Below the pieces are notes generated by a model. The model was not told where the DNA came from. It was given only the letters and a program-made list of their open reading frames with translations, and made no database searches. Of a stretch of DNA of 64,000 nt, positions 1 through 64,000 are shown piece after piece. A program made the position numbers and the translations under genes. The stretch is from an uncultured Flavobacteriales bacterium. GTDB taxonomy: Bacteria > Bacteroidota > Bacteroidia > Flavobacteriales > UBA7312. The first letter of the stretch is position 1. Every line of letters starts with the position of its first letter. The stretch lies in assembly GCA_913041085.1 (NCBI GenBank), contig CAJWHN010000001.1, positions 10,992 through 74,991 on the forward strand. Direction: 5' to 3'.

Positions 1-1229
1 CTTCTATGGAAAACCTAGAAACTTTAACTGGTAAATATGGGGAAGAAGGTGATCAGTTGATTTTTAAGATATTAAAATCTGGTGATTTCCTATCTAAAGC
101 TCTAATTGATAAGTCAACGACTTCTAAATCTTTAACTCCACAAATCTCAGACAAAGCACTCAGATATGATTTAACTGTGCCATTTGCTAGATATGTTGCT
201 CAAAATAGAAACGATATAGCCTTTCCTTTTAGAAGGTTTCAGATGCAAAATGTGTGGAGAGCCGACCGTCCTCAAAAGGGCAGGTTTAGAGAGTTTTATC
301 AATGCGATGCAGATATCATAGGCACTACTTCTCTTATAGCTGAAATCGAATTAGTTCAACTGTACGACGAAGTATTTGAATCCTTAGGACTAAAAAATAT
401 ATCCATTAAAATAAATAATAGAAAAATTCTTAGTGGCATAGCCCAAGTTGTTGGGGAGGAAGATAAAATTATTGATATAACAGTTGCATTAGATAAACTT
501 GATAAAATAGGAGAAGCTAAGGCTAAAGAAGAAATGTACGAAAAAGGGATTTCTAAAGACACTATAGCTAAAATGGATATTCTTTTCAATCTTAAAGGTA
601 CTAATTCATCTAAGTTAATTAGTCTTAAAGATTTTCTAAAAGACTCTGATATTGGGCTAGAAGGTATATATGAACTAAGTCAAGTCGTAAATCAGCTTGA
701 AGAGATACAACTTAAATGTGCAACTTTGGATATAGATGTAACATTAGCCAGAGGATTGAACTATTATACAGGAGCAATTTTTGAAGTTGAAGCTAAAGAT
801 GTTAGCATAGGAAGTATAGGTGGTGGTGGCAGATACGATGATTTGACTGGTATTTTTGGTTTTGAAAATATGTCTGGTGTTGGCATCTCTTTTGGCTTTG
901 ATAGAATCTGTATTGTTCTAGAGGCGTTAGATTTGTTCCCTAAGTTTACTGAAAAGGGCACTCAAGTTTTATTCGTAAATTTTGGTAAAGACGAAGCGAA
1001 TTACTGTTTAAATCTTTTAAAGAAGTTGAGGTCAGAAGGAATCAAATCAGAGATTTATCCAAGTGCAACAAAGATGAAAAAACAAATGCAATACGCAGAT
1101 AGAAAAAACGTTGAGTATGTGTTGCTTGTTGGTGAAAATGAAATGAGAACCAATACAATAACTGTCAAAAATATGATTGATGGTTCACAAAAAAATGTGA
1201 CCTTTGAACAATTATTACTAACAATTTAA
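1..1229 (+). CDS. hisS: Histidyl-tRNA synthetase, 5' partial (frame is open from the window edge; ATG at 6 is internal)
   Basis: Motifs LRYDLTVPFARY, WRADRPQKGRFREFYQCDADIIG, RGLNYYTG, GGGRYDDL; C-terminal anticodon-binding domain (MKKQMQYAD); the usual N-terminal GTRD motif is absent, so the start lies upstream of the window. Confidence 0.95.
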   Translation, partial: SMENLETLTGKYGEEGDQLIFKILKSGDFLSKALIDKSTTSKSLTPQISDKALRYDLTVPFARYVAQNRNDIAFPFRRFQMQNVWRADRPQKGRFREFYQCDADIIGTTSLIAEIELVQLYDEVFESLGLKNISIKINNRKILSGIAQVVGEEDKIIDITVALDKLDKIGEAKAKEEMYEKGISKDTIAKMDILFNLKGTNSSKLISLKDFLKDSDIGLEGIYELSQVVNQLEEIQLKCATLDIDVTLARGLNYYTGAIFEVEAKDVSIGSIGGGGRYDDLTGIFGFENMSGVGISFGFDRICIVLEALDLFPKFTEKGTQVLFVNFGKDEANYCLNLLKKLRSEGIKSEIYPSATKMKKQMQYADRKNVEYVLLVGENEMRTNTITVKNMIDGSQKNVTFEQLLLTI

Positions 1230-1242
1230 TAAACTTACTAAT

Positions 1243-1641
1243 ATGAAAAATTTTTTCGCTTTATCCATTGTGTTGATTCTTATGGCATCTTGTCAGCCTC
1301 AAAATGATGCCCCAACTATTAACTCATTTACTATTGTAAACACCAACATTCAAAAAGCAGATGGTGCTGTTTTAGAGTTTATCTATGAATTTTCTGATGA
1401 TAATGGTTTGAATCAATTTAGAGCTTCTGTTCTTGATAATTTTGTAGATGCAAGATTACAATCAGCTCCTTGGAATTACGAGAAGGACTATAATCTAAGC
1501 GGAACCTCTGTAATAGAGACTCTTCAAATAGCTTTACCATATCCAGATTTAGAACCTGGTAGATACGAGCTTACAATTACTGTCCAAGATATTGATGGTA
1601 AGGAAACCCCTCAGAAAAACACTTTTTACGTTATTGAGTAA
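1243..1641 (+). CDS. Small lipoprotein with a single Ig-like domain (DUF4625-like)
   Basis: Lipobox LMASC at residues 13-17; beta-rich domain ending PGRYELTITVQDIDG; family assignment by resemblance only. Confidence 0.6.
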   Translation: MKNFFALSIVLILMASCQPQNDAPTINSFTIVNTNIQKADGAVLEFIYEFSDDNGLNQFRASVLDNFVDARLQSAPWNYEKDYNLSGTSVIETLQIALPYPDLEPGRYELTITVQDIDGKETPQKNTFYVIE

Positions 1642-1665
1642 TTAGTTTCTGCTTAGCCTTTATAT

Positions 1666-2898
1666 ATGAAAGCAGATATTTTAACCATTGGTGATGAGAT
1701 ATTGATTGGTCAAACCATTGATACTAACTCGGCGTGGATGGGGGATTTTTTGGAAAGAAATGGAGTACATGTTGTAGAAATAAGTACCATTTCTGATAAA
1801 AAAGACCACATTATCTCTTCACTTTCTCAATCTCTCGAACGTTCAGACATAGTTTTGATTACAGGTGGTTTAGGTCCTACTAAAGACGATGTCACAAAGC
1901 AAACACTTTGTGAATATTTCGACGATGAATTGATTCTAAGTCAATCCGTTTTAGATGACATTAAAGAATATTTTGAGTTGAGAAAAAGAACTGTAAATAA
2001 GTTTACAGAATCACAAGCTTTTGTGCCATCTAAATGTAAGGTCATAAGAAACAGAAAAGGAACAGCACCAGGAATGTGGTTTGAACATAATGGTAAAATA
2101 GTTGTTTCAATGCCCGGTGTTCCTTATGAGATGAAGTCCATGATGAAATTAGTCCTTCATAAACTCAAGGAACAATTTAATCTTTTGGAAATTGTACATA
2201 AAACAGTTTATATTAGAGGAATTATTGAGTCTCATTTAGCAGAACTAATTGTTGACTGGGAGAATGATTTGCCTCAAGAAATAAAATTGGCTTATTTGCC
2301 TTCTGCCAGTTGTTTGATGTTACGATTTACGGCTAGAGGGTCAGACAGACAGTATTTAGAAAATCTGATAGATAAAAATATCAGTACTCTAAAATCTTTA
2401 ATAGGTACTTATTTTTCAAAATATCAAATGCGATTGAATGAAGAAGTCGTAGGGCAAATAATGAAAGATACCAATTCTACACTTTCAGCTGCTGAAAGTT
2501 GTACTGGTGGTAATATTGCTAAGATGATTACTTCTGTTTCAGGCAGTTCTTCCTATTTCAATGGCTCTGTGGTAGCTTATTCCAAAGCTATTAAAGAAGA
2601 TATTCTTGGTGTAAAAGCTGAAACAATTTCTAAATATGGAGTTGTTAGCGAAGAAGTTGTTCGTGAAATGGTACAATGTTCTCAGAGATTATTCAATAGT
2701 GATTTTGCGATATCTACCTCAGGATTAGCAGAATTGAACGATAGTGAGAGTGTAAAAGGAGGTACAATTTGTATAGCAGTTGCCACACCTTTAAATGTAT
2801 ATTCTCAGACTGTAGCATACAATACTGATAGAGATACAAATATCATTAGAGCGTCAAATGCAGCGCTCAATTTTTTGATTAGTGTAGCAGAAAAATAA
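1666..2898 (+). CDS. cinA: CinA family protein (COG1058 domain plus PncC/NMN deamidase domain)
   Basis: IGDEILIGQTIDTNS, GGLGPTKDDVT, PGVPYEM, C-terminal AESCTGG. Confidence 0.9.
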   Translation: MKADILTIGDEILIGQTIDTNSAWMGDFLERNGVHVVEISTISDKKDHIISSLSQSLERSDIVLITGGLGPTKDDVTKQTLCEYFDDELILSQSVLDDIKEYFELRKRTVNKFTESQAFVPSKCKVIRNRKGTAPGMWFEHNGKIVVSMPGVPYEMKSMMKLVLHKLKEQFNLLEIVHKTVYIRGIIESHLAELIVDWENDLPQEIKLAYLPSASCLMLRFTARGSDRQYLENLIDKNISTLKSLIGTYFSKYQMRLNEEVVGQIMKDTNSTLSAAESCTGGNIAKMITSVSGSSSYFNGSVVAYSKAIKEDILGVKAETISKYGVVSEEVVREMVQCSQRLFNSDFAISTSGLAELNDSESVKGGTICIAVATPLNVYSQTVAYNTDRDTNIIRASNAALNFLISVAEK

Positions 2899-2925
2899 AA
2901 GGGTAGTTTTTTTAATAAATAAGTT

Positions 2926-2933
2926 TATATTTG
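2926..2933 (+). promoter_or_regulatory. Bacteroidota -7 promoter box (TATATTTG) of rpmB
   Basis: Matches TAnnTTTG, 28 nt upstream of the rpmB ATG. Confidence 0.75.
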
Positions 2934-2961
2934 CAACCCAAAATAATTAAACAATATAGAG

Positions 2962-3201
2962 ATGGCAAGAATTTGCGACATAACGGGCAAAAAAGTAATG
3001 GTTGGAAACAATGTTTCTCACTCTAACAGAAAGACTAAGAGAAAGTTTTATCCAAACTTACAGACAAAAAAGTTTTTTATTCCAGAATCTGGTGAGTGGG
3101 TTACTTTAAAGGTTTCTGCTAGCGCCTTAAGAACTATCGATAAAAACGGTATTACTTCTGTATTGAAAAAAGCATTAGAAAACGATAACATATTGTTGTA
3201 A
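2962..3201 (+). CDS. rpmB: 50S ribosomal protein L28
   Basis: [34 protein letters not shown] is the L28 signature. Confidence 0.98.
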
Positions 3202-3279
3202 ATAACACTATCGTTCAGATTTAAAATAAAGTTGTTACTTTTGGTAACAACTTTTTTTTTAACCCAACATTCAACATTT

Positions 3280-3891
3280 ATGAAATTTAGCTTTAAAATT
3301 TTAGCAATTTGTATATTAACTTCTATAGTAATTGCTTCTTGTAAAAAAGAAGATGATAACATCAATAATGATGTTAATCCAAGTGGAGGAGGTGATAATG
3401 TTGAAACTGTTTTTGGCTGTATGGTAGATACGGCTTGTAACTATAACATTTTAGCCAATGTCGATAACGAATCGTGCGACTACTCTTGTTATGGATGTAC
3501 GGATGAGTTAGCTTTCAATTTTGACTCTGAGGCAACTATTGATGACGGAAGTTGTGTATATGCATCTCAATTAATGGTAAATAATTGGTCGGTTGAGTCT
3601 AATTGTGACGGTTTTATAATGTCTCCACTTATAGATGTTGGTGCTAGTGAAATTACTATTGAAGAAGGTGAAAATGGAGGCGATTTAGTAGTAGATTTTG
3701 GTATATTTACTTTAGAAGGTACTATTGATAATGATGGCAACATTTCTGTTAGTGGTGAAGACCCAACAGGATTGACTCAAATATCAGGAACAGGTTTTCT
3801 GCAATCAGAAACTACAGCCATAATTAATATTACGGCTTCTGTTACTCTTTTAACAGAAAATTGTACCTTAACGCTTACTCTTATCGAATAA
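3280..3891 (+). CDS. Surface lipoprotein with two GCxD...ACNY...DDGSC-type Cys repeats; start revised to ATG 3280
   Basis: MKFSFKILAICILTSIVIASC lipobox followed by KKEDD, which fits the flavobacterial K-(D/E)2 surface-export signal; repeats GCMVDTACNY...NESCDY and GCTDELAFNF...DDGSCVY. Confidence 0.75.
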   Translation: MKFSFKILAICILTSIVIASCKKEDDNINNDVNPSGGGDNVETVFGCMVDTACNYNILANVDNESCDYSCYGCTDELAFNFDSEATIDDGSCVYASQLMVNNWSVESNCDGFIMSPLIDVGASEITIEEGENGGDLVVDFGIFTLEGTIDNDGNISVSGEDPTGLTQISGTGFLQSETTAIINITASVTLLTENCTLTLTLIE

Positions 3892-3909
3892 ACTTGATAT
3901 TGAAAGACT

Positions 3910-5547
3910 ATGAAAAAACTCATTTTATTATCTATTTTATTTCAATCCTTATTTTCCTATTCACAAGAATTTGGTAGAAAAGATAGTCTCAGAGGTTATC
4001 TATCTCCAGAAAGGGCATGTTATGATGTTAGTTATTATCATCTAAAAATCTCTGTTGATCCTAAAGAAAAATTCATTAAAGGTTATTCTGAAATACATTT
4101 TGAGGCTCAGTCTGATTTTGAACTTCTTCAAATTGATTTATTTGATAACATGAAAATTTCTGAAATTCAGTTTGAAGGCAGAGCTCAAGAATATAATAGA
4201 GAATTTAACGCTGTTTTCGTGAATTTTGATAGGCTTGTAAAAAGCGGCGAAAAGACCTTCATAAGGGTGTATTATGCTGGTAATCCTAGAGTAGCCATCA
4301 ATCCACCTTGGGACGGTGGTTTTTCATGGGAAAAAGACGCTAATGGAAATGATTGGGTGGGCGTATCTTGTCAAGGTTTGGGAGCTAGCTCTTGGTGGCC
4401 CAATAAAGACCATCAATCGGATGAGCCAGATAGTATGCTTATTAGCTGTCAAGTTCCACCAGGTTTGCAATGCATTTCAAACGGCAATATGCGTTTTCAT
4501 GATTTACGCAAGTCTACAAAGTTATACAACACATACCATTGGTTTGTATCCTATCCAATCAACAATTATGATGTAACTCTAAATATTGGTGATTATGCTC
4601 ATTTTGGGGACAAGTTTATAAGTGGTAATGACACACTAGATTTAGATTACTACGTACTGCCTTATAACCTTGAGAAAGCCCAAGAACAATTTGAGGTTGT
4701 TAAGCCTATGCTTGATTGTTTTGAAAAATATTTGGGGCCATACCCTTTTTGGAATGATGGTTTTGCTTTAGTAGAAACACCGTATTTAGGCATGGAACAT
4801 CAGAGTGCTATTGCTTATGGTAATAAGTTTAGACTAGGTTATTTGGGTAATACACGTTTTACGGCTGGTTTGGGTTTTGACTTTATCATTGTTCACGAAA
4901 GTGCTCACGAGTGGTGGGGCAATAGTATTACGGCAAATGATATTTCTGATATGTGGATACAGGAGACGTTTTGTACTTATTCTGAAGTTTTATTTGTGGA
5001 ATGTACCTATGGTTACGATGCTATGATAGAATATGTGAAAAATCAGATGTCAATGGCTCAAAATAGACGTGCAATAGTAGGAACCCCTAATGTGCATTAT
5101 AAGGGTAGTGCTGATATGTATGCTAAGGGTAGTGCTTTTATACACACTTTGAGAAGTGTTGTTGATAACGATAGCTTGTGGTTTGATTTATTTAAATCGA
5201 TGACTAATCATTTTAAACACCAAACTGTAGATGGTAGAGAAGTTCTAGATTATATTAACAAAAAAAGTGATCGTAATTTTGATAAATTATATGAGCAGTA
5301 TTTATACACACCAAAATTACCTCAATTTGAATATGAATTATGTGGTTGGGGTAAGCGAAAAACCTTAAAATACAGGTGGAACGCTATTGATGGCTTTGAT
5401 ATGCCTTTAAAAGTGACTTTAGAAAACGGTGTGTTTGATTGGATTTATCCTGAAAGTGATTGGAAAGAGTTGGATTTATCCATTTGGAAGAAGGATTTTC
5501 AGATAGCTAATCATTTATTTATGATAGATGTTAAAAAGCTTCAATAG
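3910..5547 (+). CDS. Secreted M1 family metallo-aminopeptidase
   Basis: Signal peptide ending SYS|Q; GMEH exopeptidase motif; HESAHEWWGN zinc motif with downstream QETF. Confidence 0.9.
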   Translation: MKKLILLSILFQSLFSYSQEFGRKDSLRGYLSPERACYDVSYYHLKISVDPKEKFIKGYSEIHFEAQSDFELLQIDLFDNMKISEIQFEGRAQEYNREFNAVFVNFDRLVKSGEKTFIRVYYAGNPRVAINPPWDGGFSWEKDANGNDWVGVSCQGLGASSWWPNKDHQSDEPDSMLISCQVPPGLQCISNGNMRFHDLRKSTKLYNTYHWFVSYPINNYDVTLNIGDYAHFGDKFISGNDTLDLDYYVLPYNLEKAQEQFEVVKPMLDCFEKYLGPYPFWNDGFALVETPYLGMEHQSAIAYGNKFRLGYLGNTRFTAGLGFDFIIVHESAHEWWGNSITANDISDMWIQETFCTYSEVLFVECTYGYDAMIEYVKNQMSMAQNRRAIVGTPNVHYKGSADMYAKGSAFIHTLRSVVDNDSLWFDLFKSMTNHFKHQTVDGREVLDYINKKSDRNFDKLYEQYLYTPKLPQFEYELCGWGKRKTLKYRWNAIDGFDMPLKVTLENGVFDWIYPESDWKELDLSIWKKDFQIANHLFMIDVKKLQ

Positions 5548-5572
5548 TATTTGTAGATAACAATAGTTTAAT

Positions 5573-5580
5573 TAAATTTG
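5573..5580 (+). promoter_or_regulatory. Bacteroidota -7 promoter box (TAAATTTG) of rpmG
   Basis: Matches TAnnTTTG, 22 nt upstream of the rpmG ATG. Confidence 0.75.
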
Positions 5581-5602
5581 CAACCCAATAATTTTTAAGC
5601 AA

Positions 5603-5785
5603 ATGGCTAAGAAAGGAAATAGAGTTCAAGTGATATTAGAATGTACAGAGCATAAAGCATCTGGTCAGCCAGGTACCTCTCGTTACGTTACTACTAAGAA
5701 CAAAAAGAATACACCAGATAGAATGGAATTGAAAAAATTCAATCCTATTTTAAAGAAAATGACGGTGCATAAAGAAATTAAGTAA
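5603..5785 (+). CDS. rpmG: 50S ribosomal protein L33
   Basis: [17 protein letters not shown]...[19 protein letters not shown] is the Bacteroidota L33 signature. Confidence 0.98.
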
Positions 5786-5806
5786 GCAATTAAAAGCTGA
5801 TATATT

Positions 5807-5962
5807 ATGGCAAAGAAGGCAGTAGCATCTTTACAGAAAAGAGGAGCAAAAGATTTTACAAAAGTAATTAAGATGACTAAGTCTGAGAAGACGGGTTCTT
5901 ATGGTTTCAAATCAGAAATCGTTCCTAAGGATAAAGTGAACGAATATTTGGCTAAAAAGTAA
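5807..5962 (+). CDS. DUF4295 family small protein (51 aa; missing from the ORF track)
   Basis: Hand translation: MAKKAVASLQKRGAKDFTKVIKMTKSEKTGSYGFKSEIVPKDKVNEYLAKK; occupies the usual Bacteroidota position between rpmG and ftsY. Confidence 0.85.
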   Translation: MAKKAVASLQKRGAKDFTKVIKMTKSEKTGSYGFKSEIVPKDKVNEYLAKK

Positions 5963-6038
5963 GCCTTAACTTTATAATTTAACAGATTTGAGCTTCTTGA
6001 AAAAGGAGCTTTTTCTGTTTAGAAACACATCATTAACT

Positions 6039-6989
6039 ATGGGAATATTTGGTTTTTTTTCAAAAGATAAAAAAGACAAGCTAGACAAAGGTTTAGAAAA
6101 GACTAAAGAAAATGTTTTCGGAAAACTTTCTCGTGCGGTTGCGGGAAAGTCTAAAGTTGATGAAGATGCTCTAGATGATATTGAAGAAGCCTTAATTACC
6201 TCCGATATTGGTGTTGAAACGACTCTAAAAATTATTGAAAGACTAGAAGAAAGGGTAGCTAAGGACAAATACCTTGATGCTAAAGAGTTGAATGCATTCC
6301 TTAAAGAGGAAATGAGTCTTTTACTTGAAGAAAGTAATAATTCGGATGAGGTAGAATTTACAGTTCCTCAAACTGACGGGCCATATGTCATTATGGTGGT
6401 AGGAGTGAACGGAGTGGGTAAAACTACTACCATTGGAAAATTAGCTCATCAATTCAAACAAGCTGGTAAAAAGGTAGTACTTGGAGCGGCAGATACTTTT
6501 AGAGCAGCAGCTGTTGACCAATTGGTTATTTGGTCTGAAAGAGTAGGAGTAGATATCGTAAAACAAGAGATGGGCTCTGACCCTGCATCAGTAGCTTTTG
6601 ATACTGTTCAGTCGGCTAAAAATAAAGGAGCTGATGTAGTCATTATAGATACGGCAGGTCGTTTACACAACAAAGTCAATCTTATGAATGAGCTGACCAA
6701 GATTAGAAACGTTATGTCTAAAGTCATTCCTGATGCTCCTCACGATGTTATGTTAGTTTTAGATGCTTCTACTGGGCAAAATGCTATAGAACAAGCCAAG
6801 CAGTTTACTCTAGCAACAAAAGTAGATTCTTTGACTCTTAGTAAATTAGATGGCACAGCCAAAGGTGGCGTAGTCATTGGTATATCTGACCAATTCAAAA
6901 TTCCTATTCGCTACATCGGTGTTGGTGAGGGAATTGAAGATTTACAAGTATTCAATAAGAAAGAGTTTGTAGATTCTTTATTCAATTAA
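6039..6989 (+). CDS. ftsY: Signal recognition particle receptor FtsY; start revised to ATG 6039
   Basis: [12 protein letters not shown] start; [32 protein letters not shown]. Confidence 0.97.
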
Positions 6990-6990
6990 T

Positions 6991-8304
6991 ATGAGGACAA
7001 AGTCGTTAAAGAATAATAAAATCAATGTTATAACTCTAGGGTGTTCTAAAAACATATACGATTCAGAAGTATTGATGGGGCAATTGAAAGCCAATGAGAT
7101 CGATGTTGAGCACGAATCGGACAAAGATGATGCTAATGTTGTGGTTATCAATACCTGTGGCTTTATTGACAACGCCAAAGAAGAGTCTATTAACACTATT
7201 ATTGAACAGGCAGAACGCAAGTCTGATGGTAAAATAGATAAGTTATTTGTTACTGGTTGTTTGTCCGAACGCTACAAGCCCGATTTAGAAAAGGAAATTC
7301 CTAATGTAGACGAATATTTTGGGACGACTGATTTACCTAAATTATTACAGGCATTAGGAGCAGATTATAAGCATGAGCTTATAGGTGAGCGTTTAACAAC
7401 AACGCCTAAGCACTATGCTTTTTTAAAGATAGCAGAAGGTTGTGACCGTCCTTGTTCTTTTTGTGCCATTCCTTTGATGAGAGGTAAGCACAAGTCTAAG
7501 GCTATAGAGGATTTAGTTACAGAGGCTACAAAATTAGCTAAGGACGGCGTTAAAGAGCTTATTCTCATTGCTCAAGATTTGACTTATTACGGATTGGATT
7601 TGTACAAATCAAGACGTTTAGCTGATTTATTGAGGGCATTATCAGAAGTGGAAGGAATAGAGTGGATACGTTTGCACTACGCTTTCCCAACAGGTTTCCC
7701 AGAAGATGTCTTAGAAGTCATTAGAACCAACCATAAGGTGTGCAATTATATTGACATTCCTTTGCAACATATTAGTGACTCTGTATTGAAATCTATGCGT
7801 AGAGGCACTACTCATGAAAAAACCGATGCTTTGTTGCGCAAGTTCAGAAAAGAAGTTCCAGCAATAGCTATACGTACATCTTTAATTGTAGGTTATCCGG
7901 GTGAAACTGAAGAAGATTTTCAAGAGCTCAAACAATGGGTTAGCGATACGGCTTTTGACCGTTTGGGTGTATTTACATACTCACACGAAGAAAACACACA
8001 TGCTCATTTGTTAGAAGATGATGTGCCAGAAGAAGTAAAACACCAAAGGGCCGAAGAGATAATGGAATTACAAAGCGATATCTCTTACCGTTTGAATCAA
8101 GAAAAAGTGGGGAAGACGTTCAAGGTCTTATTTGACAGAAAAGAAGGGGATTATTTCATCGGCAGAACAGAATTTGATTCTCCAGATGTAGATAATGAAG
8201 TTTTGGTAAAAGCCTCAGATGTTTACGTAAGAATGGGTGACTTTGCCCAAGTCAAAATCAACCACGCTGACCATTACGATTTGTATGGGGTTATTACTGA
8301 ATAG
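6991..8304 (+). CDS. rimO: Ribosomal protein S12 methylthiotransferase RimO
   Basis: LGCSKN, NTCGFI, GCLSERY, radical SAM motif CDRPCSFC, C-terminal TRAM domain. Confidence 0.95.
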   Translation: MRTKSLKNNKINVITLGCSKNIYDSEVLMGQLKANEIDVEHESDKDDANVVVINTCGFIDNAKEESINTIIEQAERKSDGKIDKLFVTGCLSERYKPDLEKEIPNVDEYFGTTDLPKLLQALGADYKHELIGERLTTTPKHYAFLKIAEGCDRPCSFCAIPLMRGKHKSKAIEDLVTEATKLAKDGVKELILIAQDLTYYGLDLYKSRRLADLLRALSEVEGIEWIRLHYAFPTGFPEDVLEVIRTNHKVCNYIDIPLQHISDSVLKSMRRGTTHEKTDALLRKFRKEVPAIAIRTSLIVGYPGETEEDFQELKQWVSDTAFDRLGVFTYSHEENTHAHLLEDDVPEEVKHQRAEEIMELQSDISYRLNQEKVGKTFKVLFDRKEGDYFIGRTEFDSPDVDNEVLVKASDVYVRMGDFAQVKINHADHYDLYGVITE

Positions 8305-8404
8305 TTACTTTAACTTTATGCTGGACTTAGGTGTAGGGCTTGTTTCGTTTATTACTCGAATTTCTTCTACTGCTATTTTTACTAAATAAAAATTAGTTTT
8401 TACT

Positions 8405-8412
8405 TACTTTTG
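8405..8412 (+). promoter_or_regulatory. -7 promoter box (TACTTTTG) 6 nt before the bshC GTG
   Basis: Matches TAnnTTTG. Confidence 0.65.
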
Positions 8413-8418
8413 TGCTAA

Positions 8419-9942
8419 GTGAGTTCTATTAAAATACCATATCGTAAAATTAACTTTTTAAGTCCTTTGGTACAAGACTATTTATCTGAAAGTGCCGAAT
8501 TATCTTCTTTTTATGGCCGTTACAATACTATTGATAGCTTTCATAATCAGATGGAAGAAAAAAGCCAATTCCCTATTGATAGAATGACTTTAGTTGATGT
8601 TTTGAAAAAACAAAACCAAGCTATTGATTTATCGGATTTGACACAATCTAACATAGAGTCACTAGAATCTACAGACACTTTTACAATAACTACAGGCCAT
8701 CAGTTGTGTATTTTTACAGGACCTTTGTATTTTCTATATAAAATCGTTTCTACTATTAATTTAAGTCTTGCTTTAAAGGAAAAATACCCTTCAAAACATT
8801 TTGTGCCTGTATTTTGGTTAGCTAGTGAAGATCACGATTTTGATGAGATTAATCATATCAATTTATTTAGCCAGACTATTCGATGGGATAGCAGTCAAGG
8901 AGGGGCAGTAGGTAGAAATAACTTATCTAACTTCTCAAGTGTTCTAGAAGATTTAAACTTACTTATGGGTAAGGGTCAAAATGCTGAGCGATTAAAAGCT
9001 ATTTTTTATAAAGCCTATTCTTCAGCTAATCTAGCCCTAGCCACACGTGTTTTGATAAATGAATTGTTTAAAGACGATGGACTGGTTATCATTGATGGTG
9101 ATGATGTTCACTTAAAAAAGTCCTTTGTGGATATTATGAAGAAAGACATACAAGACCATTCATTTTATCCTCTTATTGCTTCACAATCGGAAAAGCTCAG
9201 TGAAAATTACAAAGCACAGGCTTATGTTAGAGAGTGTAATTTTTTCCAATTAGAGCAGGGTAGTAGAAATAGGGTTTTAGACAGATTAGGTGCTAAAGAA
9301 ATTGATTCCAACCCTGAGAAATTTAGTCCAAACGTATTATTACGTCCCTTGTATCAAGAGATGATACTGCCTAACCTAGCCTATATTGGAGGTGGTGCCG
9401 AATTGTCCTATTGGATGCAGTTGAAAACAGCTTTTAAGTCTGAACACATACCATTTCCTATTTTGGTTTTGAGAAATTCAGTCATCTTAACTACCCCATC
9501 TCTGATAGATAAAATAAATCACTTAGGTTTTTCATTTGAAGATTTCTTTGGTTCAGAATCTGATTTACACAAGAAATATGTTCAAAATCAAGCTAATATA
9601 TCACTAGAAAGTCAAGTGGAGTCTTTGGGCGAAATATTTCATTCCATAAAGGATAAATTTAACGATAAGGCATATGAGCCTATGATAGATGCCGAACATC
9701 AAAGACAAAAGAAATCTCTAGAAAATTTAAGTAAAAAACTACACAAAGTAGAAAAGCAAAAGCATGAAGTAGCTTTATCTCAGATTTCTAAAATAAAAAC
9801 AAGCTTTTTTCCAAACCGTATTTTACAAGAGCGTTACAATAACTTTATTCCATATTACCTAAAGTATGGTGATAACTTTATAAAAAAGTTGAAAGAAGAG
9901 CTTAATCCACTAGATACTAATTTTGTAGTTTTACCGCTTTAA
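8419..9942 (+). CDS. bshC: Bacillithiol biosynthesis protein BshC
   Basis: TGHQLCIFTGPLYFLYK, FWLASEDHDFDEIN, SPNVLLRPLYQE, GGGAELSYW, LQERY. Confidence 0.92.
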   Translation: MSSIKIPYRKINFLSPLVQDYLSESAELSSFYGRYNTIDSFHNQMEEKSQFPIDRMTLVDVLKKQNQAIDLSDLTQSNIESLESTDTFTITTGHQLCIFTGPLYFLYKIVSTINLSLALKEKYPSKHFVPVFWLASEDHDFDEINHINLFSQTIRWDSSQGGAVGRNNLSNFSSVLEDLNLLMGKGQNAERLKAIFYKAYSSANLALATRVLINELFKDDGLVIIDGDDVHLKKSFVDIMKKDIQDHSFYPLIASQSEKLSENYKAQAYVRECNFFQLEQGSRNRVLDRLGAKEIDSNPEKFSPNVLLRPLYQEMILPNLAYIGGGAELSYWMQLKTAFKSEHIPFPILVLRNSVILTTPSLIDKINHLGFSFEDFFGSESDLHKKYVQNQANISLESQVESLGEIFHSIKDKFNDKAYEPMIDAEHQRQKKSLENLSKKLHKVEKQKHEVALSQISKIKTSFFPNRILQERYNNFIPYYLKYGDNFIKKLKEELNPLDTNFVVLPL

Positions 9943-9952
9943 TAATTTATAA

Positions 9953-11488
9953 ATGGCTCAAGAAAAAATTCTAATTCTAGATTTTGGTTCACAATATACT
10001 CAGCTCATTGCTAGGAGAGTAAGAGAATTAAACATCTATTGTGAAATACATCCATACAATAAAATTCCTGAATTGACTGATAATATTAAAGGTGTAATCC
10101 TTTCAGGAAGTCCTTTTTCTGTGCGTGATGAGCATGCACCTATCCCAAATTTAGATGGTATAAAAGGCGTACTTCCATTACTTGGAGTTTGTTATGGTGC
10201 ACAACATTTAGCTAAGGACAGCGGGGGAGAAGTATTGCCCTCAAAAATTAGAGAATATGGTAGAGCTAATCTTTCTTTTGTCAATTCATCTAATCCGCTT
10301 TTGGAAGGTATTTCTGAAGGTTCACAAGTATGGATGAGTCATGGAGACACCATAATAACTTTGCCCAAAGGCTTTCAAATAATAACTTCAACTGAAGATG
10401 TGGAAGTAGCTGGTTACCAAATAACTAAAGAAAAAACATTTGCTATTCAGTTTCATCCTGAAGTCTATCATTCAACAGACGGAAAACAGTTGCTTTCAAA
10501 TTTTTTAGTTAACATTTGTGAGTGTGCTCAAGACTGGAATGCAGACTCATTTGTACAACGAACAGTTGAAGATTTGAAAGCTAAATTGGGTAACGATAAA
10601 GTGGTTTTAGGATTGTCTGGAGGAGTGGATTCAACAGTTGCTGGTGTGCTATTACACAAGGCTATTGGCGCTAATTTATACTGCATATTTGTTGACAACG
10701 GTTTACTTCGCAAAAATGAATTCGAAAATGTATTGGAACAATACAGGGGTATGGGTCTAAATGTCAAAGGTGTTGATTCTAAAGAACGCTTTTATGAAGT
10801 TCTTGATGGCCTAAGTGACCCCGAAGCTAAACGAAAAGCTATTGGAAACAAGTTCATAGATATTTTTGATGATGAAGCACACCTAATTGAAGATGTTAAA
10901 TGGTTAGCACAAGGCACAATCTATCCTGATGTCATAGAATCTGTATCTGCTACTGGAGGACCTTCAGCTACTATAAAATCACATCATAATGTAGGTGGGC
11001 TTCCAGATTTTATGAAGTTGAAAGTGGTTGAGCCCTTAAATACATTATTCAAAGATGAGGTAAGGAGAATAGGTCGATCCATGAATATTGATGAATCTCT
11101 TTTAGGAAGACACCCTTTTCCTGGTCCTGGTTTGGCTATTCGTATTCTAGGAGACGTAACAAAAGAGAAAGTTAGAATTTTACAAGAAGTTGATCATATT
11201 TTTATAACCTCACTAATTTCAGCAGGTCTATACGATAAGGTTTGGCAAGCTGGTGCTATCTTCTTACCTGTTCAATCGGTTGGGGTAATGGGTGATGAAA
11301 GAACCTATGAAAATGCAGTAGCTTTAAGGGCTGTAGAATCCACTGATGGAATGACTGCAGATTGGGTTCATTTGCCTTATGAGTTTTTAGCTAAAGTATC
11401 TAACGACATTATCAATAAAGTCAAAGGTATTAACAGAGTAGTTTACGATATTAGCTCTAAGCCACCAGCTACAATAGAATGGGAATAA
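9953..11488 (+). CDS. guaA: GMP synthase (glutamine-hydrolysing)
   Basis: [50 protein letters not shown]. Confidence 0.98.
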
Positions 11489-11517
11489 TAAAAAGAGATT
11501 TTGAAAGTTAAATTATT

Positions 11518-12909
11518 ATGTCTAAGTCGGTAATTTGTATAGTTTTATTCAGTGTCTTTATCACTTTTTTTGCTGAAGCTCAGCAGGATACAATTATTGA
11601 CAACAAACCTTATGCTATACATGTGGTACAGCCTAGAGAAACGCTGTACGGCATTTCGAGACAATACGATGCAGAGTTAAATGATTTGGTAATATCTAAT
11701 CCAGCAGTAATTCAAGGTTTGCATGTTGGCTTTAAATTATTAGTTCCTTTACGTCATACTATAGTAAGACCTGTTGATAATAACACAATATCACAGTCAA
11801 CAAAGTCTGTCACTTCGGATACTCTTTCCAAAAAAATCAAAAATGATTCGGATTTTCGGATTTCAACTCTTCCAAGCTATGAGCTAGATACTACAAAAAT
11901 TAAAGTGGCTTTATTGTTGCCGTTTTATTTGGATTTTAACGATTCTCTAAAAGTTAATAATAACAACAAGAATCTTATTTATCCCAAGTCCAAAGTAGCC
12001 TTAGATTTTTATTTTGGCTTTCAACTAGCTATTGATAGTTTAACTGAATTGGGATACAACATTGACTTGATGGTATTAGATGTGCCAAACGACTCTGTTT
12101 TTGAATCCATACTTACCTCTAACGTATTATATGATAGGGAATATATTTTTGGGCCAATTTATATTAGGCAGTTTGAAGAATTAGCCAAATTTTATGGGTA
12201 TGATACCGAAAAGAAACTCATTTCTCCTTTGTCTTATATGAGTGTAAAAAATAAGTATTTAAATATTTTTCAATCTGTTCCTTTGTCTTATGTTCAAATT
12301 GATGCTTTAATTGATTATCTTTTACATACCAATAATAGCGATGAATTAATATTACTTGGACAAGATAGAGAAGATGACCTTATTTCATATGCTAAAAAGA
12401 AATTGAGTTTGCAAATAATGAATAGGAGATGTCAAGTATTTACTTTTGATAAAAATCAATTGTCCGATAGGGATTTATTAAAAAGTAAATTAAAGTCTGA
12501 TAAAAATATTATGATTATCCCTTCCAATGACCGCTCGTTTGTGAGTAGGTTGCTACCTACTTTAGGAAGTATGGAGGATACCGTTTTTACCATTTATGGG
12601 CTTAATACATGGAATAGATTCGATAATTTAGATTATTATGATTTGGTGAATCTAAACGTTCATATGCCGTCAATCTTTATGAACGATAATAGTCAGTTTT
12701 ACTCAGATTTCGTTAATAATTATTACCAAAAGTATTTCTCTTATCCAGAAAAGTATGCTTATTCAGCTTATCAACAGTGTCTATACTTTTTATCTAGTGA
12801 ATTCAAAGGTCTTCTCGATTTCAAAACTTTTCCAAATACTTCTTTTCAGTCCAACACTAAATTCAACATTATTCGATTCGTCGATTTCGAGCGGCTTATA
12901 GTGCAATAG
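11518..12909 (+). CDS. LysM domain protein with periplasmic-binding-protein-like (LppC/PBP1) region
   Basis: Signal peptide ending AEA|Q; LysM motif HVVQPRETLYGISRQY; KVALLLPF...ALDFYFGFQLAIDSL; follows guaA as is common in Flavobacteria. Confidence 0.75.
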   Translation: MSKSVICIVLFSVFITFFAEAQQDTIIDNKPYAIHVVQPRETLYGISRQYDAELNDLVISNPAVIQGLHVGFKLLVPLRHTIVRPVDNNTISQSTKSVTSDTLSKKIKNDSDFRISTLPSYELDTTKIKVALLLPFYLDFNDSLKVNNNNKNLIYPKSKVALDFYFGFQLAIDSLTELGYNIDLMVLDVPNDSVFESILTSNVLYDREYIFGPIYIRQFEELAKFYGYDTEKKLISPLSYMSVKNKYLNIFQSVPLSYVQIDALIDYLLHTNNSDELILLGQDREDDLISYAKKKLSLQIMNRRCQVFTFDKNQLSDRDLLKSKLKSDKNIMIIPSNDRSFVSRLLPTLGSMEDTVFTIYGLNTWNRFDNLDYYDLVNLNVHMPSIFMNDNSQFYSDFVNNYYQKYFSYPEKYAYSAYQQCLYFLSSEFKGLLDFKTFPNTSFQSNTKFNIIRFVDFERLIVQ

Positions 12910-12948
12910 CCCCAAAATTACATTTTTATTAGTTAATGTTCTATTTGC

Positions 12949-12956
12949 TATCTTTG
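12949..12956 (+). promoter_or_regulatory. -7 promoter box (TATCTTTG) of adhesin gene A
   Basis: Matches TAnnTTTG, 28 nt upstream of the TTG start at 12985. Confidence 0.65.
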
Positions 12957-12984
12957 TACGTTATAAAATTTAATAAGTAAGACA

Positions 12985-15900
12985 TTGAGGTATTTAATTT
13001 TAATTGCTTTATTTTTTAGTATTTCTTTTTCAAAGGCTCAAGTATTTACAGGAGCTGGTGGTAATATTCCTGATGCTACATTTTTTGGTCCATCTGCATG
13101 GACTAACTTTTATCTCAATGTAAATTCTATTGGTACAATTGATTGTGATTTAACGGTATGCATAAATATTTCACATAATTATACAGATGATTTAGATATT
13201 AGATTAGTTTCTCCATCTGGAACTATTGTTTATTTATCAACTGATAATGGAGGTTCAGGAAACAATTATGTAGGAACTTGTTTTACTATGGATGCTACTA
13301 CTAATATAACTGCAGGAATTGCACCATTTACTGGAGATTATTTACCTGAGGGTAATTTATCAGCTCTTAATGGTCAAAATGCAAACGGATTATGGCGCTT
13401 ACAAATACGAGATGATGCTTGGTTATTTTCAGGGTCACTAAACTCGTGGTCAATAGATTTTACTTGTGAAGCTGAATGTGAAGAAGGAGAAGAAGTTTAC
13501 ACTCTCAATTTATTTGATTCTTTTGGTGATGGTTGGGATCATGGTACAGGACATTTAGTAACTATTAATGGAGTAGATTATGGTGGATTTGATTTTACTA
13601 CAGGATACTCATTTTCTTATACGATTTGTTTAGATCCAACAGATTGTATAGATTTTTCATTTACAGACGGTGGTCCTTGGGAATATGAATGTTCTTACAG
13701 TCTTGTCAATAACACTGGCGTAACTATTTTTTCTGGAGATCACCAAACAATTGATCAAACTATTGGAGATTGTGCCGTTGCTGGCTGTACAGATTCTGAG
13801 GCTTGTAATTTTGACCCTGACGCTGAAGATGATGATGGTAGTTGTTTTTACTCACCTTTGACAGTCGATGATTGCGAGGTTGTATACTGCGGTTCTGAAG
13901 TAGGTGAACAAGTAGCTAGCCAATATATAGGTACTAATGTCAACTACCTTACAATTGAAATTACGGAAAGTGGTATTATTAATGAGTTGTTTTATGATAT
14001 CAACTGGCATAGTCATGGATGGGGTAATATAAATTTTAACGTAAATAATGCAACAATTGCACTATATGACAATTTTGGTACATTTGTTCAAAATATTGCA
14101 GTAATTGGAAATAATTTGAGTATTTCTACTTATCAGAACTTCACAAATATACTAAATACAAACATTGATGTGTATGCTGGATATTCAATTCAAGTATTTT
14201 TAAATAGTCCTAATTGGGGTGGTGGAACTTGGGAATCTTATGTTAATGAAGCTAATATTTCTTTTACTGTCATTACAGAATCAGTTGATGCAGGAAATGA
14301 TATTCAGGGATACTCACTTTGCTATGATGATCCTCCAATAAATTTATTTAATTTTTTAGGAAATAACGCTAATCAAAATGGTATTTGGTCGCCAACTCTT
14401 TCCGGAGGTTATCTTGGTACATTTGATCCACAAACTAATGAAAGTAATGATTACATCTATACTGTTACTGGCGAATGTTTGACAGATTTTGCTACTATCC
14501 CTATAACCGTAATAGATATAGCAGCTCCTCAAATTACTTCAAGCGAAGATTTTATTTGTTTTGGATCTTCTTCATTAGTTACTTATTCCGTTCCTGCTAA
14601 TCAAGGCTCAAATTATTCATGGTCTGTGAACGGAGGCAACATAGTAGGTTCTTCAACAACTAGTTCTATACAGGTTGATTGGTCAGCAACTCCAGTAAGT
14701 ACAATTTCAAACGCCGTAGTAATAACAGAAACTTTTAATGGCTGTAGTAACAGTTCTTCCATAGATGCTACTATTTGTGCTAACCCTATACCTGCATTAA
14801 GTATTGATAATACTGAAATTTGTTTGGGAGAGTCTATTACTGTAACAGTCAACCAAACTTATAACAATTATGTTTGGACTCCTGCCGAATTACTAAACTC
14901 CAATGTTTACACTCCAAACTCATCTTCAGATAATGAAATATCTGTTACTATTACTGGTGAAGAGGGGTGCTCAACAACCGAGTCTATTGACTTAACAATT
15001 TATGAGAGTCCAATAGTGAATCTCTCTGCTGAAGTTTCTGAAATATGCTTTACTGATTCATTGACGCTTACTTCAAACCCGGGCTATAACGATTATTCAT
15101 GGACACCAGCAACTATAACAGGAAACTCAGATGTCTATTATCCTTCTAATTCATCAGAAGATATGATTTTTCTTACTGTTACTGGAGAGGGTGGATGTAC
15201 AAGTTCTGATTCGCTTGAAATAGTTGTAAATGATTTACCTGTTGTCAACCTAACCATTGACAATTCAGAAATATGTTTAGGTGAATCCCTAATTGTTAAT
15301 ACTAATTCTGGGTATAACAATTACGATTGGACACCTTCAGCAATATCTTCAAATTCATACACCTATGTGCCTACTTCTTTGACAGACAATCAAATTTCTG
15401 TAATAGTTACCTCAGACTTTGGTTGTTCATCTACAGAAACTATTGATTTTACGATTTATGATTTGCCAAGTGTTAACCTATCAATTGATGATACGGATAT
15501 ATGTATCGGAGAGTCTTTAGTGGTGAGTGCTAATTCAGGCTATAACAATTACGTATGGACACCCTCAAGTATTTCTGGCTACACAGATGTCTATTTTCCA
15601 ACCTCATCATCTGAAGATATGATTTCTATAACTGTTACAGGAGAAGGTGGTTGTACAAGTTCTGATTCGTTAGCAATACAAGTTTTTGATTTACCTGTAG
15701 TAAACTTAGGTGTCGATAATTCAGAAATCTGTATTGGAGAAACAATAAGTTTAAACACTAACCCTGGTTACATAAATTATGACTGGTCGCCTTCAACTAT
15801 ATCCTCTAATTCCGATACGTATACCCCTACATCTTTAACAGATAATCAAATCTCAGTGACGATTACGGGAGATGGTGGCTGTATTTCATCAGATAATTTA

Positions 15901-17895
15901 AATTTAACGATTTATGATTTACCTATTGTAAATCTATCAATTGATGATAACTATCTGTGTATGGGTGATTCACTTGTGGTTAGTTCTAATTCGGGCTATG
16001 ACAACTACGCATGGACACCCTCAAGTATTTCAGGAAACACGGATGTCTATTTTCCAACTTCATCATCAATTGATATGATTTCTTTAACTGTAACAGGAGA
16101 TGGTGGTTGTACAACTTCTGATTCGTTAGCAATACAAGTTTTTGATTTACCTATTGTAAACTTAGATGTCGATAATTCAGAAATCTGTATTGGAGAAACA
16201 ATAAGCCTAAACACTAACTCAGGATATATTAACTACGACTGGTTGCCTTCAAGCATATCTTCTAATTCAGATACCTACACTCCCACATCTTTATTAGATA
16301 ATCAATTTTCAGTAACGATTACAGCGGATGGTGGTTGTACTTCTTCGGACTCTTTAGAGCTTACAATTTTTGATTTACCTATTGTTGAAGTTTCACTCTC
16401 TGAAAGTGTGATTTGTTTAGGTGAGTCTATAGCTGTTAATTCCACATCCGGATATGTGAATTACGATTGGACACCAGCTATTTTAAATTCTACAAATCAG
16501 ATAACACCTGAATTAACAGAAACTAATTATTTGGTAGAAGTAACGGATATAAACGGTTGTAAATCTACTGATGATGCCAACCTTGTAATTAATCAGTCAA
16601 CACCAATTGAATTAACAGTTAATGGAAATAACACTACTACAATATGTATTGGAGAAGAAATAGACTTAGTTGCTTCTTTAGGTTTTGATTCATATACATG
16701 GTCAATTCCTAATGTATTATCCAACCAAACTACTTATGTGCCTTCTGACCTAAGTGATAATCAATTCTCAGTAATAGGTACTAACCAATTTGGCTGTAAT
16801 TCAACGTCTGCCTTGAATATTACTATCAACAGTATTCCAACACCAAGTTTAATATCGGTATTTTCTGATAGTGCACAGACAATCCCTCAAAGTATAAACC
16901 TTTGTGCAGGTGTTTCAGATATTAAATTTTCATCTAATATTAGTAGTCCTACTAATCCTGTAGAATGGGTTTTTGTTGATGGTAATGGCGCCATAATAGA
17001 AAATGGTCAAAATACTTCAGAATTGGCAGTTTCATTTCCTATTGTTGAAGATTATATTTTAGAATTCAGAGAGTATGGTTCTCAAAATTGCTTTACTCCT
17101 CAACAAATTGAAATAAAAGTAAATCCTAACCCTGTTCTTGACGTTAGCTATGTTGAAGATTGTTACAAGGACTCTGTATTTTTTACTAATAACTCAAGTG
17201 TTGATACAACGATTCAGAGCGTCTTATGGTCAGTAGATGGCTATAGTTTTAATAGTTACAACTTATCCTATCCACTAGATAATGACAGTAAAGTTTTTGA
17301 GCTTAGCATTGTTGATGTATTAAATTGTTCTTCTTCATTATCCACAAACTTTGTTCCTTCAGATCGTCCTTATGTTGATTTTTATCATGAGCCAGAGAAG
17401 ATTACAATTTTAAACCCTGAGGTTTCTTTCATAAACCTATCTTCGAATGACGATACTATTTTGTGGGATTTTGGTGATAATCAAACTTCAGATGAATGGG
17501 AACCAATTCATACATACGATTCGTTGGGTTGGTTTGAAGTTATTTTGAAAGTTCAAAATAATGAAGGTTGTGCTGATTCTATTGCTAAACAATTACTAGT
17601 TGAAAATAACCTCATATATTATTTCCCAAGTTCATTTACACCAGATGGTGATGGATTAAATGACGAATTTGGAGTGAGTGGATTTAGAATTGATAAAATT
17701 CAAAATTACCAATTCCAAATTACCAACAGATGGGGTGAAATTGTCTTTTATTCTGAGGATGTTAACGCAAAATGGGATGGTAAAACATCTCAAGGTAATG
17801 ACGCTATGCCTGGTAGTTACCTTTGGTCAGTTCGTGTAGTTGATGAACTAGGAAAGGTGACTAGAAAATTTGGAGATTTCACTTTGTTGAGGTAG
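12985..17895 (+). CDS. Large T9SS type-B (CHU_C/gliding-motility CTD) surface protein, adhesin-like (gene A): P-domain, DSxGDGW domain, GCTD repeat, about 9 Ig/PKD-like repeats, PKD, CTD
   Basis: TTG start; signal peptide SKA|Q; proprotein-convertase P-like domain (HNYTDDLDIRLVSPSGT...NGLWRLQIRD); C-terminal FPSSFTPDGDGLNDEF...NRWGEIVF...WDG...GDFTLLR. Confidence 0.88.
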   Translation: MRYLILIALFFSISFSKAQVFTGAGGNIPDATFFGPSAWTNFYLNVNSIGTIDCDLTVCINISHNYTDDLDIRLVSPSGTIVYLSTDNGGSGNNYVGTCFTMDATTNITAGIAPFTGDYLPEGNLSALNGQNANGLWRLQIRDDAWLFSGSLNSWSIDFTCEAECEEGEEVYTLNLFDSFGDGWDHGTGHLVTINGVDYGGFDFTTGYSFSYTICLDPTDCIDFSFTDGGPWEYECSYSLVNNTGVTIFSGDHQTIDQTIGDCAVAGCTDSEACNFDPDAEDDDGSCFYSPLTVDDCEVVYCGSEVGEQVASQYIGTNVNYLTIEITESGIINELFYDINWHSHGWGNINFNVNNATIALYDNFGTFVQNIAVIGNNLSISTYQNFTNILNTNIDVYAGYSIQVFLNSPNWGGGTWESYVNEANISFTVITESVDAGNDIQGYSLCYDDPPINLFNFLGNNANQNGIWSPTLSGGYLGTFDPQTNESNDYIYTVTGECLTDFATIPITVIDIAAPQITSSEDFICFGSSSLVTYSVPANQGSNYSWSVNGGNIVGSSTTSSIQVDWSATPVSTISNAVVITETFNGCSNSSSIDATICANPIPALSIDNTEICLGESITVTVNQTYNNYVWTPAELLNSNVYTPNSSSDNEISVTITGEEGCSTTESIDLTIYESPIVNLSAEVSEICFTDSLTLTSNPGYNDYSWTPATITGNSDVYYPSNSSEDMIFLTVTGEGGCTSSDSLEIVVNDLPVVNLTIDNSEICLGESLIVNTNSGYNNYDWTPSAISSNSYTYVPTSLTDNQISVIVTSDFGCSSTETIDFTIYDLPSVNLSIDDTDICIGESLVVSANSGYNNYVWTPSSISGYTDVYFPTSSSEDMISITVTGEGGCTSSDSLAIQVFDLPVVNLGVDNSEICIGETISLNTNPGYINYDWSPSTISSNSDTYTPTSLTDNQISVTITGDGGCISSDNLNLTIYDLPIVNLSIDDNYLCMGDSLVVSSNSGYDNYAWTPSSISGNTDVYFPTSSSIDMISLTVTGDGGCTTSDSLAIQVFDLPIVNLDVDNSEICIGETISLNTNSGYINYDWLPSSISSNSDTYTPTSLLDNQFSVTITADGGCTSSDSLELTIFDLPIVEVSLSESVICLGESIAVNSTSGYVNYDWTPAILNSTNQITPELTETNYLVEVTDINGCKSTDDANLVINQSTPIELTVNGNNTTTICIGEEIDLVASLGFDSYTWSIPNVLSNQTTYVPSDLSDNQFSVIGTNQFGCNSTSALNITINSIPTPSLISVFSDSAQTIPQSINLCAGVSDIKFSSNISSPTNPVEWVFVDGNGAIIENGQNTSELAVSFPIVEDYILEFREYGSQNCFTPQQIEIKVNPNPVLDVSYVEDCYKDSVFFTNNSSVDTTIQSVLWSVDGYSFNSYNLSYPLDNDSKVFELSIVDVLNCSSSLSTNFVPSDRPYVDFYHEPEKITILNPEVSFINLSSNDDTILWDFGDNQTSDEWEPIHTYDSLGWFEVILKVQNNEGCADSIAKQLLVENNLIYYFPSSFTPDGDGLNDEFGVSGFRIDKIQNYQFQITNRWGEIVFYSEDVNAKWDGKTSQGNDAMPGSYLWSVRVVDELGKVTRKFGDFTLLR
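15010..16377 (+). repeat. Intragenic tandem repeat: 6 x 228 nt (76 aa), alternating types giving 3 x 456 nt
   Basis: Units start at Pro codons 15010, 15238, 15466, 15694, 15922 and 16150, with the next domain at 16378; the string tctgattcgttagcaatacaagtttttgatttacct recurs at 15661 and 16117 (456 nt apart). Confidence 0.95.
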
Positions 17896-17988
17896 TCAAA
17901 AACTTCTTTGAAACATATTTAGTACATTTACGTACAAATGAGTTGTTTTAAACTATTTACAATGCTTTTTAACCTTTAACTAGTTGGT

Positions 17989-19293
17989 TTGAGATATTTA
18001 TTTGCCATATCTATTCTTTGCTTACACATACATTCTTATGCTCAATGTGTGGTAGATGAATCTTATTCTTTAAATCCTGAGGGCCCCTATCAAATTGGTG
18101 ATGTTGTTACTGTGAATTATACTTTGAATAGTTTCTATCAATTAAATACCAATTGGGTTATAGCTTTTCAAATTAATTTAGGTAATGGGTGGACTAATCT
18201 AAATCCAACATCTGCACCAATAAATACCAATATTAACAATGCTTTAGGTAACGGGTATTGGATTTGGGATTTAGAAAATACTTTTCCTAGTGGATTAGAA
18301 TTTGGACCAGGATTTAGATTTATAAACACTAGTTGGGATGACTATTGGTGGCTTCAAGGAAGTCCAAATTGGGGATCGTCTTCAACAGGACCATTATCAT
18401 TTTCCTTTGATGTTACAGTTAATGAATCTTGTACACCTGAGGATCTTTATATTAGTATAAATGTATATGGAGATTGTCAAACTGGTGGTTGGAATAACGG
18501 AGATTGTTGTAGCGATACAGCTCTAGTAAACTATGATGATTCACTTTTTGTTTATTCAAATTTAAATTCAGGATTAGATACTTCGGTGATTTATTGCCAA
18601 GAATCTGGTAACTTCAACCTATTCGATTTATTAGGTGATAATGTGCAAAACGATGGCTTTTGGACTCCGTCACTCGCTCAAGGTTATTTAGGTCAATTTA
18701 ATCCATCGATTAATACGCCACAAGAGTATATTTATACTGTATCGGATGAATGTAATACGGACTCAACTAGCGTTTTCTTAAGTTTAGATAACACAGAAAG
18801 TCAACCAACAGTTGAATTACAATTGTGTGATAACGATACAATTGTAAGTTTATACAACGCTCTAAATCTGAATAATACTTCAGGTATATGGCAAGGAACT
18901 TCTAGTTTAAGTTCTGGCTATCAAGGCTTTTTTAACCCTCAAGAACAACAGATAGGTTTATACACTTATACTGTCTTAAATGAGAATGATTGCCAACAAA
19001 GTTACCCATTGGATGTTTCAATAATTGAAGAAAATATTAATGCTGGAAGCGATTATGAGCTTGAAATATGTATTGATGATCCTGGTGTTAACTTTTATGA
19101 ATTAATCGGTAATCCAGATATAAATGGTATATGGTCACCTTCTTTGAACTCAGGCTATTTTGGTTTTTTTGATCCGTCAGCAAACCTTTCAGGAGATTAT
19201 ACGTACACCCTTTCAGGGGAATGTGATACGTACCAATCTCAAGTTAATGTAAATGTCATTGAAGTTATACCACCACCAATTGTTACGAACTAA
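17989..19293 (+). CDS. Secreted protein (gene B): unique Trp/Gly-rich N-terminal domain plus 3 Ig-like repeats (GxW.P.L..GY.G.F.P); no T9SS CTD
   Basis: TTG start MRYLF (gene A starts MRYLI); signal peptide SYA|Q; third repeat aligns with gene A GIWSPTLSGGYLGTFDP; ends VIEVIPPPIVTN. Confidence 0.82.
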   Translation: MRYLFAISILCLHIHSYAQCVVDESYSLNPEGPYQIGDVVTVNYTLNSFYQLNTNWVIAFQINLGNGWTNLNPTSAPINTNINNALGNGYWIWDLENTFPSGLEFGPGFRFINTSWDDYWWLQGSPNWGSSSTGPLSFSFDVTVNESCTPEDLYISINVYGDCQTGGWNNGDCCSDTALVNYDDSLFVYSNLNSGLDTSVIYCQESGNFNLFDLLGDNVQNDGFWTPSLAQGYLGQFNPSINTPQEYIYTVSDECNTDSTSVFLSLDNTESQPTVELQLCDNDTIVSLYNALNLNNTSGIWQGTSSLSSGYQGFFNPQEQQIGLYTYTVLNENDCQQSYPLDVSIIEENINAGSDYELEICIDDPGVNFYELIGNPDINGIWSPSLNSGYFGFFDPSANLSGDYTYTLSGECDTYQSQVNVNVIEVIPPPIVTN

Positions 19294-19325
19294 AAATTAA
19301 AACTACTTAACTAAACTATTTCATT

Positions 19326-20357
19326 ATGAAAAATTGTATAAATATTCTATTAACTGCTTTTATATCATTAACGGTTTCAATGGCTACTTATGCTCAAATT
19401 GACACCTTATGCCTTGGTTCTACTCTAGAAAATTATTCTATTATACCTAACGCAGGTTCTACCTACTCTTGGAGTGTTTCAGGAGGTGGAATCATAATAG
19501 GCTCTAATACTGGTACTTCTATTCAAGTAGATTGGTCTAATGCGCCTTTAGGCTTAATAAATAATGCTATTACATTGACCGAACAACTTAACGGTTGTGA
19601 AGCTGATCAGACTTTAAGTGTAGAAATTTTAGAAAACCCTACACCTAATTTATCTGCTTCAGATTTGTCCATTTGTTTAGGTGAATCAGTATTGTTATCT
19701 GCTGATGCTGGTTATGATACATACAATTGGACTCCTTCATCACTATCTGGTGCTTCATCTACATACACTCCAAATGCTATTACTGATGATACTTTTGAGG
19801 TTGAGGTCATTGGTGAAGGAGGCTGTTCTACAACAGAGAGTATTGAAATAGAAATTTTTGAACTTCCATCAGTTGAGGTTTCACTTTCTGATAGTACCAT
19901 TTGTTTAGGAGAGTCTATCACAGTTAGTGCAACCTCAGGCTTTACTACTTATACTTGGACTAATTCATCACTTTCTAGTGATCAAACTACTTTAACGCCT
20001 ACTTTGGTCGACACTGAATATAGCGTAAGCATTACCGATGTTAATGGCTGTGAAGCGTCAGATGATGTTACTCTAACAATTAATGAAATTAACCCTATTG
20101 AGCTATTAGTTAATGGGGCTGAAACCACTACTATCTGTTTAGGGGAAACTATCTCTCTTGATGCTACTGATGGATTTAGTTCGTATGTATGGGTTCCTGC
20201 TGTGGTAATTGGTGATAATGGTAACTATGTTCCTCAAAATACTTCTGAAACATCATACACAGTGACATCAACTGATTCAGAGGGTTGTCAATCTGTTGAT
20301 ACTATTAACATTACTATCAATAATTTACCTAATCCAGGCCCAATTATTTTTAACTAA
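19326..20357 (+). CDS. Secreted protein (gene C): 4 PKD/Ig-like domains paralogous to the stalk of gene A; no T9SS CTD
   Basis: Signal peptide TYA|Q; YSWSVSGGGIIIGS...SIQVDWS matches A YSWSVNGGNIVGS...SIQVDWS; ICLGES repeats; ends NITINNLPNPGPIIFN. Confidence 0.85.
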   Translation: MKNCINILLTAFISLTVSMATYAQIDTLCLGSTLENYSIIPNAGSTYSWSVSGGGIIIGSNTGTSIQVDWSNAPLGLINNAITLTEQLNGCEADQTLSVEILENPTPNLSASDLSICLGESVLLSADAGYDTYNWTPSSLSGASSTYTPNAITDDTFEVEVIGEGGCSTTESIEIEIFELPSVEVSLSDSTICLGESITVSATSGFTTYTWTNSSLSSDQTTLTPTLVDTEYSVSITDVNGCEASDDVTLTINEINPIELLVNGAETTTICLGETISLDATDGFSSYVWVPAVVIGDNGNYVPQNTSETSYTVTSTDSEGCQSVDTINITINNLPNPGPIIFN

Positions 20358-20362
20358 TCAGA

Positions 20363-21424
20363 ATGCATAGAGTACTTATACTTTTCTTTTTAAAGTTAAG
20401 TGTTCTAGGATATTGTCAAAATCTTCAAATCTGTCTTAGCGATAGCCTAGAATACTTTTCTGTTGTACCGAGCTCATCAACAAATTCGCTTGAATGGGAG
20501 TTTGTTTATGGAGATGGTGCAGAAATTGTCGATGGGCAATTTTCGGATAGTATAAGTGTTCTTTTTTCCAACCCTGGAGATTATATTTTACAATTGCGAG
20601 AGTTCGGCTCAACCAATTGTTTTACATCAGTAGAAATGAATATTTCGGTAAACCCTAATCCTTTAGCTAGTTTTTTTAGTGATGAGATTTGTATTTACGA
20701 TTCTGTTAAATTTATCAATACTTCTATTTCTAGTGATGGTTTACAATCTTCTATTTGGCGTATTGGTGATGATATAATCGATGCTATTGATTTGAATTAT
20801 ACCTTTAATGAGGAAGGCGAGTACCTTATAGAATTGTCTGTTGTCAGTAATTTAGGATGTTCTGATATGGAGTCTTTGTTCTTTAAGCTTTCTGATAAAC
20901 CAATTGCTGATTTTTATCATTTTCCTGAGAAAATCACTACGCTAAACCCTATAGTTGAATTTGTGAATTTATCAACAGAGGGTTTTGTTAATTGGGATTT
21001 TGGTGATGACTTTTACTCTAATGAATGGCAACCAATTCATTATTTTGATTTAGCAGCTTGGTACGATGTGCAATTGACCTTAGAAGATGAAAACGGTTGC
21101 ACAGACTCTATTACGAAGAGTTTATTAGTTGAAAGTGAGCTTATTTTTTACTTGCCTACATCTTTTACCCCAGATGGAGATGGCATAAACGATGATTTTG
21201 GCATAAAAGGATTCAATATCGATAGGGTGCAAGAGTTTTCTATGGTTATAACTAATAGATGGGGCGAAATTATATTTAATGTAGATGATATTAATCAAAG
21301 GTGGAATGGCGAGAACCAAGTTGGAAATTTAGCAATGCCAGGCACTTATTTATGGTCTGTTCGTATTAAAGATGAATTAGGTAAGCAGACTAGGCAAATA
21401 GGAGAAGTTACTCTGTTGAGGTAA
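20363..21424 (+). CDS. T9SS type-B CTD protein with PKD domains (gene D), paralog of the C-terminal roughly 350 aa of gene A
   Basis: Signal peptide GYC|Q; WDFGDD PKD motif; LPTSFTPDGDGINDDFG...NRWGEIIF...GEVTLLR. Confidence 0.88.
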   Translation: MHRVLILFFLKLSVLGYCQNLQICLSDSLEYFSVVPSSSTNSLEWEFVYGDGAEIVDGQFSDSISVLFSNPGDYILQLREFGSTNCFTSVEMNISVNPNPLASFFSDEICIYDSVKFINTSISSDGLQSSIWRIGDDIIDAIDLNYTFNEEGEYLIELSVVSNLGCSDMESLFFKLSDKPIADFYHFPEKITTLNPIVEFVNLSTEGFVNWDFGDDFYSNEWQPIHYFDLAAWYDVQLTLEDENGCTDSITKSLLVESELIFYLPTSFTPDGDGINDDFGIKGFNIDRVQEFSMVITNRWGEIIFNVDDINQRWNGENQVGNLAMPGTYLWSVRIKDELGKQTRQIGEVTLLR

Positions 21425-22042
21425 TTATCTTAAATCAATAACATCTACATTAGGGTAGTCAGCAGTTTTAAACAAAAAAAAATTGTTATTCATTTCTTTA
21501 TTTGTTACAAATGAATCAATAACGTATTTAAAGTGGCTACCTTGTTTGTCAATCATAGTAAATGAGCTGATTTGCATCTTAGATTTGTTTATGAATAACT
21601 CCACTTTTGTAAAAGGACCACTTTCTTCAGGAAATAAATCGATGTGGTAGTTTTTACCATCTTCTCTCACAAATTTATACTTGTATCCATTTTCATAAAT
21701 AGTAAAAATTTTAGATGGGTTTAATTCATTTTCTTCATCATCAATTTCTGTAATATTTACTTCTTCTTCATCTGGAAGGTAAATCCAATTTGTTTCTCCA
21801 TCGCAAATGATTGTTTGCGCTTCCATTTCTAGCCTATATGCATCGTCTTTAAGATATAGTGTTCCACTTTGCGACTCATTAATATCTGTTACCGTACTAG
21901 AAAAGGTATTAGTAAATTTTGCCTCTATTGAGGTGTATGATTTGGTCTTATCACTTAGTTGGTCTAAAATAGTTTTGGCTTTTTGGTCTTGTGCAAAGAT
22001 TACACAAGGAAAGAGAAATAGGAAATAAATTAGCTTTTTCAT
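21425..22042 (-). CDS. lolA: Outer-membrane lipoprotein carrier LolA family protein
   Basis: Signal peptide IFA|Q; GTLYLKDDAYRL, DGETNWIYLPDEEEVNI, NPSKIFTIY; immediately downstream of ftsK. Confidence 0.85.
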   Translation of the reverse strand: MKKLIYFLFLFPCVIFAQDQKAKTILDQLSDKTKSYTSIEAKFTNTFSSTVTDINESQSGTLYLKDDAYRLEMEAQTIICDGETNWIYLPDEEEVNITEIDDEENELNPSKIFTIYENGYKYKFVREDGKNYHIDLFPEESGPFTKVELFINKSKMQISSFTMIDKQGSHFKYVIDSFVTNKEMNNNFFLFKTADYPNVDVIDLR

Positions 22043-22045
22043 AAT

Positions 22046-24382
22046 TTAATTTGGGTTGTTTAATTGGTTTAATACTTCTTCTAACGCCATTTCATCACGA
22101 ATTAGTACTTGACGGGCTTTACTTCCTTCAAAAGGACCTACAATTCTAGCTGTTTCCAGTTGGTCAATAATTCTTCCAGCTCTATTGTAGCCTAGTTTTA
22201 ATTTACGTTGTATGAGTGAAGTAGAACCAGACTGATGTTGCACGACAACTCGTGCTGCTTGTTCAAACATAACATCTCTGTCATCTAAGTCAGCATCTCC
22301 AGTGCCACCCTCAGCATCTCCAACGTATTCAGGTAGTAAAAAGGCTTCGGGATAAGCTCTTTGGTTGCCTATGAAATCGGTGATTTTTTCTACTTCTGGA
22401 GTGTCAATGAATGCACATTGCAATCGTATTAAGTCACTGCCTAGAGAAATAAGCATATCACCACGACCAATCAATTGGTCGGCACCTCCAGCATCTAGAA
22501 TTGTTCTAGAGTCAATTTTTGACGTTACTCTAAAAGCTACACGTGCAGGGAAATTGGCTTTAATAATTCCTGTAATCACATTTACAGACGGGCGTTGAGT
22601 AGCTACTATTAGATGTATTCCAATAGCTCTAGCAAGTTGTGCAAGTCGTGCAATTGGTGTTTCTACTTCCTTACCGGCTGTCATAATAAGGTCAGCAAAT
22701 TCGTCAATAACTAAGACGATATAGGGTAAGTATTTATGCCCGTCATTAGGGTTTAATTTTCTAGCAATAAATTTCTTATTGTATTCAACTATGTTTCTGC
22801 ATTGAGCATTTTGAAGTAAATCATAGCGTTGATCCATCTCTATACACAAGGAATTGAGGGTATTAATTACTTTCTTGGTGTCAGTAATGATTGCCTCTTC
22901 GGAGTCTGGTAGTTTGGCTAGGAAGTGTCTTTCTATTTTGTTGAATAATGTGAGTTCTACTTTCTTTGGGTCTACCAATACAAATTTGACTTGCGCTGGG
23001 TGTTTTTTGTAGAGTAATGATGCTAATATGGCGTTCAAACCAACCGATTTACCTTGACCTGTAGCTCCTGCCATTAAAAGGTGAGGCATTTTGGCTAAGT
23101 CAGCGACAAAGGTTTCGTTTGAAATTGTTTTACCAAAAGCAACAGGTAATTCCATTTCAGAGTTTTGAAACTTATCTGATGATATTACAGCTTTCATAGA
23201 TACTGTTGCTGGTTTTTGATTGGGCACTTCAATACCAATAGTTCCTTTACCAGGGATAGGGGCAATGATACGAATACCTAAGGCCGATAAACTAAGTGCA
23301 ATATCGTCTTCTAAGTTTTTGATTTTAGAGATTCGCACACCAGCTTCTGGAACAATTTCATAAAGCGTTATGGTTGGTCCAATAGTTGCACTAATAGATG
23401 AAATACCTATTTTATAATTGGCAAGTGTTTCGACAATTCTATTTTTGTTGGCCTCCAATTCACTTTTATCAATTTCTATTTTACCAGAGCCATAGTCATT
23501 TAATAAGTTTACTGAAGGTATTTTATAATTAGAAAGATCAAGCTTAGGGTCATAATCACCAAGTTCTTCGAGTTTTGTTTTGATGTCTTTTTGACTCAAA
23601 GTATCTTCCTCATTGACGTGAACTTCAATTCCTAAATCATTAATTCCATCTTGTTTTATGTTTGGCGTAATTTCTTCTTTCTTATCTTCTGTTTGCTGAT
23701 TAACTGTTTGACTAATCTGCTCGATAATTGGTTCTTGTTCTTCCTCCTGAAAATCTACTTCTTTGGATAAGCTTAATTCTTCATCAGCTATTTCATTATT
23801 TTCTGTCATTTCTTCCTTGTCATCACTGGTTTTATTTAATTTAAATTTTGGATTAAATCGTATAATGATGAAAGTTAATAAGGATAGAAAAATAAAAAAT
23901 CCGTTTCCAATTTTTCCTATTCTCAAAGCTAGAAATTCATTCATTTCACTGCCAAACACTCCACCTAAAATTGAAGGAGGTGTGAAAAAGCCAAAGAATA
24001 AAGAAATCCAAACTATAGCAAGAATGCCAAGTGAAAAGCCTCTTTTTATAGAAAATAATGCCTTGTCAAAGACGAGTGATAAGCCCCAATTGAAAAACAA
24101 TAGAGGAAAAATGAAAGAAGAAATACCAAAGTAATTACGCAAAAATAAATGCGAGAAAGTATTTCCAAAAACTCCACCAAAATTGCTAATGTCATCAGTT
24201 AGCTTACCTGTCTTGTCTTGGTCAATATTTCCGTTGAGTATGTAGGAAACAAAAACTACGAATATATAAATGGAGAAAAATAGAAATATAAAGCCAATTA
24301 TCTTTTTCGTTCTATCATCTTCAATTTTAAACTTTTGTATGAGGCGTTTAAAGATATTTTCTTTTGTCTTTTTCTTTTTCAT
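22046..24382 (-). CDS. ftsK: DNA translocase FtsK (minus strand; track label is wrong)
   Basis: CAT at 24380-24382 and TTA at 22046-22048; N-terminal TM region; PHLLMAGATGQGKS, VIDEFADL, ATQRPS, LKLGYNRAGR gamma domain. Confidence 0.97.
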   Translation of the reverse strand: MKKKKTKENIFKRLIQKFKIEDDRTKKIIGFIFLFFSIYIFVVFVSYILNGNIDQDKTGKLTDDISNFGGVFGNTFSHLFLRNYFGISSFIFPLLFFNWGLSLVFDKALFSIKRGFSLGILAIVWISLFFGFFTPPSILGGVFGSEMNEFLALRIGKIGNGFFIFLSLLTFIIIRFNPKFKLNKTSDDKEEMTENNEIADEELSLSKEVDFQEEEQEPIIEQISQTVNQQTEDKKEEITPNIKQDGINDLGIEVHVNEEDTLSQKDIKTKLEELGDYDPKLDLSNYKIPSVNLLNDYGSGKIEIDKSELEANKNRIVETLANYKIGISSISATIGPTITLYEIVPEAGVRISKIKNLEDDIALSLSALGIRIIAPIPGKGTIGIEVPNQKPATVSMKAVISSDKFQNSEMELPVAFGKTISNETFVADLAKMPHLLMAGATGQGKSVGLNAILASLLYKKHPAQVKFVLVDPKKVELTLFNKIERHFLAKLPDSEEAIITDTKKVINTLNSLCIEMDQRYDLLQNAQCRNIVEYNKKFIARKLNPNDGHKYLPYIVLVIDEFADLIMTAGKEVETPIARLAQLARAIGIHLIVATQRPSVNVITGIIKANFPARVAFRVTSKIDSRTILDAGGADQLIGRGDMLISLGSDLIRLQCAFIDTPEVEKITDFIGNQRAYPEAFLLPEYVGDAEGGTGDADLDDRDVMFEQAARVVVQHQSGSTSLIQRKLKLGYNRAGRIIDQLETARIVGPFEGSKARQVLIRDEMALEEVLNQLNNPN

Positions 24383-24394
24383 TCAATAGGAATT

Positions 24395-25174
24395 CTACCA
24401 ATTTATTTTTTCTTTATTGAGAAAGGAGTCAATACCTTTTTTGCAGTCTTCATTAACTCTAGCTTTTGCATTTTCTTCTACAGCAAAATCAAGACCATCT
24501 TCTAGCGACATGCTTTGCAGATTGGCTATCAATTTTTTAGTGCTTGCTAGAGATTGTTGAGAGGCTTGACGGCATAATTTTTCGGCTATTTCTAGTACTA
24601 CTTCATCTAGTTTATTGCTAGTTACGGCTTCATTTATCAATCCAATACTTACCGCTTCTGTAGCTGATACAGTTTTTCCAGTAAGCAGTAATTCTTTAGT
24701 TTTACTTTCGCCGATTTTTCGTAGTAAAAACACACTTACTATAGCAGGGATAAATCCAATTTTGACCTCAGAATAGCCTAATTTAGCATTATCTGATGCA
24801 ATGGATAAATCACAAACACTAGCCAAGCCACAACCACCTGCTATGGCGTGTCCTTGTATTTTTGCGATGACTACCTTTTCTAAGTTATAAATTTGTTTAA
24901 ACAACTGCATTAGACTTGACGAATCGGCAACATTTTCTTGGTGAGAAAAAGATTGTAAGGATTGCAAGTATTTCAAATCGGCACCAGCGCAAAACGCTTG
25001 GCCCTGTGCTTGTAATACAATCACTTTACATGATTCATCTTTTTCGGCAGTTTCAAAAGCAATTTTTAACTCTTTAACAAGCTGAGGATTTAGAGCATTT
25101 CTTTTTTCAGCTCTAACCATAGTGATGAAGCCAATTCTATTTTCGCAATAGTATGTTACAAATTTATCTTTCAT
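24395..25174 (-). CDS. Enoyl-CoA hydratase/isomerase family protein (methylglutaconyl-CoA hydratase-like)
   Basis: CAT at 25172-25174; FCAGADL, GHAIAGGCGL, SEVKIGFIPA. Confidence 0.85.
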   Translation of the reverse strand: MKDKFVTYYCENRIGFITMVRAEKRNALNPQLVKELKIAFETAEKDESCKVIVLQAQGQAFCAGADLKYLQSLQSFSHQENVADSSSLMQLFKQIYNLEKVVIAKIQGHAIAGGCGLASVCDLSIASDNAKLGYSEVKIGFIPAIVSVFLLRKIGESKTKELLLTGKTVSATEAVSIGLINEAVTSNKLDEVVLEIAEKLCRQASQQSLASTKKLIANLQSMSLEDGLDFAVEENAKARVNEDCKKGIDSFLNKEKINW

Positions 25175-25193
25175 TTTAGATTGAAATACTCTT

Positions 25194-25270
25194 CAAATAT
25201 ATTCAAATTTATGGGTGCAAATAATATCATCATTAAGATTTTATTAAACCCTAAAGTATAGTTAAATTTG
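25194..25270. promoter_or_regulatory. Divergent promoter pair: TATATTTG on minus (25194-25201) and TAAATTTG on plus (25263-25270)
   Basis: Both match TAnnTTTG and point at the flanking divergent genes. Confidence 0.65.
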
Positions 25271-25287
25271 CGACTCATTGAAAAAAG

Positions 25288-26202
25288 ATGATAGCATTAA
25301 ATTTACACAATGAAACCAATCCGTTAGAGGCTGTTGTTCTAGGTTTGCCAGATAGTTTTGGCGGCACACCTAAACTCGAAGATTGCTATGATCCAAAGTC
25401 CAGAGAACACGTTTTGAAAGGCACTTTTCCTACACAGCAAAATGTTATTAACGAGATGAATGCGGTCAAATCGGTACTTTTAAAGTATAGCGTAGAGGTT
25501 TTTCGACCAAGGAATATTGAGGGTTTAAATCAAATTTTTTCAAGAGATATAGGTTTTGTTATTGATAACAAATTTATTGTGCCTAATATCATTGACGATA
25601 GGAAAGAAGAAGTCTCAGCCATAGACACATTAATAGAGAATATAAGAGCTGAAGATATCGTCCCAATGCCTAGTGATGCAAGAGTAGAAGGTGGCGATGT
25701 AATGTTGTGTGACGACTTTATATTTGTGGGTTACTCAGAAGAATCGGATTTTCATAAGTATCAAGTGGCAAGAACTAACAAAAGCGCAGTTGATTTTTTA
25801 CAGCATTCTTTTCCTCATAAAAAAGTAAAAAGTTTTGAACTCAAAAAATCAGATGTCAACCCTAAAGATAATGCCTTGCATTTGGATTGTTGTTTTCAGC
25901 CTGTTGGACAACACTATGCTATTATGTACAAAGCGGGTTTTAAAAACCAATCAGATGTAGATTTTTTAATTAACCATTTTGGAGAAGACAACATCATATT
26001 TATCAGTAGAGATGAAATGTATCAAATGAATTCTAATATTTTTTCTATCTCACCTCAAGTTGTGATATCAGAAAAAGGTTTTGAAAGATTAAACAAAGAA
26101 TTAAGAAATAAAGGAATTACAGTAGAAGAAGTACCCTATGCTGAAATAGCAAAGATGGAGGGGCTTTTGCGCTGTTCAACACTACCATTGAGAAGAAAAT
26201 GA
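25288..26202 (+). CDS. Amidinotransferase / arginine deiminase-DDAH superfamily protein
   Basis: QIFSRDIGF, VEGGDV, LHLDCCF, C-terminal GLLRCSTLPL. Confidence 0.85.
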   Translation: MIALNLHNETNPLEAVVLGLPDSFGGTPKLEDCYDPKSREHVLKGTFPTQQNVINEMNAVKSVLLKYSVEVFRPRNIEGLNQIFSRDIGFVIDNKFIVPNIIDDRKEEVSAIDTLIENIRAEDIVPMPSDARVEGGDVMLCDDFIFVGYSEESDFHKYQVARTNKSAVDFLQHSFPHKKVKSFELKKSDVNPKDNALHLDCCFQPVGQHYAIMYKAGFKNQSDVDFLINHFGEDNIIFISRDEMYQMNSNIFSISPQVVISEKGFERLNKELRNKGITVEEVPYAEIAKMEGLLRCSTLPLRRK

Positions 26203-27134
26203 GTCAAATAACACAGCACATACTAATGATTCAGCCAGTAAGTTTTCGCTTTAACGAACAAACTGCTGTAAACAATTACTATCAAAAAGTATTGGACGGT
26301 TTGTCACCTCAAGCCACTCAAGAAAAAGCTCTTTCAGAGTTTAATGCCTTTGTTGATAAATTACGTTCCAAAGGTGTTAATGTAATTGTATTTCCTGATA
26401 CTAAAGAGCCTGATACACCAGACTCTATTTTTCCAAATAATTGGGTGTCTTTTCATCGAGATGGAGGTATAGGATTGTATCCTATGTGTGCTGAAAATAG
26501 ACGTACAGAACGTAGAGAAGATATTTTTGATATCTTGGTAGATGATTATGGATTTCATATCGAGCAGATACACGACTTTACCGAATTTGAAGAATACGAT
26601 AGGTATTTAGAGGGAACAGGTAGTATGATACTAGATAGAGAAAATAAATATTGTTATGCTGCTATTTCTGAAAGAACAGACGAACAGGCAGTAATTCAGT
26701 TTTGTGATGTTTTTGGTTACAAGCCCGTTTGTTTTACAGCTAATCAAGATGTCAATGGTGAACGATTAGCGATTTATCATACTAATGTAATGATGTGTGT
26801 AGCAGATAATTTTGCAGTGGTTTGTCTTGATACCATTGATGAAATAGAGGAGCGTACTCACGTTATAGAAGTGTTAGAAGAAACCAATAAGGAAATCATA
26901 GAAATATCAGAAGAACAAAAACAACATTTTGCTGGTAATATGTTGCAGCTTATGGGTGATAAGCCTTATTTAGTAATGTCAGATTCTGCCTACAATAGTT
27001 TAAGTCCAGAACAGATTAGTCAGATTGAAAAGCATTGTCCAATAATTCACAGCTCATTGGATACCATTGAGGCTTGTGGTGGTGGTAGTGCAAGATGCAT
27101 GATGGCAGAAATATTTTTACCCAAATCTAAATGA
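26199..27134 (+). CDS. ctlX: Citrulline utilisation hydrolase CtlX family (amidinotransferase fold)
   Basis: TPDSIFPNNWVSFH, LEGTGSMILDR, IYHTNVMMC, GGGSARCMMAE; ATGA overlap with the upstream gene. Confidence 0.85.
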   Translation: MSQITQHILMIQPVSFRFNEQTAVNNYYQKVLDGLSPQATQEKALSEFNAFVDKLRSKGVNVIVFPDTKEPDTPDSIFPNNWVSFHRDGGIGLYPMCAENRRTERREDIFDILVDDYGFHIEQIHDFTEFEEYDRYLEGTGSMILDRENKYCYAAISERTDEQAVIQFCDVFGYKPVCFTANQDVNGERLAIYHTNVMMCVADNFAVVCLDTIDEIEERTHVIEVLEETNKEIIEISEEQKQHFAGNMLQLMGDKPYLVMSDSAYNSLSPEQISQIEKHCPIIHSSLDTIEACGGGSARCMMAEIFLPKSK

Positions 27135-28903
27135 TAGAGCAAGAATTACATAAAGTTATAGAGTTAGCCTTACAGTCACTTTATCAAGGTGATAACACTA
27201 ACCTTCAGTTTCAAAAAACAAGAAAGGAATTTGAAGGAGATGTGACTTTAGTGGTTTTTCCCCTAACAAGAGTTTCAAAGAAAAGTCCAGAGCAAACTGC
27301 TGAGGATATTGGTAAGTATCTGAAAGAAAACGAAGCACTCGTTACCGATTTTAATGTCGTTAAAGGCTTTCTAAATATAAGTATTGATAACTCCTTTTGG
27401 CTCAAGCAATTTCAAACTGCTTTTGATTCAGAGAACTTCGGTTGTGTTGAACATTCAGACGATTCACCAATACATTTGGTAGAATTTTCATCTCCAAACA
27501 CCAATAAACCCCTTCATTTGGGGCATATCAGAAATATTCTTTTGGGAGCATCTGTTTCTCAGATTTTACAAGCAGCAGGAAAAAAAGTAAAACAGGTACA
27601 AATCATTAACGATAGAGGGATTCATATCTGTAAGTCTATGGTTGCTTGGTTGGAGTATGGAAATGGAGAAACCCCTGAGTCCACTCAGATGAAAGGGGAT
27701 CATTTTGTCGGCAAATACTATGTCATTTTTGATAAGCATTATAGGGCAGAACAACTTGAATTAGTGGAAAGTGGTATGTCTAAAGAAGATGCTGAAAAAC
27801 AAGCACCATTATTTAAAAAAGCTCAAGAGTTGTTGCGTCAATGGGAGGCCAAAGATGCTGAGGTAATAGCACTATGGGAGAAAATGAATAATTGGGTTTA
27901 CGATGGTTTTGCTTCGACCTATGATAGAATAGGTGTTGAATTTGATAAGAATTATTACGAAAGCGACACTTATCTTCTTGGAAAAGCTGTTATACAAGAA
28001 GGCTTAGACAAGGGAACATTCTTCAAGAAAGACGATGGTTCAGTCTGGATAGATTTAACAGAAGATGGTCTTGATGAGAAGATTTTATTGCGTTCTGATG
28101 GTACTGCCGTATATATGACTCAAGATATTGGTACTGCTATACAGAGGCATCAAGATTTTGATTTTTCTCATATGGCATATACGGTAGGTAACGAACAGGA
28201 CTATCATTTCAAGGTATTATTCTTAATCCTTGATAAATTAGGTTACGATTGGGCACAAAACTGCTACCACTTATCCTATGGTATGGTAGATTTACCTTCT
28301 GGCAAAATGAAATCTAGAGAAGGCACTGTTGTTGATGCCGATGACTTGATGCAAGAAATGGTAGATTCTGCCAAAGCTATTGCTCAAGATTTAGGAAAAC
28401 TTGATGGTATGGACGACTCAGAGTCCGAATTGCTTTATGAGAATATTGGTCTGGGAGCCTTGAAATATTTTATGCTTAAGGTAGACCCTAAAAAACGTAT
28501 GTTATTTGACCCCAAAGAGTCCATTGATTTTAACGGCAATACGGGTCCATTTATTCAATACACTCACGCTCGTATTCAAACTATGGTTAAAAAGTACAAC
28601 AAAGAAGTTAACTATACTCTAGAGGGGCTAGAACTAACGGAGAAAGAAAGAACACTTATAAAGCAGATAAACGATTTTCCAACTATCATTCAAGAGGCTG
28701 CTAACTCATACAGTCCAGCATTAATAGCCAACTATGTGTATGATTTGGTTAAAGAGTTTAATGGTTTTTATCAGAATGTTCCTATCTTGATTGGCGAAGA
28801 TAAAAACCAAGTTGCATTTAGAATAGCACTCTGCCAGATGGTAGCTCGAGTAAGTAAAACAGGTATGAAATTATTAGGGGTAAATGTTCCCGATAGAATG
28901 TAA
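27131..28903 (+). CDS. argS: Arginyl-tRNA synthetase
   Basis: SSPNTNKPLHLGHIRN (HIGH-like), NDRGIHICK, GKMKSREG, GNTGPFIQY, C-terminal VPDRM. Confidence 0.97.
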   Translation: MIEQELHKVIELALQSLYQGDNTNLQFQKTRKEFEGDVTLVVFPLTRVSKKSPEQTAEDIGKYLKENEALVTDFNVVKGFLNISIDNSFWLKQFQTAFDSENFGCVEHSDDSPIHLVEFSSPNTNKPLHLGHIRNILLGASVSQILQAAGKKVKQVQIINDRGIHICKSMVAWLEYGNGETPESTQMKGDHFVGKYYVIFDKHYRAEQLELVESGMSKEDAEKQAPLFKKAQELLRQWEAKDAEVIALWEKMNNWVYDGFASTYDRIGVEFDKNYYESDTYLLGKAVIQEGLDKGTFFKKDDGSVWIDLTEDGLDEKILLRSDGTAVYMTQDIGTAIQRHQDFDFSHMAYTVGNEQDYHFKVLFLILDKLGYDWAQNCYHLSYGMVDLPSGKMKSREGTVVDADDLMQEMVDSAKAIAQDLGKLDGMDDSESELLYENIGLGALKYFMLKVDPKKRMLFDPKESIDFNGNTGPFIQYTHARIQTMVKKYNKEVNYTLEGLELTEKERTLIKQINDFPTIIQEAANSYSPALIANYVYDLVKEFNGFYQNVPILIGEDKNQVAFRIALCQMVARVSKTGMKLLGVNVPDRM

Positions 28904-28908
28904 AAGAT

Positions 28909-30252
28909 ATGTTTGAAAATTTATCAGAAAAATTAGAAAAAGCCTTTAAAGTTCTCAAAGGACAAGGTAGTATTTCGGAAATTAACGTAGCACAGACTAT
29001 GAAAGAAATCCGTAAGGCATTGTTAGCTGCCGATGTGGATTTTAAAACCGCTAAACAGTTTACAGCATCTGTTAAGGAAAAAGCTTTAGGTCAGCAAGTG
29101 CTTACTGCTGTTGAGCCTGGTCAATTGCTTACCAAGATTATGCGTGATGAACTCGCTGAATTGATGGGTAGCTCCAAATCTGAAATTAACCTAGATGGTA
29201 ATCCCACAGTAATATTGATAGCGGGATTGCAAGGTTCTGGTAAAACTACCTTTACGGGAAAGTTAGCCCTTCACCTAAAAACTAAGCTAAACAAAAAGCC
29301 TTTGTTGGTAGCCTGTGACGTTTACAGACCAGCCGCTATTGACCAACTAGGTGTATTGGGAGAGCAAGTAGGCGTAGAAGTTTATAAGGAAGTAGAGAAT
29401 AAAAACCCTGTTGAGATTGCTCAAAATGCTATAAAACATGCCAAAACAACCAATCATAATGTGGTTATTGTGGATACGGCAGGTCGTTTGGCTATAGATG
29501 AACAAATGATGAATGAGATAGCTGCTGTCAAGTCAGCCATTAATCCCAATGAGATATTATTTGTTGTGGACTCGATGACTGGACAAGATGCCGTAAATAC
29601 GGCTAAAGCATTTAATGAGAAGTTAAACTTTGACGGTGTCGTCTTGACTAAGTTAGATGGTGACACTAGGGGTGGTGCTGCTTTAACTATTCGTTCGGTT
29701 GTCGATAAGCCGATTAAGTTTATCGGTACGAGTGAAAAGATGGACGGTTTAGACGTATTTCACCCAGATAGAATGGCTAGTCGTATTTTGGGTATGGGTG
29801 ATGTTATTTCTTTAGTTGAAAGAGCACAACAGCAATTCGATGAAGATGAAGCCCGTAAGATGCAAAAGAAAATTGCCAAGAACCAATTTGGCTTTGACGA
29901 TTTTCTAAAGCAAATTCAACAAATCAAGAAGATGGGTAATATGAAAGACTTGATGGGTATGATACCGGGAATGGGCAAAGCTCTAAAAGGAGTGGATATC
30001 GACGATGATGCTTTTAAAGGAATTGAAGCTATGATAAAGTCCATGACTCTTGAAGAAAGAAGTAACCCTAAAATTTTGAATGGTAGCCGAAGAAAACGAA
30101 TTGCCAATGGTAGTGGTACTTCCATACAAGAAGTCAATCAGTTGATAAAGCAGTTTGGACAAATGGGTAAGATGATGAAGATGATGCAAGGCGGTGGTGC
30201 TAAGCAGATGATGCAAATGATGAAAAATAGAGGCGGAATGCCGGGAATGTAA
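28909..30252 (+). CDS. ffh: Signal recognition particle protein Ffh
   Basis: GLQGSGKTT, DVYRPAA, DTAGRL, KLDGDTRGG, Met-rich C-terminal M domain. Confidence 0.98.
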   Translation: MFENLSEKLEKAFKVLKGQGSISEINVAQTMKEIRKALLAADVDFKTAKQFTASVKEKALGQQVLTAVEPGQLLTKIMRDELAELMGSSKSEINLDGNPTVILIAGLQGSGKTTFTGKLALHLKTKLNKKPLLVACDVYRPAAIDQLGVLGEQVGVEVYKEVENKNPVEIAQNAIKHAKTTNHNVVIVDTAGRLAIDEQMMNEIAAVKSAINPNEILFVVDSMTGQDAVNTAKAFNEKLNFDGVVLTKLDGDTRGGAALTIRSVVDKPIKFIGTSEKMDGLDVFHPDRMASRILGMGDVISLVERAQQQFDEDEARKMQKKIAKNQFGFDDFLKQIQQIKKMGNMKDLMGMIPGMGKALKGVDIDDDAFKGIEAMIKSMTLEERSNPKILNGSRRKRIANGSGTSIQEVNQLIKQFGQMGKMMKMMQGGGAKQMMQMMKNRGGMPGM

Positions 30253-30262
30253 TTAAAAACCA

Positions 30263-31138
30263 ATGCAGATATTAGATGGCAAACAAACTTCTTTAGATAT
30301 TCAGCAAGAGATTGCTCAAGAAGTTCAGGTTTTAGTAGATGAGGGCAAGAAGAAACCACATTTAGCAGCTATTTTGGTTGGCAACAATGGAGCTAGTGAA
30401 ACTTATGTGGGTGCTAAAGTAAAAGCCTGTGAAAGGGTTGGTTTTGATTCCACTTTATTGCGTTTTGATGAAAGCATTACAGAAGATGAATTAGTAGCAG
30501 AAGTCAATAAAATAAATAACGATACCAATATCGATGGTTTAATCGTACAACTGCCTTTACCTTCACACATCAATGAAATGACCATTACTGAAACCATATT
30601 GCCATCTAAAGATGTCGATGGTTTTCATCCTCAAAACATAGGAAAAATGGCACTAAATTTACCTACATTTCTTCCTGCTACACCTGCTGGTATAGTCGAA
30701 TTGATAAAGCGATACAATATAGATACTGAGGGTAAACATTGCGTTGTGGTAGGGCGTAGTCATATTGTTGGTTCACCAATGAGTATCCTTATGGCAAGAA
30801 ATAGCTATCCTGGTAATTGTACGGTGACTTTAACACACAGTAGAACCACCAACCTCAAAGAACTATGCCTAACGGCTGATATTCTTATTGTTGCACTAGG
30901 GCGTGCCGAATTCATTACTGCCGATATGGTAAAGGACGGAGCGTGTGTAATTGATGTTGGTATTAGTCGAGTAAAATCGGATAAAACTAAAAGTGGGTGG
31001 AAGTTAAAAGGAGATGTAAACTACGATGAGGTAGCCCCAAAATGTGATTTTATAACACCAGTACCGGGTGGAGTAGGACCAATGACTATTGCTATGCTCT
31101 TAAAAAATACACTTTACGCCGTTAAAGGATTCAATTAA
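30263..31138 (+). CDS. folD: Bifunctional methylene-THF dehydrogenase/cyclohydrolase
   Basis: [33 protein letters not shown]. Confidence 0.97.
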
Positions 31139-31770
31139 TGAATAAGACTCAAGAAAAATTAGTTGCCGAGGGGCTTATGTTACCTCTTATGGAAGCCTTT
31201 TATACTATTCAAGGAGAGGGCTATCATTCAGGGAAATCAGCTTTTTTTCTAAGAATTGGCGGTTGCGATGTAGGTTGTCATTGGTGTGATGTCAAAGAAA
31301 GTTGGAATGCCGATTTGCACCCACCTACAGAGATTCAAAAGATGATTGACCAAATTCTAGCTTATCCTGCCAAAACGGTTGTTGTGACTGGCGGAGAGCC
31401 TTTGATGTGGAATATGCAACCACTTACCGACAGTCTTCATAACAAGGGTATGAGTGTTCATATAGAAACCTCAGGAGCTTATCCATTAAGTGGCGATTTC
31501 GATTGGATATGTTTATCACCCAAGAAAAATAATCCTCCAAAAGAGGCAATAATTCCTAAAGCCAACGAGTTAAAAGTAATAATACACAATAGGAATGACT
31601 TCAAATGGGCTGAGCAATTTGCTAGTCAATGTTCTTCTGACTGTAAATTGTACTTGCAGCCAGAATGGAGCAAAGCCAAAGAAATGATGCCAGAAATAGT
31701 AGACTACGTGATGAACAACCCAAAATGGAACATATCTTTACAATCGCATAAGTACATGAATATACCCTAA
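31138..31770 (+). CDS. queE: 7-carboxy-7-deazaguanine synthase (radical SAM)
   Basis: FYTIQGEG, CDVGCHWCD, TGGEP, ETSG, SPK, LQPEW, QSHK. Confidence 0.93.
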   Translation: MNKTQEKLVAEGLMLPLMEAFYTIQGEGYHSGKSAFFLRIGGCDVGCHWCDVKESWNADLHPPTEIQKMIDQILAYPAKTVVVTGGEPLMWNMQPLTDSLHNKGMSVHIETSGAYPLSGDFDWICLSPKKNNPPKEAIIPKANELKVIIHNRNDFKWAEQFASQCSSDCKLYLQPEWSKAKEMMPEIVDYVMNNPKWNISLQSHKYMNIP

Positions 31771-31786
31771 TCTATACCTCCTTGAA

Positions 31787-33673
31787 ATGAAAAACCTCCT
31801 TATTCTTTTATTATTTACCCCTTTTGTGCTATTATCACAGAATACCCCAAAAGCCAAAAAAGCCTATGCCAAAGCTGTAGAGTTTTATCAAGAGAGTAAC
31901 GATAAAAAAGCCAAAGAATTGGTTCAGTCGGCTATACGACAAGATGCCAACTATTTACCTTCCTATTTGCTGTTGGGTCAGCTCGAGGAAGAAGGTGGTA
32001 ATATAGAATCGGCAATTGATAATTACTTAAAAGGTATTTCAGATAATAATCCCGATAATGCTTGGGGTTATTGGAAAGTAGGCATGTTATACATGCAAAT
32101 ACCAAACTATGTAGAAGCTCAACGAGCGTTCAATCATTTTTTAAGCTTTAAATATCAAAAATCAAAAAAAATAGAGTCTGCCAGAAAAGAACTCAAAAAT
32201 TGCGAATTTTCTATTGATGCTATAGCTAACCCTAAGCCTTTTGACTTTAAGAATATGGGCGATGGTATCAATAGTGAATGGGAAGAGTATTTACCTAGTG
32301 TTTCTGCCGATGGCAAGTTATTCGTTATTACTAGGAGAGGTCCACATCAAAACAATGTTGTTTCAGAAGATTTTTATCAGAGTGAATATCTAAACGGTAA
32401 GTGGACAAAAGCTCAAAATATGGGGGCATCGGTCAATACAATGGGTAATGAAGGAGCTCAGTGTTTAGCACCTAATGGAAAGCTTTTGTTTTTTACTGCT
32501 TGTGACCGTGACGATGGCTTAGGTCGTTGTGATATATATATCAGTATAAAGAGAAATGGACAATGGTCAGAAGCTAGAAATATAGGACCTACTATCAACA
32601 GTAAATATTGGGAATCACAGCCTACCATTTCACCTGATGGTAGAGAACTTTATTTTGTGAGCAACAGACCAGGAGGCTATGGCGATATGGATATATGGAA
32701 AAGTGTACTTTCTGAGCAAGGCACCTTTTCTACACCTGTCAATTTGGGGTCTACTATCAACACCCCATACGATGAAATGTCACCCTTTATACATACCGAT
32801 AACCATACCTTATATTTTGCCTCTAATGGACACCCCGGTTTAGGCGATTTTGATTTGTTTTTAAGTCGTAGAGATTATCCTGTCGCTAGTTGGCAAAACC
32901 CCATTAACTTAGGTTATCCTATCAATACACTAGGTGTAGAGAATAGTCTTATTGTAGCTTCAGACGGCAAAACAGCATACTTCGCATCTGATAAATCGGG
33001 TTACGGTCAAGAAGACATTTTCTGGTTTCATCTACCTCAAGAAATGCAATCTCAACAAGTAGCTTATCTCAATACTAAGGTTTATGATGCCGAAACCAAA
33101 ACACCTATGAAATCAAGTATTGAAATCATTGACTTAGCTACTGGCAAAGTGATGATATCGTCATTTACATATACCAAGACGGGAGAATTTTTTACTTGCT
33201 TACCAGCCAACACCAATTATGCCGTTAATGTTTCTAAAGACGGTTATTTGTTTCATTCGGAAAATTTTGTCTTAAATGAGCAAAGTGCATTACAAGCACT
33301 GAAGTTAGATATACCATTGCAACGACTCAATAAAGGAAGTAAGATTGTATTGAATAATATTTTCTTTGATACCGATGCTTACACGCTAAAAACCGAATCT
33401 GAGGTAGAACTCAATACCTTAGTTAATTTTATGAATAATAATGCGAGTCTTGAAGTAGAGATAGAAGGACACACCGATAATGTAGGTTCAGAATCGCATA
33501 ACCTTAAACTTTCAGAAAGCAGAGCCAAAGCCGTTTATGATTTTCTAGTAGAAAATGGCATAAGTGCCAACAGAATGACTTTCAAAGGCTTTGGAGCAAG
33601 TCAGCCCATTGCTACTAACGAAACAGACGAGGGTAGAGCTACCAACAGAAGAACGGCTTTTAGGGTGAAGTGA
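31787..33673 (+). CDS. OmpA-family protein with TPR, PD40/WD40 propeller and carboxypeptidase-regulatory-like domains (PorE-like architecture)
   Basis: Signal peptide LLS|Q; PD40 repeats (ESQPTISPDGRELYFVSNR); OmpA-C motifs IEGHTDNVG...LSESRA...NRR. Confidence 0.88.
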   Translation: MKNLLILLLFTPFVLLSQNTPKAKKAYAKAVEFYQESNDKKAKELVQSAIRQDANYLPSYLLLGQLEEEGGNIESAIDNYLKGISDNNPDNAWGYWKVGMLYMQIPNYVEAQRAFNHFLSFKYQKSKKIESARKELKNCEFSIDAIANPKPFDFKNMGDGINSEWEEYLPSVSADGKLFVITRRGPHQNNVVSEDFYQSEYLNGKWTKAQNMGASVNTMGNEGAQCLAPNGKLLFFTACDRDDGLGRCDIYISIKRNGQWSEARNIGPTINSKYWESQPTISPDGRELYFVSNRPGGYGDMDIWKSVLSEQGTFSTPVNLGSTINTPYDEMSPFIHTDNHTLYFASNGHPGLGDFDLFLSRRDYPVASWQNPINLGYPINTLGVENSLIVASDGKTAYFASDKSGYGQEDIFWFHLPQEMQSQQVAYLNTKVYDAETKTPMKSSIEIIDLATGKVMISSFTYTKTGEFFTCLPANTNYAVNVSKDGYLFHSENFVLNEQSALQALKLDIPLQRLNKGSKIVLNNIFFDTDAYTLKTESEVELNTLVNFMNNNASLEVEIEGHTDNVGSESHNLKLSESRAKAVYDFLVENGISANRMTFKGFGASQPIATNETDEGRATNRRTAFRVK

Positions 33674-33723
33674 TTTTGATTGTATTGCTTAGTATTTTTT
33701 TAATCCTATCAAATTTGCAAAAA

Positions 33724-34515
33724 TTAAAGGGCTTTTTTCAGTCGCACTAATTTTTGCAATAAGTCTTCTAATTGGTCAAGGGGTAGCATATTCGCACCAT
33801 CAGATTTAGCCTCTTGCGGATTAGGGTGAGTTTCTATAAAAATACCATCTACACCACTAGCAATTGCTGCTTTGGCTATGGTTTCTATAAGTTGAGGTTG
33901 ACCTCCTGTAATACCACTACTTTGGTTGGGCTGTTGTAGTGAATGTGTAACGTCCATAACAACTGGGGCATATTCTTGCATAACAGGTATGCCTTTAAAA
34001 TCCACTACCAATTCGTGATAACCAAACTGACTGCCTCTTTCTGTAATTAGCACACAATTGTTGTCGCTATCTTTTACCTTTTGTACGGCAAATTGCATAG
34101 CTTGGGGTGACAAGAATTGACCTTTCTTGATATTAACGGTTTTGCCCGTTTTGGCAGCAGCTACTATCAAATCGGTTTGGCGGCACAAGAAGGCTGGAAT
34201 TTGTAAAATATCCACATGTTTGGCAGCTAATTTTGCCTCCTCTGTAGAATGTATATCTGTAGTTATGGGAATATCTAGCTCTTTTCTTATTTTCTTCAGA
34301 ACAGCAAGAGCTTTTTCATCACCAATACCTGTGAAAGAGTCTAAACGTGAACGATTAGCTTTTCGATAAGAACCTTTAAAAACAAAAGGAATCTCTAATT
34401 TTTCACAGATTGCTTTGATGTTTCGAGCAATATCAAAAGCCATTTCTTCGCTTTCAATAGCACAAGGTCCAGCAATCAGAAAAAAGGAATCTTTAAATTT
34501 TAATTTACTTATCAC
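33724..34515 (-). CDS. kdsA: 3-deoxy-8-phosphooctulonate (KDO8P) synthase
   Basis: GTG start; AGPCAIE, KANRS, QIPAFLCRQTD, KKGQFL, ERG, DVTHSLQ, ETHPNP. Confidence 0.96.
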   Translation of the reverse strand: MISKLKFKDSFFLIAGPCAIESEEMAFDIARNIKAICEKLEIPFVFKGSYRKANRSRLDSFTGIGDEKALAVLKKIRKELDIPITTDIHSTEEAKLAAKHVDILQIPAFLCRQTDLIVAAAKTGKTVNIKKGQFLSPQAMQFAVQKVKDSDNNCVLITERGSQFGYHELVVDFKGIPVMQEYAPVVMDVTHSLQQPNQSSGITGGQPQLIETIAKAAIASGVDGIFIETHPNPQEAKSDGANMLPLDQLEDLLQKLVRLKKAL

Positions 34516-34524
34516 GATATCGTT

Positions 34525-35694
34525 TTATTTACTGCTCGAAAATACTCTTTTTATACCAATACCTATATGAAGACCATAGCTTACAGATGGAATACCAGCA
34601 TTAAACTGTTTGGTGTAAATGTGGAAATGGGTTTTTTCTCCACCATAAAGGTAGCTGAATTGAAAACCATTATGCTCAACACCTCCAATATGATAGCCTA
34701 ATGCCAAACGATGGTTTTTCATTTTTTTATGAACTTCTAAAGTCAGTTTTGGAACATCATAAAGGTTCATTCGGTGTTCAATGGATAGGGAGTAGCCTTG
34801 AATTATTGAATTGTATAAAGCCTGATTTATACATAGTCTAAAGATAGTAGGAAGTTGCCAAGTATAGCTTTCCTTTATATTACTTTGTAAATCCGATTGT
34901 AGGCTATCTATTTCATTTCTGATGATGCTATCGCTAAAGCTGATAAAGTCATTAACATTGATTCCTTCAAATTCATACTGACTTTCAATATGCATATTAC
35001 TAGTCTTATCGTTCCATCTAATAAATCCTAAATCACTTATTGACAATTCTATTTCTCCATTATTAATACTGTCTTTATAGCTCATCCCAAAAACTGCGCC
35101 ATAACCCTTGTTCCCAAAAGGTTTTTGTAATAAATCTGTTGTGTCTGTGAAGTGAGCTTCATAATCCACTTGATAATTAATGAAAGCAGCTTGAGGGTGG
35201 GTGTAAAAACGAGCTTCATTGACAGTAGCATCTAGAAAATGATGTCCCAAAAGTAGCCCTACACTCGTTTGTATTTTTTTACTCCATTGATATGAAAAGT
35301 CTAGTTGTGAGTAGTTAAAAGCAGTAATATCTAATGGATCTAGTTTAAGGTTTTCACCCTTGAATGGAGTGTTTCCCAACAGGCTCAATTCGACTAATGA
35401 TTTTGAGTAGGTGGCGTATGCTCCTGTATGGTTAGATAAACTCAGTCCCCAACCTTTTTTATTTTGATAAAGAATAGCGTTATTACTTTCAAAGGCAATA
35501 TTATTTTCTGCTTTTAAAGCGTCTATGATATTGCTCTTTTCAACCTCATCTAAAAAGCCATAGGACTGTGACAGTAATTGGGCGTTTATGCTACTGTTAA
35601 ACAAACCAATATCTGTATTAAACTCTAATGAGCTTTCTTGCGAATAGGCCGATAAAGTAAGAGCCACTAAGAAAATCGAAAAATACTTTGGCAT
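34525..35694 (-). CDS. Predicted outer-membrane beta-barrel, DUF5723-like (minus strand)
   Basis: CAT at 35692-35694; signal peptide AYS|Q; amphipathic strands; GYGAVFGMSY...SISDLGFIRW motif recalled as typical of DUF5723; TAATG overlap with the upstream lipoprotein gene. Confidence 0.7.
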   Translation of the reverse strand: MPKYFSIFLVALTLSAYSQESSLEFNTDIGLFNSSINAQLLSQSYGFLDEVEKSNIIDALKAENNIAFESNNAILYQNKKGWGLSLSNHTGAYATYSKSLVELSLLGNTPFKGENLKLDPLDITAFNYSQLDFSYQWSKKIQTSVGLLLGHHFLDATVNEARFYTHPQAAFINYQVDYEAHFTDTTDLLQKPFGNKGYGAVFGMSYKDSINNGEIELSISDLGFIRWNDKTSNMHIESQYEFEGINVNDFISFSDSIIRNEIDSLQSDLQSNIKESYTWQLPTIFRLCINQALYNSIIQGYSLSIEHRMNLYDVPKLTLEVHKKMKNHRLALGYHIGGVEHNGFQFSYLYGGEKTHFHIYTKQFNAGIPSVSYGLHIGIGIKRVFSSSK

Positions 35695-37730
35695 TATTCT
35701 ACGTTATGATTGAAGTTAGTAACGAGTTTTAAATCCATCGCATAGTTACTGTATATAGTGACGAATTGGTTTGATGGCTGTGTATTGAGAGTGACTTCAA
35801 AAGCTATCTTTTTACATAGTGATAAACTTTCGCTGATATTGTTGAAAGCGAAGGTCAATTCACTAGAGGTGCTAGAAATAGTTTTGCCATTAGTATCGAC
35901 TTCACTAGCTTGAACGATTTGTTCAGAAAGAAGACTTTCTAATACCATATTATTTTGGTCTAGCAAATACATTTTTATTTCAGCATCGATAGGGTAGCTG
36001 TTTTGTGCTAGTAGAGTAAAGGAAGCCTGTTCAATATTGTCTATTGAAAAAGAAACATCTACCGTATCTTTTAAGCTAATGTTTGAGCCAGAAAAGGATA
36101 AGGGTATTTCAATTTGCAGCTCTGATTTTACACCGTAGTTTTTGAATAAAAAACCATCATCTTGATTGTCATCAGGATTGAGTAATAGCTCAAAATCGAC
36201 AGCTAGGGTATGGGGTTTATTTTCTATGAGTTCGTCTATGTTAGAATTTACTTCATCAAATACTACCGTACTAGTGTTAGGAGTTACTTCTTGGTTAGAG
36301 TTGGGGTTTTCTGTAGCTGAACCAATAGAGATAGGAGAGGATAGCACATCGCTATTCAATACAATTTCATTTTGTTCACTTGTACTTTTGAAAGTATTAA
36401 TACGCACATCTGCCTTAGCACCAATGGAGTTTTCAGTCAATAGTTTCACTTCGATATGTTCTAAATCAAACTGTCCGCTGAAATCTGAAAAATCGCCAAA
36501 ATCTAATTCTTGACTTTCATTGATGGTATCTTTACCCATATACCCCCAAGCTTTTTCAGGAATTATTTCCTTAATGGTAATAGTATTAAATACGCTATCT
36601 TCTAGTGAAATGTGAGTGACAACGCCTGATGAGTCAATCCAACCCCTAGATTCGGTGTATATGGTATTAATGGTATCCCCCAATTTACCTGTCATATCTA
36701 TTTCGTATCCAGAAAAGTCGAAAAGTTTGGTCTCAGTAATTGAGCCGCCTTCAGGAGCTGGGGGTAGTTCAAAATAAAATTCAAAAGGCTGACCATTTAA
36801 AGTAGTTCCGGGTATTTTATATTCAATCTTTAGGGTGTCTTGTATGGTGCTTACGCCTATAACTTCTACACCACCTTCTGCCACCAACACTCTTTTTAGT
36901 TTAACGTCTCCAATATCAAAGGCTACGACAGTATCTTCATCAAAAATTTCTTGACTAGGAAAAACAGCAATTCCCTCTTGGAGTTCGATATCACGTATTA
37001 CGATTTTAGCTGTTAGAGCATCGCTATAATCAATAGTTACAGGGTTGGGTGCTGTTCCCACAATATCGGCACTAATTATCTCAGCCTCTAGATTGCCGAA
37101 TAAAGTCTGACCAGCTAAAGATTCTGTGGTTGTCTCACTTTCTCCACTAGGCAGTACGGGAATATTCATCGTAATAATGTTGTTAGTTTCTCCCTCATTA
37201 CGAAGTTCTATAACGACATTACTCAAATCGGTAGGCAGTCCATTTTCAATAGTCAAATCTAGGTATCCATCGGTGAAGGTCATTTCTTCAAAATAGTCGT
37301 TAGCATCAATAGGAAAGGTCTCATTGAGCAAGTCTGAATAGGCAGGGATAACTGCTGTGCCACCATCAGGAAATAAAATCGTGCCAAAATCTATTGAGGA
37401 GATTAAGTTTCCCATAGTTATGGAATGAGTGACCGTTGTATTTGAAAAATTGATGGTCTCCAGCTTAACATTTTTAGTCGTGCTGATGGGTCTTAAATGA
37501 ATCAGACTATCGAAATTATAGTTGATAATTTCTTTTTGATAAATAAATTTTAAGCTATTATCACTTAGTGTATCAAATTGTATGATACTATCCTTAACAA
37601 TATCCGTAAGATTTAAAGTAGTATAAGCTATAGGTGTACTAATGTCAGTATCCCAAGTGGGTTTTTCAAAATCGTGGCGACATGAAAATAGGATACATAG
37701 AAGTAAAAGGTATGGGAGAGTGTATTTCAT
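35694..37730 (-). CDS. Large beta-rich lipoprotein (hypothetical); start revised to ATG 37730
   Basis: MKYTLPYLLLLCILFSC lipobox; PTWDTD...P motif; TAAATTTG promoter box 8 nt upstream of the revised ATG. Confidence 0.75.
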   Translation of the reverse strand: MKYTLPYLLLLCILFSCRHDFEKPTWDTDISTPIAYTTLNLTDIVKDSIIQFDTLSDNSLKFIYQKEIINYNFDSLIHLRPISTTKNVKLETINFSNTTVTHSITMGNLISSIDFGTILFPDGGTAVIPAYSDLLNETFPIDANDYFEEMTFTDGYLDLTIENGLPTDLSNVVIELRNEGETNNIITMNIPVLPSGESETTTESLAGQTLFGNLEAEIISADIVGTAPNPVTIDYSDALTAKIVIRDIELQEGIAVFPSQEIFDEDTVVAFDIGDVKLKRVLVAEGGVEVIGVSTIQDTLKIEYKIPGTTLNGQPFEFYFELPPAPEGGSITETKLFDFSGYEIDMTGKLGDTINTIYTESRGWIDSSGVVTHISLEDSVFNTITIKEIIPEKAWGYMGKDTINESQELDFGDFSDFSGQFDLEHIEVKLLTENSIGAKADVRINTFKSTSEQNEIVLNSDVLSSPISIGSATENPNSNQEVTPNTSTVVFDEVNSNIDELIENKPHTLAVDFELLLNPDDNQDDGFLFKNYGVKSELQIEIPLSFSGSNISLKDTVDVSFSIDNIEQASFTLLAQNSYPIDAEIKMYLLDQNNMVLESLLSEQIVQASEVDTNGKTISSTSSELTFAFNNISESLSLCKKIAFEVTLNTQPSNQFVTIYSNYAMDLKLVTNFNHNVE

Positions 37731-37738
37731 TCTAATGG

Positions 37739-37746
37739 CAAATTTA
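37739..37746 (-). promoter_or_regulatory. -7 promoter box (TAAATTTG) for the lipoprotein-barrel-kdsA unit
   Basis: caaattta on the plus strand matches TAnnTTTG on the minus strand. Confidence 0.65.
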
Positions 37747-37784
37747 TACAAATCTAGTACATTTAATTTTAGTCTTTTGGATAA

Positions 37785-39062
37785 TTAATAATTGTACTTA
37801 CCATTCCAACGCTCTTTTAGGAATTTTCTTATTTGTCGTTCTCTGTCGTTATTGCCAGGTTCATAAAAAGTTTGTCCTTTGATTTCATCGGGCATATACT
37901 CTTGTTTGACAAAGTTATTCTCGTAATTGTGAGCGTAATCATATTCTTTCCCATAGTTTAAGTCTTTCATCAGTTTAGTAGGGGCATTTCTCAGTTCATG
38001 TGGAACGGATAAAGCACCTTGCTCTCGTACACTTTCTTGTGCCATATTAATAGCCATATAGGAGGCGTTGCTCTTGGTTGATGATGCTAAGTAAATGGCT
38101 GTTTGCGACAGTATAATTCTTGCTTCAGGCATTCCTATGACGTTTATGGACTGAAAACAATTGTTAGCCATAACTAAAGCTGTGGGGTTGGCATTACCGA
38201 TATCTTCTGAGGCTAAAATAATCATGCGTCTTGCTATGAATTTGATATCCTCACCACCTTCTAGCATACGAGCTAACCAATAAACTGCTGCATTGGGGTC
38301 ACTTCCTCGTATGGACTTGATAAAGGCCGAAATAATATCGTAATGTTGTTCGCCCGTTTTGTCGTAGAGTGCCACATTTTCTTGAGCCGATGCCATGACC
38401 AAATCGTTTGTAATACTAATGTTCTTGGTGTTTTGGGTATTGATAACTAGCTCAAAAACATTAAGTAATTTTCTACCATCGCCACCTGATAGTCGGAGTA
38501 GGGCATCTGTTTCTTTTATGTCGATACGTTTTGTTTTCAGTATCTCATCTTTAGTAATGGCTTGTTCCAGCAATTGAATGAGGTGTGATTTATCTAAACT
38601 TTCCAGCACATACACTTGACAGCGTGATAGTAAAGCCGATATCACTTCGAAAGATGGATTTTCAGTAGTAGCACCTATTAGAGTAACGATTCCTTTTTCT
38701 ACCGCATTGAGTAGTGAGTCTTGTTGGGATTTACTGAATCGATGAATTTCATCGATAAATAGTATGGGTACATTCTTGCCAAATAAGCCCAGTGAAGCGG
38801 CTTTAGTAATGACATCTCTAACGTCTTTCACACCTGAATTGATGGCACTGAGGGTATAAAAAGGTCTATCTAGCTGATGGGCTATGATGTTGGCTAGTGT
38901 AGTTTTACCCACGCCAGGAGGTCCCCAAAATATGATAGAGGGTATGACATTATTTTTTAGTGTTTTTAGCAATACACCATTATCTCCAATAAGGTGTTCT
39001 TGTCCTATAAAATCATCTAAAGATTTGGGGCGTAATCGTTCGGCTAAAGGGGCAGACTGCAT
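37785..39062 (-). CDS. rarA: Replication-associated recombination protein A (MgsA/RarA; minus strand)
   Basis: CAT at 39060-39062; [43 protein letters not shown]-like ELRNAPT. Confidence 0.95.
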
Positions 39063-39066
39063 GGCT

Positions 39067-40188
39067 TTATTGAATTAGAATTTTTCCGACTTCTTCATTT
39101 GTCTTAAGTAAATAAAAGCCTTTTTTAAGATATGGTAGTTCAAAAGAAAAATTATTTTTCAATTCTTTTTCAAAAACTATCTGCCCTTGCATAGTGTATA
39201 AGACCACACTTTCTGTTGGATTAACTGTGATTGTCTCACCATTCATAATAGGATTAGGGTAGAATAGGCTAGATTGCAATTCCACATCATCAATCCCAGT
39301 AGCTTGGCAAACAGCCTCACAATCTTCAAGTGTAGCATAGTCGCCATCGGCACTACTCAGCTCAACACAACCTTCATCAACACACATATAAGTAGTAAGA
39401 GTAGTACCGAAGCCTACAAATACAACAGTATTATTGCCCGAGTTTGGTATGGCTAAAGTGTCCGTTGTTCTGTTGTAATATATATCGGCAGGGTTACTCA
39501 TGTTGGGAACAACTACCGTTGAACCGCCACTAAAGTCGCTGTTGAATTTACTAATCGCATTATTACTCCATGCCGAAACGTAAAAATCTCCGTTATTATC
39601 CATAGAAATACCATCGCAATTTCCTAGATTGGTATTAGCTACAGTGGTATAGCTAGAATCCGACATATCAATTTCATAAATGGGGGCATTATTTCCCCAG
39701 CATACTACTAACAGTCGGTCCTCTATATCGTCATAAAAAATACCGTTAGGTGTTTTAGGTAGGTTTTCGATATACATATTTAAGTTACCGCTAACTGTAT
39801 TGTAGCGATAGATATCTTTACCACTAAAATCCGTAACGAATACATCGTTGCCTTTATGGGTGATGCCATTTGCAAAAGATGCACCAAGGTTTACGTTTAC
39901 GGTTTGTTCTTCTGTAACAAGGTTATAGGCTTTTAGTCGACTACCACTACAAGCAAATAATTCTTCACCCACTACTTCTAGTCCGTGAGGGCCAGAGCCA
40001 ACACCTGAAGCGAAAATGTCCAATTCATCGTTAATGGCATCGTAAGAAAGTATTTGACCTTGACTAGAGTTAGACACTAAATAGCGTTGTCCATAACTAT
40101 CATAATCGACACTTTCAGGGCCATTATAGGATTGAGCGAAAAGACTTGAAAAGCCTAACAGTAAAGCGAAAGTGAATAGTTGTTTCAT
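39067..40188 (-). CDS. T9SS type-A cargo: SMP-30/gluconolactonase-like beta-propeller, 4-Cys module and CTD
   Basis: CAT at 40186-40188; signal peptide LFA|Q; propeller repeats GPHG, FANG, PNG, CDG, PAD; CTD FYPNP...KGFYLL...KILIQ. Confidence 0.78.
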   Translation of the reverse strand: MKQLFTFALLLGFSSLFAQSYNGPESVDYDSYGQRYLVSNSSQGQILSYDAINDELDIFASGVGSGPHGLEVVGEELFACSGSRLKAYNLVTEEQTVNVNLGASFANGITHKGNDVFVTDFSGKDIYRYNTVSGNLNMYIENLPKTPNGIFYDDIEDRLLVVCWGNNAPIYEIDMSDSSYTTVANTNLGNCDGISMDNNGDFYVSAWSNNAISKFNSDFSGGSTVVVPNMSNPADIYYNRTTDTLAIPNSGNNTVVFVGFGTTLTTYMCVDEGCVELSSADGDYATLEDCEAVCQATGIDDVELQSSLFYPNPIMNGETITVNPTESVVLYTMQGQIVFEKELKNNFSFELPYLKKGFYLLKTNEEVGKILIQ

Positions 40189-40190
40189 CC

Positions 40191-41717
40191 TTATTTAACG
40201 ATTAGTTTAGTATTGTTACCATTGTTAGATCTAAGGAAGTAAATACCACTTTCTAACAGACCTTGTATCAAAAGACTTCTTTCTTGTACTTTGTTAGAGT
40301 AAACGATTTGTCCTTGTAAATTAGAAATATTCAAATGGAAAGGGTTCTCGTAATTTTGGAAGTAAAGCACACCATCTTTAGCAATGGGGTTAGGGTAGAA
40401 GTTTATACTTTCTTTCTTATTTTCTTCAATGCTACTCACATCACAAGCGGCCTCACAATCTTCTAGCGTAGTGTATTCGCCACTAGCGTCCATTATTTCC
40501 TCGCAGCCATCAGTAGAACAATTGTATGAACTCTCAGCTACATAGTCGGCATTGTAAAGTTCAATAATTTCATTAGGACCTTGACTTGGCCAGTTGAAAC
40601 CATTTGTAGCAAGATAAATCTTACCGTCAGGGCTTACGCAAATATCTCTTAATCGTCCCCATTCATTATTGAAAAAGTCAGTCTCACCGATAATGTCGTC
40701 ACCAGAAGAGTTAAATTCAAAACGAACCAATTTCTTGTCTTTCAATACGGTCATCAGTAAAGTATTCTGAAACTCAGGGATAGAAGGGTGGTCGTACCAT
40801 ATAATATCTGAAGGCGCTATGGTAGAAGTACCACTACTCCACAAAGGCTCTATAACATTATATTCTTGGCAGTAATCACTTTCAGTAAAATTGCTTGATA
40901 AATCTTCAGCGTAGCTATAATCTACTGAAATGTTGTCACAAAAGCCTTGAACGTTAGGCCAGCCAAAGTTTCCATTAGCTTCTAAGATGTTTAATTCATC
41001 ATCATTACTAGGACCGTGTTCAGAGCTGTAAATAATACCGTTTGGTCCAAGGGCTAAACCCTGTGCATTTCTATGACCAATAGACCACACATAGCTGTAT
41101 GGACTTGGATTATCGGCTTTAGGCTGTCCGAAGTTGCCACCATTAGCATCGATATCTATACGGAGAGTTTTACCCGTTAGAGCTGTTTCATCTTGAGAAG
41201 CCATCCAATCTTGTGCATCACCAGTTGTGACTAATAAAGTGGTGTTGTCTATAGCTAAAAGTCGGCAACCAATATGTGTACTGTTACCATCTATACCATC
41301 TACCATTATGGTTTCATTGACAAGAGCATCATTATCAAAATCATATTCATAATACACAATTTTTTCACTAGCGCCACCAGCAGAATAATAGGTGTAAGCC
41401 ATAAATACATAGGGAGCGCCATTGTTGAAGTCAGGATGTATTTCCATACCTAATAGCCCCGATTCGTATTGATCGTACAACTGAGGGGCTAGGTTTAATA
41501 GAATATATTGTTCTCCAGTTTCTACATTTACTCGACTAACGATTCCTGAACGTTCGGTAACCCAAATATGGTCATCTGGCCCCCATTTTATTTCCCAAGG
41601 GACATCTAGTCCTCCTATAACTTCTCTTTCAGTAAGGATGGTGTTACCAACTTGAATTTGAGCAAAGGTGTTGCTAGCTAGTAGTGTGACAAATAATAGA
41701 ATTAGGTACTTTTTCAT
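40191..41717 (-). CDS. T9SS type-A cargo: PQQ-dependent glucose/sorbosone dehydrogenase family propeller, 4-Cys module and CTD
   Basis: CAT at 41715-41717; PWEI.WGPD, HIGCRL, GHRNAQGL, EHGP..DDELN...NFGWP, GRLRDI; CTD FYPNP...SGIYFL...KLIVK. Confidence 0.85.
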   Translation of the reverse strand: MKKYLILLFVTLLASNTFAQIQVGNTILTEREVIGGLDVPWEIKWGPDDHIWVTERSGIVSRVNVETGEQYILLNLAPQLYDQYESGLLGMEIHPDFNNGAPYVFMAYTYYSAGGASEKIVYYEYDFDNDALVNETIMVDGIDGNSTHIGCRLLAIDNTTLLVTTGDAQDWMASQDETALTGKTLRIDIDANGGNFGQPKADNPSPYSYVWSIGHRNAQGLALGPNGIIYSSEHGPSNDDELNILEANGNFGWPNVQGFCDNISVDYSYAEDLSSNFTESDYCQEYNVIEPLWSSGTSTIAPSDIIWYDHPSIPEFQNTLLMTVLKDKKLVRFEFNSSGDDIIGETDFFNNEWGRLRDICVSPDGKIYLATNGFNWPSQGPNEIIELYNADYVAESSYNCSTDGCEEIMDASGEYTTLEDCEAACDVSSIEENKKESINFYPNPIAKDGVLYFQNYENPFHLNISNLQGQIVYSNKVQERSLLIQGLLESGIYFLRSNNGNNTKLIVK

Positions 41718-41872
41718 AATGAAGATTTTGTTATTGTATTGGTTAAAGTCTTACAAATATCGTTAAAAAATAGCTTAATAATCTATTCACAAGCAAAATT
41801 TAAATTGATGTTTCACAAAATAAAAGTTTGATAAAAAAGTTTAAATTTGAACACAAACTAATTTTACAACTT

Positions 41873-42442
41873 ATGAAACTGAGTAATTACATTTTATTAT
41901 TGTTTGCAGTAGCAACGATATATTCTTGCAAATCTAATCAAGGATTGAGCGTAGAAGATCAAGGGGAAGTATTGATAGAACAGTATTGTTCTGGAGACAA
42001 GTATTTTTCTGATAAAAACACCTTTAGAGGCAATGCATTAGGAGAAAGTCAAGACCAAATGACTGCAAAGAAGAAAGCACGTTCTAATGCCCAGGCAGAA
42101 TTAGCTAAAACCATTAGTTCAACGATGAAGATTGTTGGAGATAATTATGTGAACTCTACTGAGTTTAACAATAAGGAAGAAGTAACGGAAACATTCAACG
42201 AAATGAGTAGAACTGTAGTTGATGAAACCTTAAACGGTGTTGTTACGATTTGTGAGAAGATGACTAAGACTTCTGATGGCAAGTACAAGTGTTACATGGC
42301 ATTGGAGTTAGCTGCTGAAAAATTAGCATCAAAGTATCACGAAAGACTTTCTAAAGATGAAAAGATAAAGGCAGATTATAACTATGAGAAGTTTAAAGAA
42401 ACCTTTGAAAAAGAAATGGAAAAGTTATCCAAGGGATACTAA
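41873..42442 (+). CDS. LPP20-family lipoprotein; start revised to ATG 41873
   Basis: MKLSNYILLLFAVATIYSC lipobox; RGNALGES...AKKKARSNAQAELAKTI is the LPP20-like alpha/beta pattern; TAAATTTG at 41842-41849. Confidence 0.72.
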   Translation: MKLSNYILLLFAVATIYSCKSNQGLSVEDQGEVLIEQYCSGDKYFSDKNTFRGNALGESQDQMTAKKKARSNAQAELAKTISSTMKIVGDNYVNSTEFNNKEEVTETFNEMSRTVVDETLNGVVTICEKMTKTSDGKYKCYMALELAAEKLASKYHERLSKDEKIKADYNYEKFKETFEKEMEKLSKGY

Positions 42443-42467
42443 GAAATAGCAATTATTTTTAAATATT

Positions 42468-42494
42468 AAACTCGCCTTCGGGCGAGTTTTTTTT
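42468..42494. terminator. Bidirectional intrinsic terminator
   Basis: aaactcgcc-ttcg-ggcgagttt perfect 9-bp stem with a UUCG loop, followed by a T run, between convergent genes. Confidence 0.9.
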
Positions 42495-43854
42495 AGTCTT
42501 TGACAAAGCTATTGACGAAGTCGGGAATAACAGTCTTTTTAATTTCTTTGATAGCTTGTTGATAGGATTCGTTATCTGCTTGTTCAAAATCCAACTGTAT
42601 CCCTTTTATTTTATTAATGGTCTTGCTGAATATGACTCTGTCTTCTAAGTCTTTAGCTTGTACATTCATATCCAAAAATGCCGTAAACATTTTTTGTCCT
42701 TTCTTCTCTATGCCTTTTCTAGTATCGGCTTTTACAGTAAGAAATATTTGAGCATCGTTTTTATTGCCTACAGGAGTGAAGCTCATTTTACTAAGGGCAG
42801 ATTCTACAGTAAAGCGTAAGTCTGAACCATTTTCATCTTTACCAAAATGTTTTTCTTCAGTTTGCACATATATTGTTGGTGTATATACATAGACTGGTAC
42901 ATTGATTTGGTGGGTTTTAATGCCTTTGAACAATTTTTTTATGAATTCGCTATCGCTACCTTCGTCTAGCCAAGCTTGAAAATCTATACCGACTTCTATT
43001 TTTTGTACGGTCTCTACACTTTTTATTTTGGGTACAGAAGTAATAAAAACACCATTGGTATCGGTACTTTGGCTGAGGTCTTTTAACTCTAGAAATACAG
43101 ATGAAGTGATTAGGGGTATGTCAGCTAGTCGATTGCCTTCGTGTTGTACGGTCAATTTAATTCTATCTACAGAGTTGCCAATCATAGCTTTAATCTTTTT
43201 GCTTTGGCAAAAGATTTGATAGTCATCTATATAAGAGCGAAAACGAGCAATGATTTCACTACCAAGAAATACGGTTTCTCTGTCAAATTCAGTTTTTAGT
43301 GGCTCACTAAGGTAAGGTTCCAAAACATCTAAGGCTTTGACGTAGAAAATGTATTTTTCCTTGAGTGGCGTATAATACATAATGGCTTTGTTCAAAAAGT
43401 ATTTTGATTCTTCTATCGCTTCTTGTATTCTAGCCGTTCTAGTTTCTTGATATAGTTGTTTGCTGAGTCGGTAATACACCCAATATTCATTTTGTTGTGT
43501 GAACGTACCAGTCAATTCGTAGCCCTCAAGTATTTCGTTGGCTTTTACTTCGATGTTAGATTTATAATCTTCTTCGTAGCCATATTCTCTATCCATTTGT
43601 AGAAATACCGATTGAGAAGAAATACTGACTTTGATTTGTGAGCTGAGGTTTTGCAGCGCATTTTGTTGGGCTACTTGAATATAGTCTTGGGGGTGAGTGC
43701 TTCTATCGGCTATGCCTATTCCAATATAATGGCTATCAGAAACGGGATATTCTTTTACCCAAGCAGGAATACCAGCATCTAGCACGGTAGTCTGTTTTGA
43801 GGATTGGCAAGAAATGATAAAAAGGCTGAGAATGAGTAGGGTTAGTTTATTCAT
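42493..43854 (-). CDS. LPP20-domain lipoprotein with additional C-terminal domains (minus strand)
   Basis: CAT at 43852-43854; lipobox IISC; IPAWV...YIGIGIA...AQQNALQNLSSQIKVSISS LPP20 pattern. Confidence 0.72.
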   Translation of the reverse strand: MNKLTLLILSLFIISCQSSKQTTVLDAGIPAWVKEYPVSDSHYIGIGIADRSTHPQDYIQVAQQNALQNLSSQIKVSISSQSVFLQMDREYGYEEDYKSNIEVKANEILEGYELTGTFTQQNEYWVYYRLSKQLYQETRTARIQEAIEESKYFLNKAIMYYTPLKEKYIFYVKALDVLEPYLSEPLKTEFDRETVFLGSEIIARFRSYIDDYQIFCQSKKIKAMIGNSVDRIKLTVQHEGNRLADIPLITSSVFLELKDLSQSTDTNGVFITSVPKIKSVETVQKIEVGIDFQAWLDEGSDSEFIKKLFKGIKTHQINVPVYVYTPTIYVQTEEKHFGKDENGSDLRFTVESALSKMSFTPVGNKNDAQIFLTVKADTRKGIEKKGQKMFTAFLDMNVQAKDLEDRVIFSKTINKIKGIQLDFEQADNESYQQAIKEIKKTVIPDFVNSFVKD

Positions 43855-45241
43855 TTTCTGGATTATAATTGTTAAGCATTTGACTCACTTCTGTTGCAAT
43901 TTCTTGATAGATATCGTTGGCTAAAGCGTTCACTGATAGGAGAGTTTTTTTGTTTTTAAACAAGTTTCTTAAGGCTCTTTTTTGGGAGTATGAGGTTTCT
44001 ACAACATCGTTAGGGCTTTGTTTGCTTTGCCACCTCCAATTACCGGGAACAATATTCCTGTAGTTAGTGTTGGATTCAGCAAAATGGACTTCATCACTAC
44101 GATTTAAATTAATGAGTTTAGTCAATAGTATCTCGCCACTTTCGGTAGAGATAAGCTGAAACTGGAAACCTACTTGTACGCGAGTACTTCCTCTGTACTC
44201 TTGGTATTTTATTTTGTCATATACCGTTTCGTAAAAATACTTTTCTGTTTCTTCGTCATACTTACGAACTTTCCTTTCTGCCCAAGCCTTTTTTTCAGTT
44301 CTAACGATTGGGTTTTTTTGTTTAGAAAAACTGACTAGCTTACCAGAAATTATAGCTTTAGCACCGATAAGCTCACCCGCTTGGGCGTTAGTATTTTCTG
44401 CTACTTGACCACTAAGCCCCATAATTTGTTCGTCTATAAAACTTTGAGTGTAGGTTCTGTCAACAAGTTTGATGAAGGGATTATTTAGTTTCATCATTTT
44501 ATCACTCACTAGTGCCGATATAGCCGATTCGCCACCACTTTGTCGTGTGGCATTATCAAATTTTACGATAGCAATAGTAAATAGTCCAGCCTCTAGAGCT
44601 AGTGCTTTTCTTTCTTTAGTTTCTTGGTAAGAGTTAGGTATTTTGTCGTACTCGTAGTAGGCAGAGCGAAATTTTTCTAACTCTAGAAATTCATTAGCTT
44701 TTCTGTAGATAGGCTCAAAAGTAGCAACATTTTTAAGGTCGTTAACATTTTTGAAGTTAGGCTTGAGTAGGGCAACCTCTTTTAGCAGTTTTTCAGACTC
44801 AGAAAAATTCTCTTGTTCTAATAAGTCCATAGCTTCAACATAAATGGTACTGACGTAATCATCTACCAAGCTGTTATAATCGGTGGTATATGTGCTAGGG
44901 ATATCTATAGTAATGTTGTACTTATTTATTTTTTCTTTTGTATCATTAGCATTTCTGTAATGATAGATAGCAGCTCTTTTATCGCCAAAGTTTTTAGACT
45001 TGAAAAAATCATCTAAATAAGCGTTTACTTGCTTTTGTCCTGAAGATCGAAGCCCTTCTTTAGCCCCAATAAAATCTCCTTTTTTATCTAAGGCTTTCAT
45101 ATACTTTATGCTAGCGTCTTGATACAGATTCTTTTCAGCGAATTTATCGCCTTTTTTGGTCAATGACTTTGGGGTGTCACAACTTGTTAAGGTAAAGATT
45201 AGAAGTGAGCATAAAATGAGTTTGAAATACAAAGTGTTCAT
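43847..45241 (-). CDS. TPR lipoprotein with C-terminal CsgG/HfaB/FlgO-like domain; start revised to ATG 45241
   Basis: Lipobox LTSC; helical repeats; IAIVKF...VDRTYTQSFIDEQ...GELIGAKAIISG...ISTESGEIL resembles the CsgG fold; TATTTTTG box 4 nt upstream. Confidence 0.65.
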   Translation of the reverse strand: MNTLYFKLILCSLLIFTLTSCDTPKSLTKKGDKFAEKNLYQDASIKYMKALDKKGDFIGAKEGLRSSGQKQVNAYLDDFFKSKNFGDKRAAIYHYRNANDTKEKINKYNITIDIPSTYTTDYNSLVDDYVSTIYVEAMDLLEQENFSESEKLLKEVALLKPNFKNVNDLKNVATFEPIYRKANEFLELEKFRSAYYEYDKIPNSYQETKERKALALEAGLFTIAIVKFDNATRQSGGESAISALVSDKMMKLNNPFIKLVDRTYTQSFIDEQIMGLSGQVAENTNAQAGELIGAKAIISGKLVSFSKQKNPIVRTEKKAWAERKVRKYDEETEKYFYETVYDKIKYQEYRGSTRVQVGFQFQLISTESGEILLTKLINLNRSDEVHFAESNTNYRNIVPGNWRWQSKQSPNDVVETSYSQKRALRNLFKNKKTLLSVNALANDIYQEIATEVSQMLNNYNPENE

Positions 45242-45307
45242 CTCACAAAAATAGTTTTTTTTGGAAATCATTTTATAATTGTATTTTTACGATGAACAAT
45301 TAAAAAA

Positions 45308-45520
45308 ATGACAGATAAAACAGCAGAAGCCATTAAGGTAAAATTATTAGAAGGCAAACGATACAGTTTTTGCAGTTGTGGGTTGAGTAAAAACTTACCC
45401 TATTGCGACAACGCCCATCGAGAGTACAATGAAAAGGAGGGGACAGATTACAAATCTCTTAAAATTTTCCCTAAAGAAGATACGGAAGTATTGGTTTATT
45501 CAGCCACTTGGAAGCGTTGA
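45308..45520 (+). CDS. CDGSH iron-sulfur domain protein
   Basis: FCSCGLSKNLPYCDNAH matches C-x-C-x2-S-x3-P-x-C-D-x-x-H. Confidence 0.88.
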   Translation: MTDKTAEAIKVKLLEGKRYSFCSCGLSKNLPYCDNAHREYNEKEGTDYKSLKIFPKEDTEVLVYSATWKR

Positions 45521-45593
45521 TAAATTGTAGAAAACTTTAGTATTAAATCACTTTGGTGTCAAACACTATCTTTAATTTTAGAAAAAAAATAAA

Positions 45594-46691
45594 ATGAAAA
45601 AATATTTTATGTCTGTAGTCTTTAGTATGGGTTTATTTTGGGCGTATGGACAGCAAGAAGCTGATAGTACACTTACAAGCGAAGAAATCCAATTTAGAGA
45701 TTCTATAGCGGCTATCAATACCAATAACGTTTTAATTCAAGAGATACAAGAATCATATAACGCTGGTGCAGAGGATTTTGCGTCATCTAACTTTAAGGAA
45801 GCTATTACGTCTTTTGAATCTGTTATTGTTTTGGATTCTGCTAATGCAGACGCTTACTTTAATAAAGGTTTATCCCACAAGGAGTTAAAGAATTATGAAG
45901 TAGCTATTTCTGATTTTGAAAGTGCCTTTAGCATAGACGACAGCTATTTTGATGCCATTTTTAATATTGCCAAGTGTTACGAATTATTGAATAATAAGGA
46001 ACTAGCCCTAAGCACTTATGATCGTTTATTGTCCATAGATCCTAGTCGAGCTGAGGCGGCATACAACCAAGGTGTATTGTATTATTTACAAAAGGATTAC
46101 GATAATGCTATCAAAGCCTATTCTAAGGCCATAAAGATAGACCCTTATTATGCCTATGCGCTAAACGATAGGGGCAGTTGTTTTCGAGCATTAGAAGACT
46201 ATGACAAGGCCATAGCCGATTATTTAGAAGCTAGTAAGAATGATCCCCAAGCTTTTATTTTTAACAATTTAGCAAGTGCTTATCGAAAAGCAGGGGATAA
46301 AGACCAAGCCATTGATTTTTACACCAAAGCCATACAGTCCGATGCCAATTATGAAATGGCATACAACAACAGAGGCACGGTCTATTTTGAATCCGAGAAC
46401 TACGATATGGCACTCAAAGACTTTAAGAAAGCGATAGAGATAAATTCCGATTATGCTATGGCATTATGCAACAGAGCTGCCATCTATCACTTGCAAGAAC
46501 ACTATACTGGCGCTTTGGCTGATTTGGAACAAGCGGTTAAGCTACAGCCCAAAAATGTCACAGCTCTACTCAATAGAGGTATTACAAGAGAAATGCTAAG
46601 AGATGTTGAAGGGGCTTGTCAAGACTGGCAAAAAGCCTATCAATTGGGTATGGAAAAAGCCAATGAATATTACATTAACAATTGCGAATAA
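45594..46691 (+). CDS. Secreted multi-TPR protein
   Basis: Signal peptide AYG|Q; about 8 TPR repeats (AYFNKG, AAYNQG, ALNDRG, AYNNRG, ALLNRG). Confidence 0.85.
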   Translation: MKKYFMSVVFSMGLFWAYGQQEADSTLTSEEIQFRDSIAAINTNNVLIQEIQESYNAGAEDFASSNFKEAITSFESVIVLDSANADAYFNKGLSHKELKNYEVAISDFESAFSIDDSYFDAIFNIAKCYELLNNKELALSTYDRLLSIDPSRAEAAYNQGVLYYLQKDYDNAIKAYSKAIKIDPYYAYALNDRGSCFRALEDYDKAIADYLEASKNDPQAFIFNNLASAYRKAGDKDQAIDFYTKAIQSDANYEMAYNNRGTVYFESENYDMALKDFKKAIEINSDYAMALCNRAAIYHLQEHYTGALADLEQAVKLQPKNVTALLNRGITREMLRDVEGACQDWQKAYQLGMEKANEYYINNCE

Positions 46692-46699
46692 ATAGAGAT

Positions 46700-48748
46700 A
46701 TGAAACAGTTTATTACACTAGTATTATCCTTAATGACTTGTGGCTTATTCGCTCAAGATGTAGCTTTCAAGAAAGGTAATTTTAAAGACTATAAAGCAGG
46801 TTTTGAAAAAGCCAAAGCTAATTTAGAATCGGGTGACGAATGGTTGGAGAAAGGAAAGGCTCAAGTGTTGTCTATGGTGTACGCCGCTAATGAGTACTCC
46901 AAAGCCTTAGAATTTTATTTACCTGCTCAGGAGTTTAACCCTAATAATGCAGATTTAAATAGAAAAGTAGGTCATGCTTATTTGTATACCAACACCCCTT
47001 ACAAGGCTATGCCTTTCCTTAAAAAGTCCTTAGAGTTGGCAGGAGATGATGCAGAGCCTTTTTTATATTTTTTACTTGGTAAAGCCTATCAGTTAGAGCA
47101 AGATTTTGAAGAAGCTGAAAAGTCGTTTTTACGCTATGGTACTTTAGCTAGTGATAAAGAGTTAGAACCCTACAAGAAGCTGAATAGAAAGCACATAAAA
47201 GAAAGTAAGAGTGGTGCTGAGATTTTTGGTATGAAAACACGAGTATGGGTAGATAACGTCAAGGAGTTAAATTCCTTTTACGATGACATAGCCCCGAGTA
47301 TTTCTGCTGATGGTTCAGAGATTATCTTCAACACCAACAAGAGCGGTAATTTTGATATTTACTCGGCTGAGCGTAAAAATAGAAAGTGGCAATCTTTAAA
47401 AGCCCTAAATAGTCTAAATAGCGAGGGCGATGATGTATCTTCTTCTTTGGCCTATGACGGTCAGCGTTTGTTATTATTCAAATACACCGATAGTCAAAGT
47501 GATATTTACGAATCTAAACTCAAAGGAACGGAATGGAGTGAGCCTAAGCTCAAGATGTCAAAGGTGGTCAATACCGATGCCAATGAAACCTTTGCTTCTT
47601 ACGACCCTCAAGATATCAAAGTCTATTTCATTACCGATGGGGGCTATGGTGGCGATAAGAACATCAGTTTTAGTGGTAAAAAAGATATGAAAGAAACCTT
47701 TTGGGGAAAAGCACAGAGTGCAGGGCAAGAGGTCAATTCAGGTTTTCAAGAAGGGTCGGTATATATGGCAGCCGATGGCAAAACCATGTATTTCTGTTCT
47801 CAGGGGCATACGTCTATAGGAGGCTATGATGTTTTTGTTTCTTACCGTAACGAATTGGGGCTTTGGGGCGAACCTATCAATATGGGTTATCCTATAAATA
47901 CCCCTTACGATGAATTGTATTTTAGCATTTCTGCCAATGGTAAAAAAGCCTACTTCGCCTCTAATAGAGATGGTGGTAATGGCGGTATGGACATCTATTG
48001 TGCTACCTTTTGGGGCGAACCTAAAAAACCGACCGTAGCTAGTGAGGACAACCTCATTGCTAGTATTGCCTCGCCTATAGAAGACACCTACATACCAAAA
48101 AGTGTGGAGGTTACGTTGGCGAATAGCTTAACTGTTTTCAAAGGGCGTATTTTAGATGGTCTATTGCAAGACCCTATAGAAGCAGAAATAAAAATATTTG
48201 ATAATGCTACGGGAGATGTGTATGCCGTTATGCGTTCTAACAGTGCTACGGGCAAATTCTTATTGTCTTTACCATCGGGATTGAATTATGGTATTTCGGT
48301 AGAGGCAGAAGGCTATTTATTCCATTCAGAAAACTTCAATTTACCTGAAGGTTCAGCCTACAACATGATTAATAAAGACATCGAATTGAAGAACATCGAT
48401 ATCGGTAGTAAAATTGCTTTGAGAAACGTATTCTTCGATACAGGGAAAGCTGAGGTTAAGATAGATTCTTATCCCGAGCTAGACCGTTTGATACAACTGA
48501 TGACCGATGTACCCAGTCTTAAGATTGAGCTTTCTGGACATACTGACAATGTGGGTGGCGATGCTGCCAATCAAAAGCTATCACAAAGACGAGCAGAAGC
48601 CGTTAGAGCCTATTTAGTTTCTCGTTCTGTAGATGGGAGTAGAGTTACAGCTATGGGCTATGGGGCAAGTCGTCCAGTAAATAGCAACAACACCAAAGCG
48701 GGTAGAGCCAATAACAGACGAACAGAGTTTGAAATCACAGCCAATTGA
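46700..48748 (+). CDS. OmpA-family protein with TPR, PD40 and carboxypeptidase-regulatory-like domains (second PorE-like paralog); start revised to ATG 46700
   Basis: Signal peptide LFA|Q; PD40 repeats; IELSGHTDNVG...LSQRRAEAV...NRRTEF. Confidence 0.88.
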   Translation: MKQFITLVLSLMTCGLFAQDVAFKKGNFKDYKAGFEKAKANLESGDEWLEKGKAQVLSMVYAANEYSKALEFYLPAQEFNPNNADLNRKVGHAYLYTNTPYKAMPFLKKSLELAGDDAEPFLYFLLGKAYQLEQDFEEAEKSFLRYGTLASDKELEPYKKLNRKHIKESKSGAEIFGMKTRVWVDNVKELNSFYDDIAPSISADGSEIIFNTNKSGNFDIYSAERKNRKWQSLKALNSLNSEGDDVSSSLAYDGQRLLLFKYTDSQSDIYESKLKGTEWSEPKLKMSKVVNTDANETFASYDPQDIKVYFITDGGYGGDKNISFSGKKDMKETFWGKAQSAGQEVNSGFQEGSVYMAADGKTMYFCSQGHTSIGGYDVFVSYRNELGLWGEPINMGYPINTPYDELYFSISANGKKAYFASNRDGGNGGMDIYCATFWGEPKKPTVASEDNLIASIASPIEDTYIPKSVEVTLANSLTVFKGRILDGLLQDPIEAEIKIFDNATGDVYAVMRSNSATGKFLLSLPSGLNYGISVEAEGYLFHSENFNLPEGSAYNMINKDIELKNIDIGSKIALRNVFFDTGKAEVKIDSYPELDRLIQLMTDVPSLKIELSGHTDNVGGDAANQKLSQRRAEAVRAYLVSRSVDGSRVTAMGYGASRPVNSNNTKAGRANNRRTEFEITAN

Positions 48749-48825
48749 TGCCGCAGTACTTGACCTTAGCAATTATTTTATCCTTTCAACAATCCCCTAA
48801 GGGATATGACCTAGATTTATAAGCA

Positions 48826-49470
48826 ATGAAGCACCTTTTTTTTGACCTTGACGGCACAATTATAGAGCCCAAAGAAGGCATTGTCAATTCTATACGTCAT
48901 GCTGCCGATTTGATGGGAGTAGTGATGCCTAACGAAGAGGAGTTGCATCAATTCATAGGCCCGCCCATTATGGATTCTTTTCAAGAGAAGTTAAAGCTTA
49001 GCTATGAACAAGCTTTGGAGGCAGTCAGTCATTTCAGACGTTATTATGCTGAAACTTGCATACACCAAAACGCTTTGTTTACAGGTATTGCCGATGTTTT
49101 ACATGCCCTCAAGCAAGAAGGCTTCACCCTTTATGTAGCGACTTCTAAACCGACGGTCTTTGCGAAAGAAATATTAGCAGAACACGCATTAGATAAATAC
49201 TTTGTGGAGATAGTAGGTTGTAATTTGGACAATAGTCGTAGCTACAAAACAGAAATTATAGCTTATATACTTGAGAAGTACGCCCTAGACCCTAAAGACT
49301 GTTTGATGATTGGCGATACTAAATTTGATATTATTGGAGCCAAAAACCACCACATGCTATGTGTTGGTGTCAGCTACGGTCACGGCGATTTTTCAGAACA
49401 TCAGCCCCATTATGTCGTGGATACTTGCCACGATTTGCAATTGTTGATAAAAAAAGAATTTCCGTTATAA
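48826..49470 (+). CDS. HAD-superfamily hydrolase (5'-nucleotidase/phosphoglycolate phosphatase-like)
   Basis: FDLDGT motif I, ATSK motif II, IGDTKFD motif IV. Confidence 0.9.
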   Translation: MKHLFFDLDGTIIEPKEGIVNSIRHAADLMGVVMPNEEELHQFIGPPIMDSFQEKLKLSYEQALEAVSHFRRYYAETCIHQNALFTGIADVLHALKQEGFTLYVATSKPTVFAKEILAEHALDKYFVEIVGCNLDNSRSYKTEIIAYILEKYALDPKDCLMIGDTKFDIIGAKNHHMLCVGVSYGHGDFSEHQPHYVVDTCHDLQLLIKKEFPL

Positions 49471-49589
49471 TAAATAACTTATATTTGGAATAGCTTAACC
49501 GCTAATAACAAGCTTAATTTTTCAAGTTTTTTTATGAAGCAACCCATGTTTATCCGCATGGGTTCCTTATTTTAAAGACTTAAAAAACC

Positions 49590-49733
49590 ATGAAAAAACA
49601 ATTGATTCTAAGCCTGTTATTCCTTTTGAGTATTGCTGTTGGGCATTATCACTCATCTTTTTTAGAGCACTTAAAATTCAGTACCACACCTGCTATGACC
49701 ATAGCAATACCCAATAGACTCATGATGCCATAA
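49590..49733 (+). pseudogene. Probable remnant of a secreted-protein gene (47-aa ORF; first roughly 18 codons are signal-peptide-like)
   Basis: MKKQLILSLLFLLSIAVG... preceded by an A-rich start context and a TATATTTG box at 49480-49487; the remaining codons are antisense to the 3' end of the DMT gene. Confidence 0.4.
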
Positions 49734-50485
49734 CTTTCCCCAAAGAGCAGGTAGCCAATGGCTAAGGCGTAAATGGTGCCTACGTACTTAAGACTTATCA
49801 TCTTGTTGGCTACACTACTTTGTATGCCCTTAGTCATCAGTATTTGGGCAATTTGAGTAAATAGTCCCATCAGTAAAAGGTACAACCAGTCTGTACCTTG
49901 TGGTGTCACCCAATTCAAATAGGACAGTACCGACATAATGGGAATAGCCACCAAAGGGAAATACAAGACTACGACTACAGGGTGTTCTGTGTATTTTAGT
50001 TGGCGTATGCAAGTGTATGCCATACCTGAAAACATAGCAGAGCAAATGCCTATGAGCATAAAGGTGACCGAAATACGCTCGTCAAAACCTTTTATCAAGG
50101 CTACTCCAGCAAAGGAAACGCCAAAGTATAGCCATTGTTTGATTTGCATTTTTTCCTTGAGAAAGATAGCTGCAAAGAGGGCAGTAAAGATGGGCGAAAG
50201 GTATTGTAAAGTCACGGCACTAGCTAGGGGTATGTTTTGTAAAGTATAGAAAAATAGCAATAGGGCAGTAGTGCCAAAAATACCTCGCATCAACAAGACC
50301 TTTTTATTGTTGCCCAATAGGGGTATGCCTAACTTTTGGAGCATAGCCACACTCAAAACGATAGAGACGATGGAACGGAATAAAATGAGCTCGTGGGCTG
50401 GAATATGGGGCAAGTACTTCACACAGATTTGCATGAGGGCAAAAGCTAGTGTAGAACCTAGCATATAATAGACGCCTTGTTTCAC
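49649..50485 (-). CDS. DMT/EamA family transporter (minus strand, GTG start)
   Basis: CAC at 50483-50485; two EamA halves with about 10 TM helices; LQYLSPIF...FLKEK. Confidence 0.9.
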   Translation of the reverse strand: MKQGVYYMLGSTLAFALMQICVKYLPHIPAHELILFRSIVSIVLSVAMLQKLGIPLLGNNKKVLLMRGIFGTTALLLFFYTLQNIPLASAVTLQYLSPIFTALFAAIFLKEKMQIKQWLYFGVSFAGVALIKGFDERISVTFMLIGICSAMFSGMAYTCIRQLKYTEHPVVVVLYFPLVAIPIMSVLSYLNWVTPQGTDWLYLLLMGLFTQIAQILMTKGIQSSVANKMISLKYVGTIYALAIGYLLFGESYGIMSLLGIAMVIAGVVLNFKCSKKDE

Positions 50486-51429
50486 TGAAAGAGTTGTTGT
50501 AAGGCTTGTGAGGGGCTGAGTTTAGCCTCCATGACTTCTTGTTCCAATTGGGCTATTTGGCTTTGGTGTTGGCTATAAAAGTCTTCTTCCAAACGGACTT
50601 TTATGATCTGATGAAACCAATAACGGTTTTGCTCTTGGCGTTGACTTTGTAATGTCCCTCGTTCTTGGGTCCATTTGCGATAAGCCTTTATAGTTTCCCA
50701 AGCTTGGTCAATATGTTGTTTTTCCAATGCCGAACAAATACCCACCTGTGGAGTCCAACCGTTGGGGTTGTGAGGGAAAAGGTGTAAGGCTGTTTTGTAT
50801 TGGGCTTGGGCTTTTTTAGCTGGAATGAGGTTATCCCCATCGGCTTTATTGATGAGTAAGATATCCGCCATTTCCATTATGCCTCGTTTGATGCCTTGTA
50901 GCTCGTCACCAGCCCCAGCCAACATAAGCAATACAAAGACGTCCACCATAGAATGAACGGCTGTTTCGGATTGTCCTACGCCTACCGTTTCTATGAGTAT
51001 GACTTCATAACCAGCAGCCTCGCAAAGGAGTATGCTTTCTCGTGTTTTTTTGGCTACGCCACCCAAAGAACCTGCCGTTGGTGAGGGGCGAATAAATGCC
51101 AAATCATCAACCGACAATTCGTGCATACGGGTTTTGTCACCCAATATACTACCTCCTGATTTTTCACTAGAGGGGTCAATGGCTAAAACAGCTACCTTAA
51201 TCCCTTGTGCTGTAAGGTGTTTACCTAGGGCTTCTATAAAAGTGCTTTTGCCTACTCCGGGAACTCCCGTTATACCTATACGCAAAGATTGTCCGCTATG
51301 GGCTAATATGTCTTGTAGGATGCTTTGGGCTTCTTGCTGATGCTCGGTAAGTGTACTTTCCACTAGGGTAATGGCTCTAGCCAATGCCGAACGATTCCCT
51401 GCTATAACCTCTTGACTGAGCTTATTCAT
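50482..51429 (-). CDS. meaB: Methylmalonyl-CoA mutase chaperone GTPase MeaB
   Basis: [38 protein letters not shown]; adjacent to the mutase gene. Confidence 0.95.
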
Positions 51430-54418
51430 CGAGCAATTGCTTTAAAATGTCAATAGCCGCTTGGGCAATGACTGTTCCGGGTCCAAAAATACCACTCACT
51501 CCAGCTTGGTACAAGAAATCGTAGTCTTGTTGTGGAATCACGCCACCAGCAATAACTAATATATCGCCACGCCCCACAGCTTCAAGTTCACTAATGACTT
51601 GTGGCACTAAGGTTTTGTGTCCTGCTGCCAGAGAAGATACGCCCAAAATATGCACGTCATTTTCTATGGCCTGTTTGGCGGCTTCTTTAGGCGTTTGGAA
51701 CAAAGGGCCCATATCCACATCAAAGCCCAAATCGGCAAAGGAGGTGGCTACCACTTTAGCTCCTCTATCGTGGCCATCTTGTCCCATCTTAGCGACCATC
51801 AAACGGGGACGTCTTCCTTTTTGCTTTTCAAATGTAGCACTAAGCTCTAAAGCTGCTTTGAAATGTGGGTTGTCTTCTATTTCCATCTTATAAACACCTG
51901 ATATCGAATTGTTTTGTGCCTGATAGCGACCAAAAACCGTTTCACAAGCATACGAAATTTCGCCCAAAGTAGCTTGTTTTTGGGCGGCTTCTACAGCAAA
52001 AGCCAATAAGTTGCCCTCCCCATTTTCACAGGCTTGGCTAATGGCATCTAGAGCTTGTTGTACAGCGACTTCATCGCGTTGGTCTTTGAGATCTTGGAGT
52101 TGTTTTATCTGAGATAAACGGACTGCTGTATTGTCTACTTCCAAAATATCCAAGTCTTGTTCTTCGGATTTGTTCTTATAAGCATTAACCCCAACAATAG
52201 TATCTTTTGCACTGTCTATTCGGGCTTGTTTTCTAGCGGCGGCTTCTTCAATACGCATTTTTGGTAAGCCTGTTTCTATGGCTTTTGCCATACCACCCAA
52301 TTCCTCAATTTCTTGTATGTGTTCCCACGCTCTTTGGGCGATGTCGTGAGTTAGCTTTTCTACATAATATGAACCGCCCCAAGGGTCTACCGTTTGACAT
52401 AAGCCAATATCTTTTTGTAGGTAAATCTGTGTATCTCTTGCAATTTTAGCTGAAAAATCGGTAGGTAAAGCGATGGCCTCGTCTAAAGCGTTGGTATGCA
52501 AAGATTGTGTGCCACCCATGACGGCTGACATGGCCTCAATACAGGTACGGCTGACATTATTGAAAGGGTCTTGCTCAGTCAAACTCCAACCACTCGTTTG
52601 GCAATGGGTTCTTAGAGCCAAAGATTTAGGGTTTTTAGGATTGAATTGCTTAACAATTTTTGCCCATAGCAAACGGGCGGCTCGCATTTTGGCAATTTCC
52701 ATAAAGTGATTCATGCCAATGCCCCAAAAGAAAGATAGGCGAGGAGCGAAGGTGTCAATGTCCATACCTGCCATTATGCCCTTGCGTATGTATTCTAAAC
52801 CATCGGCTAAGGTATACGCCAATTCTATATCTGCCGTAGCACCAGCCTCTTGCATATGATAACCCGAAATACTGATACTGTTGAATTTGGGCATGTGCTC
52901 AGAAGTGTATTTGAAAATATCCGAAATGATTCGCATAGAATGTTGGGGCGGATAGATGTAAGTGTTACGCACCATAAATTCTTTAAGGATATCGTTTTGT
53001 ATAGTTCCCGCTAAGTCTTTTTGGTCTACGCCTTGCTGTTGGGCGGCTACAATATAAAATGCCATAATGGGCAATACCGCACCATTCATAGTCATAGAAA
53101 CGGACATTTTATCTAAGGGAATGCCATCAAACAAGACGTTCATATCGGAGATGGAGTCTATGGCTACACCAGCTTTGCCAACATCGCCTTCTACTCTAGT
53201 GTGGTCGGAATCGTAACCCCTATGGGTAGCTAAATCAAAAGCTACCGATAAGCCTTTTTGCCCAGCGGCTAGATTTCTTCTGTAAAAGGCATTAGATTCT
53301 TGTGCCGTAGAAAAACCAGCGTACTGACGAATAGTCCACGGGCGACTGACGTACATAGACGAATAAGGTCCTCTCAAATTGGGGGCTATACCAGCTCCAA
53401 AATGAATGTGCTCAAGGTCTTGAATATCTTCTTTAGTGTACTTGCTTTTGACGGCTATTTGTTCTGCCGTATGCCACAATGCTTGTTCAATATTTTCAAG
53501 CTTTCCTTCTTGTCTTTCAGATTTTAAAAAGTTTTGGGTTAGGGCTTCTATGAAGTAGCTTCCTGCACTAGGGTCTTGTACTTTTTCTAAAAAACTTTCT
53601 TCCCTCAGGATATGATGTTGGTTTCGTGCCAAACGGTTCGAAAAGTCAGTGACTTCCTCAAAAGATTGGTTGTATGGGCGTATCATAAGAGCATCACAAC
53701 CCCCAAAAATAGCCGACATACTTTCGGTAGTCGTTCGCAATAAATTATTGTAAGGCTGTTCAGTTGTTTTATTGGCTAAAGTAGTTTGCGCCAATATAAA
53801 GGGTATGGTGTTATTTATTGTTTCAAAGGCTATGAAGAAAGCCCTCATTTTAGCTATTTCTTTGAAGTAATCGCTACCTATGCTAAACACATATTGTGAG
53901 CTTAGCTGACCTTCTTCAATAGCTTGGTAAATGTCATCGACAAAAACCGTATGGTAAACGTAATTTGGAAGATTTCCTTTGTTTTCGTATCCGTGAAAAG
54001 CTCCTAAAATGTCTTCAGGGTTGAGCCCTCTTTCTTGTACTAAATCCTCAAACTCTTGTATGCTTTCTTTGGAATAATTTTCAAAATCTATTCGGATGTG
54101 TTGTATGAGTACATCTTGAAGTAGTATTTTTAATTCTTGTGGATTGGAAAAGCACAAAGCCGTCATGCCATTTTGTAAGGCTTCCAAAGCCTGTAGATTG
54201 CCTTTTTTAGGGTCTGAGCCATCTATCCACTGTACCGATTCCCAACTTTCAGTAATTGGTAGGGGGTTAAAGTGCTTGTGCGTATCCGAATGATAAAAAG
54301 GAAGCGTACCCTCTGAGCTAATGAGATTCTCAAAGGTTTTACCTTTTAGGTCGGCACATAATTTGTCTTTCCATTGCTGACTGCTAACAGCAGCAAATTC
54401 TGAAAATAATTTATTCAT
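51422..54418 (-). CDS. scpA: Methylmalonyl-CoA mutase: reduced small-subunit domain fused in frame to the B12-binding large subunit
   Basis: Residues about 1-300 resemble the small subunit ([38 protein letters not shown]); remainder has RGPY, RQYAGF, HRGYDSD and the DGHDRG B12 motif. Confidence 0.92.
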
Positions 54419-54719
54419 CGGAATCTATGATAACTATGACGTCTTCGTTTTCCTTTTTCATCAAGTACTTCTCTCTAGCAAATTTCTCTTGCGTTTCTTG
54501 ATTGTTGGTCAGGTCAAATAGAGCAACACTATCTTTTTCTATTTCGTCTTGGTAGTAATTTTTTTGTTCTTTCAAATCCTCAATTTCGGATTTCAGTTTG
54601 GCTTGTTTTATCCAGTTGTTGGAGTCAAAAAAGGCTACCCATACGATAAGGATTAGCGTAACAAGTATAAACTTGTTCTTTAAGATAGGGGGTAATTTAT
54701 CGTAATACTCTTTCAACAT
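54411..54719 (-). CDS. FtsB/DivIC septum formation initiator family protein; start revised to ATG 54719
   Basis: One TM helix, coiled coil, [17 protein letters not shown] motif; TACTTTTG box at 54726-54733. Confidence 0.85.
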
Positions 54720-54732
54720 TGTTCTCAAAAGT

Positions 54733-54765
54733 AAAAAAAAGCGTTGGATTCATATCCCAACGCTT
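54733..54765 (-). terminator. Intrinsic terminator of pruA
   Basis: aagcgttgg/ccaacgctt 9-bp stem (54739-54765) followed on the minus strand by a T run. Confidence 0.85.
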
Positions 54766-54774
54766 AAAATTTAA

Positions 54775-56400
54775 TTATCCTAAAAATGGATACCTGTAGT
54801 CTTGAGCAGGAACAAAGGTTTCCTTAATGGTGCGTGGTGATACCCAACGCAATAGGTTGAGTATAGACCCTGCCTTATCGTTAGTTCCAGAACCTCTAGC
54901 TCCCCCAAAAGGTTGTTGTCCTACAACAGCCCCAGTTGGCTTATCGTTGATGTAGAAGTTACCAGCTGCATTTTCCAAAGCTTTAGAGGCTTCTTCAATA
55001 GCATATCTGTCAATAGAGAATATAGCACCTGTAAGCGCATATTCACTTGTATTGTCCACCAACTTTAAAGTGGCTTTCCAATCCTTAGGCTCGTAAACGT
55101 AAATGGTAATGACCGGTCCAAAAATTTCTTCACACAAGGTTCTGAATTTAGGATTGCTTGTTAGCACTATGGTAGGTTCTATGAAGTAGCCTTTAGATTT
55201 ATCGTATCCACCGCCAACAATAATTTCAGCATCGTACTGTTCCTTGACGTAGTCAATGTATTGTGCAATTCTATCGAATGCCTTTTCGTCTATGACAGCA
55301 TTGATGAAGTTGGAAGGGTCTTCAGGACTTCCCATTTTAAAGGAGTTAGCATCTGCCACAATTTGTGTTTTGACTTCTTCCCATATATTAGAAGGGATAT
55401 AGGCTCTAGATGCTGCCGAACATTTTTGTCCTTGGTATTCAAAAGCACCTCTTGAAATACCTGTAGCCACTTCAGCAGGAACTGCCGATTCGTGAGCTAT
55501 GATAAAGTCCTTACCACCTGTTTCGCCAACTATTCTTGGGTAGCTTCTGTATTTTTCTATGTTGTTGCCTATAGTTTTCCAAAGGTGTCTAAATACGCCA
55601 GTAGAACCCGTAAAATGTAAGCCCGCAAAGTCTTTGTGATTGAATACCACATCGCCTAAAACAGGACCGCTTACTGGTACTAAATTAATAACGCCATCAG
55701 GTAGTCCTGCTGCTTTGAACAAATCCATTATGACCTTAGCAGAATATACTTGAGTTCCAGCCGGTTTCCATACAATGACATTACCCATCATAGCAGGTGC
55801 AGCACAAAGGTTAGCACAGATAGAAGTGAAGTTAAAAGGAGTAATAGCTAATACAAAACCTTCCAATGGTCGGTGTTCTAATCTGTTCCACATACCTGGT
55901 GCAGATTCGGGTTGCTCGCTATACAATTGAGTGACGTACTCGGCATTGAATTTGAAAAAGTCTATGAGTTCACAAGCGGCATCTATCTCAGCTTGAAAGA
56001 CATTTTTAGATTGTGCTAACATAGTAGCGGCATTTATTTTTGCTCGGAATGGCCCAGCTAATAAATCGGCAGCTTTTAAAAAGATAGCTACCCTTTGGTG
56101 CCAAGGCATAGCCGCCCATTCCTCTCTAGCAGCTAAGGCCGCATCAATAGCCATATTGACGTGTTCTGCAGTAGCCATACTATATTGTCCCAAAACATGC
56201 TGATGATCATGTGGAGGAACCATATTGATTTTTTCTGATGTGTGAATTGTTTCACTACCAATGTATAGTGGTACATCTATGGTTGAATTATACATAGCTT
56301 GGTATGTGCTCAATAATTCTTCTCGTTCAGGACTACCTAACTCGTATGATTTTACGGGCTCGTTGGTAGCTACTGGTACATTAAAAACGCCTTTTGACAT
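54775..56400 (-). CDS. pruA: L-glutamate gamma-semialdehyde (P5C) dehydrogenase (minus strand)
   Basis: CAT at 56398-56400; PFNFT, FTGST, ETGGK, GQKCSA, EEIFGP, YINDKPTGAVVGQQPFGG; TAAATTTG box at 56429-56436. Confidence 0.95.
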   Translation of the reverse strand: MSKGVFNVPVATNEPVKSYELGSPEREELLSTYQAMYNSTIDVPLYIGSETIHTSEKINMVPPHDHQHVLGQYSMATAEHVNMAIDAALAAREEWAAMPWHQRVAIFLKAADLLAGPFRAKINAATMLAQSKNVFQAEIDAACELIDFFKFNAEYVTQLYSEQPESAPGMWNRLEHRPLEGFVLAITPFNFTSICANLCAAPAMMGNVIVWKPAGTQVYSAKVIMDLFKAAGLPDGVINLVPVSGPVLGDVVFNHKDFAGLHFTGSTGVFRHLWKTIGNNIEKYRSYPRIVGETGGKDFIIAHESAVPAEVATGISRGAFEYQGQKCSAASRAYIPSNIWEEVKTQIVADANSFKMGSPEDPSNFINAVIDEKAFDRIAQYIDYVKEQYDAEIIVGGGYDKSKGYFIEPTIVLTSNPKFRTLCEEIFGPVITIYVYEPKDWKATLKLVDNTSEYALTGAIFSIDRYAIEEASKALENAAGNFYINDKPTGAVVGQQPFGGARGSGTNDKAGSILNLLRWVSPRTIKETFVPAQDYRYPFLG

Positions 56401-56449
56401 ATTTTTTTAGTTTATTTAGTAATTGGTGCAAATTTATAGGAATATACCA

Positions 56450-57835
56450 TCATAACAAGTCTTTTGAAGTCAGTTTTTGAATTCCTATCAACTGGTCGTA
56501 TGATTCTCCTGTTGGTCTGTGATAAATGTATACATGATAATCGTTTACAGTTTGGTAATGAGTGCCTTCTATGAATCTGTTGATATTGCCACCTTCGTAT
56601 TTTTTAAGAACATACTCGTAATTATAATAACCTTGTTTGAGGTATATATTGGCTTCATAATAGTTTTTTTCTGAATTGTAAATCATAAGATGACTTTCTG
56701 GAAAACCATAGTCGCTAATTTGTCCGAAAACATAAAGGTCGCCATGACTAATTTCGTGCTCGTATTGAAGTGTAAAACGTACTAAAGCATAATCGGCTTC
56801 TATGGCATTTCTTGAGCCTTCTTGTACTCGTATCAAACGCTTACCATTGATGTCTTGTGCTAAACCCGAGTAACGTTGAAAACGTCTAGCCTCGTCAGTT
56901 CTTAATACTACTTTGTGAGTATCGGCTTCAAAGCTAATATCTGCTAATCGTTCAGAAAGGTAACGCAAACTTTGTATGTCAAAAAATCGGTATTCGTTAC
57001 CGCCGTCAAAGAGGTTTTCGTCTTCGTAATCGTAAACGATTTCATCATCTTTTACAAATACAGCTTGTAGGCCACTAATGGCATTGTCCCATCTAGAATT
57101 TTGAGTAATTATTGGCATAATATCACCAAATGGATTGTCAATCTCGTAACCGCTATGATGTATGCTAAAGTCTATTTCGTGTTGGTAGTTGCGTTGTTCT
57201 AAATCTGTGGCTCGTTTGACACTTCCTTTGACCGATACTTTTTCGTCCATTATCATCATTCTTTGACTAAGGATAGGCTGGTCTCTTTGATTTTCTTTAA
57301 ATACGATTAGTAGGTAATTTCCAGAAAGGCTAGGTTTTAAATTAGCACTAGGTATGACAGTTTGGTAGTGGACGTAATTTTGTATGGTGTTAAATGAAAA
57401 TTGATAATCTGTGATGGGCTCTTCGTAAAAACCTTCCAAGTATTCACTTTCCATGAGGTCGGAAGGAGTCCAGTCGGCATTACAATGAATTAGGGTGTAG
57501 GCGTAGTTTTGAGGGTTGCTAGAAAGGTCATCAAAAGAGAGCAGAAGACTGTCTTTAAAGGATAGGTGTATGAGTGGATTTCCCATTTCAAAACGTAGAG
57601 GATGTAGCTGTACACTGTGAATTGAAGGGTTGTAAATGGCATTCTCATAGCGTAAGGTATTTTCTAACGTAAGGTCTTGGCTAATCGTTTCATCTACTTC
57701 TGTTTCATCAATTACCAAAATTTCAGAGCTTTCATCATCATATAAAGATTCGTTAAATTGTGCTGTTTTTTTAGAGCCTCCGCAAGAAAAAAGTAAGCCG
57801 CAACAGAATATTGATAGTGTTAAAGTATTTTTCAA
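56450..57835 (-). CDS. DUF5103-family protein (T9SS plug-domain-like) with a lipobox
   Basis: TTG start; LLFSC; LLLSFDDL...YTLIHCNADWTPS, YSGNY-like LSGNYL, GGNEYRFFD, YLKQGYYNY. Confidence 0.8.
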   Translation of the reverse strand: MKNTLTLSIFCCGLLFSCGGSKKTAQFNESLYDDESSEILVIDETEVDETISQDLTLENTLRYENAIYNPSIHSVQLHPLRFEMGNPLIHLSFKDSLLLSFDDLSSNPQNYAYTLIHCNADWTPSDLMESEYLEGFYEEPITDYQFSFNTIQNYVHYQTVIPSANLKPSLSGNYLLIVFKENQRDQPILSQRMMIMDEKVSVKGSVKRATDLEQRNYQHEIDFSIHHSGYEIDNPFGDIMPIITQNSRWDNAISGLQAVFVKDDEIVYDYEDENLFDGGNEYRFFDIQSLRYLSERLADISFEADTHKVVLRTDEARRFQRYSGLAQDINGKRLIRVQEGSRNAIEADYALVRFTLQYEHEISHGDLYVFGQISDYGFPESHLMIYNSEKNYYEANIYLKQGYYNYEYVLKKYEGGNINRFIEGTHYQTVNDYHVYIYHRPTGESYDQLIGIQKLTSKDLL

Positions 57836-57908
57836 AGTCTTAATTTTTATTATTTACTACTTTTTTACTCATTTATTACCACTTTTCCAATAAATAAAGC
57901 TCACTCTT

Positions 57909-57927
57909 ATTTAGAATCATTATAAAT
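57909..57927. promoter_or_regulatory. 9-1-9 palindrome, Fur-box-like, in the DUF5103/nqr divergent intergenic region
   Basis: ATTTAGAAT-C-ATTATAAAT, one mismatch from a perfect inverted repeat. Confidence 0.5.
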
Positions 57928-57974
57928 TAAAAATTCTTATTGAAATGTGATGCATTTAGTTTGCTGCAAATGTA

Positions 57975-57982
57975 TATTTTTG
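57975..57982 (+). promoter_or_regulatory. -7 promoter box (TATTTTTG) of the nqr operon
   Basis: Matches TAnnTTTG, 32 nt upstream of the nqrA ATG at 58015. Confidence 0.7.
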
Positions 57983-58014
57983 CGAGCGAAAATCACAATT
58001 TTTTACAAAAAGAG

Positions 58015-59364
58015 ATGTCAAAAGATATCAGATTAAAAAAAGGCCTTAATATCAACCTACAAGGGGAGGCCGATAAAGTTTACGCCAGTATTCCTCAATC
58101 ACAAAACTTTAGTATTAAACCAACAGACTTTCACGCTCTGACACCCAAAATGGTTGTCAATGAGGGTGATAAAGTCAAAGCTGGTTCTTGCTTGTTCTTT
58201 GATAAGTATGACGAACGCATTCGTATCTCATCGCCTGTAAGTGGTGAAGTGACAGAAATTGTTCGTGGTGCTAAGCGTAGAATTATGGAGGTTAAAATTG
58301 CTGCCGATTCAGAAGTTAGTTACGAAAGTTTTTCACTAGACGCTAATGCTTCTAGAGAGCAAATTATTAAAGGCTTATTGGATAGTGGCGTTTGGCCATT
58401 TATTCGTCAAAAGCCATTTGATACGATAGCTAACCCTTCGGACAATCCTAAAGCTATATTTATTTCTACATTTGATACTGCTCCTTTAGCACCAGATAAC
58501 GATTTCGTTTTACATGGTTTAGACAAGGAGTTCCAAATGGGAATAGAGGTTATTAAGAAATTGACAGACGGTAAGGTACACCTCAATGTTGATGGTAATA
58601 CTAATCCATCCAAAGTATTTACGGATTGTAAGGGAGTGGAAATCAACAAAATTTCCGGCCCACACCCAGCAGGTAATGTCGGTGTGCAAGTTCATCACAT
58701 AGACCCTATTAACAAAGGCGATGTGGTTTGGTATTTGTATCCCCAAGATGTTCTAACTATTGCACGTTTGTTTACTGATGGTAAATACGATGTATCTCGA
58801 ATGGTAGCTTTGACTGGTTCTCAAGTTGAAAGACCACGTTATTACAGAACAATTTCTGGCGCATCTATCTCCAATATGATATCTGAAAATTCTATTAAAG
58901 ATGGTAGCAACCGATTTATTAGTGGTAATGTACTTACTGGTACTCAAATTTCTGCTGACGGTTGTATTGGCTTTTACGATTCTCAGATAACTGTAATTCC
59001 TGAGGGTAATGAGCAAGAATTTTTAGGTTGGATTGCTCCAGGTCTACAAAAATTCTCGATGTCTAAGTCGTATTTTTCGTGGTTAACACCAGCTAAGAAA
59101 TACAATTTGAATACAAACTACAATGGTGAAGAAAGATCTTATGTAGTTACTGGGCAGTACGAAAAAGTCTTGCCTATGGATGTTTATCCTATGCAGCTTA
59201 TCAAAGCGTGTATGATTGAAGATATCGATTCTATGGAGCAATTGGGTATCTATGAAGTGTCTGCAGAAGACATGGCACTTTGCGAATTTGTATGTACTTC
59301 TAAAATGGAAGTTCAAAGTATCATTCGTGAAGGCTTAGATTTGGTTAAAAAAGAATGTAGTTAG
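58015..59364 (+). CDS. nqrA: Na+-translocating NADH:quinone oxidoreductase subunit A; start revised to ATG 58015
   Basis: IRLKKGLNINLQG, GPHPAGNVG, EDMALCEFVCTSK. Confidence 0.95.
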   Translation: MSKDIRLKKGLNINLQGEADKVYASIPQSQNFSIKPTDFHALTPKMVVNEGDKVKAGSCLFFDKYDERIRISSPVSGEVTEIVRGAKRRIMEVKIAADSEVSYESFSLDANASREQIIKGLLDSGVWPFIRQKPFDTIANPSDNPKAIFISTFDTAPLAPDNDFVLHGLDKEFQMGIEVIKKLTDGKVHLNVDGNTNPSKVFTDCKGVEINKISGPHPAGNVGVQVHHIDPINKGDVVWYLYPQDVLTIARLFTDGKYDVSRMVALTGSQVERPRYYRTISGASISNMISENSIKDGSNRFISGNVLTGTQISADGCIGFYDSQITVIPEGNEQEFLGWIAPGLQKFSMSKSYFSWLTPAKKYNLNTNYNGEERSYVVTGQYEKVLPMDVYPMQLIKACMIEDIDSMEQLGIYEVSAEDMALCEFVCTSKMEVQSIIREGLDLVKKECS

Positions 59365-59375
59365 AATTATTTACT

Positions 59376-60521
59376 ATGAAATTATTTAAAAATTTATTGG
59401 GTTCGGTAAAACCTCACTTTGAAAAAGGTGGAAAACTTGAAAAATTGTATCCTGCATACGATGCTTTTGAGACGTTTTTGTTTGTGCCTGACCATACTAC
59501 TCACAAGGGTGCTCACGTAAGAGATGCTATTGATTTGAAACGTACCATGTTTATGGTAATAGTAGCCTTAATTCCATGTTTATTATTCGGGATGTGGAAT
59601 GTTGGTTATCAATACCACCTTGCTATTGGAGAGACTGCTACATTAGTTGATAATTTTATTTTCGGATTTTGGAAGTTTTTACCTCTCATTATTGTTTCCT
59701 ATGCAGTAGGATTAGCTGTTGAATTTGCTTTCGCTATTTATCGAGGTCACTCTGTCAACGAAGGTTATTTGGTAACAGGATTATTAATTCCTCTTACTAT
59801 GCCTATTGATGTGCCACTATGGATGTTAGCTATTTCAGTCATCTTCGCTGTTGTAATAGGAAAGGAAGTGTTTGGTGGTACAGGTATGAATATTTTAAAC
59901 CCAGCACTTACAGCTAGAGCGTTTTTATTCTTTGCTTACCCAATATACATGTCGGGTGATAAAGTATGGGTACACAACGCTATGGTTGATGGTCATTCAG
60001 GTTCTACTATCTTAGGAGAGTTAGCGGCATCTACTAATTGGCAATCCTTATCGTTCAATCCATTTGATATGATGATGGGAACTATTCCTGGTTCAGTAGG
60101 TGAGACTTCATTCATTGCTATTATGATAGGTGCTCTTATACTTATAGCTACAGGAATTGGGAGTTGGAGAATTATCCTTTCTACTTTTGTTGGAGGTTTT
60201 GTTATGGCAGCACTATTTAATATGTGGGGTGCTAACGAATTGATGGCAACACCTGCTGAGATTCACTTAATCATAGGAAGTTTTGCTTTTGGTGCTGTGT
60301 TTATGGCAACAGACCCTGTGACAGGTTCACAAACCAATAGAGGAAAATATATATACGGATTTCTAATCGGTGTATTTGCCATAGTTATTCGTGTATTTAA
60401 CCCAGCATATCCTGAGGGAATGATGTTGGCAATTCTATTAATGAACATCTTTGCACCATTAGTAGATCATTACGTTATTCAAGGAAATATTAAAAGAAGA
60501 TTTAAACGAGCTAACGCTTAA
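59376..60521 (+). CDS. nqrB: Na+-NQR subunit B
   Basis: HVRDAIDLKRTM, GKEVFGGTG.N..NPAL, SGST FMN site, FMATDPV. Confidence 0.96.
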   Translation: MKLFKNLLGSVKPHFEKGGKLEKLYPAYDAFETFLFVPDHTTHKGAHVRDAIDLKRTMFMVIVALIPCLLFGMWNVGYQYHLAIGETATLVDNFIFGFWKFLPLIIVSYAVGLAVEFAFAIYRGHSVNEGYLVTGLLIPLTMPIDVPLWMLAISVIFAVVIGKEVFGGTGMNILNPALTARAFLFFAYPIYMSGDKVWVHNAMVDGHSGSTILGELAASTNWQSLSFNPFDMMMGTIPGSVGETSFIAIMIGALILIATGIGSWRIILSTFVGGFVMAALFNMWGANELMATPAEIHLIIGSFAFGAVFMATDPVTGSQTNRGKYIYGFLIGVFAIVIRVFNPAYPEGMMLAILLMNIFAPLVDHYVIQGNIKRRFKRANA

Positions 60522-60525
60522 TATT

Positions 60526-61293
60526 ATGGATGTAAATAAAAATTCCTACACTTTTGGTTTTGCGACAATAATGGTTGTTTTGGTAGCTACCTTGTTATCT
60601 GCTGCTGCTATTAGCCTAAAACCATTTCAAGACAAAAATATAGAGTCGGAAAAGAAACAGAATATACTTTCTACAGTTGGTATAGAAGTTAGTCGTGAAG
60701 ATGCGGCAACTGCTTACGAGAAAAATATCGTCAATACCTATGTTCTGAATAACAAAGGAGAAGAAGTAGAAGGGGACGCTTTTACGGTTGATTTGGGAGT
60801 TGAACTCAAAAAGTCAGCCGACCAACAATTGCTTCCTGTTTTCGAAAGCCAACAAGATGGTGAAAAGATTTATATTCTTCCAATGAGAGGTAAAGGTCTA
60901 TGGGGTCCAATCTGGGGTTTTGTAGCTCTTAAAGAAGATATGAGTACTATTTCTGGTGCGGTCTTTGATCATAAATCAGAAACTCCAGGTCTAGGAGCAG
61001 AAATTTCGTTAGGTTGGTTTCAAGAGCCGTTTGTTGGAAAAACAATTTTTGAAGGAACGGAGTTAGTTTCTATCAAGGTTGTCAAGGGTGGTGCTGAAGA
61101 AGATGATATGCACGCTGTTGATGGTATTTCGGGAGGTACGATAACTGCTGATGGTGTAACTGATATGTTAGCTGAGCGTTTTGGTCAGTATTTACCATTC
61201 TTCAATAAAAAAATGTCTGAAATGATAGAATTGCCAACAGACTCTTTAGTATTAGATAGTACAATGGCATTTAATTTAAATACTATACAATAA
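60526..61293 (+). CDS. nqrC: Na+-NQR subunit C
   Basis: GKGLWGPIWG, HKSETPGLG, VDGISGGTIT FMN site. Confidence 0.96.
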   Translation: MDVNKNSYTFGFATIMVVLVATLLSAAAISLKPFQDKNIESEKKQNILSTVGIEVSREDAATAYEKNIVNTYVLNNKGEEVEGDAFTVDLGVELKKSADQQLLPVFESQQDGEKIYILPMRGKGLWGPIWGFVALKEDMSTISGAVFDHKSETPGLGAEISLGWFQEPFVGKTIFEGTELVSIKVVKGGAEEDDMHAVDGISGGTITADGVTDMLAERFGQYLPFFNKKMSEMIELPTDSLVLDSTMAFNLNTIQ

Positions 61294-61940
61294 TGAGCGA
61301 TAAGAAAGAAGCTTTGTTTTCTAAGAAAAATCGAAAACTTTTAATAGACCCTTTGAACGATAACAACCCTGTTACTACTCAAGTATTGGGTATTTGTTCT
61401 GCTTTAGCAATTACGGTTCAGTTGAAACCAGCTATTGTAATGGCTATTTCTGTTTTGGTGGTGATGTCAGTTGCCAATGTAGTGGTATCCTTAATGAGGA
61501 ATTTAATTCCATCAAGAATTAGAATTATTGTACAGTTAGTAGTTATTGCTGCTCTAGTAATTTTAGTTGACCAAGTGCTTAAAGCCTTTGTCTACGATGT
61601 AAGTAAGGAACTGTCCGTATTTGTTGGACTTATCATTACCAATTGTATAATTATGGGTCGTCTTGAAGCATTTGCTTTAGGAAACCGTCCTTGGAAATCA
61701 TTTTTAGATGGTTTAGGTAACGCCTTTGGTTATGGTTGGATACTTATTGCCGTAGCATTCTTTAGAGAGTTGCTAGGTGCTGGCACACTTTTTGGTTATC
61801 CAGTACTTGAAAAAATGGGACTTTACGAAATGGGTTACGAAAACAATGGCATGATGATTTTACCTCCTATGGCACTTATTACAGTAGGTATAATTATCTG
61901 GATACAAAGAATGAAAAATAGAGATTTAATCGAATCTTAA
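61293..61940 (+). CDS. nqrD: Na+-NQR subunit D
   Basis: QVLGICSALA, LIITNCIIMGR. Confidence 0.96.
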   Translation: MSDKKEALFSKKNRKLLIDPLNDNNPVTTQVLGICSALAITVQLKPAIVMAISVLVVMSVANVVVSLMRNLIPSRIRIIVQLVVIAALVILVDQVLKAFVYDVSKELSVFVGLIITNCIIMGRLEAFALGNRPWKSFLDGLGNAFGYGWILIAVAFFRELLGAGTLFGYPVLEKMGLYEMGYENNGMMILPPMALITVGIIIWIQRMKNRDLIES

Positions 61941-61950
61941 TATTGATACT

Positions 61951-62568
61951 ATGCAAGAATTAGCAAATATATTTATCAAGTCGATATTCATCGACAATAT
62001 GATATTCGCCTACTTTTTAGGAATGTGTTCCTATTTGGCAGTATCCAAAACAGTAAAAACATCAGTTGGTATGGGCTTTGCCGTCATCTTTGTATTAGGC
62101 TTTACCATACCTATCAACTATTTATTAGAAAATTTCATTTTGAAACAAGGGGCTTTGGTTTGGCTTAGCGAATCTTTCGTCGATGTAGACCTAGGCTTTT
62201 TGAGTTTTATTATGTTCATTGCTATCATTGCTTCTATGGTTCAATTAGTAGAGATGATTGTAGAGAAGTTTTCTCCAGCTTTATATGGCTCTTTAGGTAT
62301 TTTCCTGCCACTTATAGCAGTTAACTGTGCTATTTTGGGTGGTTCATTATTTATGCAAGAAAGAGCATACACCAGTATTGTAGAAGCTACAGTATTTGGT
62401 CTAGGGTCTGGAATTGGTTGGTTTTTAGCTATTGTAGCTATTGCCGCTATCCGTGAAAAAATACGTTATTCCCATGTACCTGCTCCATTAAGAGGTCTAG
62501 GTATCACCTTTATTATTACAGGTCTTATGGGTATTGCGTTTATGAGCTTTATGGGAATCAAATTATAA
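61951..62568 (+). CDS. nqrE: Na+-NQR subunit E
   Basis: [22 protein letters not shown]. Confidence 0.96.
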
Positions 62569-62590
62569 TTCGTTTAGAACAAACACACAA

Positions 62591-63895
62591 ATGATAATAT
62601 TAAGTACAACAACAATAGTTTCAAGTATAGCCATTTTTTTATTGGTAATATTCGCATTGGTAGGCATTCTTTTATTTGCCAAAGCCAAGCTGATGCCATC
62701 TGGTAAAGTTAAAATTACCATCAATGGAGAAAAAGAGATAGAAGTCGATGGAGGTTCTACTTTACTTAACACCTTAAGTAATGAAGGTATATTCTTACCG
62801 TCTGCTTGTGGTGGTGGTGGTACCTGTATTCAGTGTACTTGCCAAGTGCATAATGGTGGTGGTAGTATCTTACCTACTGAAGAACCACACTTCTCTAAAA
62901 AAGAAATTGCAGACAACTACCGTTTAGGATGTCAGGTTAAGGTAAAAGAGGATATGGAAATATCTATTCCTGAAGAAGTATTTGGTGTAAAGAAATGGGA
63001 AGCCACAGTTGTTTCTAACTATAATGTTGCTTCTTTCATTAAGGAGTTTATTGTAGAAATTCCTGAGGATATGCCCTACGAAGCAGGTGGATACATACAG
63101 ATTGAAATTCCTGATTGTGACATCAATTATGCCGATATGGATATTACGGCTCACCCCGATGAACACGATGAGGCAGAAAAATTTAAATTGGAGTGGGATA
63201 AATTTGGTTTATGGTCACTTAAGATGAAGAATGACGAAGAAGTTGTTCGAGCATACTCTATGGCCTCTTACCCTGCTGAAGGAAGACGTGTTATGTTAAA
63301 CGTTCGTGTTGCTACACCGCCTTGGGACAGAGCAAAAAATACATGGGCTGACGTAAATCCTGGTGTAGCTTCTTCTTATATCTTTAGCAGAAAAGCAGGA
63401 GATAAGGTTACTATTTCAGGGCCTTACGGTGAATTTTTCATCAATAATTCTGAAGCTGAGATGCTTTATATCGGTGGTGGAGCAGGAATGGCACCAATGC
63501 GTTCACATCTTTATGAGTTATTCAAAACTTTGAAGACTGGTAGAAAAGTAAGTTATTGGTACGGCGGTAGGTCAAAGAGAGAGTTATTCTACTTGGATCA
63601 CTTTTACAGTTTAGAAAAAGAATTTTCAAACTTTAATTTCGAAATTGTTTTGTCCGAGCCATTAGAAGAAGATAATTGGACACCAAAGAAAGATTTAGAC
63701 GATAAGAAAGGTGATGGTTTTGTTGGTTTTGTACACCAAGCTGTAATTGATCAATACCTAACCAAACACGAAGCACCAGAAGATATAGAATTATATTTCT
63801 GTGGACCACCACTTATGAACCAAGCTGTTTTAAAGATGGCTGACGATTGGGGTATTCCTGATGAAAACGTTCGTTTTGACGATTTCGGTGGATAG
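62591..63895 (+). CDS. nqrF: Na+-NQR subunit F
   Basis: 2Fe-2S motif [38 protein letters not shown]. Confidence 0.97.
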
Positions 63896-63911
63896 TACAA
63901 TTTACAATTTT

Positions 63912-63952
63912 AAAAAAAACCTCACTTATTTTAGTGAGGTGTTTTTGTTTTT
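63912..63952 (+). terminator. Intrinsic terminator of the nqr operon
   Basis: acctcact/agtgaggt 8-bp stem (63919-63940) flanked by an A run and a T-rich tail. Confidence 0.85.
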
Positions 63953-64000
63953 TACTAGTAGATTTATATTTTTAAACTATTTTTATAGGTCTTAATCCAA

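What the first reader, a model, noticed from the sequence alone, without database searches (positions are those of the whole stretch)
12985..21424. A full-length T9SS adhesin followed by a collinear three-piece split version of itself
Seen: B+C+D, in gene order, reproduce the domain order of A. B's third repeat (GIWSPSLNSGYFGFFDP...YTYTLSGEC) matches A's GIWSPTLSGGYLGTFDP...YIYTVTGEC. C matches A's stalk (YSWSV.GG.I.GS...SIQVDWS, ICLGES repeats, PIEL.VNG..TTTIC.GE). D matches A's last roughly 350 aa (REF/YGS.NCFT...VNPNP, DFYH.PEKIT.LNP, FTPDGDG, AMPG.YLWSVR..DELGK). Each of the four genes has its own signal peptide with Gln at +1, the usual Bacteroidota pattern. Inference: the locus encodes one single-chain and one multi-subunit form of the same surface filament. 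I do not recognise this as a described system.
Basis: partly seen in the sequence, partly recalled or inferred. Interest (0 to 1): 0.85.

Follow-up and report, generated by a model that had tools for sequence, protein, structure and literature searches.

The report
Adhesin split into three secreted subunits
A marine Flavobacteriales genome encodes a long surface adhesin as one chain and, next to it, a related adhesin as three separately exported proteins of which only the last carries the secretion and anchoring signal, so the pieces probably have to join before they reach the cell surface.

Summary
B (17989-19293), C (19326-20357) and D (20363-21424), in gene order, match A (12985-17895) collinearly. 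Each has a signal peptide with Gln at +1. Only A and D carry a type B T9SS C-terminal domain.

The split is not an artefact or decay:
- The exact C protein sits in the same layout in over 20 independent metagenome assemblies.
- The B-C-D triplet is syntenic in 10 related loci, down to about 45% B identity.
- dN/dS is 0.11-0.18 (nearest relatives), like neighbouring housekeeping genes.
- The frames upstream of C and D are full of stops.

The same slot holds two-piece and other three-piece sets in relatives, so multi-piece adhesins are the rule in this clade. A rooted tree nests A's anchor module among split anchors, so A is more likely a secondary fusion than the parent.

Both breaks fall inside an Ig/PKD-like domain, between the first strand and the conserved Cys. 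C's tail PNPGPIIFN is near-invariant and aligns with the PKD strand A (P-x-A-x-F) of intact relatives.

Best reading, inferred and not shown: the pieces join head-to-tail by strand complementation in the periplasm and are exported through D's signal. I found no description of this. It is a new variant of T9SS adhesins.

The parts
12985..17895 (+). Gene A: single-chain type B CTD adhesin, 1636 aa, TTG start. Order: signal peptide, P_proprotein tip, unknown domain, one GIWSP-type repeat, PKD_6, about 10 Ig_7 domains, PKD-like domains, CHU_C.
   Evidence: Orthologues in L015, L016, L017 and L027.
12985..13038 (+). A signal peptide, MRYLILIALFFSISFSKA|Q.
   Evidence: Read from the sequence. Q-rule: PMC5837995.
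13150..13461 (+). A tip: proprotein convertase P-domain (aa 56-159). B has no counterpart.
   Evidence: PF01483, 51.8 bits against a cutoff of 21.
14257..14541 (+). A aa 425-519: the single GIWSP-type repeat, which matches B's last repeat.
   Evidence: 41% identity, E 1e-19.
14524..14556 (+). Fused junction 1 in A (..APQITSSEDFIC..). It corresponds to B's tail PPPIVTN plus mature C's start QIDTLC, with no extra residues.
15080..16385 (+). Tandem 456-bp (two Ig_7 domains) repeat, 2.9 copies at 78% match. This is the stalk expansion that C lacks.
16834..16887 (+). Fused junction 2 in A (..PTPSLISVF-SDSAQTIP-QSINLC..). It is the equivalent of C's tail plus about 10 extra, poorly conserved, low-pLDDT residues where the stop codon and signal peptide sit in C/D.
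16888..17892 (+). A aa 1302-1636: the anchor module homologous to mature D (49% identity).
17626..17892 (+). A type B T9SS C-terminal domain.
   Evidence: PF13585 52.1 bits; TIGR04131 37.4 bits against a cutoff of 35.
17989..19293 (+). Gene B: the 'tip' subunit, 434 aa, TTG start. Order: signal peptide (17989-18042), conserved N-terminal beta-sandwich domain, three GIWSP-type repeats. No CTD.
   Evidence: dN/dS 0.13-0.16.
19270..19290 (+). B C-terminal tail PPPIVTN. It is the equivalent of the first strand of the PKD_6 domain whose remainder opens mature C.
19326..20357 (+). Gene C: the 'stalk' subunit, 343 aa. Order: signal peptide (19326-19394), PKD_6 domain missing about 11 N-terminal profile positions, three Ig_7 domains. 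No CTD.
   Evidence: dN/dS 0.11-0.17.
20328..20354 (+). C C-terminal tail PNPGPIIFN, near-invariant across the family. It aligns with the canonical PKD strand A (P-x-A-x-F) of intact single-chain relatives.
20363..21424 (+). Gene D: the 'anchor' subunit, 353 aa. Order: signal peptide (20363-20416), N-terminally truncated PKD_6-like domain, PKD-like domains, type B CTD (21152-21421).
   Evidence: dN/dS 0.14-0.18.
11518..12909 (+). Conserved upstream neighbour: a 463-aa secreted protein with a LysM-like N-terminus and no Pfam hit. It borders the adhesin slot in every related locus.
21425..22042 (-). lolA, the conserved downstream border of the slot. No PorP/SprF-like gene follows A or D.

Best explanation
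B, C and D are three real, separately translated and separately Sec-exported subunits of one T9SS surface adhesin. B is the distal tip, C the Ig-domain stalk, and D the anchor. D carries the only type B C-terminal sorting domain.

Each gene boundary cuts an Ig/PKD-like domain between its first beta-strand and the rest. The strand stays as the C-terminal tail of the upstream subunit (B: PPPIVTN; C: PNPGPIIFN). The downstream subunit's mature N-terminus, a Gln after signal-peptide cleavage, begins 4-5 residues before the conserved Cys.

The proposed mechanism is inferred, not shown. After export and signal-peptide removal, the tail of B completes the first domain of C and the tail of C completes the first domain of D. 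This is strand complementation in trans. The resulting B-C-D complex is then recognised through D's CTD, carried across the outer membrane by the T9SS as a folded complex, and held on the surface like other 'orphan' type B substrates.

Gene A is a paralogous single-chain form with a different tip and an expanded stalk. It most likely arose by re-fusion of such a multi-piece set. In this clade of uncultured marine Flavobacteriales the slot between the LysM-like gene and lolA is a variable cassette, holding two-piece, three-piece and single-chain versions.
For: Real genes:
- The exact C protein occurs in at least 23 independent assemblies (TARA/ENA, JGI, Logan). In every one of the 10 places shown, C and D follow in the same order; B precedes C and lolA follows D wherever the contig reaches that far.
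- The triplet is syntenic in 10 loci with B identity down to 45% and GuaA identity down to 79%.
- dN/dS against L015/L016 is B 0.13/0.16, C 0.17/0.11, D 0.18/0.14. The controls are LolA 0.23/0.12 and FtsK 0.15/0.08.
- Upstream of the C and D start codons, their frames hold 4 and 7 stops within about 40 codons.
- Stand-alone families have fixed lengths: B 405-439 aa, plus 577-596 aa forms with extra repeats; C 339-350 aa; D 353-357 aa.
- Every full-length family member seen has a signal peptide followed by Gln.

One machine:
- Fused and split forms of the same module order coexist, which is Rosetta-stone logic. They are A, three-piece sets in L012, L027, L028 and L029, and a two-piece set in L030/L031.
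- Gaps between the genes are short: 32 nt and 5 nt here, and 0 nt or overlapping elsewhere.
- No terminator-like site lies between the genes.

Break inside a domain:
- The Pfam PKD_6 profile starts at position 5 in A (P515) but at position 12-13 at the first mature residues of C, D and five D-family members.
- Adding the upstream tail in silico extends the match to position 9 (B tail plus C) and position 6 (C tail plus D).
- In 13 of 16 distant single-chain relatives, the residues just before D's Q19 equivalent are the PKD strand A motif P-x-A-x-F. Examples are VPQADF|SNTHAC and SPVADF|LFTEVC, against C tail PGPIIFN | QNLQIC.

Tail under constraint:
- C's last nine residues score 0.95 conservation, in the top 1.2% of windows in C.
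- About 40 family clusters at 48-99% identity all end in P-x-P-G-P-I-[IL]-[FY]-N, with one variant.
- B's tail is unstructured in the AlphaFold model of B alone (pLDDT about 65).

T9SS present: the window holds a plug protein and two type A CTD proteins.

Fusion direction: in a tree rooted on 9 distant single chains, A's anchor clade sits inside a 99% clade with split anchors. The two-piece anchors and the outer D clade branch earlier. A's junction 2 carries about 10 extra, variable, low-confidence residues exactly where the stop codon and signal peptide would be.
Against: - No experimental data exist on expression, localisation or interaction.
- No case of a CTD-less protein exported by riding on a T9SS substrate turned up in the literature I searched.
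- The AlphaFold model of A across junction 2 had pLDDT below 50 there. Only a 3-residue strand appeared at the tail-equivalent, so the docking of that strand is not shown.
- The in-silico tail addition raised Pfam scores by only 1-2 bits.
- B's tail is no more conserved than the rest of B at the identity level.
- A first strand at the edge of a sheet gives weaker complementation than the core G strand donated in chaperone-usher pili.
- The tree is neighbour-joining on one module, and several backbone nodes have low support.
Confidence: 0.6

Rival explanations
1. B and C are independent periplasmic or outer-membrane accessory proteins. They share Ig-type domains with adhesins but do not join D. 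Only D, a short adhesin, and A are displayed. The operon would then resemble sprC-sprD-sprB-sprF, where upstream genes support the adhesin without being part of it.
For: - B and C have no sorting domain.
- No T9SS piggyback precedent was found.
- The junction model was low-confidence.
Against: - B, C and D are collinear with single chains.
- The same boundaries recur in two-piece and three-piece sets.
- The near-invariant tail matches the missing strand of the next gene's first domain.
- C consists of stalk-type Ig domains only, with no other recognisable function.
Confidence: 0.2
2. A keeps the ancestral single-chain state. B-C-D, and the other multi-piece sets, descend from a duplicate of an A-like gene that broke apart.
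For: - Across the wider database, D-like modules almost always sit at the end of giant single chains, so a fission must have happened at some depth.
- Backbone nodes of the module tree are weakly supported.
Against: - Relatives that lack A still have B-C-D.
- The A anchor clade nests at 99% with split anchors, after the two-piece and outer D lineages branch off.
- A as ancestor would need three or more independent fissions at the same residue.
- A's junction 2 has an insertion-like linker.
Confidence: 0.3
3. B, C and D are fragments of a decaying paralogue (a pseudogene), or products of assembly or sequencing error.
For: - The three ORFs lie in three frames with short gaps.
- Error-type breaks do occur in relatives assembled from long reads (L011 LysM-like gene and D end; L029 tip).
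Against: - The layout is the same in at least 23 independent assemblies and 10 diverged loci.
- dN/dS is 0.11-0.18 against the nearest relatives (L015/L016).
- Each piece has its own start codon and signal peptide, whereas the error-type breaks have none.
- The upstream frames are closed by many stops.
Confidence: 0.02
4. Programmed frameshifting or readthrough joins B, C and D into one chain during translation.
For: Short intergenic gaps.
Against: - Multiple stops lie in the target frames upstream of each start codon.
- Fused products would carry internal hydrophobic signal peptides.
- The gaps vary in length and sequence among orthologues.
Confidence: 0.01

Closest known systems
Type B CTD T9SS adhesins (SprB, Fjoh_3952, and the 'orphan' substrates Fjoh_1123/1720/4934 of Flavobacterium johnsoniae; PMC12618676, PMC9143113)
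   Same: - A and D have a Sec signal peptide plus a C-terminal TIGR04131/CHU_C domain above the curated cutoffs.
- They have an Ig/PKD repeat body.
- No porP/sprF-like gene lies next to them, as with the 'orphan' substrates that share one shuttle.
   Different: Known substrates are single polypeptides. Here the body is spread over two or three genes, and only the last one has the signal. B and C on their own do not qualify as T9SS substrates.
GhpA grappling-hook protein of Aureispira (PDB 9flw, 9flp and others)
   Same: It is the best structural match to both models, a chain of Ig-like domains from a Bacteroidota surface filament (Foldseek E 6.7e-15 and 3.7e-08).
   Different: - GhpA is a single giant chain. 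That it oligomerises is from my own knowledge.
- Sequence identity is only 13-16%.
- Nothing indicates a gene-level split.
Donor-strand assembly in type V pili (FimA/Mfa1) and chaperone-usher pili
   Same: An Ig-like subunit that lacks one strand is completed by a terminal extension of the neighbouring subunit. In type V pili the donor is C-terminal and the missing strand is N-terminal (PMC4789730, and my own knowledge), the same polarity as proposed here.
   Different: - Pilins are lipoprotein precursors or usher-dependent and polymerise indefinitely.
- Here a fixed 1:1:1 order is implied, the missing strand is absent genetically rather than removed by a protease, export would go through the T9SS, and the fold family is PKD/Ig_7.
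- Complementation here has not been demonstrated.
Hitchhiker or complex export in other folded-protein pathways (Tat PaoABC, PMC4273604; T2SS complexes, PMC9251779)
   Same: Subunits without a signal travel with a partner that has one. The T9SS also moves folded proteins (PMC9251779).
   Different: This has not been described for the T9SS. Here all subunits reach the periplasm through their own Sec signals, and only the outer-membrane step would be shared.
sprC-sprD-sprB-sprF operon of F. johnsoniae (PMC3021240, cited in PMC12635249)
   Same: CTD-less envelope proteins are encoded upstream of a type B CTD adhesin and needed for its function.
   Different: To my knowledge SprC and SprD are not collinear pieces of SprB. 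A porP/sprF gene follows sprB, and none follows D.

Membership tests
T9SS type B CTD substrate (A and D) | C-terminal TIGR04131 / PF13585 (CHU_C) domain above the curated cutoff | tested here: met
   A: TIGR04131 37.4 bits against 35, PF13585 52.1 against 27. D: 41.3 against 35, 56.8 against 27.
T9SS type B CTD substrate (A and D) | N-terminal Sec signal peptide | tested here: met
   Read from the sequence: MRYLILIALFFSISFSKA|Q and MHRVLILFFLKLSVLGYC|Q, conserved in orthologues. No dedicated predictor was available.
T9SS type B CTD substrate (A and D) | Cognate porP/sprF-like shuttle gene directly downstream | tested here: not met
   B follows A, and lolA on the opposite strand follows D. This is the 'orphan' condition described in PMC12618676, so it does not exclude membership.
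T9SS type B CTD substrate (A and D) | T9SS machinery in the same genome | tested here: inconclusive
   The window holds a T9SS plug protein (PF17116, 56450-57835) and two type A CTD proteins. The core genes (sprA/sov, gldKLMN, porV) are not in the window and were not searched.
T9SS substrate (B and C) | Any recognised C-terminal sorting domain (type A PF18962 / TIGR04183, or type B) | tested here: not met
   No hit at E up to 0.01 in Pfam or NCBIfam. The family members all end in the short P-x-P-I tail.
Donor-strand-complemented fibre (pilus-like assembly) | Subunit domain lacks a strand that the neighbouring subunit's terminal extension supplies | tested here: inconclusive
   - At sequence level this is met: profile truncation, alignment with the intact PKD strand A in 13 of 16 relatives, and a conserved tail.
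- It is not shown structurally. The junction in the AF2 model had pLDDT below 50, and a multimer prediction was not possible.
Donor-strand-complemented fibre (pilus-like assembly) | Dedicated chaperone/usher, or lipoprotein pilin precursors with protease maturation | tested here: not met
   No such genes lie in the slot in any locus. The signal peptides are SPI-type with Gln at +1, not lipoboxes.
Pseudogene / split by error | Relaxed selection, breaks without start codons or signals, intact ORF in relatives | tested here: not met
   dN/dS 0.11-0.18 against the nearest relatives, each piece has its own signal peptide, and the split is conserved in 10 loci.

The most novel reading that the evidence does not exclude
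The T9SS can export a pre-assembled heteromeric cargo. CTD-less subunits B and C lock onto the CTD-bearing subunit D in the periplasm through trans-complementation of a genetically split PKD/Ig domain, then cross the outer membrane as passengers. This would be a modular, pilus-like way to build T9SS adhesins, in which tips and stalks can be swapped as separate genes.
Probability: 0.45. Interest if true: 0.8.

Novelty: new variant of a known kind. Interest (0 to 1): 0.66.

Why it matters
T9SS cargo recognition is understood as one protein carrying one C-terminal signal. A conserved family in which most of the adhesin mass is encoded without that signal would have three consequences if the pieces do travel together.
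- The translocon accepts non-covalent complexes.
- Many 'hypothetical' CTD-less Ig-repeat proteins next to short CTD genes are misread in surveys of T9SS substrates.
- Marine Flavobacteriales can change adhesin tips by swapping a gene rather than remodelling one giant ORF.

The fused and split forms occur side by side, and the split site is a defined 7-9-residue tail. That makes the idea directly testable and offers a possible natural split-domain tag. The organisms are uncultured, so the tests would have to be heterologous.

Tried and rejected
- AlphaFold2 of A 1205-1636, to see whether the tail-equivalent docks as strand A. The anchor part was confident, but the junction had pLDDT below 50 because only 4 near-identical sequences covered it. 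The result is inconclusive.
- AlphaFold2 of B plus Foldseek, to name the tip function. It returned only generic Ig-array matches, with GhpA the best bacterial hit, and no ligand clue.
- The sigma-70 promoter scan is at chance level and does not suit Bacteroidota promoters. It found no terminators between the genes.
- L001's apparently shorter B is a 100-N scaffold gap, not a variant.
- The apparent 'four-piece' set in L029 is a long-read assembly frameshift, because the extra piece has no signal peptide.
- I considered an isopeptide (SpyTag-like) link through the terminal Asn and rejected it. The first domains of C and D contain no Lys (read from the sequences).
- I considered B as a lipoprotein (..YAQC) and rejected it. 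Gln at -1 is not a lipobox, and one orthologue has ..AQNC.
- The exhaustive HMMER search with D was swamped by giant multi-PKD proteins. It was useful only as a source of outgroups and for the ancestral junction motif.
- P0145 (L032) is an unrelated context and was dropped.
Full report
**1. What is there**

Four ORFs lie head to tail on the + strand:

| Gene | Coordinates | Length | Start |
|---|---|---|---|
| A | 12985-17895 | 1636 aa | TTG |
| B | 17989-19293 | 434 aa | TTG |
| C | 19326-20357 | 343 aa | ATG |
| D | 20363-21424 | 353 aa | ATG |

- B 341-433 matches A 425-519 (41% identity, E 1e-19).
- C 26-340 matches the start of A's stalk, 522-828 (38%), and C 90-340 matches its end, 1041-1290 (46%, E 5e-70).
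- D 19-353 matches A 1302-1636 (49%, E 4e-102).

Pfam and NCBIfam give these domains:
- A: P_proprotein, PKD_6, Ig_7 repeats, PKD and a type B T9SS C-terminal domain (CHU_C/TIGR04131).
- C: PKD_6 plus Ig_7.
- D: PKD plus the type B CTD.
- B: nothing.

B and C therefore have no sorting domain. A's longer stalk includes a 456-bp tandem unit (two Ig_7 domains, 2.9 copies). B's first roughly 190 residues are a different tip domain from A's.

All four proteins begin with a signal-peptide-like segment followed by Gln, the Bacteroidota pattern described in PMC5837995. I read these by eye, because no predictor was available.

**2. The split is neither an artefact nor decay**

- The exact C protein is carried by at least 23 independent contigs from TARA/ENA, JGI and Logan assemblies. 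In the 10 places shown, C is always followed by D; B precedes C and lolA follows D wherever the contig reaches that far.
- Searches with B, C and D find stand-alone families of nearly constant length. B is 405-439 aa, with 577-596 aa forms that carry two extra repeats. C is 339-350 aa. D is 353-357 aa. Identities run from about 99% down to 41-48%.
- In 10 loci from related uncultured Flavobacteriales / 'Cryomorphaceae' MAGs the order is always BshC, GuaA, LysM-like gene | adhesin slot | lolA(-), ftsK(-). B, C and D have the same boundaries, signal peptides and tails in all of them.
- Nei-Gojobori dN/dS against the two nearest relatives is 0.13/0.16 for B, 0.17/0.11 for C and 0.18/0.14 for D. 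LolA gives 0.23/0.12 and FtsK 0.15/0.08.
- In the frames of C and D, the 40 codons before each ATG hold 4 and 7 stops, so there is no recent frameshift.
- Real error-type breaks are visible in two long-read assemblies: the LysM-like gene and the end of D in L011, and the tip gene in L029. Those fragments have no signal peptide.
- L001's 'short B' is a run of 100 N.

**3. The slot is a cassette of multi-piece adhesins**

| Locus | Content of the slot |
|---|---|
| L011, L014, L018, L019, L020 | B-C-D only, no A |
| L012 | A second three-piece set (459 + 206 + 356 aa) where the window has A; its tip has A's P_proprotein domain |
| L028 | Only such a three-piece set (494 + 201 + 354 aa) |
| L027 | A three-piece set followed by a 1480-aa single-chain A orthologue |
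| L030, L031 | A two-piece set (447 + 425 aa) |

Every piece has its own signal peptide followed by Gln. Every non-terminal piece ends in a P-x-P-...-I-x-x-[ND/FW] tail. Multi-piece sets are thus the common form in this clade, and the single chain is the minority form.

**4. Which came first**

An exhaustive HMMER search shows that across the wider database the D-like module normally sits at the C-terminus of giant single chains of 1.3-7.4 thousand residues. A fission must therefore have occurred at some depth.

I built a neighbour-joining tree of the anchor module (334 columns, 300 bootstraps) and rooted it on nine such distant single chains.
- The two-piece anchors branch first.
- The outer D clade (L014, L018, L019 and database relatives) branches next.
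- A clade with 99% support follows. It contains A's C-terminal module (itself 100% monophyletic, including L027), the inner D clade and the anchors of the other three-piece sets (the unrooted version is).

A as ancestor would need at least three independent fissions at the same residue. A as a re-fusion needs one event.

The junctions agree with re-fusion. A's junction 2 (PTPSLISVF-SDSAQTIP-QSINLC) carries about 10 extra residues. They differ in L027's orthologue and are modelled with pLDDT below 50, exactly where the stop codon and signal peptide sit in C/D.

I put the fusion direction at about 0.65. The method is simple, it covers one module only, and some backbone nodes are weak.

**5. Where the genes are cut**

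- The Pfam PKD_6 profile aligns to A from profile position 5 at P515, so it includes APQITSS. In C, D and five D-family proteins it starts at profile position 12-13 (10 in one of them), on the first residues after the predicted cleavage site.
- Pasting the upstream tail in front of the mature protein extends the match to position 9 (B tail plus C, 34.3 to 35.4 bits) and position 6 (C tail plus D, 15.9 to 17.6 bits). That gain is small.
- The clearer evidence comes from intact relatives. In 13 of 16 distant single chains, the residues just before the equivalent of D's first mature residue are the canonical first strand of a PKD domain, P-x-A-x-F. Examples are VPQADF|SNTHAC, SPVADF|LFTEVC and KPTANF|SSANVC. 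They line up with C's tail and D's start, PGPIIFN | QNLQIC.
- The same pattern recurs in A's own internal Ig_7 repeats (LPVVNL...ICLGES).
- C's last nine residues are among the most conserved in the protein (0.95, top 1.2% of windows). They are essentially invariant (P-x-P-G-P-I-[IL]-[FY]-N) in about 40 family clusters down to 48% identity.
- B's tail keeps its motif (P-[PS]-[PS]-I-[IVL]-x-[ND]) but is only averagely conserved. It is unstructured in the model of B alone.

**6. Mechanism proposed**

Shown:
- There are three conserved, selected genes, each with a Sec signal.
- Only the last has a T9SS signal.
- The cuts fall between the first strand and the rest of an Ig/PKD-like domain.
- The tail is conserved.
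- Fused homologues exist.
- T9SS parts are present in the window: a plug protein at 56450-57835 and two type A CTD proteins at 39067-41717.

Inferred:
- After export and signal-peptide cleavage, the tails complete the next subunit's first domain.
- This gives a B-C-D complex in the order of the genes.
- D's CTD takes the complex through the T9SS, which is known to move folded proteins (PMC9251779).
- The complex stays on the surface through a PorP/SprF-type shuttle encoded elsewhere, as shown for 'orphan' type B substrates in F. johnsoniae (PMC12618676).

B would be the distal tip. Its N-terminal domain also heads other repeat proteins that carry SprB-repeat and GEVED domains. What it binds is unknown.

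**7. Comparison with what is known**

- A and D pass the sequence tests for type B CTD substrates. B and C do not.
- The best structural matches for both models are fragments of GhpA, the Aureispira grappling-hook protein, another Ig-chain surface filament of a Bacteroidota.
- The proposed joining resembles donor-strand assembly in type V and chaperone-usher pili, but uses none of their machinery.
- It also resembles hitchhiker export in the Tat pathway.
- Full-text searches for T9SS with 'donor strand', piggyback/hitchhiking, 'gene fission', 'split gene' or 'strand complementation' returned only type V pilus papers and general reviews. The library does not cover subscription journals, so absence is not proof.

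**8. Verdict**

The 'one filament' idea is well motivated but unproven.

I class this as a new variant of a known kind: T9SS type B adhesins encoded as several subunits cut inside a domain. Interest is 0.66. It would rise sharply if co-export were demonstrated.

Noticed in passing
window 45594-46691 and 46682-48748 (+): A TPR-repeat ORF overlaps by 10 nt with a PD40 + OmpA ORF. Together they resemble the domain order of the T9SS component PorE (TPR, beta-propeller, OmpA_C-like), here as two ORFs. A second PD40-OmpA protein lies at 31787-33673.
   Followed up: partly
window 56450-57835 (-), 39067-40188 (-), 40191-41717 (-): A T9SS plug protein (PF17116) and two type A CTD (Por_Secre_tail) proteins, one of them a glucose/sorbosone dehydrogenase. 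These show the organism has a T9SS.
   Followed up: partly
window 11518-12909 (+): A 463-aa secreted protein with a LysM-like N-terminal motif and no Pfam hit. It always lies immediately upstream of the adhesin slot in all related loci (40-72% identity), so it may be functionally linked.
   Followed up: no
window 12985 and 17989: A and B both start with TTG and share the opening MRYL. Gene callers often start B at a downstream GTG and so drop its signal peptide (414-aa models).
   Followed up: yes
window 15080-16385: A 456-bp tandem repeat (two Ig_7 domains, 2.9 copies, 78% match) inside A. The stalk length probably varies, since A orthologues are 1480-1636 aa.
   Followed up: partly
L011 8493-9886 and 12352-13398; L029 5189-8331: Long-read ('pilon') assemblies show frameshift-type breaks in the LysM-like gene, the end of D and a tip gene. 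None has a signal peptide, which makes them a useful contrast with the genuine splits.
   Followed up: yes
L014 / L019 / L020 B genes (596 aa): B orthologues in the outer clade carry five rather than three GIWSP-type repeats, while C and D keep their lengths. The tip subunit therefore varies by repeat number.
   Followed up: partly
window 34525-35694 (-) and 35694-37751 (-): A DUF5723 protein next to a 685-aa ORF with no Pfam hit. I did not examine them.
   Followed up: no

What the first reader, a model, noticed from the sequence alone, without database searches (positions are those of the whole stretch)
19255..19420. Junction 1: B's C-terminal tail is the missing first strand of C's N-terminal domain (donor-strand hypothesis)
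Seen: A reads VIDIAAPQITSS-EDFICFGSSSLVTYSV (about 14509-14590). B ends VIEVIPPPIVTN-stop (12 residues in register) and mature C begins QIDTLCLGSTLENYSI, so the two chains abut with almost no residues lost. Throughout A's repeats, the Pro-x-hydrophobic segment before xxICxGE opens each domain, so the cut appears to be inside a domain rather than in a linker. Known: chaperone-usher and Bacteroidota type V pili polymerise by beta-strand donation. Inference: B docks on C by C-terminal strand complementation in a PKD/Ig fold.
Basis: partly seen in the sequence, partly recalled or inferred. Interest (0 to 1): 0.8.

Follow-up and report, generated by a model that had tools for sequence, protein, structure and literature searches.

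The report
Split surface adhesin with docking tails
A marine Flavobacteriales bacterium encodes a surface adhesin as three adjacent secreted proteins, and each upstream piece ends in a short conserved tail that matches the missing first strand of the next piece's opening domain, so the pieces probably snap together head to tail, although binding itself could not be tested here.

Summary
B (17989-19293) ends VIEVIPPPIVTN-stop. Mature C (after TYA|Q24) starts QIDTLC. Together they match the contiguous A segment 509-536, with one residue extra rather than any lost.

By Pfam PKD_6 boundaries the cut lies inside a domain: A matches from profile position 5, C only from 13.

This is not a recent break. 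About 30 independent contigs of uncultured marine Flavobacteriales carry the same B-C-D triad, and some lineages lack A. Every B ends P-[PS]-x-I-Phi-x-[ND]-stop. Every acceptor starts Q-x4-C. Tail codons carry synonymous changes.

The C-D junction has the same design, and C's tail PNPGPIIFN is the most conserved stretch of C. B's tail is only moderately conserved.

AlphaFold2 leaves B's tail as a free coil. In the homologous A domain modelled alone, the equivalent segment is ordered (pLDDT 76) but forms only a 2-residue bridge. Only D carries a type IX secretion sorting domain.

This is not a chaperone-usher or type V pilus.

The parts
12985..17895 (+). Gene A: 1636-aa single-chain adhesin. 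It has a signal peptide, a P_proprotein domain, one PKD_6 domain, about 9 Ig_7 repeats, a PKD domain and a T9SS type B C-terminal sorting domain. It contains, contiguously, homologues of the end of B, all of C and all of D.
14509..14592 (+). A residues 509-536, VIDIAAPQITSS EDFICFGSSSLVTYSV: the contiguous counterpart of B's tail plus the mature N-terminus of C. The Pfam PKD_6 match starts at P515 (nt 14527).
17989..19293 (+). Gene B: 434 aa. It has a signal peptide (SYA|Q19), an N-terminal beta-sandwich head with no Pfam match, three Ig-like repeats and no T9SS sorting domain.
19267..19290 (+). B C-terminal tail IPPPIVTN, the proposed donor. The family motif is P-[PS]-x-I-[VILF]-x-[ND]-COOH, with the invariant Ile at position -4. 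In the AlphaFold2 model of B it is coil.
19294..19325 (+). B-C intergenic spacer, 32 nt. C is in a different reading frame from B. No terminator-like site was found.
19326..19394 (+). C signal peptide, 23 codons, with cleavage TYA|Q24.
19395..19634 (+). C first domain, a PKD_6-like acceptor. It starts Q-I-D-T-L-C, 5 residues before the conserved Cys, at about PKD_6 profile position 10. It has no counterpart of A 511-519.
19326..20357 (+). Gene C: 343 aa, with one PKD_6 domain, three Ig_7 domains and no T9SS sorting domain.
20325..20354 (+). C C-terminal tail LPNPGPIIFN, the junction 2 donor. It is the most conserved 9-residue window of C.
20363..21424 (+). Gene D: 353 aa. It has a signal peptide (GYC|Q19), a PKD_6-like acceptor domain starting Q-N-L-Q-I-C, a PKD domain and a T9SS type B sorting domain (residues 264-352, nt 21152-21418).

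Best explanation
B, C and D are three Sec-exported pieces of one T9SS surface adhesin. They reassemble head to tail.

Each upstream piece ends, just after the last strand of its final Ig-like domain, in a short Pro-rich tail with an invariant Ile four residues from the C-terminus. The next piece starts, straight after signal-peptide cleavage, with a PKD_6-type domain that lacks its short N-terminal A strand.

The tail is proposed to lie in that vacant edge position, exactly as the same segment does covalently in the single-chain paralogue A. Together with the ordinary domain-domain interface this would rebuild the inter-domain junction. The product would be a linear B-C-D fibre with B's novel beta-sandwich head at the tip.

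Only D has a T9SS type B sorting domain, so B and C would depend on D for export and anchoring.

Shown: the homology, the cut position, the conservation, the free tail in the model of B, and the ordered equivalent segment in A.

Inferred: that tail and acceptor actually bind, where assembly takes place, and that the complex is exported.
For: 1. Rosetta-stone homology. A carries B's end, C and D contiguously. A Winogradskyella fused protein has the same junction...VSVEDSAAPIVNDPNPQFCL....

2. Pfam PKD_6 matches A from profile position 5 but C from 13, L005 C from 13 and L005 D from 14. Appending the upstream tails extends the matches to positions 9 and 6, with small score gains of +0.9 and +1.6 bits.

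3. The triad is conserved in all loci examined: 3 plus 4 GTDB MAGs, 4 contigs by exact look-up and 16 metagenome contigs. No B-C or C-D fusion was seen. The same stop position and the same mature start recur throughout, including lineages where B is 45%, C 52% and D 40% identical and A is absent, and a divergent triad in L015.

4. Tail codons show synonymous changes with the amino acids kept.

5. C's tail is the most conserved 9-residue window of C: rank 1 of 312, entropy 0.17 against a mean of 0.97, and against 1.09-1.20 for the three internal, covalently linked junctions. In B's tail P409 and I412 are invariant and P410 is at least 90% conserved.

6. AlphaFold2 of B: the last strand ends at ...VNVNVI, and the tail is coil with lower pLDDT. 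AlphaFold2 of A 511-609: the N-terminal overhang has pLDDT 76 with a bridge at 518-519, while the C-terminal overhang is coil at pLDDT 50.

7. Only A and D reach the TIGR04131/CHU_C thresholds.

8. No terminator-like site lies between B, C and D, and the gaps are 32 and 5 nt.
Against:
- The missing strand is only about 2 residues of beta-bridge in the model, and half of the tail is proline, so the tail alone may give little affinity.
- C's domain keeps 7 of its 8 modelled strands and probably folds alone.
- B's tail is only moderately conserved overall (rank 117 of 409), and its -2 position is freely variable.
- Exact abutment is a by-product of the mutational event, not of selection.
- The literature searches returned no paper describing T9SS export of a non-covalent complex or of cargo lacking a sorting domain.
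- No PorP/SprF gene lies next to D, although type B cargo genes are usually clustered with one (PMC10202324).
Confidence: 0.5

Rival explanations
1. The tails are conserved for a reason other than docking onto the next protein. They could be a Pro-rich cap that protects the exposed edge of each protein's own last domain. They could also be a short C-terminal recognition motif for some export, chaperone or quality-control factor. In this reading B and C act as independent periplasmic or released proteins.
For: The tail is Pro-rich, as edge caps often are. The modelled A strand is very short. B's tail is only moderately conserved. B and C have no known route across the outer membrane.
Against: The tail is not packed on B's own domain in the model. 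It is homologous to a segment that belongs to the downstream domain by Pfam boundaries and by the A 511-609 model. The acceptor proteins all start at exactly the complementary residue. Gene order and adjacency are invariant.
Confidence: 0.25
2. Pilus-like polymer. C has both an acceptor domain and a donor tail. B has only a donor and D only an acceptor plus the sorting domain. C could therefore polymerise head to tail into a shaft of variable length, capped by B and anchored by D.
For: Donor and acceptor are distributed across B, C and D as in tip, shaft and anchor pilins. The two tails share P-x-P-I-Phi-x-N. The two acceptor domains are homologous and start in register (27% identity, Cys at position 5-6 in both). 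C's tail is the most conserved part of C.
Against: There is no evidence for C-C compatibility. The acceptor domains are only 27% identical. A, the single-chain relative, has a fixed length. No assembly machinery has been identified.
Confidence: 0.12
3. Decaying fragments. B, C and D are the remains of a broken copy of A, and the tail is a meaningless leftover.
For: A full-length paralogue, A, sits next door. B and C lack a sorting domain.
Against: Each piece has its own start codon and a well-formed signal peptide followed by Gln. The arrangement is conserved across about 30 contigs down to 40-50% identity, and in genomes without A. Substitution patterns indicate purifying selection.
Confidence: 0.03
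4. One polypeptide made by recoding (frameshift or readthrough), or an assembly artefact.
For: None beyond the adjacency of the genes.
Against: The three genes are in three different frames. The 32-nt spacer contains stops. Signal peptides sit at each start. The same structure appears in many independent assemblies.
Confidence: 0.01

Closest known systems
Type V pili of Bacteroidota (FimA/Mfa1)
   Same: Same phylum and same polarity of complementation. In type V pili a C-terminal strand of one subunit fills the position of an absent N-terminal strand in an Ig-like domain of the next subunit. This description of type V pili rests on established knowledge; see PMC4789730 for Mfa4.
   Different: Type V pilins are lipoprotein precursors with a FimA/Mfa fold. 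Their N-terminal strand is removed by a protease, and they homopolymerise. Here the proteins have SPase I signals and PKD_6/Ig_7 domains. The strand is absent genetically, the order is a defined B-C-D, and the anchor is a T9SS sorting domain.
Chaperone-usher pili (donor-strand complementation and exchange)
   Same: An incomplete Ig-like fold is completed by a strand from the neighbouring subunit.
   Different: In chaperone-usher pili the missing strand is the C-terminal G strand, which leaves a deep groove. The donor is an N-terminal extension, and a PapD-like chaperone and an usher are required. None of these applies here, and the missing A strand is short and peripheral.
Single-chain T9SS type B adhesins: SprB-like proteins, GhpA grappling hook of Aureispira (PDB 9flp and related), and gene A in this window
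   Same: Same Ig_7-type repeats (C against GhpA, E 3.6e-72). Same Sec signal plus type B sorting-domain logic. Same overall domain order.
   Different: Those proteins are single polypeptides. Here the same architecture is encoded as three Sec-exported chains, of which only the last has the sorting domain.
Beta-strand augmentation by C-terminal peptides (for example PDZ ligands, or titin Z1Z2-telethonin)
   Same: A short terminal peptide with a fixed distance from a hydrophobic residue to the free C-terminus adds an edge strand to a beta-sheet.
   Different: Unrelated folds and cellular context. This is an analogy only.

Membership tests
Chaperone-usher pilus | The acceptor subunit lacks the C-terminal G strand of its Ig fold. 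| tested here: not met
   C lacks the N-terminal A segment. The homologous A domain model has a full final strand, E77-88.
Chaperone-usher pilus | PapD-like chaperone and usher genes are present in the locus. | tested here: not met
   Pfam scans of the window ORFs of 120 aa or more, apart from one 205-aa ORF (61951-62568) and a few short ORFs nested in other genes, show neither.
Type V pilus (FimA/Mfa) | Lipoprotein signal peptide with a lipobox Cys. | tested here: not met
   The signal peptides end TYA|Q, SYA|Q and GYC|Q, and orthologues end SFA|Q, SYS|Q and similar. There is no conserved lipobox.
Type V pilus (FimA/Mfa) | FimA/Mfa-type pilin fold or family. | tested here: not met
   Pfam gives PKD_6 and Ig_7 for C, PKD and CHU_C for D, and nothing for B. 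Foldseek gives generic Ig and PKD folds.
Type V pilus (FimA/Mfa) | A C-terminal donor strand occupies the position of an absent N-terminal strand of the next subunit. | tested here: inconclusive
   The polarity matches by homology to A, and the tail is free in the B model. Docking could not be computed.
T9SS type B sorting-domain cargo | C-terminal TIGR04131 / PF13585 domain above the curated threshold. | tested here: met
   D scores 41.3 bits and A 37.4 bits against a cut-off of 35. CHU_C scores are 56.8 and 52.1 bits against a cut-off of 27. B and C have none.
T9SS type B sorting-domain cargo | Adjacent cognate PorP/SprF-family gene (usual but not obligatory; PMC10202324). | tested here: not met
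   No PorP_SprF hit was found among the window ORFs scanned.
Pfam PKD_6 (PF19408) | Score above the gathering threshold, and the extent of the profile covered. | tested here: met
   C scores 37.3 bits against 25, but only profile positions 13-61. A covers positions 5-78. L005 D scores 26.8 bits over positions 14-80.
Pfam Ig_7 (PF19081) | Score above the gathering threshold. | tested here: met
   C scores 45.8 bits against 27.3.
GhpA-type grappling hook | Giant (about 5900 aa) heptameric T9SS fibre with adjacent PorP and PorE homologues. | tested here: not met
   Only the Ig-like repeats are shared. The proteins here are 343-1636 aa, and no PorP gene is adjacent. Oligomeric state cannot be tested with these tools.

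The most novel reading that the evidence does not exclude
B, C and D form a new kind of T9SS-anchored, self-assembling fibre built by C-terminal strand insertion. D is the exported anchor, with an acceptor domain only. C is a polymerisable shaft subunit, with both acceptor and donor. B is the tip adhesin, with a donor only. This would be a pilus-like assembly principle outside the chaperone-usher and type V systems. It would also be the first case of proteins lacking a sorting domain reaching the surface by riding on a T9SS substrate.
Probability: 0.12. Interest if true: 0.85.

Novelty: new variant of a known kind. Interest (0 to 1): 0.6.

Why it matters
T9SS substrates are thought to need their own C-terminal sorting domain. 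Here two conserved, Sec-exported pieces of an adhesin lack one and sit next to a piece that has it. If the tails do dock, three things would follow:

- T9SS can display non-covalent multi-chain fibres.
- Strand complementation has been reinvented in PKD/Ig-type adhesins by gene fission or fusion.
- There would be a natural, minimal peptide-and-domain pair, with a covalent control (A) in the same genome, for studying how split Ig domains reassemble.

If the tails do not dock, the most conserved nine residues of C still need an explanation.

Tried and rejected
No complex prediction was therefore possible.
- Foldseek of the A 511-609 model gave only generic Ig/PKD matches at E of 2e-3 or weaker. 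For B it gave only tandem-Ig arrays, so B's head domain remains unassigned.
- Appending the tails to C and D raised the Pfam PKD_6 scores by only 0.9 and 1.6 bits. This is consistent with the hypothesis but weak.
- A tree of D against the A C-termini gives three clades meeting at one node, so fission and fusion cannot be told apart.
- The promoter and terminator scan was uninformative: promoter-like sites were at the random level, and no terminator lies between the genes.
- Covariation between B's tail and C's N-terminus was not pursued. The only clear co-change (terminal N with QID, terminal D with QVD) follows the two clades and is phylogenetically confounded.
- Cys counts are odd in B (11) and D (5) and even in C (8). 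They give no clear case for an intermolecular disulfide.
- Literature searches for split T9SS adhesins, for cargo lacking a sorting domain and for hitch-hiking found nothing relevant.
- Recoding, artefact and pseudogene readings were rejected (see the rival explanations).
Full report
**What is in the window**

Four + strand genes lie between guaA plus a 463-aa secreted protein and a convergent lolA-ftsK pair.

- A (12985-17895, 1636 aa) is a single-chain adhesin. It has a signal peptide, a P_proprotein domain, one PKD_6 domain (residues 515-593), about nine Ig_7-type repeats, a PKD domain and a T9SS type B sorting domain (CHU_C 52.1 bits; TIGR04131 37.4 against a cut-off of 35).
- B (17989-19293, 434 aa) has no Pfam or NCBIfam match.
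- C (19326-20357, 343 aa) has PKD_6 (37.3 bits) and Ig_7 (45.8 bits).
- D (20363-21424, 353 aa) has PKD_4 and a type B sorting domain (CHU_C 56.8; TIGR04131 41.3).

Each protein starts with a hydrophobic signal peptide ending in a small residue followed by Gln: SKA|Q, SYA|Q, TYA|Q, GYC|Q. From my own knowledge, this is the usual pattern for SPase I substrates in Bacteroidota.

The genome uses T9SS. A plug protein gene lies at 56450-57835 (-), and two proteins with type A sorting domains lie at 39067-41717 (-).

**Checking the observation**

B ends VIEVIPPPIVTN-TAA (19255-19293). Mature C begins QIDTLCLGSTLENYSI at 19395. A 509-536 (nt 14509-14592) reads VIDIAAPQITSSEDFICFGSSSLVTYSV.

This is the edge of solid homology. 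B 341-433 aligns with A 425-519 (41%, E 1.4e-19). C 26-335 aligns with A 522-828 (E 4.5e-64), and C 90-340 also aligns with A 1041-1290 (46%). D 19-353 aligns with A 1302-1636 (49%, E 6e-103).

One correction is needed. With the conserved Cys aligned, C's Q24 sits on A's S520, the position also taken by B's last residue. B plus C is therefore one residue longer than A, rather than a perfect butt joint.

The Pro-x-hydrophobic segment does open each A repeat: 9 sites, mostly 76 aa apart. Pfam's own domain boundaries start there, with Ig_7 profile position 3 at C T106 and PKD_6 position 5 at A P515.

C's PKD_6 match starts only at profile position 13, so the mature N-terminus corresponds to about position 10. 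The same is true of the L005 orthologues of C (13) and D (14). By this independent yardstick the cut is inside a domain.

Exact abutment itself is what an insertion-type fission or a deletion-type fusion would leave behind. It is not evidence of function.

**The split is old and universal in this lineage**

B orthologues range from 257 to 596 aa, down to 42% identity, with different numbers of internal repeats. All come from uncultured marine Flavobacteriales. All end at the same position with P-[PS]-x-I-[VILF]-x-[ND]-stop.

C orthologues (339-350 aa, down to 48% identity) all start Q-[IV]-D-x-x-C after the signal peptide. One has two extra residues. All end [LIMV]-P-[NTS]-P-G-P-I-[ILN]-[FY]-N.

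B-C-D adjacency is the same in all of these:
- three GTDB MAGs that also have A;
- more divergent lineages that lack A, with B directly following the 474-aa neighbour;
- four further MAGs, one labelled Cryomorphaceae;
- 16 metagenome contigs.

No B-C or C-D fusion was seen.

A strongly divergent triad in MAG STO1_bin.450 (L015) keeps the same design with different sequences. B' ends SPSEIQQN-stop. C' starts QQTLVNC and ends PEPSGITPL-stop. D' starts QVFNVC and has CHU_C. There A' lies after the triad.

Two regularities hold over all four tail types. An Ile sits exactly four residues from the C-terminus, after a Pro-rich stretch. Every acceptor starts with Gln five residues before the conserved Cys; C' may have one more.

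**Selection on the tails**

Tail codons differ synonymously between lineages (CCA/CCT/CCG, ATT/ATA, GGC/GGT, AAC/AAT) while the residues stay the same.

In a 19-sequence alignment of C, PNPGPIIFN is the most conserved 9-residue window of the protein. It ranks 1 of 312, with entropy 0.17 against a mean of 0.97. The three internal, covalently linked junctions of C score 1.09-1.20. The free tail is therefore under much tighter constraint than the same structural element when it is tethered.

For B, the subject of this finding, the signal is weaker. P409 and I412 are invariant, P410 is at least 90% conserved and the terminal residue is N or D. The window as a whole ranks 117 of 409 (entropy 0.81 against 1.00), and the -2 position varies freely.

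**Structure predictions**

The first job modelled A 511-609, the PKD_6 domain with both overhangs and no neighbouring domains (24-row alignment, mean pLDDT 83.8).
- The N-terminal overhang 511-520 has mean pLDDT 76, with a beta-bridge at T518-S519.
- It is followed by strands at 523-525, 531-535, 543-548, 552-554, 561-565, 572-584 and 587-598.
- The C-terminal overhang 599-609, which is the next domain's opening segment, is coil at pLDDT 50.

The second job modelled mature B (20-row alignment, mean pLDDT 77.3). The last strand is ...TYQSQVNVNVI. EVIPPPIVTN is coil, and the last five residues have pLDDT 62 against about 85 for the domain.

Together these results say that the segment belongs to the downstream domain and dangles free when that domain is absent. 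They also say that the element is small, about two residues of bridge. C retains the A' strand (TLC) and every later strand. C's domain is thus nearly complete, unlike a chaperone-usher pilin, which lacks a core strand.

No coordinates are returned by the tool, so the pairing partner of the bridge is unknown.

**Relatives of known structure**

C's repeats match the Ig-like repeats of GhpA (E 3.6e-72). GhpA is the T9SS-secreted grappling-hook protein of Aureispira. It is a 5898-aa single chain that forms heptamers and is encoded next to PorP and PorE homologues (bioRxiv 10.1101/2024.01.29.577165).

The models give only generic Ig/PKD fold matches.

**Most likely mechanism**

B, C and D probably re-form an A-like fibre. 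B's tail would lie in the vacant A-strand position of C's first domain, and C's tail in that of D's first domain, which is also PKD_6-type and in register with C's (27% identity). Each junction would be helped by the ordinary inter-domain interface.

D alone has the type B sorting domain. According to the literature, such domains are usually not cleaved and anchor the protein through PorP/SprF-family proteins (PMC10202324, PMC9143113). B and C, which have no known way across the outer membrane, would therefore depend on D.

A head-to-tail complex would have the same cross-section as the single chain A. Whether it assembles in the periplasm and passes the SprA translocon is pure inference. I put 0.5 on tail docking: roughly 0.7 that the three proteins form a complex, times 0.75 that the tail takes the homologous position.

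**Rivals**

- The tails serve another purpose, such as an edge cap or a recognition motif, and B and C act alone (0.25).
- C polymerises as a shaft between tip B and anchor D (0.12). This is the most novel reading. The distribution of donors and acceptors (B donor only, C both, D acceptor only) is what a pilus would need.
- B, C and D are decaying fragments (0.03).
- Recoding or artefact (0.01).

The last two are contradicted by the conservation, the signal peptides and the three different reading frames.

**Direction of evolution**

A is missing from the lineages of L005 and L006. The tree of D against the A C-termini has three clades meeting at one node. Window D is closer to window A (48%) than to L005 D (40%).

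Fission of an A-like ancestor, fusion of a duplicated triad, and gene conversion all remain possible. Either way A acts as a Rosetta stone for the junction.

**Comparison with known systems**

The proposed mechanism works most like type V pili of the same phylum: a C-terminal donor fills the position of an absent N-terminal strand. It is not a member of that family. It has no lipoprotein signal, no FimA/Mfa fold, no protease step and no evidence of polymerisation.

It is not a chaperone-usher system either. The missing strand is the wrong one, the donor is at the wrong end, and there is no chaperone or usher.

A and D are ordinary T9SS type B cargo. B and C are not. The literature searches returned no description of a T9SS adhesin split in this way.

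**Verdict**

I rate it a new variant of a known kind if the docking is real, with interest 0.6. The strongest single fact, that C's tail is the most conserved stretch of C, belongs to junction 2. Junction 1 shares the design but shows weaker constraint.

Noticed in passing
window 20325-20416 (C tail, 5-nt gap, D signal peptide): Junction 2 has the same design as junction 1. C ends LPNPGPIIFN-stop and mature D starts QNLQIC. A has the contiguous IPTPSLISVF-SDSAQTIP-QSINLC, so eight A residues have no counterpart in C or D. C's tail is the most conserved window of C.
   Followed up: yes
L005, L006, L007, L012-L014 (no A) and L015 310-8400 (B' C' D' then A'): The single-chain gene A is absent from several lineages that keep B-C-D. 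In one MAG it lies after the triad instead of before it. In that MAG, B' carries at its N-terminus the YTLxLFDxxGDGW region that the window has in A rather than in B, so head domains have been exchanged between the A and B types.
   Followed up: partly
window 18046-18480 (B residues 20-165): B's N-terminal beta-sandwich head has no Pfam match. Its most conserved motifs are FGPGFRF and GDCQTGGWNNGDCC. The same head occurs on many proteins annotated with SprB repeats and a GEVED domain (P0030-P0080), so it is probably the binding tip. The following residues (mature 147-169) are predicted to be disordered.
   Followed up: partly
protein P0029 (377 aa): Another protein without a sorting domain has the B-type head followed by Ig_7 domains. 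It ends ...STITVPIVTFNPLSIWHN-stop, possibly a further tail-bearing member of a split system. Its genomic context was not examined.
   Followed up: no
window 31787-33673 (+), 45594-48748 (+), 34525-35694 (-): There are two PD40 + OmpA proteins, the second preceded by a TPR protein. TPR, WD40-like and OmpA_C domains are the domain types found in the T9SS protein PorE. A DUF5723 protein is also present. No PorP/SprF gene is present in the window, although type B cargo genes are usually clustered with one.
   Followed up: no
window 39067-41717 (-) and 56450-57835 (-): Two adjacent proteins carry type A T9SS sorting domains; one of them also has a glucose/sorbosone dehydrogenase domain. A T9SS plug protein gene is also present, confirming that the organism uses T9SS.
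   Followed up: no
B, C, D mature proteins: Mature B has 11 Cys and mature D has 5, both odd numbers. C has 8, paired one pair per domain. The unpaired Cys could be free or could form inter-chain bonds. GhpA has inter-domain disulfides.
   Followed up: no
window 11518-12909 (+): A 463-aa secreted protein with no Pfam or NCBIfam match directly precedes the adhesin genes. Its position is conserved in all related loci, including those without A.
   Followed up: no

What the first reader, a model, noticed from the sequence alone, without database searches (positions are those of the whole stretch)
20307..20450. Junction 2: C's tail PNPGPIIFN and D's truncated first domain repeat the same pattern
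Seen: A reads NITINSIPTPSLISVF-SDSAQTIP-QSINLCAG (about 16816-16910). C ends NITINNLPNPGPIIFN-stop and mature D begins QNLQICLSD. Both CTD-less subunits end in a Pro-rich, Ile-containing tail terminating in Asn (PPPIVTN, PNPGPIIFN). Two independent breaks at the same structural position argue against random gene fission. Inference: an ordered B-C-D chain. If the C tail also fits C's own groove, C could homopolymerise as an extender.
Basis: partly seen in the sequence, partly recalled or inferred. Interest (0 to 1): 0.75.

Follow-up and report, generated by a model that had tools for sequence, protein, structure and literature searches.

The report
Split three-gene T9SS surface fibre
Three adjacent genes in an uncultured marine flavobacterium encode the tip, stalk and anchor of what is normally a single long surface adhesin; the two pieces that lack the export domain end in a short, very conserved tail matching the missing first strand of the next piece, so the pieces probably click together head to tail before export, though this was not shown.

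Summary
C (19326-20357) ends NITINNLPNPGPIIFN-stop. Five bases later D (20363-21424) starts with a signal peptide, then QNLQICLSD. A reads straight through the equivalent place (16816-16911).

These are not decayed gene fragments. The B-C-D trio sits at the same locus (guaA, LysM gene, B, C, D, lolA, ftsK) in at least five divergent marine Flavobacteriales lineages. Each gene has its own signal peptide followed by Gln. dN/dS is 0.10-0.19.

The C tail is the most conserved 12-residue stretch of C, about 93% column identity against 72% overall. Only its codons vary. Both breaks fall at the same position of a PKD_6-type domain, just after its P-x-P-x-P-x-I-[TS]-G opening segment. The middle subunit's internal repeats differ between lineages, but its truncated first domain and its tail are kept.

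Best reading: D, with a type-B CTD, is the anchor and export handle, C is the stalk and B is the tip.

A is probably a secondary re-fusion. I found no published precedent.

The parts
12985..17895 (+). Gene A: 1636-aa single-chain paralogue with signal peptide, P-domain, B-like region, PKD_6 domain, about 10 Ig_7 repeats, a D-like PKD region and a type-B CTD. Found only in the window's clade.
   Evidence: Absent in clade 2, L012, L013 and L015. Its D-like part nests among split D genes.
16816..16911 (+). A's uninterrupted counterpart of junction 2: NITINS-IPTPSLISVF (tail homologue), then SDSAQTIP (extra 8 residues, possibly a remnant of a signal-peptide end), then QSINLCAG.
   Evidence: coordinates. 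NSIPTPSLIS scores 5.6 bits; this segment has pLDDT below 50 in the A model.
17989..19293 (+). Gene B: 434-aa tip subunit with a signal peptide (…HSYA|Q), a conserved Cys-rich head domain with no Pfam match, and repeats. No CTD.
   Evidence: The head domain occurs fused to type-A or type-B CTDs in other organisms.
19270..19290 (+). B tail PPPIVTN, the proposed donor segment for C's first domain.
   Evidence: 5.8 bits, 4th of 2730 10-mers. Its conservation is only average for B.
19326..20357 (+). Gene C: 343-aa stalk subunit with a signal peptide (19326-19394), a truncated PKD_6 domain, three Ig_7 domains and the tail. No CTD.
   Evidence: AF2 mean pLDDT 92.4. Homologous to GhpA repeats.
19395..19640 (+). 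C's first domain (PKD_6). The mature chain starts QIDTLC at profile position 13, so it lacks the opening P.P.P.I.[TS]G segment.
20325..20354 (+). C tail LPNPGPIIFN, the proposed donor segment for D's first domain and the core of the finding.
   Evidence: most conserved window; synonymous changes only; top-scoring 10-mer; no secondary structure, pLDDT 77 in the monomer.
20358..20362 (+). 5-nt C-D spacer. D is in the +2 frame relative to C, and D's frame is closed by a stop only 3 codons upstream of its ATG.
   Evidence: and direct reading of the sequence. The equivalent gaps in other loci are -1 to 10 nt.
20363..21424 (+). Gene D: 353-aa anchor subunit with a signal peptide (20363-20416), a truncated PKD_6-like first domain, two PKD domains and a type-B CTD.
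20417..20665 (+). D's first domain. The predicted mature N-terminus QNLQICLSD starts at PKD_6 profile position 12. Adding the C tail extends the match to position 6.
   Evidence: 16.5 to 18.2 bits, both below the Pfam cut-off of 25; the equivalent domain of A is modelled with pLDDT above 90.
21152..21421 (+). D's type-B T9SS sorting domain (CHU_C / TIGR04131), the only export signal in the B-C-D set.

Best explanation
B, C and D are three separately translated and separately Sec-exported subunits of one T9SS surface fibre or adhesin. In relatives such as gene A, GhpA or SprB the equivalent protein is a single polypeptide.

Proposed roles:
- D carries the only type-B CTD, so it is the export handle and cell-surface anchor.
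- C is a stalk of Ig-like domains whose length and composition vary between lineages.
- B carries a conserved Cys-rich head domain and is the distal tip.

Proposed assembly:
- Signal peptidase I would leave C and D with a first PKD_6-type domain that lacks its opening P-x-P-x-P-x-I-[TS]-G segment (linker plus strand A).
- That segment sits as a free C-terminal tail on the preceding subunit (B: PPPIVTN; C: PNPGPIIFN).
- The tail is proposed to dock in trans onto the next subunit's first domain in the periplasm, by beta-strand complementation.
- This would give an ordered B-C-D chain that the T9SS exports through D's CTD, with B and C as hitchhikers.

Shown: the gene structure, its conservation, purifying selection, the homology of the tails to the PKD_6 opening segment, and the absence of a CTD in B and C.

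Inferred: signal-peptide cleavage, docking, the order of the chain, and co-export.
For: 1. The trio is conserved at one syntenic locus in at least five lineages. C is 48-99% identical and D is down to about 31% identical. Every C and D gene has a signal peptide plus Gln, and C-to-D gaps are -1 to 10 nt.
2. dN/dS is 0.10-0.19 for all three genes. The tail's codons vary while its residues do not.
3. The C tail is the most conserved window in C.
4. The consensus of 1041 intact PKD_6 boundaries is N-P-x-P-x-P-x-I(74%)-[TS]-G(86%)-x3-V-C. Both tails match it in register and both breaks fall just after the G position. The C tail is the top-scoring 10-mer of 2730, while Ig_7-to-Ig_7 linkers score -4.4 to 1.6.
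5. The Pfam PKD_6 match starts at profile position 12-13 in mature C and D. It extends to position 6-9 when the upstream tail is prepended.
6. The internal repeats of the middle subunit are entirely different in L012, L013 and L015, but its truncated first domain and its G-[PA]-I-x-x-[NW] tail are retained.
7. In the high-confidence monomer model of C the tail is unstructured and not packed on its own chain, so it is available for a partner.
8. B's head domain occurs fused to type-A or type-B CTDs in other organisms, so it acts outside the cell, yet B here has no CTD.
9. The T9SS moves folded proteins and very long Ig-repeat fibres (PMC9251779; GhpA, bioRxiv 10.1101/2024.01.29.577165). C is homologous to GhpA repeats.
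10. No terminator-like sites lie between the genes.
Against: - There is no direct test of binding.
- In the AF2 model of A's fused junction the tail-equivalent IPTPSLISVF has pLDDT below 50 and no strand. The D-like first domain is modelled confidently (above 90) as a seven-strand sandwich starting at SINLC, so it may fold without that segment. The alignment was poor for this part, so the result is weak either way.
- D's first domain is not more conserved than the rest of D (0.65 against 0.68), and the B tail is only averagely conserved (0.75 against 0.74).
- The donated strand is short, about 3 residues in the equivalent cis domains of the C model.
- P-rich linkers also follow PKD_6 domains that precede Ig_7 domains, so tail type does not point only downstream.
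- Tails of the most distant lineages match the PKD_6 matrix only weakly.
- No PorP/SprF gene lies next to D, and T9SS hitchhiking has no precedent that I could find.
Confidence: 0.55

Rival explanations
1. B, C and D are real but independent proteins. The conserved tail would serve another purpose, such as a C-terminal recognition tag for a periplasmic chaperone, protease or unknown export factor, or a cap that stabilises the last Ig domain. There would be no B-C-D chain.
For: - The tail is unstructured in the monomer model.
- D's first domain models as a complete sandwich without the tail-equivalent segment.
- D's first domain is not specially conserved.
- P-rich linkers are not exclusive to boundaries that precede a PKD_6 domain.
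Against: - The tail is homologous, in register, to the opening segment of the very domain type that begins the next gene product, at both junctions and in every lineage.
- Strict adjacency and gene order are kept while the middle subunit's repeats are replaced.
- B's head domain is otherwise attached to CTDs, so a CTD-less B needs some route out.
Confidence: 0.22
2. C also polymerises with itself: the C tail enters the first domain of another C. This would give fibres of variable length, B-(C)n-D, as in pilus shafts.
For: C and D both start with a truncated PKD_6-type domain, and both tails fit the same consensus.
Against: - B-type and C-type tails have stayed distinct across lineages (G-[PA]-I only in C tails), as have the N-termini of C and D.
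- AF2 did not fold the C tail back onto C's own first domain. The geometry of a monomer would make that difficult in any case.
Confidence: 0.1
3. B, C and D are decaying fragments of a duplicated A-like gene (a pseudogene), or the breaks are sequencing or assembly errors, or a fused protein is made by frameshifting or readthrough.
For: B-C-D is collinear with A. Repeat-rich genes often break in assemblies: A is interrupted by a 100-N gap in L003, and B is in two ORFs in L015.
Against: - The same breaks appear in dozens of independent assemblies and at least five lineages.
- dN/dS is 0.10-0.19.
- Each piece has its own start codon and a signal peptide followed by an invariant Gln.
- An 18-residue hydrophobic signal peptide would sit in the middle of any fused product.
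- D's frame is closed 3 codons upstream of its ATG.
Confidence: 0.03

Closest known systems
Single-chain T9SS type-B CTD Ig-repeat fibres: GhpA grappling hook of Aureispira (PDB 9flp and others), SprB of Flavobacterium johnsoniae
   Same: - Sec signal peptide, long string of Ig-like repeats, C-terminal type-B sorting domain, distal binding module.
- C matches GhpA repeats with E 3.6e-72.
- GhpA fragments are the best Foldseek matches to the model of A residues 1200-1480.
   Different: - Those are one polypeptide of 5898-6497 aa. Here the protein is encoded as three genes, each with its own signal peptide, and only the last has the CTD.
- ghpA and sprB have PorP/SprF-type genes next to them. 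D has none and is an 'orphan' type-B substrate in the sense of PMC12618676.
- Nothing is known about oligomerisation here.
Type V pili of Bacteroidia (FimA/Mfa1): protease-mediated strand exchange
   Same: Logic only, from established knowledge of the family. A C-terminal strand of one subunit fills the place of a missing N-terminal strand in the next, giving ordered tip-shaft-anchor fibres in a Bacteroidota periplasm or outer membrane.
   Different: - No sequence relationship: no FimA or Mfa Pfam hits.
- Type V pilins are lipoproteins whose N-terminal strand is removed by gingipain-type proteolysis.
- Here the precursors have type-I signal peptides followed by Gln and no lipobox. The truncated domain would be produced directly by signal peptidase I.
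- Export would be through the T9SS rather than lipoprotein sorting.
Chaperone-usher pili: donor-strand complementation and exchange
   Same: An incomplete Ig-like fold in one subunit is completed by a short extension of the neighbouring subunit. Tip, shaft and anchor are encoded in one operon.
   Different: - The missing strand there is the C-terminal G strand and the donor is an N-terminal extension.
- That system requires a periplasmic chaperone and an outer-membrane usher. Neither lies beside B, C and D; about a quarter of the window's ORFs were annotated here, the rest only listed.
- Here the polarity is reversed, with a C-terminal donor and a missing N-terminal strand.
Hitchhiker (piggyback) export of signal-less partners, e.g. 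Tat hitchhiking of hydrogenase subunits
   Same: A folded complex would be exported through a signal carried by only one subunit (reviewed in PMC9251779).
   Different: It concerns a different membrane and machine. Four full-text searches found no such report for the T9SS.

Membership tests
T9SS type-B CTD cargo (TIGR04131 / PF13585 CHU_C) | C-terminal type-B sorting domain scoring above the curated cut-off | tested here: met
   D: TIGR04131 41.3 bits (cut-off 35) and PF13585 56.8 bits (cut-off 27). A: 37.4 and 52.1 bits. This holds for D and A only.
T9SS type-B CTD cargo (TIGR04131 / PF13585 CHU_C) | The same feature, tested for B and C | tested here: not met
   B and C have no CTD hit of type A or type B at E<=0.01 in Pfam or NCBIfam. 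They end in short tails instead.
T9SS type-B CTD cargo (TIGR04131 / PF13585 CHU_C) | N-terminal Sec signal peptide | tested here: inconclusive
   All four start with a basic n-region and a hydrophobic core, then [ASC]|Q. The Gln is invariant in the C and D alignments and fits the Bacteroidetes Q-rule (PMC5837995). No dedicated predictor or N-terminal sequencing was available.
T9SS type-B CTD cargo (TIGR04131 / PF13585 CHU_C) | Cognate PorP/SprF-like shuttle gene directly downstream (common but not obligatory; PMC12618676) | tested here: not met
   The gene downstream of D is a convergent lolA (NF053572, 196 bits), followed by ftsK. D would be an 'orphan' type-B substrate.
PKD_6 domain (PF19408) | Match above Pfam's gathering score | tested here: met
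   Full-length C: 37.3 bits against a cut-off of 25. C's first domain alone: 27.7 bits, or 28.8 bits with the B tail prepended.
PKD_6 domain (PF19408) | The same feature, tested for D's first domain | tested here: not met
   16.5 bits alone and 18.2 bits with the C tail, both below 25. It is PKD_6-like, not a certified member. Orthologues P0114, P0115 and P0121 carry a precomputed PF19408 hit.
PKD_6 domain (PF19408) | Complete domain including the opening segment (profile positions 1-11, P.P.P.I.[TS]G) | tested here: not met
   Mature C starts at profile position 13 and mature D at position 12. A's cis domain starts at position 5. The segment is conserved in 1041 cis boundaries.
Donor-strand complementation fibres (chaperone-usher pili) | Dedicated periplasmic chaperone and outer-membrane usher genes in the locus | tested here: not met
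   The flanking genes are guaA, a LysM gene, lolA, ftsK and other housekeeping genes. A-D give no chaperone or usher family hit.
Donor-strand complementation fibres (chaperone-usher pili) | An incomplete Ig fold completed by a strand from the neighbouring subunit | not testable with these tools
Only sequence-level evidence for a missing opening segment is available.
Type V pilins (FimA/Mfa1) | Lipoprotein precursor (lipobox Cys) and FimA/Mfa-type fold | tested here: not met
   There are no FimA or Mfa Pfam hits. Cleavage sites are [ASC]|Q with no lipobox. The Cys of B shifts relative to the cleavage site between orthologues.
Pseudogene or gene fragments | Relaxed selection, loss of start or signal sequences, breaks restricted to one lineage | tested here: not met
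   dN/dS is 0.10-0.19. Breaks and signal peptides are conserved in at least five lineages.

The most novel reading that the evidence does not exclude
The B-C-D locus would be the first example of a heteromeric T9SS cargo. A surface fibre would be assembled in the periplasm from separately exported subunits by trans-complementation of a PKD-like domain split exactly at a signal-peptidase site. Two CTD-less subunits would hitchhike on the CTD of the third. The middle 'cartridge' would be freely exchangeable in evolution, because only its first domain and its tail need to be kept.
Probability: 0.45. Interest if true: 0.85.

Novelty: new variant of a known kind. Interest (0 to 1): 0.68.

Why it matters
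Current descriptions of the T9SS say that every cargo carries its own C-terminal sorting domain. A conserved system in which only one of three subunits has a CTD would show that the T9SS can export pre-assembled complexes. It would also define a short, portable docking pair: a roughly 10-residue tail and a truncated PKD-like domain.

The arrangement also explains how streamlined marine flavobacteria could vary the reach and the binding head of an adhesin by swapping one small gene rather than remodelling a giant one. These bacteria are abundant in Tara and other ocean metagenomes, and the locus sits among core housekeeping genes. The fibre is therefore likely to matter for particle or phytoplankton attachment.

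The tail-domain pair could also be useful as a protein-assembly tag if the binding turns out to be tight.

Tried and rejected
1. Complex modelling.
2. AF2 of A residues 1200-1480 as a natural fused proxy. The part upstream of SINLC, including a whole Ig_7 domain, came out with pLDDT below 50. The likely cause is that signal peptides of D orthologues and misaligned C rows filled those columns. It is uninformative for the tail question.
3. AF2 of mature C. The model is good, but it shows only that the tail is free.
4. phmmer of C's first domain against 1.84 billion representatives, intended as a census of 'acceptor-first' proteins. The list was swamped by giant proteins with 10-40 tandem PKD_6 repeats. 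It was useless as a census but supplied the 1041 cis boundaries used.
5. Search for internal (fused) occurrences of GPI..N in the 245 retrieved proteins. There were none.
6. Programmed frameshift or readthrough. Rejected from the frames and the stops.
7. C-terminal Asx as a site of enzymatic ligation or isopeptide formation. Considered and set aside. A free C-terminal residue offers no leaving group, and one C tail ends in Trp. Not tested.
8. Mutual-information analysis of cis arrays, to assign the opening segment to the upstream or the downstream domain. Not run, because block duplications of the repeats would confound it.
9. Promoter and terminator scan. Counts are at shuffle level. It shows only that no terminator-like site lies between the genes.
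Full report
**1. What is in the sequence**

Four same-strand genes lie between a LysM-type gene (11518-12909) and a convergent lolA (21425-22042):
- A: 12985-17895, 1636 aa
- B: 17989-19293, 434 aa
- C: 19326-20357, 343 aa
- D: 20363-21424, 353 aa

The gaps are 93 nt (A-B), 32 nt (B-C) and 5 nt (C-D). No terminator-like site lies between the genes.

A and D end in a type-B T9SS sorting domain (TIGR04131 and PF13585, above the curated cut-offs). B and C have no CTD of any type.

B, C and D are collinear with A. B matches A179-520 at 26%, C matches A991-1290 at 41% and D19-353 matches A1302-1636 at 49%.

The quoted strings sit at the quoted coordinates:
- C tail NITINNLPNPGPIIFN: 20307-20354, then TAA
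- D ATG: 20363
- QNLQICLSD: 20417-20443
- A's continuous version: 16816-16911

**2. These are genes, not wreckage**

C orthologues of 339-350 aa occur in many independent metagenome assemblies, down to 48% identity. All have a signal peptide and all end ...ITIN[ND][ILVM]P[NSTD]PGPI[IN][FY]N, with one extra Asn in P0042.

Contig look-ups show the same neighbourhood in every case: guaA, LysM gene, the split genes, lolA, ftsK, enoyl-CoA hydratase, and so on. The lineages are:
- The window's clade has A+B+C+D.
- A second clade, with C about 52% identical, has B (596-604 aa)+C+D and no A.
- Three deeper lineages (L012, L013/14, L015) have B-like, C-like and D-like genes whose tails and N-termini follow the same rule.

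| Lineage | B tail | C N-terminus | C tail | D N-terminus |
|---|---|---|---|---|
| L012 | ...PLITTQPISHN | Q-TSTSPTQLVC | ...TPSTGPIFHN | Q-NVVHLC |
| L013/14 | ...PTTNTPPINHN | Q-TNTSPTQTVC | ...SPITGPIIHW | Q-NTVHIC |
| L015 | ...NLSPIINLN | not tabulated | ...TPEPGAITN | Q-DVIVC |

The genome scan places these loci in uncultured marine Flavobacteriales and Cryomorphaceae MAGs.

Pairwise dN/dS is 0.10-0.19 for B, C and D. In the tail the codons differ (CCT/CCG/CCC, GGC/GGT/GGA, ATT/ATA, AAC/AAT) while the residues do not. Selection therefore acts on the peptide, not on an RNA or DNA element.

D's reading frame is closed three codons upstream of its ATG, and a hydrophobic signal peptide lies between C's end and D's first domain. 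A frameshifted fusion product is therefore not credible.

The residue after each predicted cleavage site is an invariant Gln. This is the Bacteroidetes 'Q-rule' for signal peptidase I substrates (PMC5837995, PMC10653852).

**3. What the tails are**

I collected 1041 intact boundaries in front of PKD_6 domains from 148 giant tandem-repeat homologues. The consensus before the conserved Cys is V-x-I-N-P-x-P-x-P-x-I(74%)-[TS]-G(86%)-x-x-x-V-C.

Both junctions fit this in register:
- C tail and D: P-N-P-G-P-I-I-F-N | Q-N-L-Q-I-C
- B tail and C: P-P-P-I-V-T-N | Q-I-D-T-L-C

Both breaks fall immediately after the position of the conserved Gly. The Gln needed by the signal peptidase site is one extra residue.

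A position matrix built from these segments gave the following:
- The C tail is the best of all 2730 10-mers in A-D (8.3 bits) and the B tail is 4th (5.8 bits).
- Ordinary Ig_7-to-Ig_7 linkers score -4.4 to 1.6.
- Linkers that follow a PKD_6 domain and precede an Ig_7 domain also score high (5.7-6.8).
- The tails of the deepest lineages score only -6 to -1.7.

The last two points are caveats.

Pfam agrees. The PKD_6 match begins at profile position 12-13 in mature D and C, and extends to position 6-9 with 1-2 extra bits when the upstream tail is prepended. In A's fused junction 1 it starts at position 5. D's first domain stays below Pfam's cut-off, so I call it PKD_6-like.

**4. Conservation pattern**

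Across 20 C orthologues, the six lowest-entropy 12-residue windows of the mature protein all lie in residues 327-343, and the five most conserved lie in the last 16 residues. Column identity there is 0.93-0.94, against 0.72 overall and 0.64-0.73 for the equivalent cis linkers inside C.

The B tail is conserved only at the average level for B (0.75 against 0.74). D's first domain is no more conserved than the rest of D. These two results do not fit a tight co-conserved interface very well, and I count them against the docking model.

**5. Modularity**

The interior of the middle subunit is replaced wholesale between lineages:
- three Ig_7 domains in the window
- four LDDATF.LTDYCAG-type repeats in L012
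- C.DY.WNGQ.YT.SG.YTF repeats in L013
- a single domain in L015 (206 aa)
- other lengths in L040, L048 and L049

What never changes is the signal peptide, the truncated PKD_6 first domain and the G-[PA]-I-x-x-[NW] tail.

B-type tails lack the Gly and stay distinct from C-type tails in every lineage. That suggests junction specificity and argues weakly against C-C polymerisation.

**6. Why B and C need D**

B's Cys-rich head domain is the best conserved part of B (PSGLEFGPGFRF, YGDCQTGGWNNG). In other organisms it is found fused to a type-A CTD (P0202) or a type-B CTD (P0222). Elsewhere it appears in many CTD-less proteins that end P-I-x-H-N. The head therefore acts at or beyond the cell surface.

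C is homologous to the Ig repeats of GhpA, the T9SS-exported grappling-hook fibre of Aureispira (E 3.6e-72). GhpA fragments are also the best Foldseek matches to the model of A residues 1200-1480 (bioRxiv 10.1101/2024.01.29.577165).

The T9SS exports folded proteins and very long fibres (PMC9251779). Only D has a sorting domain, so the simplest route for B and C is to leave attached to D.

D has no PorP/SprF gene next to it, so it would be an 'orphan' type-B substrate like those described in F. johnsoniae (PMC12618676). Two PorE-like OmpA genes lie elsewhere in the window.

**7. Structure prediction**

The model of mature C is confident (pLDDT 92.4):
- Its first domain starts with a strand at IDTLC.
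- Each internal Ig_7 domain has a short A strand (about 3 residues in the second and third, e.g. VSL and LLV) 6-10 residues before the I-C motif.
- That is the same spacing as I-I-F of the tail to D's I-C.
- The tail itself (residues 310-320) has no secondary structure and pLDDT 77, so it is free.

The model of A1200-1480 is confident only from SINLC onward (above 90). There it shows a seven-strand sandwich. The tail-equivalent IPTPSLISVF has pLDDT below 50. Because the whole upstream Ig_7 domain was also poorly modelled, I read this as an alignment problem. It still gives no support for docking, and it leaves open that D's first domain folds on its own.

**8. Where A comes from**

In a neighbour-joining tree of the D-like region, A's C-terminal third is sister to the D genes of the window's clade plus L015. 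It lies inside the radiation of split D genes (clade 2, L012 and L013 branch outside). A is absent from all the deeper lineages.

A is therefore more likely a duplicated and re-fused copy than the ancestral template.

At A's junction 2, eight extra residues (SDSAQTIP) separate the tail homologue from QSINLC. The S-A-Q resembles the end of a signal peptide. This would fit an in-frame deletion that removed the stop codon and the hydrophobic core. It is a low-confidence inference, and the tree has no support values.

**9.

A metagenome scan for DNA encoding PGPI[IF][FHY]N-stop gave 51 hits:
- 34 are chance matches in ORFs shorter than 100 aa.
- 17 end an ORF of 100 aa or more.
- 15 of those 17 are followed within -1 to 10 nt by a gene with a signal peptide, Q..C and a type-B CTD motif.

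The association holds, but these 15 are homologues of C and D, so it is one ancient invention, not convergence.

**10. Literature**

Four full-text searches found no description of split T9SS cargo, of strand complementation among T9SS substrates or of T9SS hitchhiking. The nearest mechanistic parallels are type V pili and chaperone-usher pili. Neither membership test is met (see the table).

**11. Verdict**

- High confidence: a conserved, selected, three-subunit split of a T9SS Ig-repeat surface protein, with breaks at one precise position of a PKD_6-type domain.
- Moderate confidence (about 0.55): head-to-tail assembly through the tails, and co-export on D's CTD.
- The C-C extender idea is unsupported.
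- I rate it a new variant of known kinds (T9SS fibres, strand-complemented pili) and of clear interest to T9SS and marine-microbiology specialists.

Noticed in passing
window 12985-17895 (A); junction at 16816-16911: A occurs only in the window's clade, and its D-like third nests among split D genes. It looks like a duplicated, re-fused B-C-D copy. The extra SDSAQTIP at its junction 2 may be the remnant of a signal-peptide end.
   Followed up: partly
window 18046-18560 (B residues about 20-190): B's Cys-rich head domain (PSGLEFGPGFRF, YGDCQTGGWNNGDCC) has no Pfam or NCBIfam match, yet it is the best conserved part of B. It is widespread in marine Flavobacteriales, joined to SprB repeats and GEVED domains, and ends either in a CTD (type A or B) or in a P-I-x-H-N tail. 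Its ligand is unknown.
   Followed up: partly
L012 10020-11330; L013 555-1898; L015 8363-8983; L040, L048, L049: The middle (C-type) subunit has unrelated internal repeats and lengths of 206-447 aa or more in different lineages. It behaves like an exchangeable cartridge between a fixed first domain and a fixed tail.
   Followed up: partly
L015 5189-6826 and 6838-8331: In this lineage the B-type gene is in two ORFs (545 and 497 aa). The second has no signal peptide, and the break lies inside a repeat. It could be an assembly error, a frameshift or a pseudogene.
   Followed up: no
L003 3944-8543: The A orthologue is interrupted by a 100-N scaffold gap inside the repeat region. This shows how poorly these repeat genes assemble.
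   Followed up: no
window 31787-33673 and 46682-48748: Two OmpA-family genes are related to PorE / CHU_0125 (293 and 186 bits to T9SS_PorE, below the 600-bit cut-off). They are possible T9SS or outer-membrane anchoring components.
   Followed up: no
window 11518-12909: A 463-aa secreted protein with a LysM-like N-terminus and no NCBIfam hit lies directly upstream of the A/B genes in every lineage examined. This may be plain synteny or a functional link to the fibre.
   Followed up: no
window 21424/21425: D's stop codon and the stop codon of the convergent lolA1 gene are directly adjacent, with a 0-nt gap. No terminator-like hairpin lies between them.
   Followed up: no
L008, L009, L001 (B tails); L013 (C tail): The last residue is not always Asn. 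Clade-2 B tails end in Asp (PPPILTD, PPSIISD) and one C tail ends in Trp (PIIHW). Tails with His (..FHN, ..IHW) go with D N-termini that contain His (VHLC, VHIC).
   Followed up: no
window 12985 (A) and 17989 (B): Both A and B are called with TTG start codons. Both begin MRYL..., so their signal peptides look related to each other.
   Followed up: no
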